NCBI GenBank assembly: GCA_023253175.1
Contig: JALRHH010000001.1
Span: 300,020 to 364,019, forward strand
DNA: 64,000 nucleotides
Direction: 5' to 3'
Origin: Candidatus Saccharimonadia bacterium
GTDB taxonomy: Bacteria > Patescibacteriota > Saccharimonadia > Saccharimonadales > JALRHH01
Below are positions 1 to 64,000 of this stretch, in pieces. The translations under genes and the position numbers were made by a program. Position 1 is the first letter of the stretch. The number at the start of each line of letters is the position of its first letter. The notes under the pieces are model-generated. The model did not search any database. It saw only the letters and a program-made list of their open reading frames with translations, and was not told the DNA's origin.

Positions 1-44
1 TATGTTGTCCAGGGAGTATTTTAATATTCAGGTATAGGCCGTAA

Positions 45-569
45 TTATGCTTTTGCGGCCGCTGACTTTGTTCCGTAAAACTCTCGAATCTGGAACAAGA
101 AGTAAAATCCGATTGCTGCGCCGATAAGCCCGAATATCAGGCTACCGAAACCGCGTCCATCAATAAACGCCGCAAGTACTGAATAGGCGACTTGGCTTAG
201 CGCTACAAGGAAGAGCAAGTCCCAACCCCTACGTTCACGTGCCCTTAATGGACCGTAGGCCATAAGTAGTACGACCGCCTGCGCTGCAAGAATAGCGATA
301 CTCAGGAATATAGCTACTTTATCGAGCGTAGAAAATCCAATCGCTTCATTTGTATAGGCGCTAATATACGAGCCCAAGCCTCCCACGAATTCGTTTGCGT
401 TGTCGTAAAAGCGCCACAGTGACCATGCGGTCGCCAGTTGTAATATGCCAATTACAAGCACAACATATGGCCAGTACTCTACGATTATTTTCTTTGCACT
501 CTTAGGTAGCGCTGGCAAATCCTTGAACAAATCTGCAAGCTTATTTTCAATTCCACGAACCCTTTCCAT
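45..569 (-). CDS. hypothetical multi-pass membrane protein (174 aa)
   Basis: Several long hydrophobic segments (YVVLVIGILQLATAW, AIFLSIAILAAQAVVLLMA, LIFGLIGAAIGFYFLF). No family recognised. Confidence 0.5.
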   Translation of the reverse strand: MERVRGIENKLADLFKDLPALPKSAKKIIVEYWPYVVLVIGILQLATAWSLWRFYDNANEFVGGLGSYISAYTNEAIGFSTLDKVAIFLSIAILAAQAVVLLMAYGPLRARERRGWDLLFLVALSQVAYSVLAAFIDGRGFGSLIFGLIGAAIGFYFLFQIREFYGTKSAAAKA

Positions 570-660
570 AGAACCCCCTTTTGCTTATGTTGTAATAATA
601 GTCCTGCTATTTCATGTCCGCAAGTATTTTCCTCAGGTCAAAAACGGTACAATATATGCA

Positions 661-3600
661 ATGAGTGAGTTTGAGGCAATATACAAGAGACTGAATGACC
701 GTCAACGCGAAGCCGTCGACAGTATTGACGGACCGCTTTTGGTGCTCGCAGGACCCGGCACAGGCAAGACACAGCTCCTCAGTGCGCGCGTCGCAAATAT
801 TCTACAGAAGACAGATACCTTACCGCAGAGCATCCTTTGTCTAACGTTTACGGATGCGGCCGCACTAAATATGAGAGAGCGCTTGACCAGCATGATTGGC
901 GATCAGGCATATGATGTAAATATTGGGACGTACCACAGTTTTGCGAGTGAAATCATCAAGAGCTATCCGGAATTCTTTGAGCATATTGACCTTGAAACTG
1001 GTCAAGATACCCGCATGGAACGACCGATTGACGAGATCACGCAGCTAGAGATTTTGAGTAGCATCATTACAAAGCTTCCGTACGGCGACCCACTCTACAA
1101 CGCAAAGTACTATGTAAAAAGCGTCGTCGGGGCTATATCAGACTGTAAGCAAGCGGCATTATCACCGAGTGAACTTATTACAATTGCAGCCGATAACAAA
1201 AAGGCTACCATTGAACTATCGCCGCAAATTCACACAATACTGGCCGACATGAAACAGATGCCGCGCAAAGCAGATAGTGCTGCGGCACTATTCGAAGACG
1301 TACTGGATTGCTTAAACGGCTCAGACTCTGAACTGTGCCGACTGGCGGCCTCTCAACTAACCGCAGCACTGGAATTGGCGGCCGCAGACAAATCCACCAA
1401 GCCCTTAACAGCCTGGAAGAATGCGTGGCTCTACAAAAATGATACCGATACATGGTGCTTCACCAAGCCAGAGTCAGCTGACAAACTTGCGTCACTCGCG
1501 AACATCTATGAAAAGTACCAAGCTGCGCTTGAAAAAGCAGGGCAGTATGATTTCAACGACATGATCATTCGCACGATCGATGCACTGCAAAACAAGCCAG
1601 AGCTAAAGTTTAACCTCCAGGAAAAGTATCAGTACATCTTATTAGACGAATTTCAGGACACCAACGCCGCCCAATTCAAGCTAGTGAAAGAACTTGCCGA
1701 TCACCCCGTACATGAAGGCCGACCAAACATCATGGCAGTTGGCGATGATGATCAGGGTATCTTTGCGTTCCAGGGCGCTGACATTGGCAACATGCTGGCA
1801 TTTTTGTCTGCGTTTAGGGATGTATCTACCATCAACCTGATCCAAAACTACCGTTCACATGCAAACATTCTCCATGTTGCGCATAAGGTAGCAGACCAGA
1901 TTGAATCGCGCCTTCACCATAACCTACAAAATATCACTAAAACGATCGAAGCCGCGGCCCACGATCTACCGACAGATGCACAAATTGCACGCCATGAATT
2001 TGCGTCGCAAGCCAGTGAATACGGCTGGATCGCAGATCAGATCAAAGAGCTCATTACAGCAGGCACTGATCCGAGTGAAATCACCGTCCTCGCACCGAAA
2101 CACTCAATCCTAGAGGACCTTGTGCCATTTTTAGACCAGCGTGAGATTCCGGTTATCTATGAAAAGCGTGAGAATATATTTGAAACGCCTATTATAGATG
2201 GACTATTATTGTTCGCCCGGACCATACTAGCAGCGTCAAAGCAGCATTTTGATCAGTTAGACGAGCTATTATCGCAGCTGCTCAGTTTGCCGTACTGGCA
2301 AATTAATACCAAAGATATCTGGGAACTCAATTGGGAACACTATCGTCAAAAATTTGATAGTAAGCTTACATGGACGGAGCTGGCGCTCAAGAAGCCAGAA
2401 ACTGAAGCAGCTACCACTTTTATTTTGCACCTCGGCTCACTTGCCCAGACATTGTCGCTTGAACACATGCTCGACCACATGACAGGCGCGCAGCCGGTAG
2501 ATTACGACAAGAATACGTCATTTACATCTCCACTTAAAGGCTACTATTTCGGAGAAAATGCCCAGGCAAGTTCGCCGCAGGAATTCTATGAAGCAATTTC
2601 GCACCTCAGTGTCATCCGATCACATCTGCGTGATAAGCAAGCTCAGTCAGAAAATAAGCTCACGATCGAGGACCTGGTCAGGCTTTATGATACGTATCAG
2701 GAGGCAGAGCAGCCGCTCGTCAACACACACCCTATTGCTCAGGCAAAGTCAGCTGTGGTACTGCAAACCGTCTATAAATCAAAGGGGCTGGAATACGAAT
2801 ATGTGTTTCTGCCGTCCATGCATGATGATGTTTGGGGCAGCAAATCAGGTGGCGGCAATAGCAAGATCAGCCTGCCGGCAAACCTCCAGTACATCACCCA
2901 TGACTCTTCTACGGAGGATACAAAACGCCGCCTACTGTTTGTTGCAGTGACACGCGCAAAACACGGACTCTTTATTAGTAGCTACGCCAGCAAAGAAAAC
3001 GGCAAAGCCACTATCGCCGCAAAATATATCCAAGAATCAACGATTGATAATGTACGCCGAAGTCAGGTACTGCCAGCCGGCAATGACATTGTCACTACCA
3101 TTGAACGTCCCGAAGAAGTAGTTCGCCAAGACGTTGATACGCTCTGGCACAGCAGGTACCAAATTCTGTCACCTGATCTGAGAAGCCTCCTGAGTAGTCA
3201 CCTGGAACGGTACGTCATGAGTCCGACGCACCTTAACACCTTCACCAACCTAGAATACGCTGGGCCTCAGGCGTTCTTACTTGGCACACTGCTGCGCTTC
3301 CCGCAGGCCCAATCACCTGACAGTATTTACGGTGATGCACTGCATAACAGCCTGGAATGGTATCAGAAAAAGGGCGGGGGTGATAAATATCCGAGTATCG
3401 ATGCGGTTATTCGCCGTTTTGAAATGCGCATTAATAATAGTCACCTAGAAGAAGCCGACCGCGAGAATCTCAAGATACGCGGTAGCCACGCGCTGCGCCT
3501 ATACCTGACAGCCAAAGCAGCAGATCTCCAAACAAATGCCAAAGCAGAAGTAGACTTTAGAAAAGAAGGCGTTGTACTGGACGGAGCAGTGTTAACGGGC

Positions 3601-3990
3601 AAGATTGACCGCTTAGAAATAAACGAGGCAGACAAGACCGTCCGTATTATCGACTTCAAGAGTGGTACACCCGCAACCAAGTGGAGCACGGAAAGCAAGT
3701 ACCTTAACTACAAACAGCAGCTCTATTTCTACATTCTGTTGATTGAAAAGAGCCACACCTACGCAGGATATAGCGTAGAATCTGCACGGCTCGAATTCAT
3801 AGAACCACTTGGGGACGGAACCGTAGCCAAACCGCTGATTCTGCAGTTTAGCGACAAAGAATACGAAGCGTTCAAGAAGCTTGTGAAAGTTGTTTGGGAT
3901 AAGGTACAGAATCTCGATCTCCCAGACACCAGCACCTACCCCGCAACCTCGACGGGCACTCGTACGTTTATATCAGATCTCACCAAATAA
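661..3990 (+). CDS. UvrD/PcrA-type SF1 helicase fused to a C-terminal PD-(D/E)XK (RecB/AddA-like) nuclease domain
   Basis: Walker A GPGTGKT, DEFQDTN, VGDDDQGIF, QNYRS, VYKSKGLEYEYVF, and a C-terminal IDRLE..IIDFKSG..YKQQLYFY nuclease-type motif. Start moved from 445 to ATG 661 (MSEFEAIYKRLNDRQREAV) because 445-660 overlaps the opposite-strand gene. Confidence 0.85.
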   Translation: MSEFEAIYKRLNDRQREAVDSIDGPLLVLAGPGTGKTQLLSARVANILQKTDTLPQSILCLTFTDAAALNMRERLTSMIGDQAYDVNIGTYHSFASEIIKSYPEFFEHIDLETGQDTRMERPIDEITQLEILSSIITKLPYGDPLYNAKYYVKSVVGAISDCKQAALSPSELITIAADNKKATIELSPQIHTILADMKQMPRKADSAAALFEDVLDCLNGSDSELCRLAASQLTAALELAAADKSTKPLTAWKNAWLYKNDTDTWCFTKPESADKLASLANIYEKYQAALEKAGQYDFNDMIIRTIDALQNKPELKFNLQEKYQYILLDEFQDTNAAQFKLVKELADHPVHEGRPNIMAVGDDDQGIFAFQGADIGNMLAFLSAFRDVSTINLIQNYRSHANILHVAHKVADQIESRLHHNLQNITKTIEAAAHDLPTDAQIARHEFASQASEYGWIADQIKELITAGTDPSEITVLAPKHSILEDLVPFLDQREIPVIYEKRENIFETPIIDGLLLFARTILAASKQHFDQLDELLSQLLSLPYWQINTKDIWELNWEHYRQKFDSKLTWTELALKKPETEAATTFILHLGSLAQTLSLEHMLDHMTGAQPVDYDKNTSFTSPLKGYYFGENAQASSPQEFYEAISHLSVIRSHLRDKQAQSENKLTIEDLVRLYDTYQEAEQPLVNTHPIAQAKSAVVLQTVYKSKGLEYEYVFLPSMHDDVWGSKSGGGNSKISLPANLQYITHDSSTEDTKRRLLFVAVTRAKHGLFISSYASKENGKATIAAKYIQESTIDNVRRSQVLPAGNDIVTTIERPEEVVRQDVDTLWHSRYQILSPDLRSLLSSHLERYVMSPTHLNTFTNLEYAGPQAFLLGTLLRFPQAQSPDSIYGDALHNSLEWYQKKGGGDKYPSIDAVIRRFEMRINNSHLEEADRENLKIRGSHALRLYLTAKAADLQTNAKAEVDFRKEGVVLDGAVLTGKIDRLEINEADKTVRIIDFKSGTPATKWSTESKYLNYKQQLYFYILLIEKSHTYAGYSVESARLEFIEPLGDGTVAKPLILQFSDKEYEAFKKLVKVVWDKVQNLDLPDTSTYPATSTGTRTFISDLTK

Positions 3991-4034
3991 AAGAGCCCCT
4001 ACCAGAGGGGCTCCTGACAACGGGTGTCAACTAC

Positions 4035-4904
4035 TCAGGCGCTGAGCATACCTTCTTGCAGCTCTTCGTTTGGCAGTGCTGCAGCAAGAGCACCAATGAT
4101 TGCATAACGCGCATATGGAACCAACTCAGCAGCAGGGCCATTGATACCAGCATTCTCAACGCGCTTCATATATGGCAAGTTTAGTTCAAATGCACGATTA
4201 CCGATCTTTGTTTGATCAATAGTCTGACCTTCGATATCAACCCATATCATCATCTTACCAAGGTGAGGGGCGTGCTCCAGCTTCTCAATCGCTTCGCCAG
4301 CTTCTGCACCTAGTAAATCGAAGTAAGATTCCTCGCTCCATTCTGCGTATCGACCAGAAGCCTGTATGTCAGCAGCGTGCTCAAAGACCTGGTTCATTAG
4401 ATTCATATCAAACTCGAGGCCAGCCTCATCAAACTTTCGGTGCGTGTATTCTGCAATAGCAGCTTGATTATCGACTATAACCTGACCGGCCCATGTACCG
4501 AGCAGATTGTCAGCAGCACACTCTTCGTGACCACCACTTAGGATACCCTCATTATCCAACGTAATCTTAGAATCATGTGCACGCTCGTTTGCAGTTAAAT
4601 CCTGACCCTCGTGGTAACCGGTAAGCTCACGCATGGCCAACAGATACACATCTGGACCACCGGGTAATGAAGGGCGAACTTCTACCGCTGGCTTACCACT
4701 TTTAAGCTCCGTACGACGGCGCTCATCCATGCAGGTACCTCGTGTATCCTCAGTATATGCTGTAAGCGAGGCCTTAGCATCGTTCATAATCTCCAGAAGC
4801 TCAGCTTCTGGGCTTGCTTCTTTTGTAAGCTTAATCGGTTGTTCACTTATGTGAGCAGTTACTTTCATGATATCGAATTGTGTGTCGGTCATAGATTCTT
4901 GCAT
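4035..4904 (-). CDS. hypothetical protein (289 aa)
   Basis: Long uninterrupted ORF bracketed by intergenic AT-rich DNA. No motif recognised. Confidence 0.5.
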   Translation of the reverse strand: MQESMTDTQFDIMKVTAHISEQPIKLTKEASPEAELLEIMNDAKASLTAYTEDTRGTCMDERRRTELKSGKPAVEVRPSLPGGPDVYLLAMRELTGYHEGQDLTANERAHDSKITLDNEGILSGGHEECAADNLLGTWAGQVIVDNQAAIAEYTHRKFDEAGLEFDMNLMNQVFEHAADIQASGRYAEWSEESYFDLLGAEAGEAIEKLEHAPHLGKMMIWVDIEGQTIDQTKIGNRAFELNLPYMKRVENAGINGPAAELVPYARYAIIGALAAALPNEELQEGMLSA

Positions 4905-4999
4905 ACATCCTACCTAAAATTATTGTAAAATCAGTTTTTAATTGTACTCCTTTGGATTGAAAATACAATTGCGCTACATCTAGCGCTTTTGTTATTTTT

Positions 5000-5015
5000 T
5001 GTGACACAAATCACA
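5000..5015. promoter_or_regulatory. CRP/FNR-type palindrome TGTGA-N6-TCACA
   Basis: Sequence TGTGACACAAATCACA matches both half-sites perfectly. It is centred about 42 nt upstream of a TSS inferred from TATAAT at 5038-5043. A Crp/Fnr regulator is encoded at 61387-62055. Confidence 0.4.
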
Positions 5016-5062
5016 TAATCGCATGATCAATGTGACATATAATGAAGCTACAAGGAGTCTAT

Positions 5063-5434
5063 ATGTCTGATGCAAGCGCTGAATTACTGAGGTATATCCA
5101 AGAAGTTGATGTTCCCGAGTCAACCGTAGACCATGTACTGAATCGTCTACAATCGCGCGATCTTGAAACTCGTTTTTCCCAAGCAGACTGGAACAAGCTT
5201 AAGGACAAAAAACCACATTTATTTCATTTTATTGATAGCGCCAGTAAAGAGGCTGCACCCGATGATCCGCAGTTACGTGCAAAAGTTACGTCCGCATTAC
5301 TCGGCATGGTTGTGCTTAGCGAAGAGCTACGACTACATGATCTAGAGGAAAGCGTGGGCACTGCAATAGATCATGGTACTGACATTGAGGTGATCAGCGG
5401 CCTATACCTTGATCAAGAAGGGAGAGCTATATGA
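5063..5434 (+). CDS. hypothetical protein (123 aa)
   Basis: AAGGAG RBS at 5052-5057 precedes ATG 5063. The track start at 5042 lies inside the putative -10 box. Confidence 0.5.
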   Translation: MSDASAELLRYIQEVDVPESTVDHVLNRLQSRDLETRFSQADWNKLKDKKPHLFHFIDSASKEAAPDDPQLRAKVTSALLGMVVLSEELRLHDLEESVGTAIDHGTDIEVISGLYLDQEGRAI

Positions 5435-5853
5435 CACAGCAATCTAAGCTACGGGTTATTCACGACAATATACATGCACTACCTTTGGTTGGAACAAATA
5501 CCATGGAGGGGCTACTTAGCGAAAAGGAAGCACTGAGGGCATGGGAGGACTTACGGGCTTTCCCATCAACCACCAGAGAACGTATGCAAACCCAGGTCGA
5601 GTCAGTAGAATTTGACTTGATTACCAAACTTAACTTTGACGAAGAAGCGGGCACATATAATCTCAGCCCCAGTGAGCTGCGATACATACTAACAAGGATG
5701 GCGATTACTGCTACCGCCCAAGAAGCAAGTGACATTGGACAAGCCCTTAAAGAATCTGCTCACATTAGGATGCTCGTAGAGGGAATCGGGGCTAGCGCTT
5801 GTGGCGGCGAAGACCAGCAACTTTCAAGCGAACCGCAGAGCGATCAATCATAG
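5431..5853 (+). CDS. hypothetical protein (140 aa)
   Basis: ATGA start/stop overlap with the upstream ORF. The 3' end overlaps atpC convergently by about 60 nt. Confidence 0.45.
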   Translation: MTQQSKLRVIHDNIHALPLVGTNTMEGLLSEKEALRAWEDLRAFPSTTRERMQTQVESVEFDLITKLNFDEEAGTYNLSPSELRYILTRMAITATAQEASDIGQALKESAHIRMLVEGIGASACGGEDQQLSSEPQSDQS

Positions 5854-6211
5854 CCTGAGCCTTATCAAGCTCGACCTGTGACTTAGCTTCGGATTTCTGC
5901 TTTTTCGCAAGCTCAAGTGCCTTTTGAACTTCTGCTTCGATGATCTCTTCAGGAGAATCAGCATCGTCCACAAGGATACGCAAACGACCGGCATCTATTT
6001 CTGCGACGCCGCCGTTAACCGCAAAGTATTCACGGCTTTCATCGATATCGCCGCGCTTTTTACGCACCGCAAGCACGCCTGGAACTGCCATTGTAACAAG
6101 TGGCTCGTGACCAGGATAGACCGCGATCTCACCAGAAGCAGTAGGCAGAATTACCTCGTAAACCTCTTCGTCCATCTTGAGGCCAGTTAGTGTAATGAGC
6201 TGTAATTTCAT
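5792..6211 (-). CDS. atpC: F1 ATP synthase epsilon subunit
   Basis: N-terminal beta-sandwich signature (LTGLKMDEEVYEVILPTASGEIAVYPGHEPLV) plus a C-terminal helical region. Last gene of the atp operon. Confidence 0.9.
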   Translation of the reverse strand: MKLQLITLTGLKMDEEVYEVILPTASGEIAVYPGHEPLVTMAVPGVLAVRKKRGDIDESREYFAVNGGVAEIDAGRLRILVDDADSPEEIIEAEVQKALELAKKQKSEAKSQVELDKAQAMIDRSAVRLKVAGLRRHKR

Positions 6212-6525
6212 TATTCTTCCTTCCAGGCTCTCATAACTAATTCACCCATGGCAAAAAAATCACTCCAAGCTTTGGTTAGTTCTTCTTGTGATAAGGTACA
6301 GATATAGGGCAAGTCCTTAGATTCAACTCCAGGCATTCCCTCGGGAATAATGGGTTGGAGTCGTGGCCTATCGGTGGGATCACTAGGATCTCCTTTTATC
6401 TCGACACCCATATCCGTTGTGATAGGGTGAAACTTTCCTCTATTGTATCCCCGAACACCAGAAATACCGTTCTCAACAATAAGCTCGTCTCTAAATGACT
6501 GTTTTGGTGCTTGTTCGATACCCAT
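6211..6525 (-). CDS. small hypothetical protein (104 aa) inserted between atpD and atpC
   Basis: Its start directly abuts the atpD stop (TAGATG). Its stop overlaps the atpC start (TAATG). No family recognised. Confidence 0.6.
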   Translation of the reverse strand: MGIEQAPKQSFRDELIVENGISGVRGYNRGKFHPITTDMGVEIKGDPSDPTDRPRLQPIIPEGMPGVESKDLPYICTLSQEELTKAWSDFFAMGELVMRAWKEE

Positions 6526-8167
<1,642 letters not shown>

Positions 8168-8171
<4 letters not shown>

Positions 8172-8398
8172 TTCATAGCCTCCACACCAATACCCCAGAT
8201 ACGTGCATCATGGATCCGCGATACCAACTCCCGTTCTGTCTGTTCGCAGACAGGTGCAAGGGCAAGTTCGCCAACTTTATCAACCAGCTCGTACGCCGAC
8301 ACTGCGCTCTCGGCAATTTCGCCCAGATTATCAATCACAAATGTGAATGGACACTCTGGTGGATTTTCGGCGGCGAGTTCAAATAAACGTTGGACCAT
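8168..8398 (-). CDS. small acidic hypothetical protein (76 aa) inserted between atpG and atpD
   Basis: Start overlaps the atpG stop (TAATG). There is a 4-nt overlap with the next small ORF. Confidence 0.55.
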
Positions 8399-9264
8399 TA
8401 CTTCATCGCCTCCGCGCCGCCAGAAATTTCTGAAAGTTCCTGGGTAATACCGGCTTGGCGCACCTTGTTCATCTCAAGTGTCAGATCATCGATTAGATCA
8501 CCAGCGTTATCGGTTGCATTTTTCATAGCAATCATGCGCATGCTTTGTTCTGATGCACCAGAGTCAAGATATGCCTGGAGTAGCTGCACTTCGATAAGTC
8601 GCTGCGTTGTTGCCTCAAGCACCTCTTCAGCTGATGGCTCGAAGCTTGCCTGAGCAACCGCTTCACTAACTTCTGCTTCTACGAAACCAGCAGGAAGGAG
8701 CTGCTTAGTTGAAGCAATCTGCGTAATCGTGTTCTTGTACTCAGTGTAAATAACATCGACAGCGTCGACTGATTTGTCAGTAAATCGTTCGATCAGTGTT
8801 GCGACGATAGGGCGAAGGTCGTTTTCGGTAGGTCGTTCTGGAAAACCTTCGTATACACCAATAACTTCAGCGTCCTTGATACGTGCCACGAACTGCGCAG
8901 CCTTACGGCCAATACAAATGGTCTTAGTACTGATACCAGCAGCTTTGTCGGCTTTTAGTGCTTCCGCATAGCGCTTAAGTACGTTCGCGTTATATGCACC
9001 AGCCAAACCCTTGTCACTCGTAATCAGCACGATGAGGCGACTGTCTACTCTGCGCTCTACAAATAGGTGGTGATTAAAGGTATCAGGCAGGGAACGTAGG
9101 TGTGTCAGGAGTTCGCGAGCTGCGTCACTAAAGAGCTGGATTTGACTTGCAACTTCCTGTGCACGGCGCATTTTACTAGCGGCAACAAGCTGCATCGCCT
9201 TAGTAATCTGGCGAGTGCCCTTGACTGATTTAACTCGTGATTTTAGTTGCCGCGTACTAGCCAT
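8398..9264 (-). CDS. atpG: F1 ATP synthase gamma subunit
   Basis: MASTRQLKSRVKSVKGTRQITKAMQLVAASKMRRAQ at the N-terminus and ITQELSEISGGAEA at the C-terminus. Confidence 0.95.
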   Translation of the reverse strand: MASTRQLKSRVKSVKGTRQITKAMQLVAASKMRRAQEVASQIQLFSDAARELLTHLRSLPDTFNHHLFVERRVDSRLIVLITSDKGLAGAYNANVLKRYAEALKADKAAGISTKTICIGRKAAQFVARIKDAEVIGVYEGFPERPTENDLRPIVATLIERFTDKSVDAVDVIYTEYKNTITQIASTKQLLPAGFVEAEVSEAVAQASFEPSAEEVLEATTQRLIEVQLLQAYLDSGASEQSMRMIAMKNATDNAGDLIDDLTLEMNKVRQAGITQELSEISGGAEAMK

Positions 9265-9487
9265 TATTCTGACCTCTTGATGCTTTGTGAGCCTCTCTTA
9301 ATTCTTGCTTAGCTTTCTCTGCAGCCTCTCCACCTTCGTAGAAGATCGCAGTAAACTGTTCTGGTGTAAGCAAGATGCCTTCCTCTTCAATTTGTGGATT
9401 AGCTTCAAACTGACCAGTATCCTCCAGACCAAACAAGGGTTGGTCATATTCGGGCAGTGGTGATGCGGGCTCGCCGTGCCTATGCAT
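9257..9487 (-). CDS. small acidic hypothetical protein (76 aa) inserted between atpA and atpG
   Basis: Starts 5 nt after the atpA stop. Overlaps the atpG start by 8 nt (AATAATGGCTAG). Confidence 0.55.
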   Translation of the reverse strand: MHRHGEPASPLPEYDQPLFGLEDTGQFEANPQIEEEGILLTPEQFTAIFYEGGEAAEKAKQELREAHKASRGQNNG

Positions 9488-9492
9488 AGTGC

Positions 9493-11010
9493 TTAGAAGC
9501 CCTTTGCTACCTTAGTTGCGGTTTTCTTGATCAATTCGATTACTTTATCAGAAGGCTTGTCACCCTTGTTAAGTTCAGCAATTTCCTTGTGATCCTTCAG
9601 TTCAGTCAATAGTGCTGACTGTACGTCCTTGATCTTTTCAACAGGAACGGTATCAAGAATACCTTCGTTGGCCGCGATCAGTGAAGCAGTTTGCTCCCAG
9701 ACACTGAGCGGCTGGTACTGAGGCTGCTTGAGCATTTCAGTAAGACGCTGACCACGGTTAATTGTGTTCTTAGTGTCATCGTCAAGGTCGCTACCAAACT
9801 GTGCAAATGCTGCAAGTTCACGGAACTGTGCAAGGTTTAGACGGAGCGTACCAGCGACTGACTTAACAGCCTTGGTCTGGGCGCTACCACCCACACGTGA
9901 CACAGAAAGACCTACAGAAATAGCCGGACGGATACCTTGGTTAAACAGATCTGTTTCGAGGAAGATCTGACCATCGGTAATAGAAATAACGTTGGTTGGA
10001 ATGTAGGCAGAGATGTCACCAGCCTGCGTTTCAATGATCGGCAGGGCAGTCAATGAACCTGCACCCAGCTCATCAGAAAGCTTCGCTGAACGCTCAAGAA
10101 GACGTGAGTGAAGGTAGAAGACATCACCTGGATAGGCCTCACGTCCTGGTGGACGGCGGAGCAGTAGTGACATCTGACGATACGCAGCAGCGTGCTTTGT
10201 AAGGTCATCGTGAATAATAAGGGCGTGGCCCTTGTTGTCGCGGAAGTATTCACCCATTGCAGTACCAGTGTACGGTGCAAGGTAGAGCAGTGACGCGGGA
10301 TCAGCAGGGCTGGTAGCCACCACAATTGTCTGGTCCATAACGCCCTCTTCGCGGAGACGCTCTACAAGGCGAGCAACCTTTGATGCCTTTTGACCGATGG
10401 CAACATAGACGTTTACAACGCCGGTCTTCTGACGACCCTGGTTGATCATGGTGTCGATCGCAATCGCAGTTTTACCAGTCTGACGGTCACCAATAATAAG
10501 CTCACGCTGACCACGGCCAATTGGCACCATCGTATCGATAGCCATAAGACCGGTCATAAGTGGTTCATGAACTGACTTTCGATCTTTAACACCAGGAGCT
10601 GGGCGCTCTACAAGTGCAACCTGCTTAGCCTTGATATCACCAAGTCCATCCAGTGGGCGGCCAAGTGGGTCGACCACACGGCCAAGGAGTTCTGGCCCAA
10701 CAGGCACTTCAAGTACTTTTCCAGTAAGGGTAACCTTAGCACCTGCAACAACTTCACGGTCATCACCGAGCAGTACGGCACCGATTTCGTCTTCCATAAG
10801 GTTCAGCGCAAAGGCTTCAACTACGCCGCCATCAGCAGCCTCAATCGTTACAACCTGGTTAAAACCACACTCTTCTAGTCCATAAATCCACGCAACACCG
10901 TCACCAACACGGGTAACGACACCGCTACTTGTCAGTCCACCTTGAACCTTCAGATCAGCGATTGCTGACTGGAGTTCACGGGATAGTTCTTTAACATTCA
11001 ATTCAGCCAC
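9493..11010 (-). CDS. atpA: F1 ATP synthase alpha subunit
   Basis: GDRQTGKT Walker A and full-length AtpA-like sequence. Confidence 0.97.
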
Positions 11011-11020
11011 TCGTTCCTCC

Positions 11021-11407
11021 TTAGGCTTTCAATGCATTCAGCTGCTTACGAACAGTTGTGTCTAGTTCTGCCCGAGGCGTGCGGATGACAACACCTCCAA
11101 GCAGGCTGGGGTCAACGCTTGCGCTCACCTCAACCTGTTTTGCATCCTCGGATGACAACACAAACTGTTCAATTTTTTTGATAATACCTGCCGACAATTC
11201 ACGTGCGCTGATAACCTCCGCCAAAACGATACCATGCTCGCGGGCAAGGGCCGATTCAATATCACGAACAAGTAGTTCCGCCTGGTTCTGAATTTTGTGC
11301 TCAATCAGGTAGCTCGCCGCTTGGGTGAGTACTTTTTTAGCATCAGATCCGCTAGCGAGCTGGTTTGCGATATGAACTGCAATCTTACGCCGTGAAATAG
11401 TCTGCAT
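11021..11407 (-). CDS. atpH: F1 ATP synthase delta (OSCP) subunit, short form (128 aa)
   Basis: Sits between atpF and atpA. C-terminal [29 protein letters not shown] matches the OSCP C-terminal signature. The N-terminal region is shorter than usual. Confidence 0.7.
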
Positions 11408-11410
11408 ACC

Positions 11411-11956
11411 CTACTTAGCCTCCTTGAGCGCCTGTTCGATGAGTTTTTCATCAGCTGCACCGTTGAGCTTCTGGCCAATGATCTTCTCAGTCGCTTGTGC
11501 AACGAGCGCCTTGGTTTCTTTCTGAAGCTGCGTGCGAGCCTTCAGGATGTCACCGTCAAGCTGCGTACGAGCTTCCGCAACAATCGCTTCTGCCTTTTTA
11601 CGAGACTTAGTTTCAGCTTCTTCAAGCATTGCAGCCGCTTCTTTATGAGCAGTTGCTACGATGTCAGCAGATTCTTTGCGTGCCTCAGCGAGAAGCTTTG
11701 AAACTTTTTCTTCAGCCTTGCCGAGATCCTCAGCTGCTTGCTTGGCTGCTTCGAGACTCCCGATAACAGCACTGCGTCGCTGCTCAAGCGTATCTACCAA
11801 TTTGTGGTACACAAACTTCCTAAGGAAGAGCAGCACCGCAACAAAAGTAATGAGCTGGAAGATAAACGCCTTCAGGTCAATACCAAGCGCCGCAATACCA
11901 CCCGTTGATTCTCCGTGGGCTGCCTCGCTTGCAAATTGTGTTAATGATGTAATCAC
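11411..11956 (-). CDS. atpF: Fo ATP synthase b subunit
   Basis: One N-terminal TM helix followed by a long charged coiled coil (AEAR, KEA, EEAE repeats). Correct operon position. Confidence 0.85.
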   Translation of the reverse strand: MITSLTQFASEAAHGESTGGIAALGIDLKAFIFQLITFVAVLLFLRKFVYHKLVDTLEQRRSAVIGSLEAAKQAAEDLGKAEEKVSKLLAEARKESADIVATAHKEAAAMLEEAETKSRKKAEAIVAEARTQLDGDILKARTQLQKETKALVAQATEKIIGQKLNGAADEKLIEQALKEAK

Positions 11957-11975
11957 TGTTTCTTAATCCTTAAAA

Positions 11976-12191
11976 CTATGAAGTGGTGAATACGATAACA
12001 AGTACGAACGCCAAAACTGCATCAACAAGACCAGCCATGATGAAAGCAGTTGATAGAACCTTACCCTGAGCCTCTGGGTTACGACCAACTGAACGAACAG
12101 CTGATGCACCGATAAGACCAACACCGATTGCAGGACCGATAGCACCGAATGCGATTGTCAGACCTTTGATTAGATTTGCGTCAATTTCCAT
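11976..12191 (-). CDS. atpE: Fo ATP synthase c subunit
   Basis: 71-aa hairpin proteolipid with GAIGPAIGVG in helix 1, an RNPE loop, and a second hydrophobic helix. Confidence 0.9.
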   Translation of the reverse strand: MEIDANLIKGLTIAFGAIGPAIGVGLIGASAVRSVGRNPEAQGKVLSTAFIMAGLVDAVLAFVLVIVFTTS

Positions 12192-12226
12192 TTGTAATAA
12201 CTCCTATTATTTCTTACTTATACCAA

Positions 12227-13054
12227 TTATCCGGTCACCTTGACGGGGTCAGTAGTGACTCCTTCATCATGCTCGTCATGGTCATCGCTATGCGTTGCAT
12301 TAGCCATGTACACCATGGTGAGCATCATGAACAGATAAGCTTGGATTCCACTAAAGAATATTTCCATCAAGTAGACAGGGAAGGTTGCGATAGGGCCAAA
12401 ATTGCCGCCGAGATCAGCGATAACGTGCAGCAGCACCTCTCCGGCATAAATCACACCGAAAAGACGCATAGACAGGGTAATGATACGGATGAACTCACCC
12501 ATAACTTCAATCAGACCAATAAACGCGTTCATCGGGTTCCACCATGGTTCGACAACGGAGAAGTAGTGCTTTAGGTGGCGGCGAAGACCGAGTTCACGGA
12601 GTGCCCAGAACTGAACGGTTCCAATTGTCAGGATTGCCATACCAAGCGTCGCATTAAGGTCAGTAGTAAACGGACGGAGTAGTGGTGATACATGGCCGTC
12701 ATTCGTAATACTGATACTTCCAACGCCAGGAATGAGGCCAGATAGGTTGCTGAATAGAATAAAGGTAAAGAGCGTGAGGAGTAGCGGGAGATGCTTGAGC
12801 GCTTTCTTGCGTGAGCCAAAGTTATCTTCACCAAGCTGAATAACCATCTCAACCAAGCTCTCGATCGCAAAGGCGAGCTTGTTGTGCGGCTTGACCGTGC
12901 TACGACGCGCTGCGAAGGTGAAAAGTGTTAGCACCACAGCAGCCATGATAAGGCCATAAAACATGGCATTCGTGAAACCAAAACCACCCAAGTTAATGAT
13001 CGGTTCGGCAGCAAGCGGAACACCACCTTCGGCAGCAAAATTAAACAACCGCAT
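12227..13054 (-). CDS. atpB: Fo ATP synthase a subunit
   Basis: Polytopic membrane protein with the conserved LSMRLFGVIYAGE region. First gene of the operon. Confidence 0.9.
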   Translation of the reverse strand: MRLFNFAAEGGVPLAAEPIINLGGFGFTNAMFYGLIMAAVVLTLFTFAARRSTVKPHNKLAFAIESLVEMVIQLGEDNFGSRKKALKHLPLLLTLFTFILFSNLSGLIPGVGSISITNDGHVSPLLRPFTTDLNATLGMAILTIGTVQFWALRELGLRRHLKHYFSVVEPWWNPMNAFIGLIEVMGEFIRIITLSMRLFGVIYAGEVLLHVIADLGGNFGPIATFPVYLMEIFFSGIQAYLFMMLTMVYMANATHSDDHDEHDEGVTTDPVKVTG

Positions 13055-13210
13055 TAAAACCTCCGGTCACGGTGGCAGTAACGCTACTGAATTGTAGTTG
13101 CATGACTCTACGCATTTCTTGCCGGCAGTATATCAGTTGAATTCAGGGTAGTGCAAGGGAGAACTTAACCCGAGGGCTTTTTGAAAGTAAAACGATAAGG
13201 GCTTGGTTCG

Positions 13211-13903
13211 TTAAATTACCGTGGACCAGTAGTACCAGAAGTGCTCTAGTATTGCGAGGATAATGAGCAGGTACCAGGTGACCAAAATTTCTACGTGGTA
13301 TTTGCCGAAGAATCGACCAACGCTCTGCAATCCAGAAGGCAATACAATATGCTTTTCACGAATGTTATACAGCAGGGTATATATGAAGATCGGAATTGTA
13401 ACCGACCAGACCACCATACAGTAAGGGCAGAGCGCGCCAATATTATAAATACTCTGGTACTGCAGCCACGTCACGAAACAGACACCAAAAATCGTACCGG
13501 CTTGCAAACCAAGCCAGAACCAACGTTTAAAGGTCGCGCCGGCCAAAATTGCCATACCGACAGTTATTACGATCGCGAAGCCCGCAATACCAATGATCGG
13601 ATTAGGGAAACCAAATGCCGATGCCTGAGGGGTGTTAATAACCGAACCACATGCAATGATTGGATTCAGATCACATGACAATGAAGCACTTGGGTTTTTG
13701 AGTAGATGTACTTTTTCGATCGTGAGGATGATTGCACTCAGCAGACCGATCGTACCGCCGACGACGAGTAACCACGGAAAGATACGGGTAAATGACCACT
13801 TCTTTTTAGTTCCGACTACAGTAGGTTCTACGGCTTTTGCAGCTGCCGTCCGCTTCTTTGGAGTTGTCTTTTTAGTTGCCATATACGTTATTGTAGCAAA
13901 CAT
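13211..13903 (-). CDS. vitamin K epoxide reductase (VKOR) family membrane protein
   Basis: Loop cysteines (SCDLNPIIACGSV), a CPYC active-site motif (ALCPYCMVVW), and 4-5 TM helices. An alternative start at 13882 (MATKKTT) is possible. Confidence 0.8.
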   Translation of the reverse strand: MFATITYMATKKTTPKKRTAAAKAVEPTVVGTKKKWSFTRIFPWLLVVGGTIGLLSAIILTIEKVHLLKNPSASLSCDLNPIIACGSVINTPQASAFGFPNPIIGIAGFAIVITVGMAILAGATFKRWFWLGLQAGTIFGVCFVTWLQYQSIYNIGALCPYCMVVWSVTIPIFIYTLLYNIREKHIVLPSGLQSVGRFFGKYHVEILVTWYLLIILAILEHFWYYWSTVI

Positions 13904-13925
13904 TTGTTTATACTATACTAAGTAT

Positions 13926-14153
13926 ATGATTATAGTTTATTCAGCAGATTGGTGTGCCTTCTGTCATGCCGCAAAAGATTACTTCACCAAACTTGGCGTG
14001 AGCTACGAAGAGCGCAATGTCGAAGAAAAGCCAGAATACATGCAAGAAGCCATCCAGAAGTCTGGTCAAATGGGAATTCCGGTCATTGACATGGACGGTG
14101 AAATCATCGTTGGTTTCGACAAGCCAAAAATTGACGCCCATTTGGTGAAATAG
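13926..14153 (+). CDS. glutaredoxin/NrdH-like thiol-disulfide protein (75 aa)
   Basis: CAFC redox motif in MIIVYSADWCAFCHAAKDYF and a GIPVI..G..IVGFD thioredoxin-fold tail. Start trimmed from 13632 to ATG 13926. Confidence 0.8.
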   Translation: MIIVYSADWCAFCHAAKDYFTKLGVSYEERNVEEKPEYMQEAIQKSGQMGIPVIDMDGEIIVGFDKPKIDAHLVK

Positions 14154-14214
14154 CTTACATTCTTTCTCTGTAGTGTATCTGTTATACTTAAATTAGTTAA
14201 ACAGGTGCGATGTT

Positions 14215-14745
14215 ATGAGCCAAGCCCAACACTCTATTAACCTTAATGAGGCAGAGTTGCTTGACCATTCCCGCGCACTGAGGGTTGCGGTTGGCTCTGG
14301 TGACCTTTTCCCAGACTCATTAAATACACTTCAGCCAGAAATGATTCATGAACATGATAAACAAGCACTGCTTATCATGGGTGCAATTGGTATTAACAGT
14401 GCTTTCGACACGCTGGACCAGTGGATTAGATTCCGACGCGCGGAGACCGCAGCACTTGAAACGGAGCTACAAACTAATCCCAGGTCTCCGTATGCCGCAA
14501 TTCAAAGAGCTGCACGCTATATCACGGGGCTTCGTTTGACGCAGATCATACCTGGACTTAATGACTCCCGTCCACTGGACGACCCAGATCCAAACCTAGC
14601 ATTCTATCAACGAAATCCGCTGTACAGGCAAATATCTACAGAGGCTCAGTTCAAACCCCAGGAGGTACACCTACTGAACAGGGTAAGAGCAGTCAAAATA
14701 AGTATTTTTGCAGAAAACCTACACAATCGGGCCGAACAGCTTTAG
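14215..14745 (+). CDS. hypothetical protein (176 aa)
   Basis: ORF only. No motif recognised. Confidence 0.45.
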   Translation: MSQAQHSINLNEAELLDHSRALRVAVGSGDLFPDSLNTLQPEMIHEHDKQALLIMGAIGINSAFDTLDQWIRFRRAETAALETELQTNPRSPYAAIQRAARYITGLRLTQIIPGLNDSRPLDDPDPNLAFYQRNPLYRQISTEAQFKPQEVHLLNRVRAVKISIFAENLHNRAEQL

Positions 14746-14757
14746 AATAGACAGTCA

Positions 14758-15327
14758 ATGGCGTTTGAAGATTATAAGACTAAGGATTCCGTTGTTATCG
14801 TGTATACCGGTGACAGCAAAGGCAAGACCAGTGCAAGCATTGGCCTGATGGTTCGTGCCCTCGGCAACCGCTGGAAGGTTGCCTATATACAGTTCATCAA
14901 ATACTGGGGCGTCGGTGAGCACGTCTTTATCCGCGACATCATGCCGGTGTACGAAGATAACCTGCTTTTCTACAAAGGAGGCAAGGGCTTTTACAACGCC
15001 GGCGATCTCAGTGAAGGACACATTACCGAGGAGCAGCATAAACAGGCTGCTATGGAGACCTATGAAAAAGCACTTGAATGCGCCACCAGCGGCGGGTACG
15101 ATCTCGTCATCTGCGATGAAATTAACAATGCTGTCAATGATGGACTCCTTGATACTGCATTGTTAGAAAAATTACTGACCACCCGCCATGAAAAGACTAG
15201 TCTATGTGTCACCGGACGCAATTTCCCTGAAGAGCTGCTAAAGCACGTGGATATTGCGACCAACATGACCAAAATTAAGCATCATTTTGATGATAAATTC
15301 CTTGCGAACAAGGGCATAGACTACTAA
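14758..15327 (+). CDS. cobO: cob(I)yrinic acid a,c-diamide / cob(I)alamin adenosyltransferase (CobO/BtuR type)
   Basis: P-loop-like YTGDSKGKTSASIGL, then KVAYIQFIK, DLVICDEIN and GRNFPEELL, which are typical of the CobA/CobO/BtuR family. Confidence 0.75.
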   Translation: MAFEDYKTKDSVVIVYTGDSKGKTSASIGLMVRALGNRWKVAYIQFIKYWGVGEHVFIRDIMPVYEDNLLFYKGGKGFYNAGDLSEGHITEEQHKQAAMETYEKALECATSGGYDLVICDEINNAVNDGLLDTALLEKLLTTRHEKTSLCVTGRNFPEELLKHVDIATNMTKIKHHFDDKFLANKGIDY

Positions 15328-15332
15328 CAATC

Positions 15333-15896
15333 ATGACAGATCACTTAGAACCTGAAAGCCGAACAGAATTCGGCGGTCTACTTGAAGTGCCCGCAGTGCC
15401 GCAACAATTAATCAGTCAGTCGGTGGTAGATGTGCTGATTGCAGGGTTGCGCCTCGCAGAAATGAACCTTGATTATGTTGAAGTTCATGGCCACTACAGA
15501 CATTTACACAAAAACTTCATGCACTCTACCTCCAAGAACAACCCGGTCACACCCCAGCCATTTAATGCTTTTGTACCGAGATTTTCTTCGCTAGACCTTA
15601 CTGCATATATTGATGGAATAGAGTTCGAGGCGCGCCAAACCGCAGCCGAATTCAATGAGATCATGAAAGTCATTGGCGGCCTACCGGTAAAAATTGAACT
15701 GAGTAGACCAGAAGATACAATCGACGGATCAATAACTGGCCTAAAAGACTACAAAGATGGCGGATGGATATACGGATTCACCGGGCCAAAACATCCTAAT
15801 GGAATCAATCTACGTGGTGACACGAATATGTTACAGGCATGGCATAGTGCAGCGAGACTACAGCTACCGGAAGAGCTTGATGCGCAGGAGCTGTAA
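15333..15896 (+). CDS. hypothetical protein (187 aa)
   Basis: ORF only. Its 3' end overlaps the convergent GT2 gene by about 33 nt. Confidence 0.45.
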   Translation: MTDHLEPESRTEFGGLLEVPAVPQQLISQSVVDVLIAGLRLAEMNLDYVEVHGHYRHLHKNFMHSTSKNNPVTPQPFNAFVPRFSSLDLTAYIDGIEFEARQTAAEFNEIMKVIGGLPVKIELSRPEDTIDGSITGLKDYKDGGWIYGFTGPKHPNGINLRGDTNMLQAWHSAARLQLPEELDAQEL

Positions 15897-16664
15897 ACCC
15901 TTTAACGGATAGATGAGTGGTGTAAGGAGGTAGAGAAGCACCGCGCCAATAAAGCCGGTGAACCACATTTTTTTATTATGTACACGGAGGGACTGGGGCC
16001 ATAACATCAGCGTCGCCCACAACTTATCGTGGTCCTGGAATACACGGCGCAGTTTGACACCCACAATGAAATGACGGCGGTACACAATCTTGGCACCTGC
16101 TCGGTGAGCATGTATGGCGATATCGATATCCTCATGAATATCATTCCTCACGCAGATTTCTGATTTAATCTGGCTCCAGACGGCCTTTGGTATAACCATG
16201 TTTGATCCAAACAGAAAATGATGGCCGAGCACTACCTGGTTAACACGAAATGCCAGCACACTGAGTATCCACTGAGAAATATGAGGCAGCGGAGTATTGT
16301 AATGCCTGCCGCCCCCAGTCAGACAGACCTTATTGGGATCGTTTTGCGTATAAAAACGCATGACGTATTCAACCCAATCTGGCGGCAGAATGCTATCCGA
16401 ATCAATACGGCCGATCAATTCGTGCTGTGCGGCGTTAAATCCTGCATCTCGGGCATACACAATACCCTGATTGCGCGCAGTTATGACACGTACAAATGGA
16501 TAGGATTTTGCGATCTCTACCGTGCGATCAGTTGAATTGTTATCCACGACGATCACTTCGTCAGGTAACCGTGTCTGTGCAGCCACGGAGTCAAGGCACG
16601 CAATCAGGTGTTCTTCTTCGTTATATGCTGGTATAATCAGCGATAATGCTAAAGCTTTTTTCAT
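15864..16664 (-). CDS. family 2 glycosyltransferase
   Basis: LSLIIPAYNEEEHL, VIVVDNNSTDRT and RIDSDS (DxD-like). Start trimmed to ATG 16664 (MKKALAL), which is preceded by GAGGGAG. Confidence 0.8.
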   Translation of the reverse strand: MKKALALSLIIPAYNEEEHLIACLDSVAAQTRLPDEVIVVDNNSTDRTVEIAKSYPFVRVITARNQGIVYARDAGFNAAQHELIGRIDSDSILPPDWVEYVMRFYTQNDPNKVCLTGGGRHYNTPLPHISQWILSVLAFRVNQVVLGHHFLFGSNMVIPKAVWSQIKSEICVRNDIHEDIDIAIHAHRAGAKIVYRRHFIVGVKLRRVFQDHDKLWATLMLWPQSLRVHNKKMWFTGFIGAVLLYLLTPLIYPLKGLQLLRIKLFR

Positions 16665-16692
16665 AGTAATTAACTCCCTCATCATAACAAAG

Positions 16693-17832
16693 ATGCCCAA
16701 ATCCCAACTGAAGAAATCAAAACCAAAAGCCGAGAGGTCAAACCTGTTTAGGCGCTTGCTCGGCCTGGCCGCCAGGACCTGGCAACGCAACCTCTGGAAT
16801 AAAGTAGTTATTGTCGTTACAGTCCTCGTCTTCTCCCTGGTAAGCTGCATGTACGGCATTGCACAGTGGTATATCTTTACGCATAAAGACCAACCCTATC
16901 AGATCGGCGTGACGTTTATTCCTCGCTATGCGCGCTATCTTGGCGTCGAACCCAAAGAAACCTTCCAGGCGATACTTGATGACCTCAAGCCGACCAATGT
17001 TCGGCTCGTCAGCTACTGGAATGATATCGAGAAAGAGCGCGGCACATACGATTTCTCAGAGCTGGACTGGCAAATGGATATGGCTGAAAAAGCTGGTGCA
17101 AAGGTCAGCCTGGCAATTGGACTTCGTCAACCACGCTGGCCTGAATGTCATATGCCACAGTGGCACCTAAATCAGCCTAAAGAAGTCTGGTATGGCGATC
17201 TAAAAAATGTCATAGGCGCGACCGTTGGACGCTATAAAACACACCCAGCACTTGAAAGCTACCAGCTCGAAAACGAATTTTTCCTGAGTGTATTCGGTGA
17301 ATGTCCTGACTTTAGCCGCGATCGATTGATTGATGAATACTTCTATGTAAAGGGACTAGATGCCGATCACCCCGTCATTATTAGCAGGAGTAACAATGCC
17401 ATTGGATTCCCAATTAACGAGCCGCAGCCTGACGCATTTGGCGTGTCTGTCTACAAGCGTGTCTGGGACCGCACTATTACGCGGCGCTATGTTGAATATC
17501 CATTCCCGGCATGGTTCTATGGATTCCTGGCTGGGGGCGGTAAGATTATTACCGGCAAAGAACTGATGATCCACGAACTCCAGGCCGAAGCTTGGACACC
17601 AGATGGTATGGAAATTAAAACAGCACCCGTCGAAGAGCTCTACAAATCCATGAACCCAGAACGACTTGAAGGACGTTTTAACTACGCCAAAGGCTCTGGC
17701 ATTAAACGAATGGATCTCTGGGGAGCAGAGTGGTGGTACGCCATGAAGGTTAACCGCGGCGAGCCCGAGTTATGGAACACTGCCGTCAAAGAGTTTGACA
17801 AGGCGCGGCAGCACAACCAGGAACTCAGGTAG
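16693..17832 (+). CDS. membrane-anchored TIM-barrel glycoside-hydrolase-like protein (clan GH-A style NE...E signature)
   Basis: N-terminal TM anchor, YQLENEF, IHELQAEAW and DLWGAEWWY. Start trimmed to ATG 16693. The family number cannot be assigned by eye. Confidence 0.55.
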   Translation: MPKSQLKKSKPKAERSNLFRRLLGLAARTWQRNLWNKVVIVVTVLVFSLVSCMYGIAQWYIFTHKDQPYQIGVTFIPRYARYLGVEPKETFQAILDDLKPTNVRLVSYWNDIEKERGTYDFSELDWQMDMAEKAGAKVSLAIGLRQPRWPECHMPQWHLNQPKEVWYGDLKNVIGATVGRYKTHPALESYQLENEFFLSVFGECPDFSRDRLIDEYFYVKGLDADHPVIISRSNNAIGFPINEPQPDAFGVSVYKRVWDRTITRRYVEYPFPAWFYGFLAGGGKIITGKELMIHELQAEAWTPDGMEIKTAPVEELYKSMNPERLEGRFNYAKGSGIKRMDLWGAEWWYAMKVNRGEPELWNTAVKEFDKARQHNQELR

Positions 17833-17852
17833 CGCTCTGTTACACTAGATAT

Positions 17853-18746
17853 ATGACACAGAGGCAATATGGTGTTAGTTTTTCAGTAAAACAGTGCCGC
17901 AATTTTGGACTCAAGCAAGAGGCCGTTCTCAAAGCACTCATCGGCGACCTTGGCGTGCGCCGCTTCCGTCTGATGAGTTATTGGAATGAACACGAGAAGA
18001 CACAAGGCGATTTCGACTTTTCGGCACTCGACGAACAGATGGATATTATCGAATCGGCTGGCGGCACGGTCAGTCTATGCCTGGGGGTCCGCCAGCCACG
18101 TTGGCCGGAAAATCACTGGCCGCAGTGGGCCTGGGAACTCCCAAAGCCAGAACGCGATGCAGCAATTCTGAAATTCATCCAGTCAGTAATTGAACGGTAT
18201 GAACATCGTCCCGTTATCGTCAGCTATCAGCTGGAGAATGAGGCGCTACTTGAAAGCTTTGGGGAGCGACCCGAAGTCGATCGAAACAGACTTAAAATGG
18301 AATATTTCTGGATCAAGCAGCTGGACAGTCTGCGCCCAATCATCATGACAACCTCGACGTCATGGGGCATCCCAATGCGTGATCCCGTGCCAGATATCGT
18401 AGGCTTTTCGTACTACCAAATGCTTTTTAATAACGGTTCGTATGGCAAATCATTTCACAGGCCCTGGCTCGATCGCTTGCGCGCAAAGACTATCAAGCTG
18501 CTCCACGGCAAAGAAAGCTTTATCCATGAACTCCAGGCGGAACCATGGGGTCCTAAGAATATATGGGACATGGACCTCGAAGAACAATTTAGGTCTATGA
18601 GCCTCCGACAGCTTAAAGAGAATATTGCGCAGGCGCAGGCCACTAATCTGGGCACGATTGATCTCTGGGGGGCAGAGTGGTGGTACTGGCTCAAAAACAA
18701 AAAGAAAAGCTCCGAAATCTGGGACTTTGTAAAGACGCTATTCTAG
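17853..18746 (+). CDS. glycoside-hydrolase-like paralog of the upstream gene (no TM anchor)
   Basis: Shares RQPRWPENHWPQW, YQLENEA, IHELQAEPWGP and DLWGAEWWYW with 16693-17832. Confidence 0.55.
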   Translation: MTQRQYGVSFSVKQCRNFGLKQEAVLKALIGDLGVRRFRLMSYWNEHEKTQGDFDFSALDEQMDIIESAGGTVSLCLGVRQPRWPENHWPQWAWELPKPERDAAILKFIQSVIERYEHRPVIVSYQLENEALLESFGERPEVDRNRLKMEYFWIKQLDSLRPIIMTTSTSWGIPMRDPVPDIVGFSYYQMLFNNGSYGKSFHRPWLDRLRAKTIKLLHGKESFIHELQAEPWGPKNIWDMDLEEQFRSMSLRQLKENIAQAQATNLGTIDLWGAEWWYWLKNKKKSSEIWDFVKTLF

Positions 18747-18751
18747 CTTTT

Positions 18752-19750
18752 TTATGCCTGCAATCCATGCTTGACCATCAGAGCATGTGCTGCATAGTTA
18801 TCGCCAGTAGTATGCATATTTGCAGCCTCGCCGGTATACATAACCGTTCGGACGTTGTGGTTACTCTGACTACGAAGACGGTCCAAATCAGTCAATAGAC
18901 TACCTTCTACGGCACCAAATTTTACCCGTGTATCAGGACGAGCGCTTTTTATTTTATATAAAGCTCGTGCAATATGATTTACTGTTTCATCTGTCATACC
19001 GGCATGAATAAGCTTGCTGATTTTATTTAGTGAACGTATACCAAACATCGAATAATCGAGTAGTGGCAATCGAATTCCCGCCTCATGTTCAAGCAGCGTA
19101 CCAAAACCGGCTTCTGCCATTGATTTACGCTGTAGTTTTAGTGCACCAGATTTCATGAAATCCCTTTGAAGCTGACCAGTGCCACGCTCAACCGCAGAAG
19201 GCACTTCATCCGCGTTTACATGCGTAATCTCAACATTAGATGATCCTACCGCCGCAATGTCAACCGCAACGCGGCCCCCCTGAGAATAACCAGTTACAGC
19301 AAGACTACCAATGCTTAAGGTTTCAAAAACACGGATATATTTCTCTGCGAGTGGAGCCAGGCTACCCTCGGATAAGCGCTTCCTATCATTGGCGGAAAAT
19401 GTATATGTCGTATCCTTCCCAGTATGAACGTTTGGGAGCAATAGAACTTCGCTGTTGGGCATAACCGATTGCTGCATAAATGCCGCGCGCAGCATCATTG
19501 TCTTATTTAGCCCCTGGAGGAACGGAAAGGCAAGTGCAACTGTTGTTCCATCGTGCTCTTTCAGCGGAGCAAGACGAGAGATTAGAACGCGCTCATCACC
19601 CGCATATACTGGCATTAGCGCCGGTTTGTTAGGCAAAACCTGGTCAAAGGTGGCATTCTGCCATCGCTCGTGAGCCTCATTAAACTGATCATCTATCAGT
19701 CCGTATAATTGATCAGGCACGCGTGCTGGATGCGCTTCAAATGCTATCAT
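18752..19750 (-). CDS. putative alpha/beta-fold hydrolase
   Basis: GYSQGG nucleophile-elbow motif (GxSxG). Otherwise unrecognised. Confidence 0.45.
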   Translation of the reverse strand: MIAFEAHPARVPDQLYGLIDDQFNEAHERWQNATFDQVLPNKPALMPVYAGDERVLISRLAPLKEHDGTTVALAFPFLQGLNKTMMLRAAFMQQSVMPNSEVLLLPNVHTGKDTTYTFSANDRKRLSEGSLAPLAEKYIRVFETLSIGSLAVTGYSQGGRVAVDIAAVGSSNVEITHVNADEVPSAVERGTGQLQRDFMKSGALKLQRKSMAEAGFGTLLEHEAGIRLPLLDYSMFGIRSLNKISKLIHAGMTDETVNHIARALYKIKSARPDTRVKFGAVEGSLLTDLDRLRSQSNHNVRTVMYTGEAANMHTTGDNYAAHALMVKHGLQA

Positions 19751-19819
19751 ATTTACATTATAGCATATTTGTCAATATTTTGCAATATCTACCTCTGTCA
19801 GGTATAGTTAATACAAGTT

Positions 19820-20296
19820 ATGGCTAAGAAAAAGCAGCAGACCACTAAATCGATCCAGAACCGCCGCGCGCGTCATGATTATGAGCTCGAGGATAGTTTA
19901 GTGGTGGGCTTGGAGTTAACAGGCAGGGAAGTTAAATCCCTTCGCCTTGGCCACGGCCAGCTCCGCGGCGCGTATGTGACTGTCAAGGATGACCAGCTCT
20001 GGCTCCTCAACAGCACTATTAATGGCACAAATGGCATTCCGATCCCAGAGGCAGAACAGACCAGGACCCGCCGATTACTTGCCAAAAGAAAACAGATCGA
20101 CCAGCTCATCGCCGCAAAGCAACAGGACAGAAGCATTGTACCGCTGGAAATGCTAACCAATGGCCGCTTCATCAAGCTTCGTATCTCTGTTGGTAAAGGC
20201 AAAAAGCAATACGACAAACGTCAAGCTTTGAAGAAGCGCGACGATCAGAGATCCCTTCAGGGAGAACTGAAGTCTCGCCAGAGACTATCGTATTAG
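19820..20296 (+). CDS. smpB: SsrA-binding protein SmpB
   Basis: NRRARHDYELEDSLVVGLELTGREVKSLR and a basic C-terminal tail. Confidence 0.93.
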   Translation: MAKKKQQTTKSIQNRRARHDYELEDSLVVGLELTGREVKSLRLGHGQLRGAYVTVKDDQLWLLNSTINGTNGIPIPEAEQTRTRRLLAKRKQIDQLIAAKQQDRSIVPLEMLTNGRFIKLRISVGKGKKQYDKRQALKKRDDQRSLQGELKSRQRLSY

Positions 20297-20451
20297 TACG
20301 ATAATCAAGAGGTCTTGCAGGATATTTATTCCGAGAAAGCTCGCAGATTATATGCGCGAATGCGCTATACAAAAGACAAACCCTTAAAGAGCGCGACGAT
20401 GAACGTACCACAAATGCAGCCATTAAATCTCTGAGTCATCTGTAAATATCA

Positions 20452-21336
20452 CTAATCGAAGTGAGGGATAACGCGCTCGGCAAAAGCATTTATAAGAGCG
20501 CTGAACCCATTTTTATAACAATCCATTTCATCCAGACCATCACCTATGGCGTCATTCAAAATTCGACTTGTTATACGGACAGATACAGAATCAACAAACT
20601 TTTTAATATCATCAGGCCGTTCAATCAGAATACGTTTTCCAAAGCGTGCATTAGCTGCAAAGTGCTTTACGGATGCGACTTCGATCAAATCATTAATATC
20701 CTGGATCGACGATTGATTAATCCGAGCTTCAAGCGTTGGATTTGATTTACCATTCGGAACATCAAGGATATATGCATGTGTTACTAAATCTGCCCCCATT
20801 TTCCGTAACAGCGCATCTATAGAAACCTCATGCGCGCCAGTCACACGGATATCATCGATTGCTATGACATGTTTGTCTTCAATATCAATGCCCTTAGGTA
20901 GGGTTAAACCGTTCTGCTCCATGACTTTGTCACGTTCTTCAGCTGTCATCGCTGCATAATCACCGTCAGTTAAGTTTGCTCTGTTAATTTTGAAAGGTAC
21001 GATTCGAGTGCGCGAACCATATACATGAGTCACGGCTTGCGCCATACCGACAAAAGGCTCTATAAGTGAGGCAGAGGCAGGGCGGGCAATCTTATATGCC
21101 GAAGAGGTTACATAAAGGTCACGCGGACCTTCTATCTCAATACAAAGCGGAACAAGATGTCTTGCAATCGCCGCACCGTATAACCGCGAGACTGCACCAT
21201 CACCATACTTAAACCGGCTATAATCCTCTAAACTGAGAGTAACATCATCAACATTTGGTTCGATTATTACTGCATCGTTTTCTGTAATTACATTACCCAG
21301 GGCAAATCGTTCGAGATTGTCAACCATATTATCCAT
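20452..21336 (-). CDS. phosphoribosyltransferase-domain protein (294 aa)
   Basis: PRPP-binding loop-like KHVIAIDDIRVTGAHE. Paralogous to the upstream gene. Confidence 0.6.
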   Translation of the reverse strand: MDNMVDNLERFALGNVITENDAVIIEPNVDDVTLSLEDYSRFKYGDGAVSRLYGAAIARHLVPLCIEIEGPRDLYVTSSAYKIARPASASLIEPFVGMAQAVTHVYGSRTRIVPFKINRANLTDGDYAAMTAEERDKVMEQNGLTLPKGIDIEDKHVIAIDDIRVTGAHEVSIDALLRKMGADLVTHAYILDVPNGKSNPTLEARINQSSIQDINDLIEVASVKHFAANARFGKRILIERPDDIKKFVDSVSVRITSRILNDAIGDGLDEMDCYKNGFSALINAFAERVIPHFD

Positions 21337-22183
21337 TCCTATCCTGGTTAATCGTACGTGCTATGGTAAATCCGTCTTTATACTGCGCAACAAAATCAAC
21401 ACCGGTATCTACCGAACCACGCACTACAGCCTCCAGTATTCGCTCTGGAATTTGCTCTAAAAACTGCACAAGTCGTGTAGGATTTGTAGCCAATATGAGT
21501 TTAAGAGTACGGATATTAAGGTCAAAGTTATCTGCGCGCATTAAAGGTAACAGATCACTCACACTACGAATAACTGAAGCGTTCAGGTCGTTTTCTACAC
21601 TTGGGTTATTAAATGCTTGGTCTTTATCAAATAAAGCTATATAACCTAGTGCAACAAGTTTTGGATCTTCTGGAGCAAGTACTTCAAGCATCTTACGCTC
21701 AGCTCCACCTGTAATACGTATATCATCCAAAACTATTGTATGCGATCCCCGCAGCTTACGACCTTCAAGTGAAAATCCAATGTCATCCAACTCTTTTTTA
21801 CGCTCTGCCTCCGTAGCCGCAGCGTAGTTAGTAGCCGCAACCCTATCCTTGTATACATGGACCATGCGGCCAGGTTCATTACCTTGACTTAAACGCTCAA
21901 TGTTAAGTTGATCCAGGCAGTAGCGGCTCAGATAAAAACATGCTGGTGGCACTGCCTTATATGCCACTAAGAATTCTGGGGGAGTAGACTCAGAAATAAG
22001 CTCAGGCAGTTCCTTCTGTAAAACATCTGCAATCTCACTCGCAAATTCTGCAGTTGCTGCTGCATCACCATACTTCATTCGGCTATACGCATTACGATCA
22101 AAAACTTGGCCATTTTGTTCAGTAATATTTGATTGGTCATCATATTGCAGATAGTACGCTGCCACTGTCTCGAGCTCTGACAT
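21329..22183 (-). CDS. phosphoribosyltransferase-domain protein (284 aa)
   Basis: SHTIVLDDIRITGGAE. Shares YSRMKYGD / YSRFKYGD with its paralog. 8-nt overlap with the downstream gene. Confidence 0.6.
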   Translation of the reverse strand: MSELETVAAYYLQYDDQSNITEQNGQVFDRNAYSRMKYGDAAATAEFASEIADVLQKELPELISESTPPEFLVAYKAVPPACFYLSRYCLDQLNIERLSQGNEPGRMVHVYKDRVAATNYAAATEAERKKELDDIGFSLEGRKLRGSHTIVLDDIRITGGAERKMLEVLAPEDPKLVALGYIALFDKDQAFNNPSVENDLNASVIRSVSDLLPLMRADNFDLNIRTLKLILATNPTRLVQFLEQIPERILEAVVRGSVDTGVDFVAQYKDGFTIARTINQDRNG

Positions 22184-22872
22184 TAGACACTTCCCTCAAT
22201 TATGCTGCGTAAACTGACATCACCTACCATATGAATAGCTTGCATTCCAATTTGCGTTGCACCAAGTACATCGGCACGAGCGTTATCACCAATATGCGTG
22301 ATATGACTAGCTTCTACACCTGACATATCGAGTAATCGCTGAAAAATGCGAGAATCAGGTTTTGCGTAGCCAACCTCATTAGAAAAAATCTTATACTCAA
22401 ACTTCTGGCCGATTCCAATAGCATCAAGAGCAAGACGCATTTGATCACCGTGCATATATCCCGTATTACTTATAATTGCTAATTCTCGGCCACTATCTTT
22501 TATTTGATCGAGTAATTTAGGGGTAGAATCATCAAGTAGTAACGGTAGATTTTTTTGAAATAATTTACCTTGATATTCATACAGTTCTTCCAGCATACTT
22601 TCGCTTGGCTCGGCAGCACCGACAGCTTTAGCGACCAGTCGTACGCGCTCTCCAAACAACACATCTTGCCCACGACTTTCTGCGATTTTATCTGCCATCT
22701 TATCTTGTGCTCTCACCACTTCATCAAAATCACTCTCTAGCATGTGGGGCGCGAGCAAAGAACCCATGTGGGCATTACGAATGTTCTTGAAATTACGGCC
22801 ATTGCTCTTAATGAGCGTCAGCCATAAATCAAAACTAACAAGCTCCGTATCAGGTGTGATACGCTCTAACAT
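22183..22872 (-). CDS. HAD-superfamily hydrolase
   Basis: Motif I variant SFDLWLTL (DxWxT, so the second Asp is absent), ISNTG (motif II), and a K..GDNARADVLGA motif III/IV. AAGGAG RBS. TAATG coupling to the PRTase gene. Confidence 0.65.
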   Translation of the reverse strand: MLERITPDTELVSFDLWLTLIKSNGRNFKNIRNAHMGSLLAPHMLESDFDEVVRAQDKMADKIAESRGQDVLFGERVRLVAKAVGAAEPSESMLEELYEYQGKLFQKNLPLLLDDSTPKLLDQIKDSGRELAIISNTGYMHGDQMRLALDAIGIGQKFEYKIFSNEVGYAKPDSRIFQRLLDMSGVEASHITHIGDNARADVLGATQIGMQAIHMVGDVSLRSIIEGSV

Positions 22873-22970
22873 TTCTGCTCTCCTTTGAGGTAACTGATAT
22901 GCATCCAGTTTCTGGACACATATGTATTAACTCTAAGTTCGATAAAACAGTGTGAGCTAAGCGCGGTTGG

Positions 22971-23008
22971 GGGATGGTCTCCGTTGCCGGAGCATTGGAG
23001 ACCATCCC
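22971..23008 (-). terminator. 12-bp inverted repeat downstream of the TerC-family gene
   Basis: GGGATGGTCTCC..14 nt..GGAGACCATCCC, 12 nt beyond the stop codon. It marks the left edge of the GC-rich block. Confidence 0.4.
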
Positions 23009-23019
23009 ACCGCGTACTA

Positions 23020-24156
23020 CTAGACGCCGACCGACACAGAGGTCGGAGTGCTGCTGTCCGCGTCGCCACGGTCCTGCTTGTTCAACCACCACGAGTGGAA
23101 GAAGGCAGTGCCGATGAAGGCGACACCGATGAGGCCGGTGATGACCTCTGGTACCTCGTGACCGATGCTGAAGAGCATGATCGCCGCCAGTGCGCCGATC
23201 GCCCAGTGAGCACCGTGCTCGAGGTACCGGTAGTCGTCGAGCGTCCCCTGGCGGACCAAGTAGACGGTCAGCGACCGGATGTACATCGCCCCGATGCCGA
23301 GACCCGCCGCGATGATGAAGATGTTGCTGCTGATCGCGAACGCGCCGATCACACCGTCGAACGAGAAGGACGCGTCCAGAACCTCGAGGTAGAGGAACAG
23401 GAAGAACGCCTGCTTGCCGACAGCCTGCACGACCGTGTTCGGACCACCGAGCGACTTCTCCACCGCCTCCACGTCTCCATGGATGCCGGCTCGGACCTCG
23501 TCGAGCTCGTCGGCCCCTTCGCTCTCGAACAGCTCACCCAGACCGTTGACGGCCAGGTAGGTGACGAGACCCAGGACTCCCGAGAACAACACGGTACCGG
23601 GCTCTTCCGCCAAGGTCTTGGACACCACGCAGAGCGCGATGGCCGCCACCACGACAGACAGCTGGTCCAGCTTGCCGATGCGCGCGAGCGGACGCTCGAG
23701 CCACGACAGCCAGGTGATCTCCCGGTCCTCGAACAGCCAGTCCAAGACCAGCATGAGGAGGAACATCCCACCGAACGCAGCGATGCTCGCGTGCGCATGG
23801 TGCAGCAGGTACGCGTAGGTGCCCGACTCGTGGATGCTGCCGCCGGCGAGTGCCTTGTCGATCGTCTCCACCGGTCCGAGACCAGCAGAGAGCATGACCA
23901 CGAGCAGCGGGAAGACCAGCCGCATGCCGAAGACGGCGATGATGATGCCGACCGACAGGAAGATCTTCTGCCACCAGGGGGACATGCGCTCCAGCACCTT
24001 GGCGTTCACGACGGCGTTGTCAAACGACAACGACACCTCGAGCACGCTCAGGATGAAGACGATGGCCAAGGCAGAAGGACCTCCGAGGTACAGCGCCAGC
24101 AGCAAGCCGATGGCGGTGACCCCGAGGGACCACTTGAAGTGACGAAGCAGGTTCAT
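23020..24156 (-). CDS. TerC-family / DUF475-type integral membrane protein
   Basis: LEVSLSFDNAVVNAKVL and EVLDASFSFDGVIGAFA paired motifs with multiple TM helices. AAGGAG RBS. GC-rich. Confidence 0.8.
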   Translation of the reverse strand: MNLLRHFKWSLGVTAIGLLLALYLGGPSALAIVFILSVLEVSLSFDNAVVNAKVLERMSPWWQKIFLSVGIIIAVFGMRLVFPLLVVMLSAGLGPVETIDKALAGGSIHESGTYAYLLHHAHASIAAFGGMFLLMLVLDWLFEDREITWLSWLERPLARIGKLDQLSVVVAAIALCVVSKTLAEEPGTVLFSGVLGLVTYLAVNGLGELFESEGADELDEVRAGIHGDVEAVEKSLGGPNTVVQAVGKQAFFLFLYLEVLDASFSFDGVIGAFAISSNIFIIAAGLGIGAMYIRSLTVYLVRQGTLDDYRYLEHGAHWAIGALAAIMLFSIGHEVPEVITGLIGVAFIGTAFFHSWWLNKQDRGDADSSTPTSVSVGV

Positions 24157-24174
24157 CTTGACTCCTTTCGGGGG

Positions 24175-24345
24175 TCAGTTGGAACGAGAAGTGGACTTAC
24201 GCCGCCCGACATAGAGCCAGAACGGTGCACCGAGGATGAAGCCGATGAACATGTTGCTGAACATCAGCACCTTGAACTGCGAGATCATCGAGTACACGAT
24301 GACCACAGCCAGCAGCAGGAATGCTGCCTTCGTACCCTTGGACAT
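24175..24345 (-). CDS. small membrane protein (56 aa), absent from the ORF track
   Basis: My translation is MSKGTKAAFLLLAVVIVYSMISQFKVLMFSNMFIGFILGAPFWLYVGRRKSTSRSN, with GGAAGAGG upstream. It ends 19 nt before the TerC-family start. Confidence 0.45.
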   Translation of the reverse strand: MSKGTKAAFLLLAVVIVYSMISQFKVLMFSNMFIGFILGAPFWLYVGRRKSTSRSN

Positions 24346-24363
24346 GAAACTACCTCTTCCTGG

Positions 24364-24546
24364 CTACCAGGTCGACGAACGACTGATCTGCTTGTAGGCG
24401 ACCAGGCCGACGGCGACGATGATGGTGACGATGACGACGCCAACGATGTGGCCGAAGATGAACTTGACCATCAGGAACAGGAGCACCAGCGCCGCGACGG
24501 CACCAATGATCTTCCCGGCGTTCTTCTGCAAGAACGTCACGTTCAT
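24364..24546 (-). CDS. small membrane protein (60 aa)
   Basis: Start trimmed to MNVTFLQKNAGKIIGAVAALVLLFLMV, which follows an AAGGAAA RBS. Two hydrophobic helices. Confidence 0.45.
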   Translation of the reverse strand: MNVTFLQKNAGKIIGAVAALVLLFLMVKFIFGHIVGVVIVTIIVAVGLVAYKQISRSSTW

Positions 24547-24824
24547 ACGGATTTCCTTTACGCTTGAAGGGGCTTGTAGCACTTATCTCGGAGAGAGCAA
24601 GCAATCTAAGCACGATATCCCTGATCAGATTGCTTGCCCCCTCAACAAGAGGCTTAACTCACACTATTAAGGTGCATGTATTTCGCCAAATATATGGTCA
24701 GTCACATACAGACTGTATATTATATAATTTTACGTATATTTTTTCAATACTATTTACTACGCTCTATCAGGGTAATGTTGCGGGTTGCAAGCAGAGCGCC
24801 GATACAAAGCAGTACATAGTAATA

Positions 24825-24872
24825 GCGGGTGGCCTCTTGATCACGACAAAGTCGGAAAAAGAGGCCACCCGC
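24825..24872 (-). terminator. 14-bp inverted repeat downstream of terD
   Basis: GCGGGTGGCCTCTT..20 nt..AAGAGGCCACCCGC. Confidence 0.4.
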
Positions 24873-24954
24873 AGGGTAAAGCTGAAGCCGGCTGGCCAAA
24901 GCTAGTCTGTCACTAGGGACAGATGTGATTCAACCAACCGGCGACTTGGACAGC

Positions 24955-25536
24955 TCAGTTGAGACTGACACCGTGGTCGCGGCAGAGACCGGCGAGTCCG
25001 TCGTTGTAGCCCTGGCCGACGGCCCGGAACTTCCAGTCTCCGCCGTTGCGGTAGAGCTCGCCGAACACGACGGCCGTCTCGAGCGAGAAGTCCTCACCGA
25101 GGTCGAAGCGCGCCAGCTCGGTGCTGGTGCTGTCGTCGACGATCCGGATGAAGGCGTTCTTCACTTGGCCGAAGTTCTGACCGCGCTCGGTGGCCTCGTA
25201 GATCGTCACCGCGACGGTGATCCTGTCGGCCATCGGCGCGACCTCGTTCAGCTTGATGCTGATCTGCTCGTCGTCACCGTCGCCGGCACCGGTGAGGTTG
25301 TCACCGTTGTGCATGACGGAGCCGTCGGGCGCGGTGAGGTTACCGTAGAACACGAAGTGCTTGTCCGTCAGCACCTTGCCGGAGTCGTCGACGATGAACG
25401 CCGAGGCGTCGAGGTCGAACTCCGCGCCGGCGGTGGTGCGTGCGTCCCAGCCGAGGGCGACGGTCACGCTGGTCAGCGCACCACCGGCCTCCTTGCTGAG
25501 GTTGACGTTGCCGCCCTTCTGGAGCGAAACAGCCAT
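24955..25536 (-). CDS. terD: TerD-family stress/tellurite resistance protein
   Basis: MAVSLQKGGNVNL, LGWD, DLDASAF, GDNLTGAGDGDDEQI and the GELYR..WKFRAVGQGY tail are the canonical TerD pattern. Confidence 0.93.
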   Translation of the reverse strand: MAVSLQKGGNVNLSKEAGGALTSVTVALGWDARTTAGAEFDLDASAFIVDDSGKVLTDKHFVFYGNLTAPDGSVMHNGDNLTGAGDGDDEQISIKLNEVAPMADRITVAVTIYEATERGQNFGQVKNAFIRIVDDSTSTELARFDLGEDFSLETAVVFGELYRNGGDWKFRAVGQGYNDGLAGLCRDHGVSLN

Positions 25537-25608
25537 GATGACTTCCTTCCTTGGGCATTGTATACCCGGTTGCAGCGCCGCGGAGTTGCGGTGCTGATGA
25601 GAAGAGAA

Positions 25609-26757
25609 CTACAGGTCCTGCTGACCAAGCATCTCGAGGATGCCGTTCGCACGTCCGGTCCGACGTACTTCGATCACATGCCTGCCCACATCGTCAGACG
25701 ACGCGTATAGCACGATGAGATCGCCCTGGTTGAACGTCCGCGTCCCGAGTTGCAGGGGAAAGCGAACGAGGTACTGCGCCGGCCACGGAACAGTGCCGTA
25801 GGCACGCCCATACCGGTAGCGGATGCGCCGGGTGAGCAGGGCAGAGCGGAGCTGCTCGCTGAGCTGGTAAGCAGCCGCAGGATCTGCGACTGACTCCCAG
25901 AAAGCAGTGAGCTGCTCTCGGCTCGCCTTGTCACCGGCACGCTTCTGCTGCTGAACAGGGTCCGTCATACACCACGGGTCAAACCCAAGCTCGAGGTCAT
26001 CGAGAGTAGGCTTGTAGCGCAGTGCCGTAACGTACACCTGGCCGAGCAGGTAAGGCGCCCACAGCTGCTGTCCGATCGTGAAGATCTCGCTCACAACAGG
26101 AAGCGCCTCCCGGACAAGCTGCTTACGGCTTTCCACCGACAAGCTTGTCCGCCAGCTCGACTGCAGATAGACGAACACGTCAGCCTTGGGCTGCAGTGCC
26201 GACTTGGCGGTCTGGTATACGTCCTGCATGCGCTTGGCGATGCCGAGCTTCTCGATCTGCTGGAGGTCAGAGACCACCTGCAAATAGATTGCTTCAAACA
26301 CCGCCCACACACCGACATATCCCAAACCATGGATCTTCAGGTCAGGCAACGAAACCAACGATGCGTTGAGCGGCTTCGATCCATGATCAAGTTCACTCTG
26401 CAGCGTAATGGCTCGCATGGTCATGCTACCGGCCAGGTCGCACAAGGAGTCGCACTCCTGATACACCTGAGTAGGCAGCACCTCTTCGGACTCGTACAGC
26501 ACGACAACACCGTCCAGATAGCTCGTCGCCGCCTGCCAAAGCACGGCCGCCAGCCACTGGGCGTGCGTGATCGCCATCGTCGGCACCGGTGCAGTCCAGG
26601 GCGTGGTGCCCGAAGCCTGCATCTGCGCCACCACAGCATCAAACACCTGTGTCGTCTTGTACTGGTTGTCTACGGTCCTACCAAGCAGTTCAGCAACCTG
26701 AGGGTCGCCGCCTGCCACCGGACCTTGACGTCCGTACATGGGGGCAAACCCAAACAT
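25609..26757 (-). CDS. hypothetical protein (382 aa), GC-rich
   Basis: AAGGAG RBS. No motif recognised. Embedded in the Ter island. Confidence 0.55.
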   Translation of the reverse strand: MFGFAPMYGRQGPVAGGDPQVAELLGRTVDNQYKTTQVFDAVVAQMQASGTTPWTAPVPTMAITHAQWLAAVLWQAATSYLDGVVVLYESEEVLPTQVYQECDSLCDLAGSMTMRAITLQSELDHGSKPLNASLVSLPDLKIHGLGYVGVWAVFEAIYLQVVSDLQQIEKLGIAKRMQDVYQTAKSALQPKADVFVYLQSSWRTSLSVESRKQLVREALPVVSEIFTIGQQLWAPYLLGQVYVTALRYKPTLDDLELGFDPWCMTDPVQQQKRAGDKASREQLTAFWESVADPAAAYQLSEQLRSALLTRRIRYRYGRAYGTVPWPAQYLVRFPLQLGTRTFNQGDLIVLYASSDDVGRHVIEVRRTGRANGILEMLGQQDL

Positions 26758-26970
26758 CGCTCACTCCTTGGATTGGTTGGTTGAATTCTTAACGAGCTCC
26801 TCAAGACTTTGATGTTCTCTCTGTCGAAAAGCCCTATTATTGTATCATAAAAAGTATCCTATACAACTGTTTTGTTAATATAGCCAAATATTGACTTTGT
26901 ATGTTTTTATGAATATAATCGCCCCAGTCAACAAGCGTTGATGCACCTCGACAGATTGGAAGTGAATACC

Positions 26971-27738
26971 ATGGGCGTTTCGCTCGAGAAGGTTCAGCAG
27001 CAAGCTCCGCATCTGGTCAGCCTCGTCAAGGAGACGAGCGTGATCCTGGAGAAGAAGGGCCTCAACCCGGAGAGCTACAAGGCGGCCGTCGTCGGCACGC
27101 TCGACTTCAGCGGCTCCGCGTCCGGCCTCTACCAGAACGGCACCATGCAGCGCGCGGCCGACCTCGGCTTCGCCGCCGGTCTCGTCTTCGACGACGACGG
27201 CTCCGTGCCGTTCTCGCTCTTCGACAGCGGCGTGACCGACATCGGCGAGATCACCCTCGGCAACTGCCAGGGCTTCGTCGACAAGGCCATCCGCGGCCGC
27301 CGCATGGGCAGCACCGACTACGTGTCCGCGCTGAAGTGGATCGTGGACACCGCCGGCTTCGGCAAGGTCAACCTCGGCTCCGGCGGTGGTGGCTTCTTCC
27401 GGAAGGGATCGTCCCTCGAGGTCAAGGCCAAGGCCCAGTACCCGACGTACGCGCTCTTCGTCACCGACGGCGAGCCGAACGGGGGTACCGAGGGCCAGAT
27501 CCGCCAGTACCTGACGCAGATGTCCCAGCTGCCGATCTTCGTGCAGTTCGTCGGCGTCGGTCCGCACCAGTTCCAGTTCCTCCGCCAGCTCGACGAGCTC
27601 GACGGTCGACTGATCGACAACGCAGGCTTCTTCGACGCCAAGGAGGTCGGCAACGACCAGAGCAAGATGCTCGAGGCCATGCTCTCCGAGTTCCCGCAGT
27701 ACTACGCCGACGCGCGTCGTCAGGGCCTCGTGGGCTGA
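26971..27738 (+). CDS. vWA-domain protein of the TerF-C-terminal / TerY-like type
   Basis: MIDAS-like DFSGSAS, FVTDGEPNG and PIFVQFVGVG. Start trimmed to ATG 26971 (MGVSLEKVQQQAP). Confidence 0.7.
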   Translation: MGVSLEKVQQQAPHLVSLVKETSVILEKKGLNPESYKAAVVGTLDFSGSASGLYQNGTMQRAADLGFAAGLVFDDDGSVPFSLFDSGVTDIGEITLGNCQGFVDKAIRGRRMGSTDYVSALKWIVDTAGFGKVNLGSGGGGFFRKGSSLEVKAKAQYPTYALFVTDGEPNGGTEGQIRQYLTQMSQLPIFVQFVGVGPHQFQFLRQLDELDGRLIDNAGFFDAKEVGNDQSKMLEAMLSEFPQYYADARRQGLVG

Positions 27739-27864
27739 TCCTCCGGCATCCCGCCAACCACACAACTTCATACCATCTGTCGAAGGGCTGCATACTGACT
27801 TTTACGCTTCACGCGTTCAAAAAAGATCAGTATGCAGCCCAACGACACACCCTTTATGCATATC

Positions 27865-27899
27865 AAAAACACCCGCGTAAGGTTTGCGGGTGTTTTTTT
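27865..27899. terminator. bidirectional rho-independent terminator
   Basis: AAAAACACCCGC-GTAAGGTTT-GCGGGTGTTTTT between the convergent vWA and TerD-like genes. Confidence 0.6.
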
Positions 27900-28031
27900 A
27901 TTATCACAATATATCGTATCCAAAAATTGCGTAAACGGCCCACCTGGTTCCGAGAAGAAAATCTCCTCAAGGTTCCAGGTGGGCCGCTTATGCGACTAGC
28001 TATGAAATTATAGGTGCAAGCAGCAGGAGAA

Positions 28032-28667
28032 CTACTTGGTCTTGCCCTCGGGGCCGTGGTCCATGAGGACCTGGTCACCCCTGTAGCCGACGCGCTTCTC
28101 CGAGCCCGGCTTGGAGTACAGCTCCAGGTTGACCACGGACAGGTGACCGTCCTGCTCGAAGAGCACCTCGCCGAAGCAGAGGGTGTACTGGGTGCCGTTG
28201 GCGCTGGCGTCGGCGGCGCTCAGGCTGACCACCTGCGGTCCGTTCTCGATGTTGACGTAGACGCCGTACTCGCGGAACGATCCTTGGCCGTTCTCGAGGG
28301 CCGAGTACGACGACAGGGCGACCGACGCGATGTCGGGGTGCCACGTGATGTCGATCTTCTCGAGGTCTCCCGGGTTCGTGACGTCGCCGTGGTGGCGGAT
28401 CGCCCCCTCGGAGGTCTTGAGCACCTCGTCCCGGTTGGCAGCACCGACGTAGACCTGGCGACCGTCACGGTAGCGCACGAGCGCCTTGAGGTCGTAATCC
28501 TTGCCCTCGGCCGTCCAGCCGTTGCTGACCACGATGGTCGTGTCACCGGCGGACGGCTTGGTCAGGGTGACCCTGGAACCCTTGGTCAGGTTGACCCCAC
28601 CGGTGGGCGGAGCAGCCTGCTGCACGGGTGCCTGCGGAGCCGAGCTCTTCTTGTCGAACAGTCCCAT
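28032..28667 (-). CDS. divergent TerD-fold protein (211 aa)
   Basis: GVNLTKGSRVTLTK, NGWTAEGKDYDLKALV and GDVTNPGD..EKIDI resemble the TerD/CABP1 beta-sandwich. AGGAAGGA RBS. Confidence 0.55.
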   Translation of the reverse strand: MGLFDKKSSAPQAPVQQAAPPTGGVNLTKGSRVTLTKPSAGDTTIVVSNGWTAEGKDYDLKALVRYRDGRQVYVGAANRDEVLKTSEGAIRHHGDVTNPGDLEKIDITWHPDIASVALSSYSALENGQGSFREYGVYVNIENGPQVVSLSAADASANGTQYTLCFGEVLFEQDGHLSVVNLELYSKPGSEKRVGYRGDQVLMDHGPEGKTK

Positions 28668-28978
28668 GGGGAGTCCTTCCTAAAAATACTAGTCGCTGAT
28701 CCGAACCCATTTGGGGACGGTATAAAGCGATAAATTCTAAATTGTTAATGTGCGTAGTTTCGTCGTTTACGACTCTTCAGTGTGGCTTACATCCACAGAC
28801 TATGCGGGGGTATCATGATTGAAGGCTGCGAATTAACGACAGCGATCGCACATGCACCCCCTCGGGATTAATGGCACCCGTGTGGCCAGTATGTTCACGT
28901 GTCCAAGTGGACACGGAAGAACCTCTACATACATGAGGGTGATGGTGCTCGCTCCAAGGAACGAGTCATCTGGTTCAA

Positions 28979-30262
28979 TCAGCCAGCGGAAGGACCCGCG
29001 GGCAGCGCCAGGATCTGACGGGACGAGCCGACGATGCTGTTGACGACCTGCTCGTTGTAGTGAGCGCTGGAGCCATCCAGGATGAGCTTGGACTGACCCA
29101 TGGTGGCGTCCAGCTCAGCACGCTTGCGCGAACCTTCCTCGACCTCGGTGAGGATGTTCTCGGCCATCTGAACGAGCGAGTCCGTCACCGCAGTGATGGT
29201 CTCCGGCAGCAGCGTGGGCGTCTGCACCGCACGCATGATCTGACCTGCCGCCTGAGCCGAGTTGGCCGCCACCTGCTGCAGCATGTCGTTGGTCGCGCTG
29301 GAGACCGCCTCGTTGGCCTTGGCAGCCTCGAGCGACTCCGCCATCATCCGCCACTGGACGATCGCCAGCTTCATGGTGGGGATGGTGAGCCCGACAGCCT
29401 CGTTGAGCTTCTCGGCCATACCAACGTTCAGGACACGCATCATGCGCACCTGCGGCGACGTAGCCCAGGCGACCCACAGCCGGCCCTTGTACTCACCGAT
29501 CTTCACGTCCATCTGGAGGATCAGGTCGGCGTAGCGCTGCTTGAGCTCGGCGTTCTTGTTGCCGGTGGTCGGGTCATCCGGAGGGATGGTGGCCACCTGC
29601 TGCCGCGCCTGCTCGGCGATGCACTCCATGACGGCGATCGCAGAGATCAGCTGGAAGATCGCAACCTCGTTCTCGCCGTAGAGCTGATCGAGGTACGCGA
29701 TGTTCCGCATGGCCTGCATCTTGTGCTGGTTCAGGTCCTTGAGGATCTTCTCCAGCTGGGTGTCGACGGACTGCATGTCGACGAGCATCGCCTGGACGTA
29801 GTTGCGGCCCTTGCGGAACCACTTCTTGACGAAGCTGCTCTCCCACTCGTCGTACGACTTCTTGCCCTCGGGGGTGTTGAGGTCGTACCTGCCCTTGAGG
29901 GACTTCGAGGTGAGGGTGAGCTCGCGCATGATGTCCCTGACGAACCCGGTGTCGTTGGCCGGCAGCTCACGCATGAGGCGGTCGATGAGACCGTTGACCC
30001 CTTGGAGCGCCGACTGCCCGTGGTTCATGAGAACCTGGGTGTTGTTCAGCATCTCCGGCAAGAGCTTGGCGGCCTCGGCCTGGACCTTGGCGAGCTCCGA
30101 CGGTGGGATCATGTCCTTACAGACGACACCACTGCGGGACTCGGGGGTCTCGCTGACGGTCGCCAGTCCAGACGCGATGGGCTTCTCCGGCTGCGGGGCA
30201 ACCTCCAGGGGAGGGGCCTCCGTGGGGGCGCCGGGGACTTCGAACTGCAGTGGGGTGGTCAT
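28979..30262 (-). CDS. telA: TelA/KlaA toxic-anion-resistance family protein
   Basis: Long helical protein with LKGRYD, VDTQLEKILKDLNQHK, LDQLYGENE and IPTMKLAIVQWRM, which is the TelA pattern. AAGGAGG RBS. Confidence 0.85.
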   Translation of the reverse strand: MTTPLQFEVPGAPTEAPPLEVAPQPEKPIASGLATVSETPESRSGVVCKDMIPPSELAKVQAEAAKLLPEMLNNTQVLMNHGQSALQGVNGLIDRLMRELPANDTGFVRDIMRELTLTSKSLKGRYDLNTPEGKKSYDEWESSFVKKWFRKGRNYVQAMLVDMQSVDTQLEKILKDLNQHKMQAMRNIAYLDQLYGENEVAIFQLISAIAVMECIAEQARQQVATIPPDDPTTGNKNAELKQRYADLILQMDVKIGEYKGRLWVAWATSPQVRMMRVLNVGMAEKLNEAVGLTIPTMKLAIVQWRMMAESLEAAKANEAVSSATNDMLQQVAANSAQAAGQIMRAVQTPTLLPETITAVTDSLVQMAENILTEVEEGSRKRAELDATMGQSKLILDGSSAHYNEQVVNSIVGSSRQILALPAGPSAG

Positions 30263-30296
30263 CGACCAGCCTCCTTTTCCTTGGTTGGGATGTAGC

Positions 30297-30743
30297 TCAG
30301 CTGAACCGCTGCGCTGACAGAATCTTGGTGTCGACTCCGAAGTTGGTCATGCTCTGGGTGCCACTCGGCGTTGCCTTGCTCAGTACTCGAGCCGCGAAAC
30401 CATCCACGGCGTCAAAGCCCTCCTGCAAGTGCTCGTCACGACTCGGGTAACCAAAGTCGTTCTGAATGATCACGTACTGCTCGAGTACGCGTACCACCGC
30501 CTTGAGATTCTCCTGGAACTGCATGATGTCACTGTCAGAGGGCTTACCGTCTGGGCTGTTACGCACCAAAAACGGCTCGCCGTTCTGAGCGATCAACGTC
30601 AACAGGACCTTGAGCCTCGGGGCGGTGATCTGGATCCGAGTCTGTCCGATGTCGTCGAGCAGAGCACGTACTCTGCCGAGCGAATACTCGGGCTCGGTCT
30701 TCGGGACAGACTGGCTTGACTGATTGTTCTTGAACCAACCCAT
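30297..30743 (-). CDS. hypothetical protein (148 aa), immediately upstream of and co-oriented with telA
   Basis: Start trimmed to MGWFKNNQ, which follows a perfect AAGGAGG. Ends 35 nt before the telA start. Confidence 0.55.
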   Translation of the reverse strand: MGWFKNNQSSQSVPKTEPEYSLGRVRALLDDIGQTRIQITAPRLKVLLTLIAQNGEPFLVRNSPDGKPSDSDIMQFQENLKAVVRVLEQYVIIQNDFGYPSRDEHLQEGFDAVDGFAARVLSKATPSGTQSMTNFGVDTKILSAQRFS

Positions 30744-30994
30744 ATCGCTACCTCCTTTCAATCTGGTGGCAGTGTTGTAACGACGGTTTTGGGACATGAA
30801 AAGAACGAGATTGAAGTAAGAAGAATATATCATTTTTATACTTATAAGTCAATGAAGTTGCCATATGGTCAACTACTTATATTTACATACAACACTTTTC
30901 AGATATAGACTAGTGCCATCATGTCTATTTACAGAGAATAACAAAACAGGTAGAATTACTTTTGTTATCTTTCTCTCAAGAGAGTCACCACTAT

Positions 30995-31069
30995 TCCGAG
31001 GTGGCGCAGCGGTAGCGCAGTTGACTGTTAATCAATTGGTCGCGGGTTCGAATCCCGCCCTCGGAGCCA
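30995..31069 (+). tRNA. tRNA-Asn (anticodon GTT), CCA encoded
   Basis: Manual cloverleaf: acceptor TCCGAGG/CCTCGGA, D arm GCGC-AGCGGTA-GCGC, anticodon arm GTTGA-CTGTTAA-TCAAT, T arm GCGGG-TTCGAAT-CCCGC, discriminator G, then CCA. Confidence 0.95.
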
Positions 31070-31116
31070 AGCATAAGCACTTTGCGAAAGCAGAGTGTTT
31101 TTGTTTTGGTATACTG
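31045..31116 (+). repeat. array repeat R0 (authentic tRNA 3' end plus hairpin module)
   Basis: GGTTCGAATCCCGCCCTCGGAGCCAAGCATAAGCACTTTGCGAAAGCAGAGTGTTTTTGTTTTGGTATACTGCA. Confidence 0.8.
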
Positions 31117-31121
31117 CATTT

Positions 31122-31712
31122 ATGACAGAACAGTATCTTCCAGAGCTTACTGAACCAGTAAGTCTTCACGGTATTGCTGGTTTAGAAAATATTCCAGTTA
31201 GAGCAGGCATAGAGTTACGACCTCTGATGGTATCTGATGCTCAGCGAATATTAGAGATTCTAGACACTGATCCAACTATTCGTGAGCGTGTTTCTGTGGC
31301 TTCAAAAATGCATTCACCTGAAGATGTTGCCGAGCAGGTTGAGACTTACCAGAATGACGAACATCTTATCCGTTATGCAATAGTTCAGGATAATTCTCCT
31401 ATTGGACTTGTATCATTCTGGCGTGACGTCGATAATTCTTTTGATGCTCCTGATGCTCCTGACGATTATGGTTTTGGCTACTTTCTCGACCCAGCCAATC
31501 GTGGAAGTGGCATAGTAACTGATGCAGTAAAAAGTATTATGGATCGTGCTATTGAAGTAATGCACGTAAATCAATTTATTGCATATTGTGAAGACAATAA
31601 TCCTGGCAGTATCGCAGTACTAACTAAAGTCGGTTTTCATCCGACAGATACTGTTTTAGAAGAGCAGACAACTGGCTGGGTTGAGCGTAAGTATGTTCGT
31701 GAAATTCTGTAA
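31122..31712 (+). CDS. GNAT-family N-acetyltransferase (cassette 1)
   Basis: RGSGIVTDAVKSIMDRAIE (acetyl-CoA loop-like) and NPGSIAVLTKVGFHP. Start trimmed to ATG 31122 so that it lies outside the repeat. Confidence 0.75.
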   Translation: MTEQYLPELTEPVSLHGIAGLENIPVRAGIELRPLMVSDAQRILEILDTDPTIRERVSVASKMHSPEDVAEQVETYQNDEHLIRYAIVQDNSPIGLVSFWRDVDNSFDAPDAPDDYGFGYFLDPANRGSGIVTDAVKSIMDRAIEVMHVNQFIAYCEDNNPGSIAVLTKVGFHPTDTVLEEQTTGWVERKYVREIL

Positions 31713-31727
31713 ACTAGATATCATTCT

Positions 31728-31795
31728 TAGTTCGAATTTCATCCACTAATGGGAGCCAAACTAAGAAGTCCACATTTTGTGGGCTTTTTAGTTTG
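31728..31795 (+). repeat. array repeat R1a (variant outer stem)
   Basis: TAGTTCGAATTTCATCCACTAATGGGAGCCAAACTAAGAAGTCCACATTTTGTGGGCTTTTTAGTTTG. The outer stem is CAAACTAA/TTAGTTTG. Confidence 0.75.
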
Positions 31796-31898
31796 ATTCG
31801 TGGCGAGAGTTGAACCCGATAGTCCGAAGGACCGGGTTCGATAAGCAAAGTCACGCGCAGATGCTTGCATCGAGCATGGCTGCAGGTTATATAGTATA
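31796..31898. other. ORF-less cassette content A (conserved non-coding element)
   Basis: GGCGAGAGTTGAACCCGATAGTCCGAAGGACC resembles GAGCGAGACTTGAATCCGAGACCGATTCGAAGGATC at 33533-33570. Function unknown. Confidence 0.3.
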
Positions 31899-31956
31899 AT
31901 CCTGCCCTCAGAGCACTTTGTGAGAGCAGAGGTTTTTGTCTTGGTTGTGCTTGCAA
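31899..31956 (+). repeat. array repeat R1b (second close copy of the tRNA-Asn 3' end)
   Basis: TAATCCTGCCCTCAGAGCACTTTGTGAGAGCAGAGGTTTTTGTCTTGGTTGTGCTTGCAA, compared with the tRNA sequence AATCCCGCCCTCGGAGCCA..GCACTTTGCGAAAGCAGAGTG. Confidence 0.7.
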
Positions 31957-31996
31957 ATACTTTATGCTGGTCTAAAATTAAATCAAGGAGATAGCT

Positions 31997-32470
31997 ATGT
32001 TGTACGGAGAGAAGCTAGAGATTAGAGAACCATTGTTAGTAGCCCGCCTAAATGTTCTAGATAGTCCATCAGTTCAGAGAAGGGTTCGTAGGGCAACACG
32101 ACATGTACTTATGCACGTGGTTGAAAACCCTAACACACAATATGCAATAACTTGTGAACCAAGGGCGATTAGCACTAAGATTCAAACGCTTGTACTGGGA
32201 CAATATAATACTTCAGCCGAATTTGAAGCATTACCAGAAGGTAATAATTTCTTCTACAGGAAAACATCTGAAGATGGAGTACTTTTCAACCCTGAATGGA
32301 CTGGTAGCCCAGACGGGCTGTACGCCCCACATGCTATGAACTATGTTGATCAGCTTATTGCCAATGGTGCGCGTGTAATGAGTGCACTAAATATACCTAG
32401 CACGCAAGAAATACGTGCCTCAGGTCCTCAACCAAGCTACCCTAAACCAGTTGGTCCTGGGGGGGCATAG
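31997..32470 (+). CDS. hypothetical protein (157 aa, cassette 3)
   Basis: AAGGAG RBS at 31985-31990. The TAG stop is the first triplet of repeat R2. Confidence 0.5.
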   Translation: MLYGEKLEIREPLLVARLNVLDSPSVQRRVRRATRHVLMHVVENPNTQYAITCEPRAISTKIQTLVLGQYNTSAEFEALPEGNNFFYRKTSEDGVLFNPEWTGSPDGLYAPHAMNYVDQLIANGARVMSALNIPSTQEIRASGPQPSYPKPVGPGGA

Positions 32471-32550
32471 CCTGAACCTCGTCTACTAGGGAGAGCCATA
32501 AGCATTTTGACCTCTGTTTCGGCAGAGGTTTTTGTTTTGGTTATGCTTGC
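32468..32550 (+). repeat. array repeat R2
   Basis: TAGCCTGAACCTCGTCTACTAGGGAGAGCCATAAGCATTTTGACCTCTGTTTCGGCAGAGGTTTTTGTTTTGGTTATGCTTGC. Confidence 0.8.
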
Positions 32551-32585
32551 TTATTACTTAGCTTTGCAAGAAGATATAATCTCAT

Positions 32586-32945
32586 ATGCGTGAAAGAATA
32601 GAAATCATCCAAGTTGGCGAAGATAGACAAGCCCCAATTGACCAGTTTCTTGGCTATCTAGAGAATGGTTTATTCGCCACTCCCGAAAGTGGACAATGGC
32701 GTGAACACGATGAGTTGTTTCACATTCCAAGAATCAATACACTTTCAGTAGATGAGGTACAGTTTGTTATGGATGCCGCACAGCTTGCGCGTCGACTTCT
32801 ACATGAAGGCAGGAAGATTCCAGCTGTGTACGCTGCAGAAAGTATTGATCGCTTTCTGACAGACGTGGTTTCTTCGCAAATCTTTGAACGTCAGGAACTT
32901 GAAAAAAAGATGATCCAATACGGCGTGCAGGAGCGATTGTTTTAG
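32586..32945 (+). CDS. hypothetical protein (119 aa, cassette 4)
   Basis: ORF between R2 and R3. TATAAT at 32575-32580 lies only 5 nt from the ATG, so the transcript may be leaderless. Confidence 0.5.
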   Translation: MRERIEIIQVGEDRQAPIDQFLGYLENGLFATPESGQWREHDELFHIPRINTLSVDEVQFVMDAAQLARRLLHEGRKIPAVYAAESIDRFLTDVVSSQIFERQELEKKMIQYGVQERLF

Positions 32946-32981
32946 TTAATACGCTACTGCATAGGAGGTGGTTATTCTTTA

Positions 32982-33063
32982 CAGTTCGACTTGTTTCACT
33001 AATAGTGAGCCAAGCATAAGCAGTTTGCGGAAGCAGAGTGTTTTTTGTTTGGTTATGCTTGCA
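32982..33063 (+). repeat. array repeat R3
   Basis: CAGTTCGACTTGTTTCACTAATAGTGAGCCAAGCATAAGCAGTTTGCGGAAGCAGAGTGTTTTTTGTTTGGTTATGCTTGCA. Confidence 0.8.
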
Positions 33064-33107
33064 AGTCACACTAAGCTAAAAGATAATAATGGCCAAGGAG
33101 AGAACAC

Positions 33108-33464
33108 ATGCATTTTATACAGGGAGAACCAACTCAGATTACTTTTGATAATTCTGACGAGCTGCAAGCATTAGGATGGGCATGCTCAGATATGAGAAGG
33201 GCAAATCCTGACGATGAGCAAACAGTGTCAGCATATGGTATTGCCTTGCGTGGTACAGAAGTCCGACACAACCAGTCAGACAATAAGGATTTTCCGCTCG
33301 TAGGTGAAGAGGCTGATGTCGTTCTTTCAGTATTACGACAGTGGGTTGAACTAGGACCTCCAGCTAAAGAAGGCCAAGTTACTGATGCCGCAAGAGCAAA
33401 AAGCTACAAAACTGCTCAAAGTATCGTAACTCAAGTTACAGAACTTACTCAAGCAGAACGCTAG
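33108..33464 (+). CDS. hypothetical protein (118 aa, cassette 5)
   Basis: AAGGAG RBS. Stop codon is the TAG of TAGTTCGAA in R4a. Confidence 0.5.
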   Translation: MHFIQGEPTQITFDNSDELQALGWACSDMRRANPDDEQTVSAYGIALRGTEVRHNQSDNKDFPLVGEEADVVLSVLRQWVELGPPAKEGQVTDAARAKSYKTAQSIVTQVTELTQAER

Positions 33465-33530
33465 TTCGAATTTCGTCCACTAGTGGGGAGTCAAATAAAA
33501 TAACTCTCGAAAGAGGGTGTTTTTATTTGG
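33462..33530 (+). repeat. array repeat R4a (variant outer stem)
   Basis: TAGTTCGAATTTCGTCCACTAGTGGGGAGTCAAATAAAATAACTCTCGAAAGAGGGTGTTTTTATTTGG. The outer stem is CAAATAAAA/TTTTATTTG. Confidence 0.75.
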
Positions 33531-33636
33531 ATTTGAGCGAGACTTGAATCCGAGACCGATTCGAAGGATCAAGGTCACGATGTTCGGTCTGCAAAGGCTC
33601 TCACAGGAATTTATTGCAAAAAAACTTGCAGGTATA
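33531..33636. other. ORF-less cassette content B (conserved non-coding element)
   Basis: Related to element A. Contains an internal 7-bp stem, AGACCGA..TCGGTCT. Function unknown. Confidence 0.3.
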
Positions 33637-33697
33637 AACTCTCGTCCCAGCAAGATAAGCATAAGCACGCTACGAAAAGATTTCTGCTTATGCTTGC
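33637..33697 (+). repeat. array repeat R4b
   Basis: AACTCTCGTCCCAGCAAGATAAGCATAAGCACGCTACGAAAAGATTTCTGCTTATGCTTGCAA. Confidence 0.65.
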
Positions 33698-33727
33698 AAT
33701 ATAAATGTAAAGGAAGATACTAAAGCC

Positions 33728-34636
33728 ATGAAAACCATTGAATCCCGAATTCCAGCTGGTCCACCTGAGTTACCCGAGATAGCAGGCGAAACTATTGAAA
33801 ACATTCTTGAGACACATAACATTGCGGGGGTGCTCAAAGAACACGGCTGCGACCCATCCCTGGCGGTAGAAACGGCTACAAATTATGCGCAAATAGAGGT
33901 CGCGGAAAACTATTACTACCCGCTTGTAGGTAGGCTGATTCAGTATTTAGCCGATATTCCTCCGGCAATGGTGACGCACAGCGACCAAATAGGTGGCATG
34001 AAATTTCGGACGCAGGCAACATGGGGATTTTATACTATCGACAGACATCACCCCACTGGACCTAAAGAGACAAAATTGACTCTTGGAATACCAAAAGATG
34101 TAGATCCGAGCTCGGAAATGATTGAAGCGATTCAATCCATTAATAATGATAACCCTATTAGACATAGACTTCTTGGACTAGCTCCGGAGCGAAAGCGCGT
34201 GTTTGGACGTGAGACAGTGGATCAAGTTCGGCTAAAGCAGACACTTGGTAAGCTATTCACAGAACACGTAGCGGTCGTAGATGCTTATGAATTTACTCAA
34301 GATTTGGCTCTCCCTTATCAACTAGGCGCACCAAAGAGTAAGAACGAGCACATTGCTCAGTACCTCCAGCCTCATTATCCACGACATTCTTTTAAAGAGT
34401 ATTGGAGACCCGAGACGCTGGCTCAAGACCTTGAGTCAAGAGACAAAGATACAGATGGTACAACTGGCACTACACCAACAGAAAAGCACCAATGGATGCT
34501 AAATCTAAATCGTCGCGCAACTATTCAATACTTACTTCAGAGGGCAGTAGAGGTAGAGCGTTATGGTCAAATTATTGAAGCTGGCACACCCTTAAGTGAC
34601 CGAGATATTGCAGTACAACGTACAAGCCCAGCTTAA
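33728..34636 (+). CDS. hypothetical protein (302 aa, cassette 7)
   Basis: ORF following R4b. No motif recognised. Confidence 0.55.
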   Translation: MKTIESRIPAGPPELPEIAGETIENILETHNIAGVLKEHGCDPSLAVETATNYAQIEVAENYYYPLVGRLIQYLADIPPAMVTHSDQIGGMKFRTQATWGFYTIDRHHPTGPKETKLTLGIPKDVDPSSEMIEAIQSINNDNPIRHRLLGLAPERKRVFGRETVDQVRLKQTLGKLFTEHVAVVDAYEFTQDLALPYQLGAPKSKNEHIAQYLQPHYPRHSFKEYWRPETLAQDLESRDKDTDGTTGTTPTEKHQWMLNLNRRATIQYLLQRAVEVERYGQIIEAGTPLSDRDIAVQRTSPA

Positions 34637-34756
34637 CTAAGATCTTTGAATTATCAACAGATAGAAGCATGGTCTTTACTCATCCCTTGAATGATACACA
34701 AGGTGATGGAAAGCGCAATTAGATCATGGAGATAGTTACCTCAGGTGAAAAATCAA

Positions 34757-34829
34757 AGATCATGCTTGCCAGAACGCGAAGATATACGATCGTATTTCGT
34801 GAAGGCAGATTGTTTTGGTTATGCTTGCC
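34757..34829 (+). repeat. array repeat R5 (degenerate, lacks the TTCGAA segment)
   Basis: AGATCATGCTTGCCAGAACGCGAAGATATACGATCGTATTTCGTGAAGGCAGATTGTTTTGGTTATGCTTGCC. Confidence 0.5.
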
Positions 34830-34862
34830 TTATAGCATTTCAGGGCATACCATACATTTGAA

Positions 34863-35138
34863 ATGCCAGAAATACGCTTAAGTGATTTTGAAGAAGAATT
34901 AATTCCACCCATATTGCCCCCATGCATTGAAGACCAATGTCCAAATATTACTAATCCTTCGGGACGTGATGTATTAGTATGTCTTTCAGGTATCCATGTA
35001 CTCCGCCTCTTAGGCAAAACTAGTATTTTCGAGAGTACGCCATGTGGTTCTGAGGCACTTGCAACCAATGAAGACATTAAGGATGGCGAACAGCCTAGCT
35101 CGGGTAAACTGTGGCAAGATACTAAATATTATTACTAG
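34863..35138 (+). CDS. hypothetical protein (91 aa, cassette 8)
   Basis: ORF. Stop codon is the TAG of TAGTTCGAA in R6. Confidence 0.4.
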   Translation: MPEIRLSDFEEELIPPILPPCIEDQCPNITNPSGRDVLVCLSGIHVLRLLGKTSIFESTPCGSEALATNEDIKDGEQPSSGKLWQDTKYYY

Positions 35139-35205
35139 TTCGAAAGTTGTTCACCGGGTAGAGCTAAGCACAAGCACTTTGCGAGAGCAGAGTGTTTTTG
35201 TTTGT
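35136..35205 (+). repeat. array repeat R6
   Basis: TAGTTCGAAAGTTGTTCACCGGGTAGAGCTAAGCACAAGCACTTTGCGAGAGCAGAGTGTTTTTGTTTGT. Confidence 0.75.
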
Positions 35206-35236
35206 AAATCATTTCTTTGTCTGCCAGACTGGGACT

Positions 35237-35662
35237 ATGTCTAGTATTGAAGAATGTCCGTTTTGTAATTTAGGTGATCGAATTCTACTTGAAAATGAGC
35301 ATGCTAATCTATTCTTAAGTAACCCACGAAAGGTTAAGGGTCAGGTATTGATTACCCCTAAAAGACACATTGAACAATCGTGGGAAATGTCTGACGAAGA
35401 GCTTCTGGCCGTATTCAGTCTCATTAAAGTTGCCCAGCACAAATTGATTGCCGAATTTGGCGGTGGAGTAGACGTAAAGCAAAACTATCGTCCGTTCATG
35501 AAGCAAGGTCGTGTAAAAGTCGACCATACTCATTACCATGTATATCCACGAACAAGCGAGGATGAGCTCTACCAACAGGTAGAGCGGCATGAAACACCAA
35601 TGTTTATTAATCTTTCGGAAGATGAAGAAGTAAAAATCTCTGGTCTTTTCCGCCAAGATTAG
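35237..35662 (+). CDS. HIT-family (histidine triad) nucleotide hydrolase/transferase (cassette 9)
   Basis: Histidine triad VDHTHYHVYPR and an N-terminal CPFC zinc-like motif. Start trimmed to ATG 35237. Stop is the TAG of R7. Confidence 0.8.
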   Translation: MSSIEECPFCNLGDRILLENEHANLFLSNPRKVKGQVLITPKRHIEQSWEMSDEELLAVFSLIKVAQHKLIAEFGGGVDVKQNYRPFMKQGRVKVDHTHYHVYPRTSEDELYQQVERHETPMFINLSEDEEVKISGLFRQD

Positions 35663-35740
35663 TTCGAGCTTCAGACACCGCGGGAGCCATAAGCATTTTG
35701 ACCTCTGTTTATTCAAAGGTTTTATTTTGGTTATGCTTGC
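35660..35740 (+). repeat. array repeat R7
   Basis: TAGTTCGAGCTTCAGACACCGCGGGAGCCATAAGCATTTTGACCTCTGTTTATTCAAAGGTTTTATTTTGGTTATGCTTGC. Confidence 0.8.
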
Positions 35741-35787
35741 AAATCATTTTTCAACATTAGAAAATAAGTAAAAGTAAGGAGTAACTT

Positions 35788-36930
35788 ATGACCTACGAGC
35801 CAGTGGAAGGAGTTGATTATTTAATTGACCTCTATGCGATTGCCAATGTTCCTCATGAAGTTAAGCAAGATGAAATAAATCTTGCTATAAATGCCCGACT
35901 AAAGGAATACCATCCCGATAGACTCCAGGGACTTGCACCCGAATTTCGAGAAAAAGGTGAACGAATGGCCCGACTTCTCAACCGTGCAAAGACAATTCTA
36001 TTAGATCCTGAGTCTCGCTCACAATACGATGAAGTATTGTCTGAATGGGACGGTCCTCTTAGCAAAGACGGTAGACCCGTTGTGGTCATTGGGCGCCTTG
36101 CACGGGCAGAAGCTGCTAGTAAGTCTCCGGAAGAAGTAGAGGCGGGAATTGCCTCCCAAATTCCACAGATTGAAAGTATGACAGGATATTCTGCCTCTCA
36201 GCTTTCTTTTCTTGAGAAAATGGTACAACAAGCAGGCGATGACGCTCCTGATGATCTCCTCCAAGCATATGAAGCAGCCTTACTTAGTCAAGACAGGGCA
36301 CTTGCGATAGAAGAAGCCAATCGTGGTGACCTTCTTGGCATACCAAGTATGGAAGGTACTCGGTATATTGCTACGCTAGACTATGCTGAGGATAAAGCTC
36401 ACGCAATTGAGACAGCTCAAAAGGCGTATAAGGAAGAATTTATTACCGCAGCCATTGGAGGCGTCAGCACTCGACTTGCATTACTAGCAGGAGAGAGCAC
36501 ACCCGAAACTAGCACCACTCTTGTTTCCCCAGAGCCTATTGAATTACCAACCTACTTTGACGAACAAGCGGCAAAGATTAAGGAGATTGCCGAAAAGCGA
36601 CAAGTTATTGTAGAAAAACGGCTTGCAAACCTTAAGCCTACGTATCCAGAAATAGAGCTTCAGGATGAAGCGCAGCAGACACTAGCATTGCGATTTGGGT
36701 CTGTGTGGCTAGGGCTCATTGTCGATACAGAGAAACAAAGTGTAAACAGTGTTGACATACCATCAGATATTAAGCAGCTGCTGTCAGAAGAAGACTATGT
36801 TACGGTAATTCAGAACGGCTTTAACGTCATGACTATTGAACCACTCGACCAATTAGACTTTGAAGAGCTGATTAACGCAGCGGTCGAGTATCATGTTAAA
36901 AGGTACGGGCTTCTTCTAGAAGAAAATTAG
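35788..36930 (+). CDS. J-domain (DnaJ N-terminal domain) protein, 380 aa (cassette 10)
   Basis: DLYAIANVPHEVKQDEINLAINARLKEYHPDR with the HPD tripeptide. The rest is unrecognised. Stop is the TAG of R8. Confidence 0.75.
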   Translation: MTYEPVEGVDYLIDLYAIANVPHEVKQDEINLAINARLKEYHPDRLQGLAPEFREKGERMARLLNRAKTILLDPESRSQYDEVLSEWDGPLSKDGRPVVVIGRLARAEAASKSPEEVEAGIASQIPQIESMTGYSASQLSFLEKMVQQAGDDAPDDLLQAYEAALLSQDRALAIEEANRGDLLGIPSMEGTRYIATLDYAEDKAHAIETAQKAYKEEFITAAIGGVSTRLALLAGESTPETSTTLVSPEPIELPTYFDEQAAKIKEIAEKRQVIVEKRLANLKPTYPEIELQDEAQQTLALRFGSVWLGLIVDTEKQSVNSVDIPSDIKQLLSEEDYVTVIQNGFNVMTIEPLDQLDFEELINAAVEYHVKRYGLLLEEN

Positions 36931-36990
36931 TTCAGGCCTCATCCACCGGGAGAGCTATAAGCACTTTTACCTCTGTAGTGGAGGTCTTTT
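36928..36990 (+). repeat. array repeat R8 (right half truncated)
   Basis: TAGTTCAGGCCTCATCCACCGGGAGAGCTATAAGCACTTTTACCTCTGTAGTGGAGGTCTTTT. Confidence 0.65.
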
Positions 36991-37004
36991 GATACACTTA
37001 GTGA

Positions 37005-37634
37005 ATGGTACTAACTGAAAATAGCTCAAACTATATCAATAAAGAAGCTGTCGGCTACTTAGTAAATTCCGGCCTAAGCCCAGAGAACCAAAGTAAGGTA
37101 GCTGATATTCACGAAAAGCTCATTTCAAAATTTGGCAATAATATTTGGTGTCCGCCACCAGAGACACTGCATATTACGCTCATGGACTGGCTTGCGCCAC
37201 TCGTTGACTACGAAAGAGATAAAGATGTCCTGTTTGAAGAAATACGACCAACATATAGCAGATCTCTAGAGGAAGCCATCGCTGGTATCGGTAGCATTAC
37301 AGTTAAGTTTGATGTACTGCACGTAAGTCCAGGTGCTGTCTTTAGCGTCGGCCAGGACGGAGGACAACTTAACCATATTAGAGAGTCGTTTTTAAATAAA
37401 GTAGAAGAGCTTTTAGACGGTACAAAACAACCTCCAAATATAGCCCATTTTTCTGTAGCACGATTTATGGCTGAAGTTGATATTGAAGATGTCGAAGCAG
37501 TGCTTGAAGAATGTTCAATTGATATTATCCAAGAAATAAATTCATTTCGTCTCATTCGTGAGACAAAGCTTCCGATGCAACAGTATGAAGTAATTCAGGA
37601 GTATATTCTTGAAGACAAATCAACGCATTACTAG
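37005..37634 (+). CDS. 2H-phosphoesterase superfamily protein (LigT / cyclic phosphodiesterase-like) (cassette 11)
   Basis: Two HxT/S motifs at the expected spacing: LHITLM and AHFSVAR. Stop is the TAG of R9. Confidence 0.6.
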   Translation: MVLTENSSNYINKEAVGYLVNSGLSPENQSKVADIHEKLISKFGNNIWCPPPETLHITLMDWLAPLVDYERDKDVLFEEIRPTYSRSLEEAIAGIGSITVKFDVLHVSPGAVFSVGQDGGQLNHIRESFLNKVEELLDGTKQPPNIAHFSVARFMAEVDIEDVEAVLEECSIDIIQEINSFRLIRETKLPMQQYEVIQEYILEDKSTHY

Positions 37635-37700
37635 TTCGAAGCTCGTTCACTAGAGAGCCAAGCATAATCATTACTAAAGAGAAAAGTGATTTTGTTTTAC
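37632..37700 (+). repeat. array repeat R9
   Basis: TAGTTCGAAGCTCGTTCACTAGAGAGCCAAGCATAATCATTACTAAAGAGAAAAGTGATTTTGTTTTAC. Confidence 0.7.
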
Positions 37701-37731
37701 AAAATTTTAATTTATGATATTATAAATTTCT

Positions 37732-38151
37732 ATGAGTCCGGAGAGAACAGAAAGTTGGGATTGGTCACAACTTGATCCAATGACTAAAAGTGTCGTAGCG
37801 GCTTTTTCGTGGCGGATTGGCAATGACGAAGGCTGTTTATCAGACCAGGCATTTATTGGCTCAACCACAGAAGCATTCGAAAGTATGACCACTGAAGACA
37901 TTGTAAGAACCGTTCAATGTACCGGTCGAACAGGATTACGTAATATGATCATTGGTAGATTGTCAGGAGCGGACGGAGAATCAGTACGGCGAATGACTGA
38001 GCAAATCGGTGAATTAGCTGGAGGTAGTGATACTTCAAGATTATTAGCCAAGTTTGCGTGCCAACAACTAACTGGTAAATTAAACAGTAGCTATGATGCG
38101 ATTCCTACACTAAGTGTTCTTAGTGAGATGGCTACTGCTCGAATTAGTTAA
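37732..38151 (+). CDS. hypothetical protein (139 aa, cassette 12)
   Basis: ORF between R9 and R10. Confidence 0.45.
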   Translation: MSPERTESWDWSQLDPMTKSVVAAFSWRIGNDEGCLSDQAFIGSTTEAFESMTTEDIVRTVQCTGRTGLRNMIIGRLSGADGESVRRMTEQIGELAGGSDTSRLLAKFACQQLTGKLNSSYDAIPTLSVLSEMATARIS

Positions 38152-38170
38152 AGTTGCGCCTTTTTACTTT

Positions 38171-38246
38171 ACTTCGATAATCGTCCAGGATAGGGAACCA
38201 AACATAAACACTCTGCGAAAGCAGAGTGTTTATGTTTGTTATACTT
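38171..38246 (+). repeat. array repeat R10 (continuous perfect 18-bp hairpin)
   Basis: ACTTCGATAATCGTCCAGGATAGGGAACCAAACATAAACACTCTGCGAAAGCAGAGTGTTTATGTTTGTTATAC. Confidence 0.75.
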
Positions 38247-38252
38247 AAAGAC

Positions 38253-38402
38253 ATGACTAAGAAAAAATTAATTCTTTGTATGTTAATTACCCTAACAGTA
38301 ACATTATTGGCTGCTGCGGTTTTGTACAGTAAAGAGAAAAAGAAATGCGAAACAAGTGCAACTTATTTCAGTACTCATCCTAATTTCTGCCCAGCCTCCT
38401 AA
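38253..38402 (+). CDS. 49-aa membrane peptide (cassette 13), below the ORF-track size cut-off
   Basis: My translation is MTKKKLILCMLITLTVTLLAAAVLYSKEKKKCETSATYFSTHPNFCPAS. It occupies the whole R10-R11 interval. Confidence 0.35.
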   Translation: MTKKKLILCMLITLTVTLLAAAVLYSKEKKKCETSATYFSTHPNFCPAS

Positions 38403-38405
38403 TTA

Positions 38406-38488
38406 AAGTTCTAATCTCGTCCATTAGACGGAGCCATAAGCATTTTGACCTCTGTTTCGGCAGAGGTTTTTGTTTTGGTTATGCTTGC
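38406..38488 (+). repeat. array repeat R11
   Basis: AAGTTCTAATCTCGTCCATTAGACGGAGCCATAAGCATTTTGACCTCTGTTTCGGCAGAGGTTTTTGTTTTGGTTATGCTTGC. The last 58 nt are identical to R2. Confidence 0.8.
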
Positions 38489-38539
38489 ATGCTATTAATC
38501 ACCCTGCCATACTAAACTACGATATAAGAGACAAATTCC

Positions 38540-38848
38540 ATGAGTTTATATGATTTGCAGAGAGACTTAGCGGACCATGATTCACGTAATTGGCTACATG
38601 AGCAGGGCTTTGAAACAGACAAGCATAATTTTTTGCATGTTGCTAAAACCGCAGGCAAAATTGCAACTCATTTAGAAGCCATTGATGATAAGAAAGAAGA
38701 TCCTAGCGCGCAACTAGACAGCATGGTTGTTGCAGATCTTGCTATCGAGGCCATGCGCTTTGCAAATAATAGTGGACGGAGTCTACAAGAACTTATCGAA
38801 GCGCGCATGGAGGAACTTCGAGAACGAGCTGCTCAGGCACAGAGTTAG
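38540..38848 (+). CDS. hypothetical protein, possibly an all-alpha MazG-like NTP pyrophosphohydrolase fold (102 aa, cassette 14)
   Basis: The pattern FLHVAKTAGKIATHLEAIDD..VVADLAIEAMRFAN..SLQELIEARMEEL loosely resembles MazG-type helices. Stop is the TAG of R12. Confidence 0.35.
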   Translation: MSLYDLQRDLADHDSRNWLHEQGFETDKHNFLHVAKTAGKIATHLEAIDDKKEDPSAQLDSMVVADLAIEAMRFANNSGRSLQELIEARMEELRERAAQAQS

Positions 38849-38916
38849 TTCGAATTTCGTCCACTAATGGGAGTCAAGCACAAGCACCTTGCTGAAAGGC
38901 AAGGTGCTTTTTTGTT
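38846..38916 (+). repeat. array repeat R12 (terminal; also serves as a bidirectional terminator)
   Basis: TAGTTCGAATTTCGTCCACTAATGGGAGTCAAGCACAAGCACCTTGCTGAAAGGCAAGGTGCTTTTTTGTTATGA, with a perfect 9-bp stem GCACCTTGC/GCAAGGTGC. Confidence 0.75.
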
Positions 38917-39742
38917 ATGATTCTAGCTCAAGGTTGATTAATCCATGTATGTGGCTGCTCAGCTTTGCCACACGCGCAGACCTGTCTCCATGCAGCAGTT
39001 CTACTTTATTAGGTGATAGATGAGCTCGATATAATGCTGCAATAGTATCAGCTACCTGGCTACGAAATCCGTCATCGACTACTCGCTTGCCATCATCTTC
39101 AAAGGCAACTTCTGTATGGTCAGTTAAAAGAATTTTGTCATAATGATCAGCGGCGAAAGCGTAAGCTTGCTCGGCTATAGAAATGGGGAAAGATGGCGTA
39201 GCAAGATCACTAATACTGGCTAAATTGGCCTGTGCATGGTTTTCTTTTGGTAGGCGTAACATCGCATAGCCAAATCCAGATAAAACACCACGATCGGTCA
39301 ATACCACACCTATAGCTTTTTCTCGATCGGGCTGTAGTTTACGCGCCATTGCTAACGCAGACATGCCCGCTCCTTGTGTGCGAGACATCGTTCGCAAGGT
39401 GATACTTGCTTGATCATCTTTGTTATAGCCTGTCGTAAGCATATTGCGCTGAGGATATAATGCATCTGTCTGTCGAGCTATCTCACCTACAATTACAATC
39501 GGCACGGTAATATTGTCAACTATTTCAGTAACACAAACTGTTGGGTAGTCATAATGATGGGTGCCACCAAAATCATCAATATCACCGTCAACCAGTAAAT
39601 CTTTGTCTTGTATATAATCTCTGATAACAGTGGTCTTGCCGGCGGAATGGGCTCCATCAACAGCAATCATTAAAGCATGCTCTTCAGAAGCTCCGATTGG
39701 CTTTTGCGCCAGGGATAAGTTTTCTGCCTCAAAATGCAACAT
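38915..39742 (-). CDS. P-loop NTPase (AAA/NadR-kinase-like ATPase)
   Basis: Walker A DGAHSAGKTT and Walker B-like ILLTDH. Convergent with the end of the cassette array. Confidence 0.55.
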   Translation of the reverse strand: MLHFEAENLSLAQKPIGASEEHALMIAVDGAHSAGKTTVIRDYIQDKDLLVDGDIDDFGGTHHYDYPTVCVTEIVDNITVPIVIVGEIARQTDALYPQRNMLTTGYNKDDQASITLRTMSRTQGAGMSALAMARKLQPDREKAIGVVLTDRGVLSGFGYAMLRLPKENHAQANLASISDLATPSFPISIAEQAYAFAADHYDKILLTDHTEVAFEDDGKRVVDDGFRSQVADTIAALYRAHLSPNKVELLHGDRSARVAKLSSHIHGLINLELES

Positions 39743-39833
39743 TGTAATATTATATCACAATTGTCAATATTTGGGGATTTTACCCTACATAAAAAATTTG
39801 ATAATAATATGTAATTGTTATATTGTAAATATC

Positions 39834-40460
39834 ATGACTATGTACAGCCCAGAAACTACTCCGGCCATCACATCATCAAGCAGTGATACGTTAGCAAGTC
39901 CTACATCATTACAGTGGCAAGCCGTTGCCCAAGAAATGCTACTATCGCCTCGACTAGTCGAAGTTGAAGAAAATGTTTTTTCAACCTGCCAAGATCCCCT
40001 TGAGAAGCTCGAGGAAAGACTCATGCGGGCCTGCGATACCAACACTCCGCTTGTTGAGATTTGCATAGCATCTGCCAAAGATTATGCAAATGCTAATCAG
40101 CTACGCGAGATGCTTGGCATTGAAGGAACTGTAGCAACAACACTTCAAATGGCCACAGGCAAAGAAGGGCTCGGTTACCTCGAAGGAAAAAAGATCGCTT
40201 TCAGGGGGCTGAAGTACGTAACGCGGCAGGAAGGCGGGCGGATCACGTATGGAGAGGAACTCACTACAGTTATGAACTATATGACATATAGCCGCTATGC
40301 CAACGATAGACGAGATGCATTCGGTCGTCTAACGGGATCATCATCGTTCCATATTTCTAGCGAGTACGAAAGCGGCTTTAGGCCTTGGCGTGATATTTCG
40401 CCAGAGGCGCGCAAATTCTTGATAGAGACTATAGACGCCTTCAGGGTCGCAAGCCTTTAA
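39834..40460 (+). CDS. hypothetical protein (208 aa)
   Basis: Start trimmed to ATG 39834 (MTMYSPETT). The upstream part of the track ORF overlaps the opposite-strand gene. Confidence 0.45.
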   Translation: MTMYSPETTPAITSSSSDTLASPTSLQWQAVAQEMLLSPRLVEVEENVFSTCQDPLEKLEERLMRACDTNTPLVEICIASAKDYANANQLREMLGIEGTVATTLQMATGKEGLGYLEGKKIAFRGLKYVTRQEGGRITYGEELTTVMNYMTYSRYANDRRDAFGRLTGSSSFHISSEYESGFRPWRDISPEARKFLIETIDAFRVASL

Positions 40461-40608
40461 TGGGCCGTGGCAGACGGTAAAATACCCACGCGAACCTTGC
40501 CACTAACAATACCCATCAATACTATTATATGAAAGCTCTCACTGGAAGAGGGTATTTATGTGGGGCTGGGGGCTAGGGTAAAAGTATCATATCTTGGGGA
40601 TATTTCGC

Positions 40609-41556
40609 CTATTTGACTTGAGGCACATCGCGGTAGAGCGAACCCTCTGATATCTTGCCAATCACCTCGTGGGCGCTTGTCACGACGATATACGCCCGTG
40701 GATCAATTTTGCGTATGGCAGCTTTGATCTTTTGTTCCTCAAAACGCGTAATGACTGCGAGCATTACACCGTGGGGTTCACGGTCATCGGGATTACTTTC
40801 CTTAACATACGTTACCGGCTCTTCGATCAGCTCGTTGATAACCTTGCCAAGATCACGTACCTGCAGGCTGACCACCCACATACAGCGCGACTCATCAAGG
40901 CCATCGACTGTCACATCAATCGCCTTATGAGCCACAAAATAAGCGATGAGCGAATACATTGCAGCGTCCCATCCAAACACCAGGCCGGCAACCGTAATAA
41001 TGATGCCATTGATGAAAAGAATTGCCTCCCCAACAGAAAATACGGTTACTCTGTCAATCAGGAGCGCCACTGTATCGGCACCATCAATGATCCCACCATA
41101 ACGCACGACGATTCCCACACCTGTACCGACTACCATACCACCAAAAACAGCCGCCAATATAGGTACATCGGTTAAGCCATGTGGTACATGTACAAATGTT
41201 AAAGCGGCAAGCGTTATGATGCCTATGATCGAGTAAACAGCAAAATTCCTTCCAAATTTCTTATACCCCAAGAAGATAAATGGCAGATTCAACACCACCA
41301 GAAATATGCCCAGTGGTAAACCCGACAGTTTTGCGCCCACGATCGCCGCACCAGTCACGCCACCGTCGATCAAATGATTTGGTAAAAGAAAAAACTGCAG
41401 ACCAACTGCAGTCAAAGAACTTCCCAGGAGAATAAGCCCAATTCTTTTTAGATGTTCTAGGCTGATAGGCTCCTCCTTTCTACTTATGTATATTCTAGCG
41501 CATACAGAGCATCGATGGTAGCTAGTCCACATAAGCCGAAGCCCTGGCATAAGCAT
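40609..41556 (-). CDS. YitT-family membrane protein (DUF2179 C-terminal domain)
   Basis: LLGSSLTAVGLQFFLLPNHLIDGGVTGAAIV, then a second repeat, then a soluble C-terminal domain. The true start is probably near 41470: an AGGAGG RBS sits at about 41475-41480 with TAGAAT upstream, but no ATG follows, so the 5' end is uncertain. Confidence 0.7.
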   Translation of the reverse strand: MLMPGLRLMWTSYHRCSVCARIYISRKEEPISLEHLKRIGLILLGSSLTAVGLQFFLLPNHLIDGGVTGAAIVGAKLSGLPLGIFLVVLNLPFIFLGYKKFGRNFAVYSIIGIITLAALTFVHVPHGLTDVPILAAVFGGMVVGTGVGIVVRYGGIIDGADTVALLIDRVTVFSVGEAILFINGIIITVAGLVFGWDAAMYSLIAYFVAHKAIDVTVDGLDESRCMWVVSLQVRDLGKVINELIEEPVTYVKESNPDDREPHGVMLAVITRFEEQKIKAAIRKIDPRAYIVVTSAHEVIGKISEGSLYRDVPQVK

Positions 41557-41650
41557 GTGAAGCGAGCAGCGGGTGTGTTTTATGCACCCTGCACTCTGTC
41601 TTAAGGTGCCGAAGCTTGCATTAGAAGTAAAATAGTTCCATAATAAAATT

Positions 41651-41863
41651 ATGGATACGCCAGAGCAAACACCTATTTACGAGAAACTGCATGAGGATTT
41701 TATAGCGAGAGACATGCGCGTGCGTAATGCTGCGCATAAGCTTCCTTCAATTTTGACCGATATCGATTGGGATAGCCCCTTGGCAATTGACACAATGTAT
41801 CGTCATGAATTGCCCGACGGAACCGTATTTTATAGTCAATCTGATAGTCCGCTCTATCAGTAA
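41651..41863 (+). CDS. hypothetical protein (70 aa)
   Basis: ORF only. Confidence 0.35.
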   Translation: MDTPEQTPIYEKLHEDFIARDMRVRNAAHKLPSILTDIDWDSPLAIDTMYRHELPDGTVFYSQSDSPLYQ

Positions 41864-41907
41864 TACACCATTGGTTCGATATTCCTCAAATATGCCTCAC
41901 GACGATC

Positions 41908-42342
41908 TTATTCCGCGGCAAGATCGGGATAAAATTCAACAGTCCATTCAATGCCAAATTTATCCCTGAACATACCAAAATACGTACTCCAAGGGCTGTC
42001 ACTCATCGGCATTTCGACAGTTCCGCCTACCGTAAGACCAGCAAATATCCTATCCGCTTCTTCGCGGCTTTCGGTGCTGATGGCTATCTTTGACCTATTT
42101 TCATTTTCGCTGACATGCCCCAGCGCAGCTGGAACATCGTTAGCGATTAAAACATTGGCGCCAATAGGCAGCACGATACGCATAATTTTATCTGCTTCGT
42201 CTTGTGGCACAGGGAATTCTGGTCCTTCTAGGTCTTTAAACCGTATAACTGTTTCAAACTCCCCACCAAACACAGATTTGTAAAAGTTGAAGGCCTCTTC
42301 GGCATTACCATTGAAGTTAATATAAGGATTAATAGTTGCCAT
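41908..42342 (-). CDS. VOC-superfamily (glyoxalase/PhnB-like) protein
   Basis: INPYINFNGNAEEAFNFYKSVFGG and FGMFRDKFGIEW are the typical PhnB/YjdN pattern. Confidence 0.75.
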   Translation of the reverse strand: MATINPYINFNGNAEEAFNFYKSVFGGEFETVIRFKDLEGPEFPVPQDEADKIMRIVLPIGANVLIANDVPAALGHVSENENRSKIAISTESREEADRIFAGLTVGGTVEMPMSDSPWSTYFGMFRDKFGIEWTVEFYPDLAAE

Positions 42343-42464
42343 AAGCTGTCTCCTTAAGAGGGTATTATATTTCTAGTTCTATTTTAACAAGTGTATAGAT
42401 TGCCAGGGAACGACGTCGCCGGGGTGTTTGCTACAATATTTTCATATAATCAGGAGAAACTGTA

Positions 42465-43103
42465 ATGGCAACAAGCCACATTATGGTTTTTGGAGGCGGC
42501 ACAGTTACCAGAGCAGACGGTAATATACAGCTGCACGCAAGAAGCCTAGAACGTGCCGAAAGGGTCATTGAGTATTACCACGAACATAAAGATTTGTTCT
42601 CGAATACTTCTACACAGAGACCTTTTATTCTTTGCACAGGCGGATTTGGATTGTTATCGGCTGGAGTCAAAACCCTAGAAAATCATGAACGTGAATCCGT
42701 GCTCATGGCTACTCATCTTGTAGCAAGGGGAGGTATACCAGAGGAAATTATTTTACTCGAGAAAGATTCCACGAGTACGCTTACCAACTGGACTAATAGC
42801 CTCCGACTTTACAAAGACTTGATTGATCCCAGGAACTTTTCTAAGTACGCAAAGCTGGGACTTGTATCACATCCATACCATCTCGAGCGTGTTGTTTTTC
42901 TAGCCGAAAAACTTGGGTACAAGAAAGAGCACCTAGAGCTCATTCCCACTACCCAGCTGGATAACGAAGAATACGAAGCTTCGTTACTTGCGGCATACAA
43001 GGATTATTTGAAAGAGGCCTTTAGTCCTTCTGAAATGATAGCGCAAGAAAATGCCTTGGCACAAAATAGAGAACTACTGACTCACCTTCGCAGCCTACAG
43101 TAA
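42465..43103 (+). CDS. DUF218 (YdcF/ElyC/SanA-like) protein
   Basis: ILCTGGFG, LEKDSTSTLTN and LVSHPYHLERV. Confidence 0.7.
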   Translation: MATSHIMVFGGGTVTRADGNIQLHARSLERAERVIEYYHEHKDLFSNTSTQRPFILCTGGFGLLSAGVKTLENHERESVLMATHLVARGGIPEEIILLEKDSTSTLTNWTNSLRLYKDLIDPRNFSKYAKLGLVSHPYHLERVVFLAEKLGYKKEHLELIPTTQLDNEEYEASLLAAYKDYLKEAFSPSEMIAQENALAQNRELLTHLRSLQ

Positions 43104-43209
43104 ATACTGGGTACACCTCCCAACCGTCGTGGGCGCTTTAACCCTCACTGATATTTAAGAAGGATTATTAGACATTGATATTGATGATTATATATTGTAT
43201 AATTAGTTT

Positions 43210-43695
43210 ATGAAAGCAGTAGATATTGCAGATTCTAATGATCTCGAGACACTTCGTGAGGTTACGCTTTGGATGATTGAAGACCACCTTCCTACATACG
43301 AAGACAGAGAGTTTGCAGATGCTAAGAAAGCCGAGATCGAGGACGAAGGCGGCGTAGCCTTTGATGTTTTGTATGCTAGGCTTGGCCAGACAGGCTGTGT
43401 GGGGTTGGACAGAGATTATCTTGGATCAATGCTCCTACGACTTAAGGAAGGCGTCGATGCGGTGACTAATGTCCGCGAGCAAATCGAAATAGTAGACGCC
43501 ATTGCTAACGCACTCATGCATGACACAAGTAGGAAGTCACTTGACCGCCATCCGACAATCCCACCAAGGAATGTACTTGATGGAGAGTTCGGCCCAGAAA
43601 TGCAACACGAATTCCTACGCGGTGCGCTATATGGCGTCTCTCTCATGTATGAGGCGTCTTTGATCGAACGACTAGTTTCTGTAAATCCCGAGTAA
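43210..43695 (+). CDS. hypothetical protein (161 aa)
   Basis: ORF only. Confidence 0.45.
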   Translation: MKAVDIADSNDLETLREVTLWMIEDHLPTYEDREFADAKKAEIEDEGGVAFDVLYARLGQTGCVGLDRDYLGSMLLRLKEGVDAVTNVREQIEIVDAIANALMHDTSRKSLDRHPTIPPRNVLDGEFGPEMQHEFLRGALYGVSLMYEASLIERLVSVNPE

Positions 43696-43731
43696 CGTCC
43701 TTTAAATCACATTTGGATATGCCATAATAAT

Positions 43732-44172
43732 TTGATGAAAGAGATGCAATTATTTACGGAAATAATCGCTGCAAAAGAAAAAGTATGGGATACATTATGG
43801 GAGGATGCAACATTCCGGCAGTGGGCTGGAATCATTGATCCTGGCACCTATATGAAGGGCGAACTTAAAGAGGGAAGTGAAGTAGAGTTTATCTCTGCAG
43901 AAAATGGCTACGGCGTAACGAGTCTGGTTGAAAAAGTCGTTCCAAATGAGTTTCTGTTATTGAGGCACCACGCGGACACGCAAGATGCTGGCACTGCCGA
44001 ACGAGACAAACAGTGGACTGGCGGCGCAGAGACTTATGAATTATCAGGCAGTAGCCACACCACTCTTTTGACGGTTACGTTTGACGTACCAACCGAGCTC
44101 GAAGATTATTTTAAAGATACTTATCCAAAGGCACTAGAAAAGGTCAAAACGCTCGCTGAACAAAATAGCTAA
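43732..44172 (+). CDS. SRPBCC/AHSA1-like domain protein
   Basis: IIAAKEKVWDTLWEDATFRQWAG at the N-terminus and a size of about 145 aa. Confidence 0.55.
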   Translation: MMKEMQLFTEIIAAKEKVWDTLWEDATFRQWAGIIDPGTYMKGELKEGSEVEFISAENGYGVTSLVEKVVPNEFLLLRHHADTQDAGTAERDKQWTGGAETYELSGSSHTTLLTVTFDVPTELEDYFKDTYPKALEKVKTLAEQNS

Positions 44173-44227
44173 CGTAAATTACCCGCCACTATGAGCTTCC
44201 GACAGAACCATTCATTTTGTTAAATAT

Positions 44228-44518
44228 ATGACTGCGCGGTTTGACGCTATAATTCATACTTTTGCTGTTAATGGAGAAGATCACATGGTAGACCGAATTA
44301 TCGAACGCACTGAAACCGAAGCTCCACGCGAGCCTGTCGTTATTCACGAGGACAGAGAACCTCATAGTAGTAATACCGGCCTCATAATCGCTATTATCGT
44401 CATAGTATTACTACTGCTTTTCTTCTTTGGGGGTAGTCTCTTCGGCGGTGGGGGTGGTGGTTCCACACCAACGAACAACACCAATATTCAAACACCGAGT
44501 CCCAGCCAGGGACAATAG
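44228..44518 (+). CDS. small single-pass membrane protein with a Gly-rich tail
   Basis: GLIIAIIVIVLLLLFFFGGSLFGGGGGGS. Confidence 0.4.
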   Translation: MTARFDAIIHTFAVNGEDHMVDRIIERTETEAPREPVVIHEDREPHSSNTGLIIAIIVIVLLLLFFFGGSLFGGGGGGSTPTNNTNIQTPSPSQGQ

Positions 44519-44542
44519 TATTAAGCGTGCCATAATAAAGGC

Positions 44543-44830
44543 ATGGTTAAAAAAGGTAGAATCCGCCAATACCTGAATTGGTCCTTTCAAGGCGAGGAGG
44601 GTAAGTGGGTTATTGTTCAGGTACCAAACATACTACTCATACTTTGGCTTGTGCTCACGCTCGGCGCAAGGCTGGTTGATGGCGGCACTCTCAAATATGG
44701 GATTGCCCTTTTTCGAGAAGCCGTGCTTTTTGCATGGAGTTATCTTGAAGTTACTACTGGCGACAGCAAGTTCAGAAAAGTACTGGGCGTAACTGTTATG
44801 GCCGCAGTTATTGTTGGCTTCTTTAGATAG
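44543..44830 (+). CDS. small membrane protein (95 aa)
   Basis: Two or three hydrophobic helices. Confidence 0.4.
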   Translation: MVKKGRIRQYLNWSFQGEEGKWVIVQVPNILLILWLVLTLGARLVDGGTLKYGIALFREAVLFAWSYLEVTTGDSKFRKVLGVTVMAAVIVGFFR

Positions 44831-45163
44831 TTAATCTGTTTACAAAACATTGTTTTTGTATTATTAAATATATATGGAAAAAGACCTTGTTCCAAATGAC
44901 AGCACAGAAGAAATATTCACGATTACAAGTATCGGACTTCCTGATCATGTTGAAGAAATTCAGTGTGCGCATGTTGGGCTCAAGGAAATATATGCAAAGT
45001 GGGGAAGCAAAGAAGGTGTACTACTGGGCGCCGAAAATTCTGTTACCTTAATTTATTTATAGCAATATATGTTTCTATAACTATCCTTGCAAATACAGTT
45101 CGTCCGCGCGCTTACTGCCATGCTAAAATTAGCCCGGAAATAAACTACCTAAGTAGGAGCTTC

Positions 45164-46069
45164 ATGAAACAATTACTAGCAATCGTAGCGGCAACCGTAT
45201 TAGCCGTTATTACTCCATTAACCTCTACTGTTAGCGCAGCCGGAAACAGTGCACCAATTCTATGGGTTCATGGTTCTCAGGCAAGTAGCACCTGTCCAAT
45301 CGTAGACTCCAAAAAGCAGTCAACTCCGTTCAAGAACGTGCTCACCAAGCGTGCGTACACAGGACCCCTAGTGCCAATTGATTACTACTGCGGTGACAAG
45401 ACCGGCGTATCAATTAGGGGCGCAGGTGGCCCATCGACTGAACAGTACCCTCAGAACGGATACACCCAGGAGACTCCTATCGAACGTCTCGGGCTCGACC
45501 TTGCATGGTTCATATACAACACGTACACCATCAATGGACAGTCCGTAAATATTGCTAGCGCATCGATGGGTGGACTTATCACGATGTATGCTGTCACACA
45601 CACTGGCACGGACGTGTTTCCTCCATACCTTCTTGTCGATAACGTCTTAACCTTTTCGACACCATTTGGCGGTGTTGATAAGCCAACTGTTGGAACCGAG
45701 GCGCAGTACGTAAAAATGATTTGCGGCGTCAAGACGCAGTGTAATCAGATGATATCTGGGTCTGCGTTCCTACAGGAACTCACCAGCCAACCAATCCCAG
45801 CAGAAATCGATGTCACGACCATTGGTGGTGGCCAACGCGACATCCTCAGCTTCACTTCATCAAGCGCCATCAGTGCGGACCACAAGGTTAACTTTTACAA
45901 TATATACCCTATTGCATACGATCATGCGGGTTACCTCAACGATCAGAACCTAACCTACAACATGTCGGCAGAAATTACCGAAGGCCAGGGAACACCAGTC
46001 CGATATACCAATGGCAAGCCACACTCACTTGAATGGGCCTACCGCGCCATGACTTCGACCACTTGGTAA
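45164..46069 (+). CDS. secreted alpha/beta hydrolase (lipase/esterase-like)
   Basis: Signal peptide MKQLLAIVAATVLAVITPLTSTVSA and nucleophile elbow ASASMGG. Start trimmed to ATG 45164, which follows an AGGAG RBS. Confidence 0.6.
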   Translation: MKQLLAIVAATVLAVITPLTSTVSAAGNSAPILWVHGSQASSTCPIVDSKKQSTPFKNVLTKRAYTGPLVPIDYYCGDKTGVSIRGAGGPSTEQYPQNGYTQETPIERLGLDLAWFIYNTYTINGQSVNIASASMGGLITMYAVTHTGTDVFPPYLLVDNVLTFSTPFGGVDKPTVGTEAQYVKMICGVKTQCNQMISGSAFLQELTSQPIPAEIDVTTIGGGQRDILSFTSSSAISADHKVNFYNIYPIAYDHAGYLNDQNLTYNMSAEITEGQGTPVRYTNGKPHSLEWAYRAMTSTTW

Positions 46070-46136
46070 TAAACACCTAAAAATACAAGATAACCCTTTA
46101 CGATAAGGGGTATTTTACTTTGTTATACTATCAAAT

Positions 46137-47351
46137 ATGAGTATTCACCAGAGGGTATTTGCGCCGTTTTACATCAAAACGAGCGAGGAAGACTACGCTG
46201 TAGACATTAATTCGCTTGTCATGCGTCTACTACTTTTTGACCATTACACGATCGACTCTCCATTAATGCGTGATCTTGCGCTTATAACTCAGAACTTTGG
46301 TATTCAGGGCGCGGAAGATTTGCTTAAATCTGGCGTCATAAGCATTCATACTGACGCAATATCCATGGCAATTATGGAACGTACTGACGAGCTCGGCCAC
46401 CGAAAGGCGGTTAACTATCAGACTAATCAACTTCTACCGTACAACCACTACGATCCAATCGTTATCCAACCTGCCGACCGGGACGACTATCTTGAGTCTG
46501 GCTTTAGTAATATCGATAAACTGTCGTTTTCAAGTGCAGAACTTTCCAGCTACAAAAATGCCATCCTGGATACGGTGATCAAGCGAGAGCAAAGTATTGG
46601 CATGGTACCGGAGGCCAAGGAAGCGATTGGCGGCAGTAATGAAATCGCAAAAAGCGCCGTCCTATTGGCGCTTTCAGACCGAGGGCATGCTATACCTAAT
46701 CCTGCTGCGCTGCAGGTGACTTTCTACCTAGACGGCCCAAATATCATTAGCGCCGAATCAAACATACGAGAACTCGTTGCCATGAACAATTACGAGCAGC
46801 ACAAGGTTCTAGAGTCAGCAATCCTAAAGATCTATGCCTACTTCCAGCGCATCGGACTCATGAAAGAATATAATTCCATCGCCTGGTTTAATGACCAAGA
46901 TTCGACGCTGCTTAGGAAAAATGTTCAGCTCATATCTGACACCATAGCCAGCAACACTCAAGAAGAGCAGTTCACGCGCATCGTAGAACTTAAAAATCTG
47001 CCGCTTCTTGATAACGAACAGCAGATTGACGTGCACCAATTACTACGCCTCAGGGATTCTAGGGAATGCAAAGAATTCCGGGAATGGCTCAAAACAAACG
47101 ATGCCAAAAGTGATGCTGACATTTTGGCGGAAGTAAACTCACTACGGCAGGCGTTTGCGCGAGCGCTGACCAGCCGGCGGTCCAAAACAGCCCGGTTCAT
47201 CATGGCAGGGGCGATCGGAACCGTAAATCCTGCAGCCGGGGCAATACTTGGCGCGGTAGACTTTTTCCTCATTGATGAACTACTGAAAGAAAGTGGCCCA
47301 ATTTCATTCATCAACAATTCACTCCCGGAGCTCGCTGGTGGCAACTTATAA
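46137..47351 (+). CDS. hypothetical protein (404 aa)
   Basis: ORF only. Confidence 0.5.
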   Translation: MSIHQRVFAPFYIKTSEEDYAVDINSLVMRLLLFDHYTIDSPLMRDLALITQNFGIQGAEDLLKSGVISIHTDAISMAIMERTDELGHRKAVNYQTNQLLPYNHYDPIVIQPADRDDYLESGFSNIDKLSFSSAELSSYKNAILDTVIKREQSIGMVPEAKEAIGGSNEIAKSAVLLALSDRGHAIPNPAALQVTFYLDGPNIISAESNIRELVAMNNYEQHKVLESAILKIYAYFQRIGLMKEYNSIAWFNDQDSTLLRKNVQLISDTIASNTQEEQFTRIVELKNLPLLDNEQQIDVHQLLRLRDSRECKEFREWLKTNDAKSDADILAEVNSLRQAFARALTSRRSKTARFIMAGAIGTVNPAAGAILGAVDFFLIDELLKESGPISFINNSLPELAGGNL

Positions 47352-47368
47352 CCTGCTATTATTAATCT

Positions 47369-47908
47369 ATGAGTGCTACCAAGTTTGAAACACAGCCATA
47401 TAGTATTGGCGAATGGACGATCGCCCGACTGCCTGATGATATCAGCAAGCAATTGCCATCACGCAGTCAAGTGGCTATCATCGGAACTATTAATGACTAT
47501 GAATTCCGCACCGTATTGGAGCCAGATGGTAATTTCGGGCACTGGCTCCACATCACAGAGCAATTACAGAAGGACACGAAGATCCAGCCAGGGGATACAA
47601 TCACTGTAGAACTAGAAGTAACCAAAGATTGGCCAGAACCAACCATGCCAGACGACCTTGCGGCCGCTCTTAAAACAGCACCAGACAGGGTTAAAGAAAA
47701 ATGGCAAGACATTACACCCATGGCCCGTAATGAATGGGTCAGGTGGATTGGCGCAACCAATAATCTGGAAACCCGCGCAGTGCGCATAGAAAAGTCGATC
47801 TCAAAGCTAAACGGCAAGCACCGCAGACCGTGCTGCTTCAACCTTGCTGCATGTACGGTCATGGAAGTATCAAAAAGCGGCGTGTTACTACCACCAGCTA
47901 CGGCCTAA
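47369..47908 (+). CDS. DUF1905 / YdeI (OmpD-associated) family protein
   Basis: IIGTINDYEFRTVLEPDGNFGHWLHI (DUF1905-like) and a C-terminal TPMARNEWVRWIGATNNLETRAVRIEKSI. Confidence 0.6.
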   Translation: MSATKFETQPYSIGEWTIARLPDDISKQLPSRSQVAIIGTINDYEFRTVLEPDGNFGHWLHITEQLQKDTKIQPGDTITVELEVTKDWPEPTMPDDLAAALKTAPDRVKEKWQDITPMARNEWVRWIGATNNLETRAVRIEKSISKLNGKHRRPCCFNLAACTVMEVSKSGVLLPPATA

Positions 47909-48000
47909 TTGAAAATGCCTTCTGATATTAAGTATTTATCTCTGTTAATTCACTATAGTTTTTAAAGCTTTACTGGTATAATAACCATAAGCAGAAGGCT

Positions 48001-51000
48001 ATGGGTGAGATAAAAACTAAGTCAACAAAACAGCGACTATTTTCGCTTGGTGTGAGATTATTCGTGCTTGCTATTGCAGCAGGCTATTTCGTATTTGCTA
48101 CCTCTGTGCATGCACTTGATTTTGCGCATGACCAAACGCTGACAGTGCCGAGCACCACATCAGCCAACCGTGTCGGTGACAGTGTTGCCGCAACAAGTAA
48201 TTATCTTGCATCAGGTTCACCACTGGATGACACATTAGGTGCAGACGCCGGTGCTGTCTATTTATACGAAAAGGCTGGATCAACCTGGACATACAGACAA
48301 AAAATTACTGCAAGCGATGGCGCAGCTGGTGATCAGTTTGGCTACTCACTAGCAATGAATGGTACGACATTGCTCGTCGGATCACCATATGATGATCTCG
48401 TTAGTACAACTGATGCCGGATCCGTCTACAGCTTCGACTTAGACAACGGTACGTGGCTGCAGACCGAGAAAATTACTATGCAAACCCCCGTTAACTATGA
48501 ACGGTTCGGGACATCAGTCGATATGACTAGCACCAGGGCGGCAGTAGGCGTTCCAGGATATAACGGGGCGACTTCCGCTACAAACTTTGGCCGTGGTGCC
48601 GTCAGTATTTGGGACCGCTCCGGCATTAACTGGACAGGGCAGTATTTGTACGCATACACCTCACCGATTACCGCCACAAGATTAGCTGCGTTTGGCTACT
48701 CTGTATCAATATCGGGTGACAAAATTGCAGCAGGCGCTCCACGGGACCATGCCGCAAACTCATCACTCGGCAATGCCGGTAGCATGTCCGTAATTACATA
48801 TAACAGTGGTACTTTGACTTGGTCATCGGAAGCACGCTTTATAGCCTCAACCCCGGTGGCCAGCGATATGTACGGCAACAGTGTAGACATTCAAGGTAAT
48901 ACGCTCGTAACGGCAAACTACGCCATTGCCGCCACCACTCCTCGAATCTATACCTACACGTTTTCAGGAGGTAGCTGGTCAGCAGCAACTGTCATCATAC
49001 CAACAACGGTCGCGAGTTCTAGCAAGCGCTACATTGGCCAGGCTATGGATATTGCCAGCGACGAATCATCCATACTTATTGGGTCATACATCACGGTTGG
49101 CAGCACCGACTTTGTTGGACGCGTATTTGTACTAAAGCCAAATGAGACGACATCCGTATGGGAGCAAGCCCAGGAGATATCATCACCAACCTCGCCATCA
49201 GATGCTGGTTGGTTTGGTTATGATGTCACGTACTCCGGACTAAACCCAGTTATCGGATCACCGATGGTGGTAGCCGCTGCAAACACCAGGGGCGCCGTTT
49301 ATACCTACACAGGTGGTGACGGTACGCCTCCAACGATTACACTTTCTTCTACGTTCAGCAGTTATACGAACTCGTCGTTTATTGTGACCGCTGATTTGTC
49401 GGAACCAGTTATCGGCTTTGCTCAGGACGATATCACTGTGACGAGCGGGGCGACAATAGGTAATTTCACACAAGTAAATCCAACCCAGTACACCTTCAGG
49501 GTCTCACCAAGTGATGATAAACAGTACACAGTCGGTATTGATGCAGGACGTATGCAAGATGCAGCCGGAAACCTCAACACCGCAAGCAATAGCCTTGTCC
49601 GGACGTATGACACAACAGCGCCGGCTGCCACCGTTTTAACGCCAACTCAGAATACGCATTTCAATACATCCACGATTACTGCAAGCGTCCGAATAAACGA
49701 CGCTAACGGCAACCTTAGTGGGCTCACCAGTGACGATATCACGATCACCAATGGTACCATCAGCGACTTTAGCACCTCAAATGTTAGTACATACATAACC
49801 GGTACATTCACTATTACACCAACCAGCCAAGGTCCGATCACGTTCTATGTAGAAGACGGCGCTGTCGCGGATCAGGCGGGAAACGCAAGTACTGCCAGTA
49901 CCACTCGAACCATTCATTACGATACAGCCAAGCCAACTCCATCGTTCTCGATAAGTGCCAACCCAACCAATGCGTCGCCGTTTGCCGTGACACTGAACTT
50001 TGACGAATCAGTCGCCAATATAAACGATGTATCATTGGCTCAAATTGCCATCACCAACGGCACCGCTAGTAACTTTGACCGCGTCAGCGACCAGCAGTAT
50101 ACGTTTGACGTAACACCAGGAACTATTGGTACGGTAGGCATAAGCTACGCCGCAAACCAAGTTAATGACAAGGCAGGAAACAGCAACACCGCTGCCTCGC
50201 TAGATGTAGAGTTCGATAACTTCGGCCCTGAAATTACCATCGATTCGGCAGCTGCGAACCCCACGAACCAAGCGCCAATCACATTTAGCGTGACCGCTTC
50301 AGAACCCATTACTGGGCTAACTGGCAGTGACTTTGACATCACAAATGGGACCGGCGCATCATTTACGCAGCAATCAAGCACCAACTATACGCTCGTCATA
50401 AACCCTGACAATAACGGCACGGTTGCAGTCAGTCTGCCTGCAGGCCGCGCGAACGACGGAGTCGGTAACGGAAACCAGCTATCTAATACCAAGACGGTTG
50501 TATATGACACCGTACGGCCAAGCGCCTCAATCACGCATTCATATATCTCACCGACCAATGCGTCGCCACTGAACTACACGATACGATTCTCGGAGGCCGT
50601 TACTGATCTTACGAGCAGCAATATCAGTCTCACGAATGCAACATTTGTATCACTGAACAAAGTAGACAGCCGCGAATACACACTACAGATAACACCACTT
50701 GGCGGTACTGTCACGGTTCGGGTAAAGGACAGTGCAGTGCAAGACGCAGCCGGAAATCTCAGCCGGGAAGATATCAGCACCCTGACCTCAGATATTAGTG
50801 CGCCAACTGGTACCGTTAATCCGCTGCATACCAACAACACGCGGCCCGCCCTCAGTGGGACAATCAGCGAACAAGCCGATTCTGTAACAGCTACCATCAA
50901 TGGCACCACATTCAGTGCGACCGTTAATAACAGTAATCTGACCTGGTCGGTGGCAGCCGGGCAATTCGGACCGCTCAGTGATGGCACATACAATGTGGTA

Positions 51001-52821
51001 CTTGCGATCGTAGACCGCGCCACCAATAACGGAACTGACACGACCAACAATGAACTTGTCGTAGATACCGATCAGCCCGTCCTCACAATCAGTGCCGGCA
51101 GCAGTACCACCAATCAATCGCCAGTGCTGTTTAATGTATCAAGTAGTCGGGACGTCAGTGGACTCAGTGCGTCAGACTTCACCGTAACGGGCGGTACGAT
51201 TAGCCTCGTCACAACCATAGCACAAGACACATACGAAGTAGCCGTGAGCCCAACCGCTGATGGCCAGATTACGTTGCAGCTGAACGCCAATACTGTCATT
51301 GACGACGCAGGGAATCAAAACCCGGCCAGCAACACGGCCGAATCTATCTATGACGCCTCACGCCCTTCTATTACGCTTAGCAGTGATAGTGGACCTGTTA
51401 GTGGACCATTTGATATCGCCGTCACTACCAGCGAGGAAGTTCAGGGTCTGACGGCAGGTGACGTATCAGTCACGCGCGGTAGTGTAATTAGTCTTGTTAA
51501 AAACTCCGACATGCAGTACACGCTGAGGATCCAGCCAACCACTGTCGGCCAGGTCATCGTACAGATTCCCGCGGCCAGCGCCACTGATGCCGCCGGCAAT
51601 ACCAACACTGTATCTAATAGCATTCAAAGACTATATGACAACGTGCCGCCAGGCACTCCAACCATTACAAGCCAGGTCGTAGAAGACCGCCAGCCGACAC
51701 TCAGCGGCACATTTGATGCCGTAAATACATCCGTTCTACGAGTCGTCGTCGGGTCACGTACCTACAGTTCGACCACACCCGGGACACCACTTGTGTTAAA
51801 CGGCAGCCAGTGGGAACTAGATTTTTCAACTACGGCTACAAAGCTGGAATTTGGTGTCTATGATGTCAGAGTAACCGCATTTGACGCAGCAGGAAATAGC
51901 GCCCAGGACCTAACTCAAAACGAGCTCACGATCAACAGTGCTGGCACGATAACCGGCACTGTCGACACTCAGATTACAGCTAATACTCGCCCAGCATTGA
52001 GTGGTACCGTTAGCCTAGTTGATGCCACTATTAAGGTCAAGCTACTCGATAACGTCTATGACGCAGTCAATAACCGTGACGGTTCATGGTCACTCGACAG
52101 CGGTATCATCGGACCGCTCAGTGATGGTGCTTATAATGTCGAACTCACATTTGCAGAAGGCAATATGGAGGGAACCGACACTACGACTAATGAACTAACC
52201 ATCGATACTGCTGCGCCGCGTGGTACCTTCACTCGTATCGTTACGACCAAGACATCTCCGCGTTTAAATGGCACCATCGATACAACTGGCACAAGGGTAC
52301 AGATAGAAATAGAGGGTCATGTCTATGAAGCAACCGTATCTGGTATGCAGTGGTCAATCGCCGAAGGTACGATTAATCCGGCGCTTGCTATTGGTGTGTA
52401 TAACGCGATCATGTACCTGGAACGAAATGGCAATCAAGCAGTAGAAGTTGTTCGCCGGGCTGTGACCGTCCAGTCGGAAACTATTCCGCCAGTCACGCCA
52501 AACCCGCAGCCTCCTACAACCGGACCAACCACGCCCAAGCCAGGAACCCAAAAACCTACTACGCCGCAACCGACATCCGAAGCACCTAAACCAGAAGAAT
52601 CCAAAATTAAAGACGAGGTAATACATTCGCAGCAGCCAGCCATCAAGCCGGTATTACCAGTAGACAAAACAGACGCAGAAATTGGCAAAACAAAATCACT
52701 TCTAACCACGATTGCCACCGCCTGTGCGGTCGCTGCGGCAATAGCCGGGGGCAGCGGAGCATTCCTCATCGGATGGAAACGCCGCAAAAAGAAAGACCAA
52801 GAAGACCAACAAATGGTCTAG
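48001..52821 (+). CDS. giant cell-surface protein (1606 aa): signal anchor, FG-GAP-like beta-propeller repeats, about 12 Ig-like repeats, Pro/Thr linker, C-terminal TM anchor
   Basis: N-terminal hydrophobic segment. Repeats of the form G(D/Y)S(V/L)..G..L(A/V)(S/G)(S/A)P.DD....GAVY. Reiterated modules of about 95 aa joined by YDT(T/A/V)xP. PPVTPNPQPPTTGPTTPKPGTQKPTTPQP, then a TM helix and KRRKKK. No LPXTG motif. Confidence 0.8.
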   Translation: MGEIKTKSTKQRLFSLGVRLFVLAIAAGYFVFATSVHALDFAHDQTLTVPSTTSANRVGDSVAATSNYLASGSPLDDTLGADAGAVYLYEKAGSTWTYRQKITASDGAAGDQFGYSLAMNGTTLLVGSPYDDLVSTTDAGSVYSFDLDNGTWLQTEKITMQTPVNYERFGTSVDMTSTRAAVGVPGYNGATSATNFGRGAVSIWDRSGINWTGQYLYAYTSPITATRLAAFGYSVSISGDKIAAGAPRDHAANSSLGNAGSMSVITYNSGTLTWSSEARFIASTPVASDMYGNSVDIQGNTLVTANYAIAATTPRIYTYTFSGGSWSAATVIIPTTVASSSKRYIGQAMDIASDESSILIGSYITVGSTDFVGRVFVLKPNETTSVWEQAQEISSPTSPSDAGWFGYDVTYSGLNPVIGSPMVVAAANTRGAVYTYTGGDGTPPTITLSSTFSSYTNSSFIVTADLSEPVIGFAQDDITVTSGATIGNFTQVNPTQYTFRVSPSDDKQYTVGIDAGRMQDAAGNLNTASNSLVRTYDTTAPAATVLTPTQNTHFNTSTITASVRINDANGNLSGLTSDDITITNGTISDFSTSNVSTYITGTFTITPTSQGPITFYVEDGAVADQAGNASTASTTRTIHYDTAKPTPSFSISANPTNASPFAVTLNFDESVANINDVSLAQIAITNGTASNFDRVSDQQYTFDVTPGTIGTVGISYAANQVNDKAGNSNTAASLDVEFDNFGPEITIDSAAANPTNQAPITFSVTASEPITGLTGSDFDITNGTGASFTQQSSTNYTLVINPDNNGTVAVSLPAGRANDGVGNGNQLSNTKTVVYDTVRPSASITHSYISPTNASPLNYTIRFSEAVTDLTSSNISLTNATFVSLNKVDSREYTLQITPLGGTVTVRVKDSAVQDAAGNLSREDISTLTSDISAPTGTVNPLHTNNTRPALSGTISEQADSVTATINGTTFSATVNNSNLTWSVAAGQFGPLSDGTYNVVLAIVDRATNNGTDTTNNELVVDTDQPVLTISAGSSTTNQSPVLFNVSSSRDVSGLSASDFTVTGGTISLVTTIAQDTYEVAVSPTADGQITLQLNANTVIDDAGNQNPASNTAESIYDASRPSITLSSDSGPVSGPFDIAVTTSEEVQGLTAGDVSVTRGSVISLVKNSDMQYTLRIQPTTVGQVIVQIPAASATDAAGNTNTVSNSIQRLYDNVPPGTPTITSQVVEDRQPTLSGTFDAVNTSVLRVVVGSRTYSSTTPGTPLVLNGSQWELDFSTTATKLEFGVYDVRVTAFDAAGNSAQDLTQNELTINSAGTITGTVDTQITANTRPALSGTVSLVDATIKVKLLDNVYDAVNNRDGSWSLDSGIIGPLSDGAYNVELTFAEGNMEGTDTTTNELTIDTAAPRGTFTRIVTTKTSPRLNGTIDTTGTRVQIEIEGHVYEATVSGMQWSIAEGTINPALAIGVYNAIMYLERNGNQAVEVVRRAVTVQSETIPPVTPNPQPPTTGPTTPKPGTQKPTTPQPTSEAPKPEESKIKDEVIHSQQPAIKPVLPVDKTDAEIGKTKSLLTTIATACAVAAAIAGGSGAFLIGWKRRKKKDQEDQQMV

Positions 52822-52863
52822 TTGACTCGCTTTAAAACATGAACCAGCCTATACTTAAAGGAT

Positions 52864-53169
52864 ATGGATCTCAAAAAATTTCGCTGGTCTCGCGTCTATG
52901 AATCTTCTGAAGAAGAACTGCAGGATTACTTAGACGGCAAAGGCCTTGAGGCAGAACGATGGGCTGCAGAAGAATTTCATGACTTTGGCGGACAGACATT
53001 TAATCATGACACGACTATTTTCTGCGCAGAAGGTGGCCTCGTCTTTGAAATAGATAATCAAAAGATATCTTTGCAGCCTGGTGACGCACTCCACATCCCC
53101 GCAAACTACGCCTTCGCAGCAGTAGCCGGCATGACCGGCTGCGTCTGCTACGAAGTCACTCATCACTAA
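52864..53169 (+). CDS. cupin-domain protein (101 aa)
   Basis: Beta-barrel-like G..F.I.....L.PGDALHIPAN pattern. Confidence 0.55.
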   Translation: MDLKKFRWSRVYESSEEELQDYLDGKGLEAERWAAEEFHDFGGQTFNHDTTIFCAEGGLVFEIDNQKISLQPGDALHIPANYAFAAVAGMTGCVCYEVTHH

Positions 53170-53325
53170 ACCGCTACCGCACCATTGGTAAAAGTTTTTT
53201 TTTAGGACGGAGCTGGAATGGTTAATTTGCGGGTCTTCGTCCAGTAGTCCAGTAAGCCTCCCAAGGCTTACTGACTGCTTATCCGGACACTACTCAATTG
53301 GATGCAGTTTTGTTAGAATAGTTAT

Positions 53326-54009
53326 ATGACCAATATACTTGCTGCAAGGCGTATATACGAACTTCGCATAAAACCGACCTTAAAGTTTTACTCCGAACTA
53401 ACAGATATCGCTTCGGAATTCGAAGAAAGCTACCCCGAGTGGGAGTCGAATAACAACCCCAAGCGGACACAGCTTAAAAACCCAGATAATTACACCATTG
53501 CTAGGTTTGATAATAATTCACTGAGCTTTATAGACGAAGATAAAGAAAGTGATGATATCGAAAAGGTAGCCCAAAAACTCACAAGTATACTTGGCGAAAG
53601 GTACGATATTAAAGAGTACCAAAGAATCGGGGCACGGACCATCAACTATTACGAAACTCGTGACTCCTTTCCGCAGCTTGTCGAGAAATTTCAGCAGAAA
53701 TACTATAAAGATGGTAAGGAGATGTTTTCTGGCATCGTTGACGAACTTACCGACACGTCTATAACAGTGAAGGCCATCAAAAACTCCCTCAACTGCACCA
53801 TAACAATGGGACCAATGACTTTTGAGGAATCAGTTGATCATTATGGTTCAATGTTTGATCACGGCTTTAAGAATTCAGATAAAAACTACATTTATATTGA
53901 TGTAGATACTTGGATTCTTGAACCCAAAAGCAGTGAGGTAAAAAAATTGACCAGCGAAGCCATTAAGACATCCCAAGAACTAAACAAAGCTTTATTTGAA
54001 AATTTCTAG
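53326..54009 (+). CDS. hypothetical protein (227 aa), AT-rich module gene 1
   Basis: ORF only. Its composition is noticeably AT-richer than the flanks. Confidence 0.5.
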   Translation: MTNILAARRIYELRIKPTLKFYSELTDIASEFEESYPEWESNNNPKRTQLKNPDNYTIARFDNNSLSFIDEDKESDDIEKVAQKLTSILGERYDIKEYQRIGARTINYYETRDSFPQLVEKFQQKYYKDGKEMFSGIVDELTDTSITVKAIKNSLNCTITMGPMTFEESVDHYGSMFDHGFKNSDKNYIYIDVDTWILEPKSSEVKKLTSEAIKTSQELNKALFENF

Positions 54010-54010
54010 C

Positions 54011-54550
54011 ATGGGTACCATCGGAAGTAACAGCCCCACATTCAATAATCTCCTCGAGGATAAATCTCCTTCAAGCCTGGCGGCAACAGGCTACAGCAGC
54101 ACCTACTATAGCTATAGTGACACGTCTAAGAGCGATCTCAGCGAGATTACTGACGGAGTAAAAACCCAGAAGATGAAGTGGGAGACCAAGGCTCAGGGCT
54201 CCTCGATATACTCAAAAAAAGAGAAAGAGCACCTAGAGTACTATATTGAAAAGCAAAAAGAGCTACTAAGGAAATATACCGATCATCCTAGTGATACAGA
54301 TGAAACACTGTTAAAGATGATAGATCTCAGCGGCATATATGCCGACATAGTCTATAAGCAGCAATACTTCTATAAAGCTCTTTTAACTACAAAGTTGTAT
54401 TTAGAGAACAACTTTGAAAAAGATAATTTTAGTCCGGTGAAGACAAAATCATTACTTGAGCTTACTGCCAAGCTGGAGAACAGCAGAGAATCTTATAAGA
54501 AATTCGCAGAGAAGCTGGTTGAGGAAAATATTGGGCTCACGAAAAAATAA
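54011..54550 (+). CDS. hypothetical protein (about 179 aa), AT-rich module gene 2
   Basis: ATG 54011 lies 1 nt after the upstream stop. An alternative ATG at 53996 overlaps the upstream gene by 14 nt. Confidence 0.45.
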   Translation: MGTIGSNSPTFNNLLEDKSPSSLAATGYSSTYYSYSDTSKSDLSEITDGVKTQKMKWETKAQGSSIYSKKEKEHLEYYIEKQKELLRKYTDHPSDTDETLLKMIDLSGIYADIVYKQQYFYKALLTTKLYLENNFEKDNFSPVKTKSLLELTAKLENSRESYKKFAEKLVEENIGLTKK

Positions 54551-54552
54551 CT

Positions 54553-55425
54553 ATGTCTGTCTCTAGCAAAAAGAAGGTCAAGTATCTATTTGACACCACT
54601 GTCTACTATCATCTCTTTGAATATAGCGAAGACTTTCAACAGTTCCTTGATGATAAATTTATTAATAACGGTAGGACTTACACCCTCAACCTTGTGCTGC
54701 TTGAGCTCAGAATAGGTCTGATAAAAACTTTCATAGAGTATTATCAGATGGTCGAAAGATTAAGAGACGCAAAAAAAGCGCACACAATCTTTAGGCGTAG
54801 GTCTGGAAACTTTAATCGTGACTACCAAAAAGTAACCATATTAACTGAGAACATCCTTCCTTCCGTGGACACAGTAATAAACAATGGAGATATCAATAAG
54901 TATCTAGCGCAGCTTGAGGCTGCAATATCAAACACAGCGATAAAGATCAGAAAGCTAACGGGTAATGTTAGGGGTGAATTCGCAGACCACCAGCTCCTCA
55001 AATTTGATTTACTGGAGGCGAGTGAATATCCTGATTACATTAAAGTTTGCGAAGATATGAAGTTTAAACTGCCATTTAATGAATTCTTCGCCTCATACCC
55101 CCGGGAACTCAGTGAGCTACACGATAAGCTACAAAATGCAGATCGAGCCGAGCTTAGCACTAAAGTTCTTGAATACATCGACACGCTATGTGAAAAATTA
55201 GAAACTGTAGTTAATGAACCTAGCAACGCGTTAAAAAAGGGAACGTATTCTAAAATGGGAGATATTGCCATTATGCTGAACCTGTGGTGCCTTGGAATGG
55301 GCAAAGTTACCACTATATCAAATGACAAGTCATACCGAACCGTATCCAAGTTGCTAACCAAACCCCACTATGACTATAGCCTAGAGTTATCAAAGATTGT
55401 CGAAGAGTGGGAACATAAAGACTAG
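54553..55425 (+). CDS. hypothetical protein, possible PIN-like nuclease fold (290 aa), AT-rich module gene 3
   Basis: YLFDTTVYYH (strand-Asp), LVLLELRIG and TTISNDKSY are spaced like PIN acidic residues. The functional assignment is weak. Confidence 0.4.
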   Translation: MSVSSKKKVKYLFDTTVYYHLFEYSEDFQQFLDDKFINNGRTYTLNLVLLELRIGLIKTFIEYYQMVERLRDAKKAHTIFRRRSGNFNRDYQKVTILTENILPSVDTVINNGDINKYLAQLEAAISNTAIKIRKLTGNVRGEFADHQLLKFDLLEASEYPDYIKVCEDMKFKLPFNEFFASYPRELSELHDKLQNADRAELSTKVLEYIDTLCEKLETVVNEPSNALKKGTYSKMGDIAIMLNLWCLGMGKVTTISNDKSYRTVSKLLTKPHYDYSLELSKIVEEWEHKD

Positions 55426-55483
55426 GTGGGACTTTGTATTTGTCCTGTATGTTTCATGCAGGACAAACTTTCATAGCATCAAA

Positions 55484-56161
55484 TCATCTATTTTCTGGAT
55501 GGATTTGTTCATCCAGGATGCGTTTTACTTCCTCTGGAGTAAGTACAAGATCTCTAGGTGATCCATGAATTTTTGATCTGAATATCGGCTTATAGCTACT
55601 TAGCATACGCTCATAGATCTCGTTAACCATACTGTGTGAATTTAAGTGCGGAGTCACGTCCAATGGCTTAACGTTCGTAAAGCTTCCATTATCAACTAGG
55701 AAATTAACATACCCCAGATAGCCATCACCAGCATTGCCGTCAAAGCCAGGGAACATAACATCTTCTTTGATATCATCATCCATATTATGAATATTGGCTG
55801 CGTGCTGGAGGGAAGAGTACATGTTTAGTACGTCTATCACGAACTGAGCGCCTTCGGCATCTAGCTCATCCCTCCGGGCAATTTCTTCTGCACCATAGTA
55901 GTCCGATGTATAGCCTTTACGAAGGGCGTCCAATAATTCATTGTGCTGAAGATCTGCATCACCCACCAGTTTCTTCAACATAATATTGTTTTCGAGCGAT
56001 AATACTATGCCAGTACGCTCCCAATAACGAGGCCTTTGCGATAACTCCAGTCTTATTGCATCCCTAATAAAATCGCTAACACTGCCATAATCTCCTTTTA
56101 AAACCGCCTCCCTCACTTCATGTTCCAGGTTATCAGGAAGGGTTATCGTAAATTGTCCCAT
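55484..56161 (-). CDS. ribbon-helix-helix (CopG/Arc) domain fused to a YfbU-like domain
   Basis: N-terminal FTITLPDNLEHEVREAVLKGDYGSVSDFIRDAIR has the RHH pattern. The remainder resembles UPF0304/YfbU. Confidence 0.6.
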   Translation of the reverse strand: MGQFTITLPDNLEHEVREAVLKGDYGSVSDFIRDAIRLELSQRPRYWERTGIVLSLENNIMLKKLVGDADLQHNELLDALRKGYTSDYYGAEEIARRDELDAEGAQFVIDVLNMYSSLQHAANIHNMDDDIKEDVMFPGFDGNAGDGYLGYVNFLVDNGSFTNVKPLDVTPHLNSHSMVNEIYERMLSSYKPIFRSKIHGSPRDLVLTPEEVKRILDEQIHPENR

Positions 56162-56286
56162 TTAATCTCCACTGTTTTACACTGTAATAATGTATAACAC
56201 TGTAGTACTTCTCAGCCTATGCGTCAAGAATCAAAACAGCGGAGCAACCTTGTACACCTGAAGTATTGACAAGCACGATTACAGAA

Positions 56287-56305
56287 TATACCCTGTAGGG
56301 GTATA
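56287..56305. promoter_or_regulatory. CsoR-type operator overlapping the promoter of the DUF4396-csoR-DUF305 operon
   Basis: TATACCCTGTAGGGGTATA is a GC-tract inverted repeat of the kind bound by CsoR-family repressors. It lies between -35-like TTACAG (56279-56284) and -10-like TATAAG (56302-56307). Confidence 0.5.
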
Positions 56306-56320
56306 AGTAAGGGGAATGTA

Positions 56321-56821
56321 GTGGAGCACTCACATCATGAACATCACCACGATCATGCAGCTCGTGACAACAAAACTATGGCGGTCAGTGCCACGCTACA
56401 TTGCCTGACGGGCTGCGCGATCGGTGAAGTATTAGGCCTGGTGACCGGAACGGCCTTTGGATTAAGTAATTTTATTACGACACTGCTGGCAGTTGGATTA
56501 GCATTTGTCTTTGGATTTGGCCTATCAACATTACCACTGCTGAAAGCAGGTATAAAGTTCGGTGCTGCACTATCACTCGTTGCGGCAGCCGATACGCTAT
56601 CTATTGCCACCATGGAGATCATTGATACTGTAGTTATGTTCACGATACCAAACGCAATGCACGCCGGACTTACCGATCCGCTATTTTGGATCAGTATGCC
56701 AATTGCGTTAACTGCAGCTTTTTTTGCCGCGCTACCCGTGAATAGCTACCTGATCAAAAAGAATAAAGGGCACATGATTACTATGAATGCCGTAGGAGGA
56801 CATCACCATGGATCACACTAA
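56321..56821 (+). CDS. DUF4396-family membrane protein with a His-rich N-terminus
   Basis: GTG start followed by HSHHEHHHDH. LHCLTGCAIGEVLG motif. 4 TM helices. Confidence 0.7.
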   Translation: MEHSHHEHHHDHAARDNKTMAVSATLHCLTGCAIGEVLGLVTGTAFGLSNFITTLLAVGLAFVFGFGLSTLPLLKAGIKFGAALSLVAAADTLSIATMEIIDTVVMFTIPNAMHAGLTDPLFWISMPIALTAAFFAALPVNSYLIKKNKGHMITMNAVGGHHHGSH

Positions 56822-57095
56822 AACATACGGCTATGCCGAGAATAAACAGGCCATACAGAAACGCCTACGTAGGATCGAAGGACAGGCGCGCGGAATCGCC
56901 AAAATGGTTGAAGAAGATAAGTACTGTGTTGATATCCTTACCCAAGTAAGTGCTGCCAAGGCGGCGCTTGATAAGGTTGCAGTCGAGCTAATCAAAGATC
57001 ATGCGAGGCACTGTCTATCAAATGATGATATCCATTCACGTAGCCACGAAGATAAAGCCGAAGAGCTGGCATATGCTATTAGCAGGATGCTGTAG
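56808..57095 (+). CDS. csoR: CsoR/RcnR-family metal-sensing repressor
   Basis: LRRIEGQARGIAKMVEEDKYCVDILTQVSAAKAAL..HARHC, carrying the Cys-His-Cys ligand set. Confidence 0.85.
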   Translation: MDHTKTYGYAENKQAIQKRLRRIEGQARGIAKMVEEDKYCVDILTQVSAAKAALDKVAVELIKDHARHCLSNDDIHSRSHEDKAEELAYAISRML

Positions 57096-57104
57096 GAGAA
57101 AACA

Positions 57105-57476
57105 ATGGAAACGAAATCATTATTGTACGGATTGATCGGATTCTTTATCGGAGGGCTATTGGTATCAGTTGCTGTTACGACATTCGATAAGCCAGAGAGC
57201 GTAAGCACAAGCCATCAATCAGAAAGCATGACCATGCATGACATGTCAGAGATGCTGAAAGGTAAAAACGGGGATGATTATGATAAGGCATTCCTGTCGG
57301 GTATGATCGAACACCATGAAGGCGCCCTAGACATGGCAATGCAATCAGAACAAAGCGCAAAACATGATGAGATCAAGCAACTATCAAAAGACGTAGTCAC
57401 GGCCCAGCAAAACGAAATTGCCAAAATGAAACAGTGGCAGCAGGAGTGGGGCTACGAATCAATACATTCTCATTAA
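57105..57476 (+). CDS. DUF305-family protein, membrane-anchored
   Basis: N-terminal TM helix and DKAFLSGMIEHHEGALDMA. Confidence 0.75.
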   Translation: METKSLLYGLIGFFIGGLLVSVAVTTFDKPESVSTSHQSESMTMHDMSEMLKGKNGDDYDKAFLSGMIEHHEGALDMAMQSEQSAKHDEIKQLSKDVVTAQQNEIAKMKQWQQEWGYESIHSH

Positions 57477-57725
57477 TTAATCAGCGATAATAGGCAGATC
57501 TTCTACTGAAACATTCATAACACTCGTAAATCTATCGAGCTGCTGGAACTTGCAAAATTTAATGGGCTTTCCGTCCGCTGAATAGACGCGGTAATAGTGA
57601 TCAAAATGCCGTGTTTCACCTTTGAATGTTTTAGCACTGGTTGATTCATTAATCCGCATGACGTACCAGCCAGGGGGCTCGTGATCCAGGATACGTTTAA
57701 TCTTTGCGTAGTGGTTAAAGGCCAT
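57477..57725 (-). CDS. hypothetical protein (82 aa)
   Basis: ORF. 11-nt overlap with the upstream hydrolase gene. Confidence 0.4.
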   Translation of the reverse strand: MAFNHYAKIKRILDHEPPGWYVMRINESTSAKTFKGETRHFDHYYRVYSADGKPIKFCKFQQLDRFTSVMNVSVEDLPIIAD

Positions 57726-58311
57726 CGGTCACAACCTCAAGTAATTCAGGAAATGTGTCGCCAATAAAATGATGCTTATCCTCGAAAGTATGTAGTTTCG
57801 CATTTGGTACATCTGCAGCGTACTTTGCAGCCTCCGTGTATGGCACGACTGGATCATCGGTGCTGTGCATGATATGAATTTCGCGTGCTACGCCAGCCAA
57901 ACCTGTTGCACTATCAAGCTTGAAGTTACCTAAGCTTTCATTACTTTCATCATTATAGGGCGCAGCAAGCAGAATAATTTTCGAAAACGGCATAGTGAGA
58001 GTATTCTCAGTCAAATATTTTGCTAGAAATATACCGCCCAAGGAGTGGCCCACAAGTACCGCCGAAGGATCGAGGTAAGGAATTATTTTGGAAAAATATA
58101 TCTTCCACTCCTCGTACTGGGCGTTTTGCTTATTAGGCATCGATGGAATAATAACATCCCAATCTGCCAGCTGCCCGGCGAGCCAATTACGCCAACCAGG
58201 AGCAAAGAGCAGCCGTTCATACGCGAGCTCTTTTGCAATAAGTGCGTTTAGGTAGTCGTCGTAGTTTTCGTATGTATTACCGCCATGAATAAGACAAATC
58301 TGTTGCTTCAT
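57715..58311 (-). CDS. alpha/beta serine hydrolase (YdeN/RBBP9-like)
   Basis: GHSLGG nucleophile elbow, about 198 aa. Start trimmed to ATG 58311 (MKQQICLIHGG). Confidence 0.6.
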   Translation of the reverse strand: MKQQICLIHGGNTYENYDDYLNALIAKELAYERLLFAPGWRNWLAGQLADWDVIIPSMPNKQNAQYEEWKIYFSKIIPYLDPSAVLVGHSLGGIFLAKYLTENTLTMPFSKIILLAAPYNDESNESLGNFKLDSATGLAGVAREIHIMHSTDDPVVPYTEAAKYAADVPNAKLHTFEDKHHFIGDTFPELLEVVTDGL

Positions 58312-58396
58312 AGATTGTATTGTACCAGCAGTTGCAGGTATATATATTATTGCAACTAAATTGCATTTAAGTGTAAGCATTCGATATCTTGTTTAC

Positions 58397-59242
58397 ATGA
58401 AAGAAATTATTTCCCAAGCACAAATAGAAGATGCAATTGATGCGACCGCCAGCTTTGTAAGCCAAGAACGAGACACCGGCATTGATGGCGGCTTTGCGAG
58501 TCAGCAGATCGCCGCAAATATACAATCAAAAGCGCAAATAGCAGAGGAGCTGCTAACCGAGACACCACATCCATCACAAGATGGCTGGTATGCACCGCTG
58601 CACAAACTGAACGTACATCGTAGATACGCAGAAGCAGTCACGAGCCTGCCTGGCTATATTGTGCTCGTACCATCGGCGATTATAGATAGGGAAGCCTCCT
58701 CCTTCTATCCTGCGGTTATCAGCGAAGATAGCCTAACTGCCGGAGCCCTTCGATTGCACGTCCTGAGGCAGCCATATAGGCTTCAGCTATTAGACAGCGC
58801 CAAAACTATTTTATCCGGAGCAGGACAATCCGAAACTACTGGCATAGGCAATCATGGCCGAACGGATAACGACGGAGTCGAGGCCGAGCATTTTACCGCG
58901 CTATTAGCTTCAGCTGCAGACAAAGATATTCAAAGCCAGTGGTCAATTGGTAATCATGTTAATCACGCCTGGAGATCCAATTCCGGATCCTCTGTAACAG
59001 GCAAGATGTACGAGCGTATTTTGTCAGATGAAATAGCGCAGAAAACGATCACCGTCACCAGGCAGTCAATCAGCAAAGGCAAAGCAGCAATTTACTGGCA
59101 TGATTCGCTGCGGGCAGAGGATGGCAGGCCCGAAGGTGCAACGACTGAAAACGCACTGGTTGTTATACAGGCAATCGGTTTTCAGGCACTAAGGGACATG
59201 AGCCCACGATCAATCGATACGATCAAGAGATTACTTGCGTGA
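58397..59242 (+). CDS. hypothetical protein (281 aa)
   Basis: Start trimmed to ATG 58397 (MKEIISQ). Confidence 0.45.
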   Translation: MKEIISQAQIEDAIDATASFVSQERDTGIDGGFASQQIAANIQSKAQIAEELLTETPHPSQDGWYAPLHKLNVHRRYAEAVTSLPGYIVLVPSAIIDREASSFYPAVISEDSLTAGALRLHVLRQPYRLQLLDSAKTILSGAGQSETTGIGNHGRTDNDGVEAEHFTALLASAADKDIQSQWSIGNHVNHAWRSNSGSSVTGKMYERILSDEIAQKTITVTRQSISKGKAAIYWHDSLRAEDGRPEGATTENALVVIQAIGFQALRDMSPRSIDTIKRLLA

Positions 59243-59673
59243 TTGATGCCTCACGCTCGCCAGAATTTGATCCATTTGCGCTTGATATATCGTTTGATAT
59301 TAATGCAGCGTTTCAAGAAGCAGCTGCGAGTGTTCTTTCGGATGAAGCAATCGCGCTAGAAGAAAGAGTAAGCCGCGTTCAGACTATTTTGTCTGAAGCG
59401 AAAAGTGAAGTCTACGAAGCATTTGTCGATTTCAGAATGCTGGCAGCCCAAGTTGAAATGTTTTGCAACCACGATCACGCGTTCAGGGAATCATTCTCGC
59501 AGAATAGTATTGAAGACGCATCCTTTTACCGATTTGATTCGCATAAAGACCATCGTCATGACCACGTAGTTGAGAGCAGAAAAACACAAAAGAGGAAAGA
59601 GAAAGAAGAGTCCAAAAAGAAAAAAGACAGTAAAAAGAAGAAATGTAAAAGCTGGTTTGGATTCTACTACTAG
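59239..59673 (+). CDS. hypothetical protein with a Lys-rich tail (144 aa)
   Basis: GTG start overlapping the upstream stop. Ends in KRKEKEESKKKKDSKKKK. Confidence 0.4.
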   Translation: MIDASRSPEFDPFALDISFDINAAFQEAAASVLSDEAIALEERVSRVQTILSEAKSEVYEAFVDFRMLAAQVEMFCNHDHAFRESFSQNSIEDASFYRFDSHKDHRHDHVVESRKTQKRKEKEESKKKKDSKKKKCKSWFGFYY

Positions 59674-59842
59674 CGCCCACAACAGGTTCAAATAAACCCT
59701 TGTATCACCTGTACTTTTTGGTGTGTTAAGTATTTGACTGTGTGTTTGTAGTACATGATTTACACTTTTCATAGTAAAAACAAACCCAATTCACCTGAAA
59801 GTATAAAATTTATTTACATAAGTCAGACAGGGGCTTTTACTA

Positions 59843-60847
59843 ATGAATCGATTTACCACTGCAAACGTGCAGAGCGGAGCTTTACGCTATAAACATTTAA
59901 CAGTTGGTGATATGCGGCCAGATGCAACTACCAAGCTTTATAAACGCATATTTAAAGGCACAGGCCGAAAATATATTCCGGTTAAAGACGTCACAAATGA
60001 TCAGATGGGGAGGGAACTAAACGCCTATCTCATTAATCCTGAATATATCGATAAGTCTGTGATGTCACCAGAAGTGGTATCGCAAAATCTGGAACCAAAG
60101 CCGGTTGTGAGAGCACTGCAGTATTCAAGGCTGTCCTATGATAACCGCGTAGCAGGCAGCAGGGGTCGGACTATCGATCGGACCGCAGCACTATTTGGCG
60201 CAGCCATGAAGCTAGGGCAAAGCGCCGTGCAAGTAATACGAAAAACCGCCCAAAGAATAACCCAAACGAGTCTCCATTCACCATTTGGCCGGACCTACGC
60301 ACTTGGCCGCGGCATGGGAATGCATAGACGACGCAAATTGTTTGCTAGCACCGGAGCATTCGCGGCGGCAATGACATTTGGGATCATTGGCATATCTACT
60401 ATCGGAGATCACACCGGCACCCAGGGACCAAAGCCCGTAGTGGCACCTGCCAGTAGCAGTGTTGAAGGACCTGTTACGCATTCGGGTATTACAACTACAC
60501 AGCCAATACCTCTTTTTAGTACGCCAATCACGGCATCAGCTTCAAGCGAAGCATCATTGAGTGCCAGCCCAAGTATTCAGACAAGCACGGAACAGCAAGC
60601 CCCTGGACAGCCAATAGCCACTGAGCAAGCCAACGTCCTTACAGCTATACCGAGCCCAACCACCCAACCAATGACGCCTGAAGTCGCAGGAAATGATACA
60701 CCACTCCAGCAACCCCTTGCGGCCGATACCGACACCACACCACCACAAGACAACGTACTTTCTTCAACAGTCGAAACCGTTACTGATGTAACCACTCAGA
60801 CGCTCGATGGAGTCACAGGGCTCGTGGGAGGCCTACTCGGGAATTAG
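59843..60847 (+). CDS. hypothetical membrane-anchored protein with a Ser/Thr/Pro-rich C-terminal region
   Basis: Central TM helix FASTGAFAAAMTFGIIGISTIG followed by a low-complexity S/T/P/Q region. Confidence 0.45.
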   Translation: MNRFTTANVQSGALRYKHLTVGDMRPDATTKLYKRIFKGTGRKYIPVKDVTNDQMGRELNAYLINPEYIDKSVMSPEVVSQNLEPKPVVRALQYSRLSYDNRVAGSRGRTIDRTAALFGAAMKLGQSAVQVIRKTAQRITQTSLHSPFGRTYALGRGMGMHRRRKLFASTGAFAAAMTFGIIGISTIGDHTGTQGPKPVVAPASSSVEGPVTHSGITTTQPIPLFSTPITASASSEASLSASPSIQTSTEQQAPGQPIATEQANVLTAIPSPTTQPMTPEVAGNDTPLQQPLAADTDTTPPQDNVLSSTVETVTDVTTQTLDGVTGLVGGLLGN

Positions 60848-61104
60848 CGCTGTCGGTTATGTGACTGCATAATAAGATTCGCCGTCACTACTACTAAAAG
60901 TAGCGATCCCGCCACTGAAACAATAAGGCTAAAATAATTAAGTCCATCCTGTGATTTACCGGTTAGGCTTTGCATAGCAAGCCCCGCCAACACCGCGCCA
61001 ATGACCCCAGCGCACACACATTGAAGGCGTGATTTATAGCCCATGGTAATTGTGGCTATCCAGGCAGTAATCGCACCAAATAGCATCCACAGTAATATAT
61101 CCAT
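60844..61104 (-). CDS. GlsB/YeaQ/YmgE-family small membrane protein
   Basis: MDILLWMLFGAITAWIATITMG and two further glycine-rich helices. Confidence 0.7.
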   Translation of the reverse strand: MDILLWMLFGAITAWIATITMGYKSRLQCVCAGVIGAVLAGLAMQSLTGKSQDGLNYFSLIVSVAGSLLLVVVTANLIMQSHNRQR

Positions 61105-61386
61105 ACATTAACTCCGCTTTTGTTACTTTTGGTTTGCCTATTGATGAGGCTAGTATCTATTTATACTAGAAACAGGTCTCACACATAATCGAATGCTCGA
61201 ATACAGGAACTATGATACTTGGAAACCAGTCAGTTCACGGTAGCATTGATTACACTCTCTGAGTTAATAATTTTACGGCGCCAGGGCAAGAATTATAGGC
61301 AAATATGCGTGCGGTGAGCTTCAATACTCGATAATAGTTAATATTCTTACAAAATCTTCCCTAGTTTCCGTGTTTACTTTAGACTA

Positions 61387-62055
61387 ATGGATATGACTAT
61401 TGCAGATATCGCAGCCAAATTTCCGGGGACCATTAGGCACTTCAAGGCAAAAGCACCTATCATCTATCAAGGTGAGATCCCGCGCTGCGGCTTCTTTATC
61501 AAAAAGGGCATCGTAAAAGTATATAATCTGCATGCCAATGGCAACGAACAAATCCTACGCTTTTACGGCCCTGGAGAGTTTTTTCCTCTGCCTTGGTTGT
61601 ACGGCAAAGTATCAACTGAATTCTTTTACTATGAGGCAGTAGAGAACTGTGAAGTAGTTTCGATTACCAAACGCGATGTAGAAGAGGTCATTAAAACTGA
61701 CCCCGAACTTGAACGCTATATTATGGACTCTGCGCTCAGCGACCAGACGGCGCTTAATCTACGCATTATTTCGCTGGAGCAGCCAAGGGCCAACGAAAAG
61801 CTTGAATACACGCTGTACTACCTCCTATTCCGTTATGGAAAGCATGTCGGGGACGAGAAGTATGTCATTAATATGAGCCTGACGCACATAACGCTTGCGA
61901 ACCTTGTCGGACTGACCAGGGAAACCATTACCACCGAAATGAACCGACTCCGTAAAAAGGGCATTATTACCTACACCAAGAAAATCTACAAGGTCGACCG
62001 CAAAAAGCTTGAAAAGGCGATTGGCGACGATAACTTTAGCGAACTTATTGGCTAA
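61387..62055 (+). CDS. Crp/Fnr-family transcriptional regulator
   Basis: cNMP-binding-like beta-roll (GEIPRCGFFIKKGIVKVY..GPGEFF) plus a C-terminal HTH (LANLVGLTRETITTEMNRLRKKGII). Confidence 0.8.
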   Translation: MDMTIADIAAKFPGTIRHFKAKAPIIYQGEIPRCGFFIKKGIVKVYNLHANGNEQILRFYGPGEFFPLPWLYGKVSTEFFYYEAVENCEVVSITKRDVEEVIKTDPELERYIMDSALSDQTALNLRIISLEQPRANEKLEYTLYYLLFRYGKHVGDEKYVINMSLTHITLANLVGLTRETITTEMNRLRKKGIITYTKKIYKVDRKKLEKAIGDDNFSELIG

Positions 62056-62117
62056 TTGAGCATTACATAAAAAAACCAGCACTGCGGCGCTGGCTTTCTA
62101 TAACTAACAAAGATTTA

Positions 62118-62516
62118 CTATTTTTCGTTCAATAAATTCTTTATAAGCTGGGTTAGCTCTTTTGGCGAAGCCCAGGCCTTAAGCATATATTTATCGGCCC
62201 CGAGATCGTAAGCCTGGTCGATTTCTTTCTGCATATCAAAGTTACTAAACACCACAATCTTAGGTGCGTTCTTACGCGTCAATGGCTGGTATGCCTCCAG
62301 GAATCCGATTCCGTCGAGTACCGGCATGCGTAAATCAAGTAAAATAGCGTCTACCGAAACTGATTCATCTTCAAGCATCTCAAGGGCGGCCTTACCGTCA
62401 TATGCAGCTAAGACCTTGTACCCTGCGGTAGCTAAAATAACTTGGTATGCTTCATTGAGCATGTGCTCATCTTCTACTATAAGTACGGTCTTTTGTGCTG
62501 TAGTCTTATCAGTCAT
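62118..62516 (-). CDS. single-domain response regulator (CheY-like receiver)
   Basis: VLIVEDE, ILLDLRMPVLDG (phospho-acceptor Asp) and VVFSN..K. Confidence 0.85.
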   Translation of the reverse strand: MTDKTTAQKTVLIVEDEHMLNEAYQVILATAGYKVLAAYDGKAALEMLEDESVSVDAILLDLRMPVLDGIGFLEAYQPLTRKNAPKIVVFSNFDMQKEIDQAYDLGADKYMLKAWASPKELTQLIKNLLNEK

Positions 62517-62578
62517 TGCTGGTCATTATCCTTCGTTGTTTAGCTGAACTCTGTGAATTATATTACACTTTATGCTAT

Positions 62579-64000
62579 TTATTTGGCCGTAGCCGGCAAT
62601 ACGATCGTAAAAGTAGAGCCGTTATCAAGTTCCGATTCGACCTCTACGTGCCCATCATGCATACCTGCAATGTTTCGGACCACGTAGAGACCGATACCAC
62701 TACCACCAACTGCGATGCTCAGGTCATTATCAATCCGTTCAAACTGTTCGAATAGACGGTCCTGCTGGCTCTTATCAATACCGATACCATTGTCTTTGAC
62801 CGATATACGAATTTCGTCTTTAGTATAGCTTAGCTGAATTGTGATCTTACCATTGTCCCTGGTGTATTTGATTGCATTCGTAATGAGGTTTTCTATGGCC
62901 ATTCGAACCATATGAGCATCGCCGTAGAACTCTTTCTTGCGCTTGGGTACCTTCACGGTGATTTTATGGTGCCGAGCCGTAGCTTCGTTATCGAGCTCAC
63001 GCACAATGTCCTGAAGCAGATCACGAATAAGAAATGTAGACTTTGAAAGAATAATTCTACCGGAGCCCAATCGTGCCATGTACAGCACATCGTTAATCGT
63101 CTTGAGCTGGCGCTCGTTACTGGCATATGCTTTTTCAATAAGCTGACGTTGGTGCGGGTCGACGTCGCCGGCAAAACCTTGCAAAATCATACCTAGGTAC
63201 TGCTTTACCCCTGTTGCGGGCGTTCGTAACTGGTGGGAGGCAAGTGACAACAGATTATCCTTGGCCTCATTAATGCCACGTTCTTGCTCTAGGAGGAGTT
63301 CATTGGCCTTGCCCCGGAGAATGAGCCAAACAGCACCTGATATAAGTATTGCTGCGACCAATCCAAAGATAAGAATCGCAAGTGGCTGCGAATCACCGCT
63401 TGAGAACAAACCTGCGCTCTGCCTGACCACTGTGAACCTGAGCGTATTGTTGCCAACATTGAGATCAGTTGTTTTTGAGATATGACCACCGGATATAATT
63501 TGATCATAGTTTTTGGCTTTATAGAATTCTTGATCTTCTCCACCAATACTCACCTTAAATGCTGCACGGCCATTATCATCTCCATCCGCAGGCAAGACGC
63601 TTTCCATAAACCGAGAGATTCTAAATCCAGCGTAGAGATACCCTTCAATAGCAGCCTGGCGCTCCTCGGTGGTACTAATTGGCATGCCGGTCTTATACTG
63701 CGGAGCATACATCACGAACGCACGACCCTCTGGAGTGGTATCAAACAACGACTGGACTACTTCTGTGACGGTAACTTTGCCGCTGTCGCGAGCCCTTATA
63801 AGGGCCTTTTGGCGCACTGACTCAGAATATGCATCAAATCCTACAATTTTCTTATTACTATCTGATTGAGGTTCGATGAATACAACCGGTGCGTATACAT
63901 CACGGCTACCCTCTGGATATACCGTGAAAGTAGGATTTAGAGTGGTGCGTAGCGAATCCTGGAACGTACCCAATTGGTCGCGCGGGACGACTTTTGCATA
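62579..64000 (-). CDS. sensor histidine kinase with a CHASE-like extracytoplasmic domain (N-terminus runs off the window)
   Basis: H-box SHQLRTPATG, N box ENLITNAIKY, DNGIGI and GGSGIGL. The frame stays open from 63973 to the window edge, and the track start at 63973 is a TTG. Confidence 0.8.
   Translation of the reverse strand, partial: YAKVVPRDQLGTFQDSLRTTLNPTFTVYPEGSRDVYAPVVFIEPQSDSNKKIVGFDAYSESVRQKALIRARDSGKVTVTEVVQSLFDTTPEGRAFVMYAPQYKTGMPISTTEERQAAIEGYLYAGFRISRFMESVLPADGDDNGRAAFKVSIGGEDQEFYKAKNYDQIISGGHISKTTDLNVGNNTLRFTVVRQSAGLFSSGDSQPLAILIFGLVAAILISGAVWLILRGKANELLLEQERGINEAKDNLLSLASHQLRTPATGVKQYLGMILQGFAGDVDPHQRQLIEKAYASNERQLKTINDVLYMARLGSGRIILSKSTFLIRDLLQDIVRELDNEATARHHKITVKVPKRKKEFYGDAHMVRMAIENLITNAIKYTRDNGKITIQLSYTKDEIRISVKDNGIGIDKSQQDRLFEQFERIDNDLSIAVGGSGIGLYVVRNIAGMHDGHVEVESELDNGSTFTIVLPATAK

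Follow-up and report, generated by a model that had tools for sequence, protein, structure and literature searches.

Integron cassettes are promoterless, and the sites of sedentary chromosomal integrons are homogeneous within a genome. Correia-type elements, for their part, supply promoters and terminators. Prochlorococcus tycheposon islands have been described as gathering degenerate elements and partial tRNAs. Here, we analyze a 64-kb stretch of DNA (the window) on a 644-kb contig from an uncultured Candidatus Saccharibacteria genome, in which a tRNA-Asn gene is followed by 12 small co-oriented cassettes, mostly of one gene each (Table 1). The sequence makes it likely that the locus as a whole is explained by junctions that combine a large serine recombinase (LSR) scar, a terminator, and a promoter, and that separate 12 once-mobile cassettes lined up after tRNA-Asn.

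The repeats between the cassettes are a locus-specific array rather than a dispersed element. The motif AGTTC-N18-24-GAGYYA has 10 matches in the 64 kb (0.76 expected), eight of which lie on the + strand between 31729 and 38876, and a profile search confines the repeat copies to 31046-38923. We compared this array with approximately 35 related Saccharibacteria loci. The same architecture, headed by tRNA-Asn, is found in seven other loci of the first set, with smpB conserved upstream, and the cassette content is wholly different between loci.

Each repeat is best read as two cassette ends. Its left part (TTCGAA..GAGCCA) and its right part (terminator plus promoter) assort independently, which indicates that a repeat is the junction of the two: the left part would close the upstream cassette at its 3' end, and the right part would open the downstream cassette at its 5' end. 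The preliminary description had instead proposed a portable terminator-plus-promoter module. Taken literally, this self-contained unit is contradicted by its halves recombining independently and by copies that are restricted to the array. A MITE- or REP-like module, spread between pre-existing genes with no role in gene acquisition, would have a precedent in Correia-type elements, and the terminator and promoter features are real. We nevertheless regard it as highly improbable, as all copies lie on one strand, the repeats have no terminal inverted repeats or target duplications, the genes between them change completely from genome to genome beside a conserved upstream flank (smpB and tRNA), and the left half is common to LSR island ends.

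Table 1. Features of the tRNA-Asn cassette array (positions are those of the window).
Feature	Position	Strand	Description
tRNA-Asn(GTT)	30995..31069	+	Array anchor (ARAGORN; Rfam tRNA, 73 bits); own promoter TTTACA-17-TAGAAT (30928-30956); T-loop GGTTCGAAT and 3' end GGAGCCA (core 31064-31069), an attB-like left half-site
Junction 0	31064..31115	+	Core GAGCCA; type-A terminator-like hairpin 31075-31100 with T-tract, z = -6.7; putative extended -10 TGgTATACT (31110-31115) ending 6 nt before ATG at 31122
Cassette 1	31122..31712	+	GNAT acetyltransferase (Pfam Acetyltransf_3, 7e-19); leaderless-type start
Junction 1	31728..31978	+	P box 31728-31752; core 31753-31758; hairpin 31759-31793, z = -7.9; structured non-coding insert 31794-31910; second core-like GAGCAC 31911-31916 with weak hairpin, z = 0.04; putative -35 TTGCAA 31951-31956, -10 TAAAAT 31973-31978, spacer 16, then AAGGAG RBS
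Cassette 2	31997..32470	+	157 aa, no family match
Junction 2	32468..32580	+	Diverged P box 32468-32492; core 32493-32498; type-B hairpin 32509-32530 with T-tract, z = -5.3; GGTTATGCTTGCTT 32539-32552; TATAAT 32575-32580 ending 5 nt before ATG
Cassette 3	32586..32945	+	119 aa, no family match
Junction 3	32982..33087	+	P box 32982-33006; core 33007-33012; type-A hairpin 33018-33043, z = -5.95; putative -35 TTGCAA 33059-33064, -10 GATAAT 33082-33087, spacer 17, then AAGGAG RBS
Cassette 4	33108..33464	+	118 aa, no family match
Junction 4	33462..33721	+	P box 33462-33487, providing stop codon TAG; core GAGTCA 33488-33493; A/T-flanked hairpin 33493-33528, z = -6.55; structured insert 33529-33656; putative -35 TTGCAA 33694-33699, -10 GATACT 33716-33721 ending 6 nt before ATG
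Cassette 5	33728..34636	+	302-aa ORFan, no Pfam family; a search of 5.8 billion protein clusters gives a single match, to a fragment of this same protein
Junction 5	34637..34853	+	Decayed, lacking any clear P box or core; hairpin weak; GGTTATGCTTGCCT retained; TTGCCT 34825-34830 and TACCAT 34848-34853, spacer 17
Cassette 6	34863..35138	+	91 aa, no family match
Junction 6	35136..35207	+	P box 35136-35160, providing stop codon TAG; core GAGCTA 35161-35166; type-A hairpin 35172-35197 with T-tract, z = -4.0; no convincing promoter before ATG at 35237
Cassette 7	35237..35662	+	HIT-family protein (Pfam HIT, 3e-9; PADLOC 'HIT family' model, 3e-6)
Junction 7	35660..35765	+	P box 35660-35683; core 35684-35689; decayed type-B hairpin 35700-35721, z = -1.3; putative -35 TTGCAA 35737-35742, -10 GAAAAT 35760-35765, spacer 17, then AAGGAG RBS
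Cassette 8	35788..36930	+	380 aa; N-terminal DnaJ (J) domain (Pfam DnaJ, 2e-8)
Junction 8	36928..36998	+	P box 36928-36951; core GAGCTA 36952-36957; short hairpin 36969-36985, z = -0.1; putative TGaTACACT, -10 at 36993-36998 ending 6 nt before ATG at 37005
Cassette 9	37005..37634	+	209 aa; weak 2'-5' RNA ligase superfamily match (Pfam 2_5_RNA_ligase2, 4e-4, under the family cut-off)
Junction 9	37632..37723	+	P box 37632-37654; core 37655-37660; weak hairpin, z = -2.0; putative TTTACA 37696-37701, 16 nt, (TG)TATTAT 37718-37723 ending 8 nt before ATG
Cassette 10	37732..38151	+	139 aa, no family match
Junction 10	38170..38245	+	P box 38170-38194; core GAACCA 38195-38200; perfect 18-bp hairpin 38199-38238, z = -11.4; putative TGtTATACT, -10 at 38240-38245 ending 7 nt before ATG at 38253
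Cassette 11	38253..38402	+	Small hydrophobic protein, ~49 aa
Junction 11	38406..38513	+	P box 38406-38430; core 38431-38436; type-B hairpin 38447-38468, z = -5.3; putative -35 TTGCAT 38485-38490, -10 CATACT 38508-38513, spacer 17
Cassette 12	38540..38848	+	102 aa, no family match
Junction 12	38846..38917	+	Distal array end; P box 38846-38870; core GAGTCA 38871-38876; hairpin 38882-38909 with T-tract, z = -4.3, perhaps what originally flanked the tRNA downstream
AAA_28-like gene	38915-39742	-	Convergent, after junction 12

The left part most probably represents a site of DNA recombination. It would comprise a P box, (T/A)AGTTCGAA plus approximately 16 nt, followed by the core GAGCCA. Acting at the DNA level, P box and core would be an attP P arm joined to the last tRNA bases, a scar left by an LSR family whose members insert DNA into tRNA genes at their 3' ends. 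The scar would belong to the upstream cassette, often providing its stop codon. Among the related loci, an LSR gene (492 aa; Resolvase, Recombinase, and Zn_ribbon_recom) is oriented convergently to a tRNA gene and overlaps its 3' end, the tRNA being tRNA-Asn in L034, L048, L049, L053, and L055-57 and tRNA-Trp in L050; an LSR remnant follows tRNA-Asn in L023. The distal end of all these islands is the same P box adjoining the core, such as TAGTTCGAAGTGCGTCCACTAGGGG joined to GAGCCA in L048 and AAGTTCGAAGTTCATCCATTAGGAG joined to CTGCCA, the tRNA-Trp end, in L050. Beyond these islands, cassette arrays with the same boxes carry on. In serine integrases, the zinc-ribbon-domain motif is shifted 5 bp inward in attB relative to attP (PMC3783163). 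An identical shift distinguishes the boxes from the tRNA: the distance of TTCGAA to the core is 11 nt in tRNA-Asn and tRNA-Trp and 16 nt, 5 bp more, in P boxes (segment lengths of 24 nt versus a mode of 29 nt).

This segment had alternatively been proposed to be a tRNA-like punctuation mark. In that case RNase P or Z, or else the CCA-adding enzyme, would recognize it on a long transcript as a processing site. It does retain the tRNA-Asn T-loop heptamer and the GAGCCA 3' end, and it sits directly 3' of stop codons. We reject this reading, which we consider extremely improbable, because the repeats form neither a T-stem (0-4 of five pairs) nor an acceptor stem (5' strand partner no better than chance), whereas scores of 5/5 and 7/7 are reached by genuine tRNAs of these loci. 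ARAGORN and Rfam, even at E <= 5, report a single real tRNA and none of the repeats, and the spacing is 5 nt longer than in a tRNA. In other P-box families, TTATAA, TTCCAA, or TTGCGA replaces TTCGAA with the 16-nt spacing unchanged. Furthermore, the core becomes CTGCCA at tRNA-Trp, which a DNA crossover explains; an RNA signal leaves this change unexplained.

If the junctions are LSR scars, the single genes between them could also be leftovers of internally deleted full-size islands, in which case no small unit would ever have moved. Full LSR islands of 3.5-9 kb do occur at the same site as the arrays, the LSR fragment in L023 persists, and tycheposon islands reportedly accumulate debris likewise. 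We consider such decay unlikely. LSR islands carry a conserved LSR-side arm (CCA followed by ATTTGAATTTT..AAAGCCAT..ATGGCTTTTT), but neither this arm nor LSR debris follows any core in the window, where terminator and promoter come directly after. The stop codon adjoins the P box in seven of 12 cases, which favors compact units, and the regular one-gene spacing seen in more than 20 loci is not expected of random deletions.

Hairpins with T-tracts follow the tRNA and nearly all cassettes. A terminator scan of 30700-39100 finds 19 sites (6.1 +/- 2.7 expected), with the repeat hairpins called on the + strand. Nine of 13 window hairpins have z-scores of -4 to -11, and none of 200 shuffles folds as well; four are weak or decayed (31905, 35684, 36952, and 37655). 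Across 76 copies from approximately 30 loci, mean dG is -14.8 kcal/mol for the + strand RNA versus -10.9 for the complement, the + strand fold being more stable in 61 copies and less so in 13 (Wilcoxon p = 4e-10), and G.U pairs number 177 versus 48. At least six unrelated stem sequences each retain the T-tract. These data support the view that the hairpins are intrinsic-terminator-like and selected on the + strand, in keeping with the rho-independent form first noticed in the inner stem. Each would halt transcription from the tRNA or the preceding cassette, with the promoter of the downstream cassette directly after.

Promoter statistics support a promoter of its own before almost every cassette. 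All four -35/-10 pairs of the preliminary description lie exactly where it placed them, but only two pass the threshold of a generic sigma-70 scan, which finds 16 promoters in the region against 17.2 expected. At chance within the window, the promoter claim thus becomes significant only with comparative data. Right ends of the TTGCAA type have a good -10 at a spacer of 16-18 in 14 of 24 cases, versus about two expected (other spacer windows, mean 1.8; shuffles, 2.6 +/- 1.5, with 0/2000 reaching 14). This bears out the proposed role of TTGCAA as a -35, which would lie in a GGTTATGCTTGCAA block. At junction 2, the distance of the TTGCTT block to the -10 is not that of a -35.

The commoner promoter type differs from the one first described: an extended -10 (TGnTAnnnT) fused to the T-tract. 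A -10 ends 3-10 nt upstream of 44 of 63 cassette ATGs, compared with 17% of control ATGs (p = 7e-20). Distances peak sharply, with 25 ATGs at 6 nt (20 of them with TG) and 11 at 7 nt (eight with TG), over a background of about two per position, so that 36 of the 63 ATGs, 28 with an extended-type TG, come 6-7 nt after the hexamer. This spacing implies leaderless mRNAs. Most cassettes had been said to have an AAGGAG RBS; we find one in three of the 12 (starts 31997, 33108, and 35788), and across all loci only nine of 63 starts are of Shine-Dalgarno type without a leaderless-type -10, most being leaderless-type. With a terminator per spacer and a promoter per cassette, the cassettes look like autonomous transcription units, as previously suggested; strand-biased hairpins and promoter statistics favor this, except for cassette 7, which has no recognizable promoter.

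Such promoters set the cassettes apart from promoterless integron cassettes. Otherwise the layout is integron-like, with single genes in one orientation that each have a site at the 3' end, and P boxes are homogeneous within a genome (L011 and L023/L028), resembling sedentary chromosomal integrons. The array could then reflect an integron-like tyrosine recombinase system, or homologous recombination after natural transformation at the ~80-nt repeats, whose length suffices for RecA-mediated exchange; the LSR association would then be incidental. Either is very unlikely. Tyrosine recombinases are absent from the window, from five LSR islands, and from the top 25 families among 138 related-locus ORFs of at least 140 aa, and RYYYAAC/GTTRRRY core sites are absent. 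The hairpins appear selected as + strand RNA with T-tracts, unlike the folded bottom strands of attC-type sites, and the precise joint of P box and core, with its 5-bp shift, fits LSR logic.

We infer that an LSR made the junctions in the window and that the small cassettes were mobilized in trans. The 64-kb window contains no recombinase of any kind. Neither a strain variant of the tRNA-Asn array nor, among the loci compared, the same cassette in two different contexts was found, so the mobility of the small cassettes stays putative. To our knowledge, attL-type sites are not among the targets of canonical serine integrases. Insertion time after time at one and the same tRNA would thus need relaxed specificity or attB-like right arms, and we found no convincing right half-site motif in the repeats. 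In L012, the array follows tRNA-Gln (end CAGCCA), yet its cores are GAGCCA. Arrays probably grew by serial insertions at the tRNA end, with older cassettes pushed distally. With a probable scar, a terminator, and a promoter in the spacers, the genes each have the look of a cassette that is insulated, expresses itself, and was once mobile.

The array is a hypervariable cassette site at a fixed chromosomal position, and not an oddity of one contig. This view draws on co-oriented arrays, a conserved smpB/tRNA flank and differing cassette content in relatives. The window lies on a 644-kb metagenomic contig (ENA ERZ27267699), which exact repeat matches assign to Candidatus Saccharibacteria. One genome scan and one metagenome scan, both using repeat-derived patterns, yielded 33 related Saccharibacteria loci (given L-numbers here). 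Wherever a locus was of sufficient length to judge, the repeats were contained in co-oriented arrays of small ORFs, headed by tRNA-Asn in seven loci and by tRNA-Gln in one (L012), with smpB conserved 5' of the tRNA. The window array comprises up to 12 units, and array length exceeds 12 kb in the L023/L028 contig. The gene content of the cassettes is wholly different between loci. A search for cassettes common to different arrays, made to fix cassette boundaries, returned zero nucleotide matches; the few between-array matches lie at 30-50% amino-acid identity, too remote to place boundaries. Comparing the window array with the related loci, we did not see the same cassette in two contexts. Exact-protein look-ups with the flanking AAA_28-like gene and cassette 1 gave the same array in every contig, with no presence/absence variants among strains.

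Few of the cassette products resemble characterized proteins. Firm Pfam families were assigned to three of the 12 (GNAT, HIT and J-domain), a fourth product matches the 2'-5' RNA ligase superfamily below threshold, and eight lack a Pfam family. Ten of the proteins were scanned with PADLOC and PHROGs for defence and phage functions, giving no specific match and only a GNAT match and a generic HIT match. The cassette 5 product has no homologue among 5.8 billion protein clusters except its own fragment.

Coordinates of the array, its repeats and associated elements
Feature	Locus	Position	Strand	Remark
tRNA-Asn(GTT)	window	30995-31069		sole tRNA of the window
12 small ORFs (cassettes 1-12)	window	31122 to 38848	+	downstream of tRNA-Asn
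Cassette 5 ORF	window	33728-34636	+	302 aa
Junction 5	window	34637-34862		GGTTATGCTTGCC promoter block
T-tract fused to extended -10	window	31105-31124		TTTTGGTATACT, 6 nt, ATG
-35/-10 pair	window	31951-31956 with 31973-31978		TTGCAA, TAAAAT; spacer 16 nt
-35/-10 pair	window	33059-33064 with 33082-33087		TTGCAA, GATAAT; spacer 17 nt
-35/-10 pair	window	35737-35742 with 35760-35765		TTGCAA, GAAAAT; spacer 17 nt
-35/-10 pair	window	38485-38490 with 38508-38513		TTGCAT, CATACT; spacer 17 nt
Outer stem	window	31069-31078 with 31104-31112		
Outer stem	window	32496-32503 with 32539-32549		
Non-coding insert element	window	31794-31910, 33529-33656		
Non-coding insert element	L011	2598-2735, 3598-3735		
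Non-coding insert element	L019, L023, L028, L034, L037, L039			further copies; partial in L028
smpB	window	19820-20293		
Ter-type block	window	20452-30833	-	
Ter genes proper	window	~22 to 30.8 kb		53-62% G+C vs ~46% in surroundings
Distal island end	L048			TAGTTCGAAGTGCGTCCACTAGGGG abutting GAGCCA
Distal island end	L034			GTTGCGGACACCGTCAATTAGGGG abutting GAGCCA
P box ending the island	L034	11165-11194		oriented coordinates
Distal island end	L050			AAGTTCGAAGTTCATCCATTAGGAG abutting CTGCCA
Last 13 LSR codons and stop	L048	11438-11479		antisense of tRNA 3' 42 nt; also L049, L053, L055, L050
tblastn match of the 13-aa peptide	window	31034-31072		tRNA-Asn antisense
Defence-like cargo	L048	2787-3818		original coordinates
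tRNA-Gln-like copy	L012	5400-5590		just 5' of intact tRNA-Gln

A block of ~10 kb separates smpB from tRNA-Asn in the window, although the two adjoin in related genomes. It is a Ter-type stress cluster encoding two ComF-like PRTases, a HAD hydrolase, TerC/DUF475, TerD and TelA, together with a second, weak TerD-like protein. The Ter genes proper are richer in G+C than their surroundings. This block appears to have been acquired horizontally in its own right, across the tRNA from the array.

Each spacer of the array contains one copy of the repeat. Its parts follow in the order (T/A)AGTTCGAA, ~16 variable nt, the core GAGCCA, a hairpin and a T-tract; GGTTATGCTTGCA is also present in seven copies. 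The pattern AGTTC-N18-24-GAGYYA matches 10 times in 64 kb against 0.76 expected, with eight matches inside the array, all on the + strand. In a profile search of the 64-kb window, no repeat copy was found outside 31046-38923; this confinement, to the + strand, argues against a dispersed MITE/REP-type repeat. We had also to abandon the idea, from the preliminary description, that the repeat is a single portable module, because its left part (the P box, ~25 nt) and its right part assort independently. Among the spacers (junctions 0-12), junctions 1, 4 and 12 have boxes in common, yet their hairpins differ; junctions 2, 7 and 11 have hairpins in common, yet the junction 7 box differs. Left and right halves that belong to different cassettes would fit this independent assortment. 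Junction 5, where the P box, core and most of the hairpin are gone and a promoter block is kept, probably arose by decay, or by a deletion that joined two cassettes.

The inner stem, earlier proposed to be a rho-independent terminator, has that character at the sequence level. Terminator-like sites number 19 against 6.1 expected, an approximately three-fold enrichment, and they take the form of a stem-loop with a T/U-tract directly 3', downstream of the stop codon on the coding strand. Like known intrinsic terminators, they have a GC-rich stem, a loop of 3-8 nt and a U-tract. Nine of the 13 window hairpins fold far better than shuffles (z = -4 to -11), and the other four are weak or decayed. 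Across 76 copies, the 60 nt after GAGCCA have a mean dG of -14.8 kcal/mol as + strand RNA vs -10.9 for the complement; folding favours the + strand in 61 copies and the complement in 13 (p = 4e-10), and G.U pairs number 177 on the + strand vs 48 on the - strand. The T-tract is kept across at least six unrelated stem sequences. Such features, with the fold kept while the sequence varies, point to selection on the transcribed-strand RNA and are those of intrinsic terminators that act on transcripts of the + strand. Two of the hairpin types also occur directly 3' of genuine tRNA-Asn genes, type A in the window and type B (TAAGCATTTTGACCTCTG...) in L018, L024, L026 and L042.

An outer stem surrounds the terminator hairpin. 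The tRNA 3' end or core (AGCCAAGCA) pairs with UGUUUUGGUU or TTATGCTTGC 3' of the T-tract, at the two tabulated positions and at equivalents elsewhere. Thus, the -35 block is partly complementary to the core region.

Two promoter arrangements follow the hairpins. The first had been proposed from four hexamer pairs in which the right end of the repeat supplies the -35, and all four are present exactly as described. Of 24 right ends of the ..TGCTTGCAA type, with TTGCAA as the -35, 14 have a good -10 located 16-18 nt downstream. Counts in other spacer windows average 1.8 and those in shuffles 2.6, and 0 of 2000 shuffles reach 14. The -35 proposal therefore holds and generalises, because 14 of 24 compares with ~2 expected across loci. 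The arrangement is also found in L011, L024 and L028, and by eye in L037; in L012 and L018, the -10 at this spacing is a near miss.

The second arrangement is commoner. At 36 of 63 cassette starts, a -10 hexamer ends 6 nt (25 starts) or 7 nt (11 starts) 5' of the ATG, over a background of ~2 per position, and TGn precedes the -10 in 28 of these 36. In a wider window of 3-10 nt, a -10 is found at 44 of 63 cassette ATGs vs 17% of control ATGs (p = 7e-20). The T-tract runs directly into the TG, as in the tabulated example before cassette 1. We predict leaderless mRNAs from these starts, because the T-tract-fused extended -10 ends 6-7 nt before the ATG; in known leaderless extended -10 promoters, TGnTAnnnT likewise ends 6-7 nt before the ATG, which is the predicted first transcript base. 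Here, the putative terminator and promoter are fused, the T-tract ending in the TG of the extended -10, and they travel with a putative recombination site.

Either promoter type is present for 11 of the 12 window cassettes. The proposal that every cassette is an autonomous transcription unit accordingly has sequence support; cassette 7 has neither promoter type. A generic promoter scan of the region alone gave 16 sites vs 17.2 expected, which is chance level, and passed only two of the four hexamer pairs. Most cassettes had also been said to carry an AAGGAG ribosome-binding site, which in fact precedes just three of the 12 window ORFs.

The P box resembles part of a tRNA, and an alternative reading of the repeat had been a tRNA-like punctuation mark for mRNA processing. 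Its structure argues against this. The repeats form between 0 and 4 of the five T-stem pairs and have no acceptor partner beyond chance, where genuine tRNAs form 5/5 and 7/7. From GTT to CCA, the box measures 29 nt vs 24 nt in the tRNA segment. Other box families have TTATAA, TTCCAA or TTGCGA in place of TTCGAA, and keep the 16-nt spacing and GAGCCA. ARAGORN and Rfam, the latter at gathering and E-value thresholds, gave no tRNA-model match for the boxes, even at E <= 5. An Rfam match to "SpF41 sRNA" was discarded, as it covers only the tRNA and its terminator. We also rejected the boxes as displaced tRNA 3' ends left by a crossover in the T-loop: they are 5 nt longer, have a conserved non-tRNA form across genomes and could not rebuild a functional tRNA.

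The tRNA-like box appears best explained as a serine-recombinase attachment scar. L034 encodes a 493-aa large serine recombinase (LSR; Resolvase, Recombinase and zinc ribbon domains) immediately after tRNA-Asn, convergent with it and overlapping its 3' end. This geometry is repeated in all six further contexts examined, at tRNA-Asn in L048, L049, L053 and L055-57 and at tRNA-Trp in L050. At E <= 1e-20, the LSR family numbers 1399 matches, and contigs of 0.3-0.7 Mb carry many of them. An LSR gene remnant lies 3' of tRNA-Asn in L023, and no recombinase of any kind was found within the 64-kb window. The tRNA-side junction of the LSR islands is conserved, with ..CCA meeting ATTTGAATTTT, then AAAGCCAT and ATGGCTTTTT. 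At the distal end of each island, a cassette-repeat box abuts the core. (G)GAGCCA is common to the tRNA-Asn end and to P-box junctions, and likewise CTGCCA, the 3' end of tRNA-Trp, at that target. Since the box is constant and the core tracks the target tRNA, the box has the character of a joint between P arm and host (attR). Beyond the LSR islands, cassette arrays with the same boxes continue.

The spacing of the box also points to an attachment site. The distance from TTCGAA to the core is 11 nt in tRNA-Asn, as in tRNA-Trp, vs 16 nt in the boxes. Serine integrases have the motif of the zinc-ribbon domain 5 bp nearer the crossover in attB than in attP (PMC3783163). By this rule, the tRNA has attB-type geometry and the box attP-type geometry. 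We infer that TTCGAA is the motif contacted by the recombinase and that the candidate crossover dinucleotide, which is non-palindromic, is GA (CT at tRNA-Trp). For a right half-site with dyad symmetry there are weak by-eye resemblances only, ATTTTGACC in type-B arms and ATTTGAAT in LSR-side arms. A possible second LSR-side arm behind the first P box of L048, known from a short motif match only, was set aside as evidence. In L034, an 18-bp direct repeat (GCCCAGCAGCCGGAGCCA) was dismissed as the island boundary, as it belongs to a non-coding insert element; the island's own end is a P box.

The last 13 codons and the stop of the LSR gene are read from the antisense of the tRNA 3' end. Because these codons lie in the tRNA, the LSR C-terminus would differ between integrated and excised states. 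The same 13-aa peptide has a tblastn match on the tRNA-Asn antisense of the window, where the LSR is absent.

The LSR islands carry restriction-modification systems and other defence-like genes at the same site as the cassettes. The cargo in L048, L034, L049 and L053 includes a DNA methylase with MvaI/BcnI or NgoFVII restriction enzymes. Further island and array cargo in these four loci comprises SMC-like ATPases with DUF2130, a KAP NTPase, SLFN/AlbA_2 and DUF4238, and an RVT_1 reverse transcriptase sits there as a cassette.

Taken together, we consider it probable that the cassettes are autonomous transcription units and that the box between them is a serine-recombinase attachment scar. The array would read tRNA, core, then successive units of P' arm (terminator and promoter), ORF and P box, each unit followed by a further core, with the original downstream flank at the distal end. 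The terminator at a cassette head would serve the tRNA first and then the next cassette to arrive, and the cassette's own promoter would make it independent of context. Two points count against this model: canonical LSRs are not known to reuse attL-type sites, and the L012 array follows tRNA-Gln. A less likely alternative is that the cassettes are what deletions have left of full LSR islands; we disfavour it since each core runs straight into a terminator-promoter head, and LSR-side sequence is never found in that place.

The attachment-scar reading invites comparison with known mobile systems. Each component has precedents: intrinsic terminators, leaderless promoters of the extended -10 type and LSR attachment sites. 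Their arrangement was not found described in a full-text literature search on Saccharibacteria/Patescibacteria cassettes, islands and integrons and on tRNA-targeting LSRs. Large serine integrases of the A118/LI, Bxb1 and phiC31 type have the same domain set, an integrase gene at the extreme island edge adjoining one junction, a short identity core with a non-palindromic candidate dinucleotide (GA or CT here), and a distal motif whose distance from the centre is 5 bp greater in the element site than in that of the host. Unlike them, the system here targets a tRNA gene 3' end, with the T-loop as presumed distal motif, and draws its last 13 LSR codons from tRNA antisense. It also has many junctions with P-type left arms in tandem, which canonical chemistry confined to attP x attB does not predict.

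Two kinds of composite island share some of this organization. In staphylococcal SCC islands, recombinase-less units co-exist with recombinase-bearing ones. Elements enter there, too, at a conserved gene's 3' end through the action of serine recombinases. SCC and pseudo-SCC composite islands at rlmH (orfX) consist of successive tandem elements separated by short direct repeats (PMC9430635, PMC3026799). The units here differ in being mostly single genes of 0.3-1.2 kb vs 5-60 kb in SCC, in their tRNA anchor, and in that each begins with a terminator-promoter head and has a 25-nt P box as its tail. Prochlorococcus tycheposon islands are likewise built by integration at tRNA genes, with newer elements pushing older ones inward and partial att/tRNA repeats and cargo left behind, and a minority use large serine recombinases. 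Tycheposon repeats, however, are partial tRNAs and their elements are multi-gene with replication modules, whereas here the repeat is an attP arm and not a tRNA copy, and single-gene units share a standard terminator-promoter head.

Another parallel is with integron arrays, which also hold co-oriented, mostly single-ORF cassettes of unrelated or unknown function, with a lineage-specific recombination site at the ORF 3' end that sometimes overlaps the stop codon. The repeats are nonetheless not attC sites: they have no RYYYAAC...GTTRRRY cores, and the cassettes carry promoters. No IntI tyrosine recombinase or attI turned up beside the array, among the matches listed, for either the window or its related loci, and none of the defining integron features tested is present. 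Integron cassettes are promoterless and driven by Pc, whereas those here are self-promoted and terminator-insulated; the candidate enzyme is a serine and not a tyrosine recombinase, and the site is of a duplex half-site type and not a folded single strand.

Other elements are associated with the tRNAs and junctions. Some junctions contain a non-coding element of 115-140 nt, invariably preceded by a terminator made up of A-tract, hairpin and T-tract. The element is built from an inverted copy of the 3' third of the local tRNA-Asn, a short hairpin as spacer and this tRNA segment again in direct orientation, whose T-loop is split by a palindromic piece of ~70 nt and whose end is the tRNA's own ..CCCCGGAGCCA. 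Its conserved helices contain U.G pairs, with compensatory changes in 9 of 24 pairs, and it has no Rfam match. Candidate identities are an ORF-less cassette, a pseudo-attB and a small RNA. In L012, a second tRNA-Gln-like copy has its anticodon loop enlarged by an insertion of ~40 nt and its T-loop by one of ~85 nt, and is without an acceptor 3' strand; AATCCCTCCGCCC-AGCC is duplicated after the intact tRNA-Gln. This copy and the duplicated end suggest that, in these genomes, tRNA T-loops are also used by an element of a different kind.

Saccharibacteria have genomes of ~0.6-1 Mb and depend on host bacteria, and the ways in which they gain and vary accessory genes are poorly understood. The arrays offer a hypervariable locus at a fixed site whose cassette genes are almost all of unknown function. 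More tentatively than the attachment-scar reading, we raise the possibility that a serine-recombinase counterpart of the integron exists in Saccharibacteria, and perhaps in further ultra-small bacteria of the candidate phyla radiation (CPR), with single-gene attP cassettes captured at tRNA-Asn. The attP of each cassette would comprise the P box, a core matching the tRNA end and the terminator/promoter arm. A tRNA-targeting LSR on co-resident defence islands would capture cassettes successively at the tRNA-Asn 3' end, using the tRNA T-loop as its distal recognition motif, and each cassette would arrive terminator-insulated and be expressed from its own, mostly leaderless, promoter.

If this is true, these bacteria would stockpile single genes as integrons do, but by a mechanism of their own, a second answer to the same problem. 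A tRNA T-loop would apparently be used as a DNA recognition motif with a 5-bp attP/attB offset, a directly testable prediction. The arrays would also be a source of natural, compact parts, both terminators and leaderless promoters, and of an integrase that is tRNA-specific and has readable att sites; these could become genetic tools for Saccharibacteria, a phylum that has only recently become tractable.
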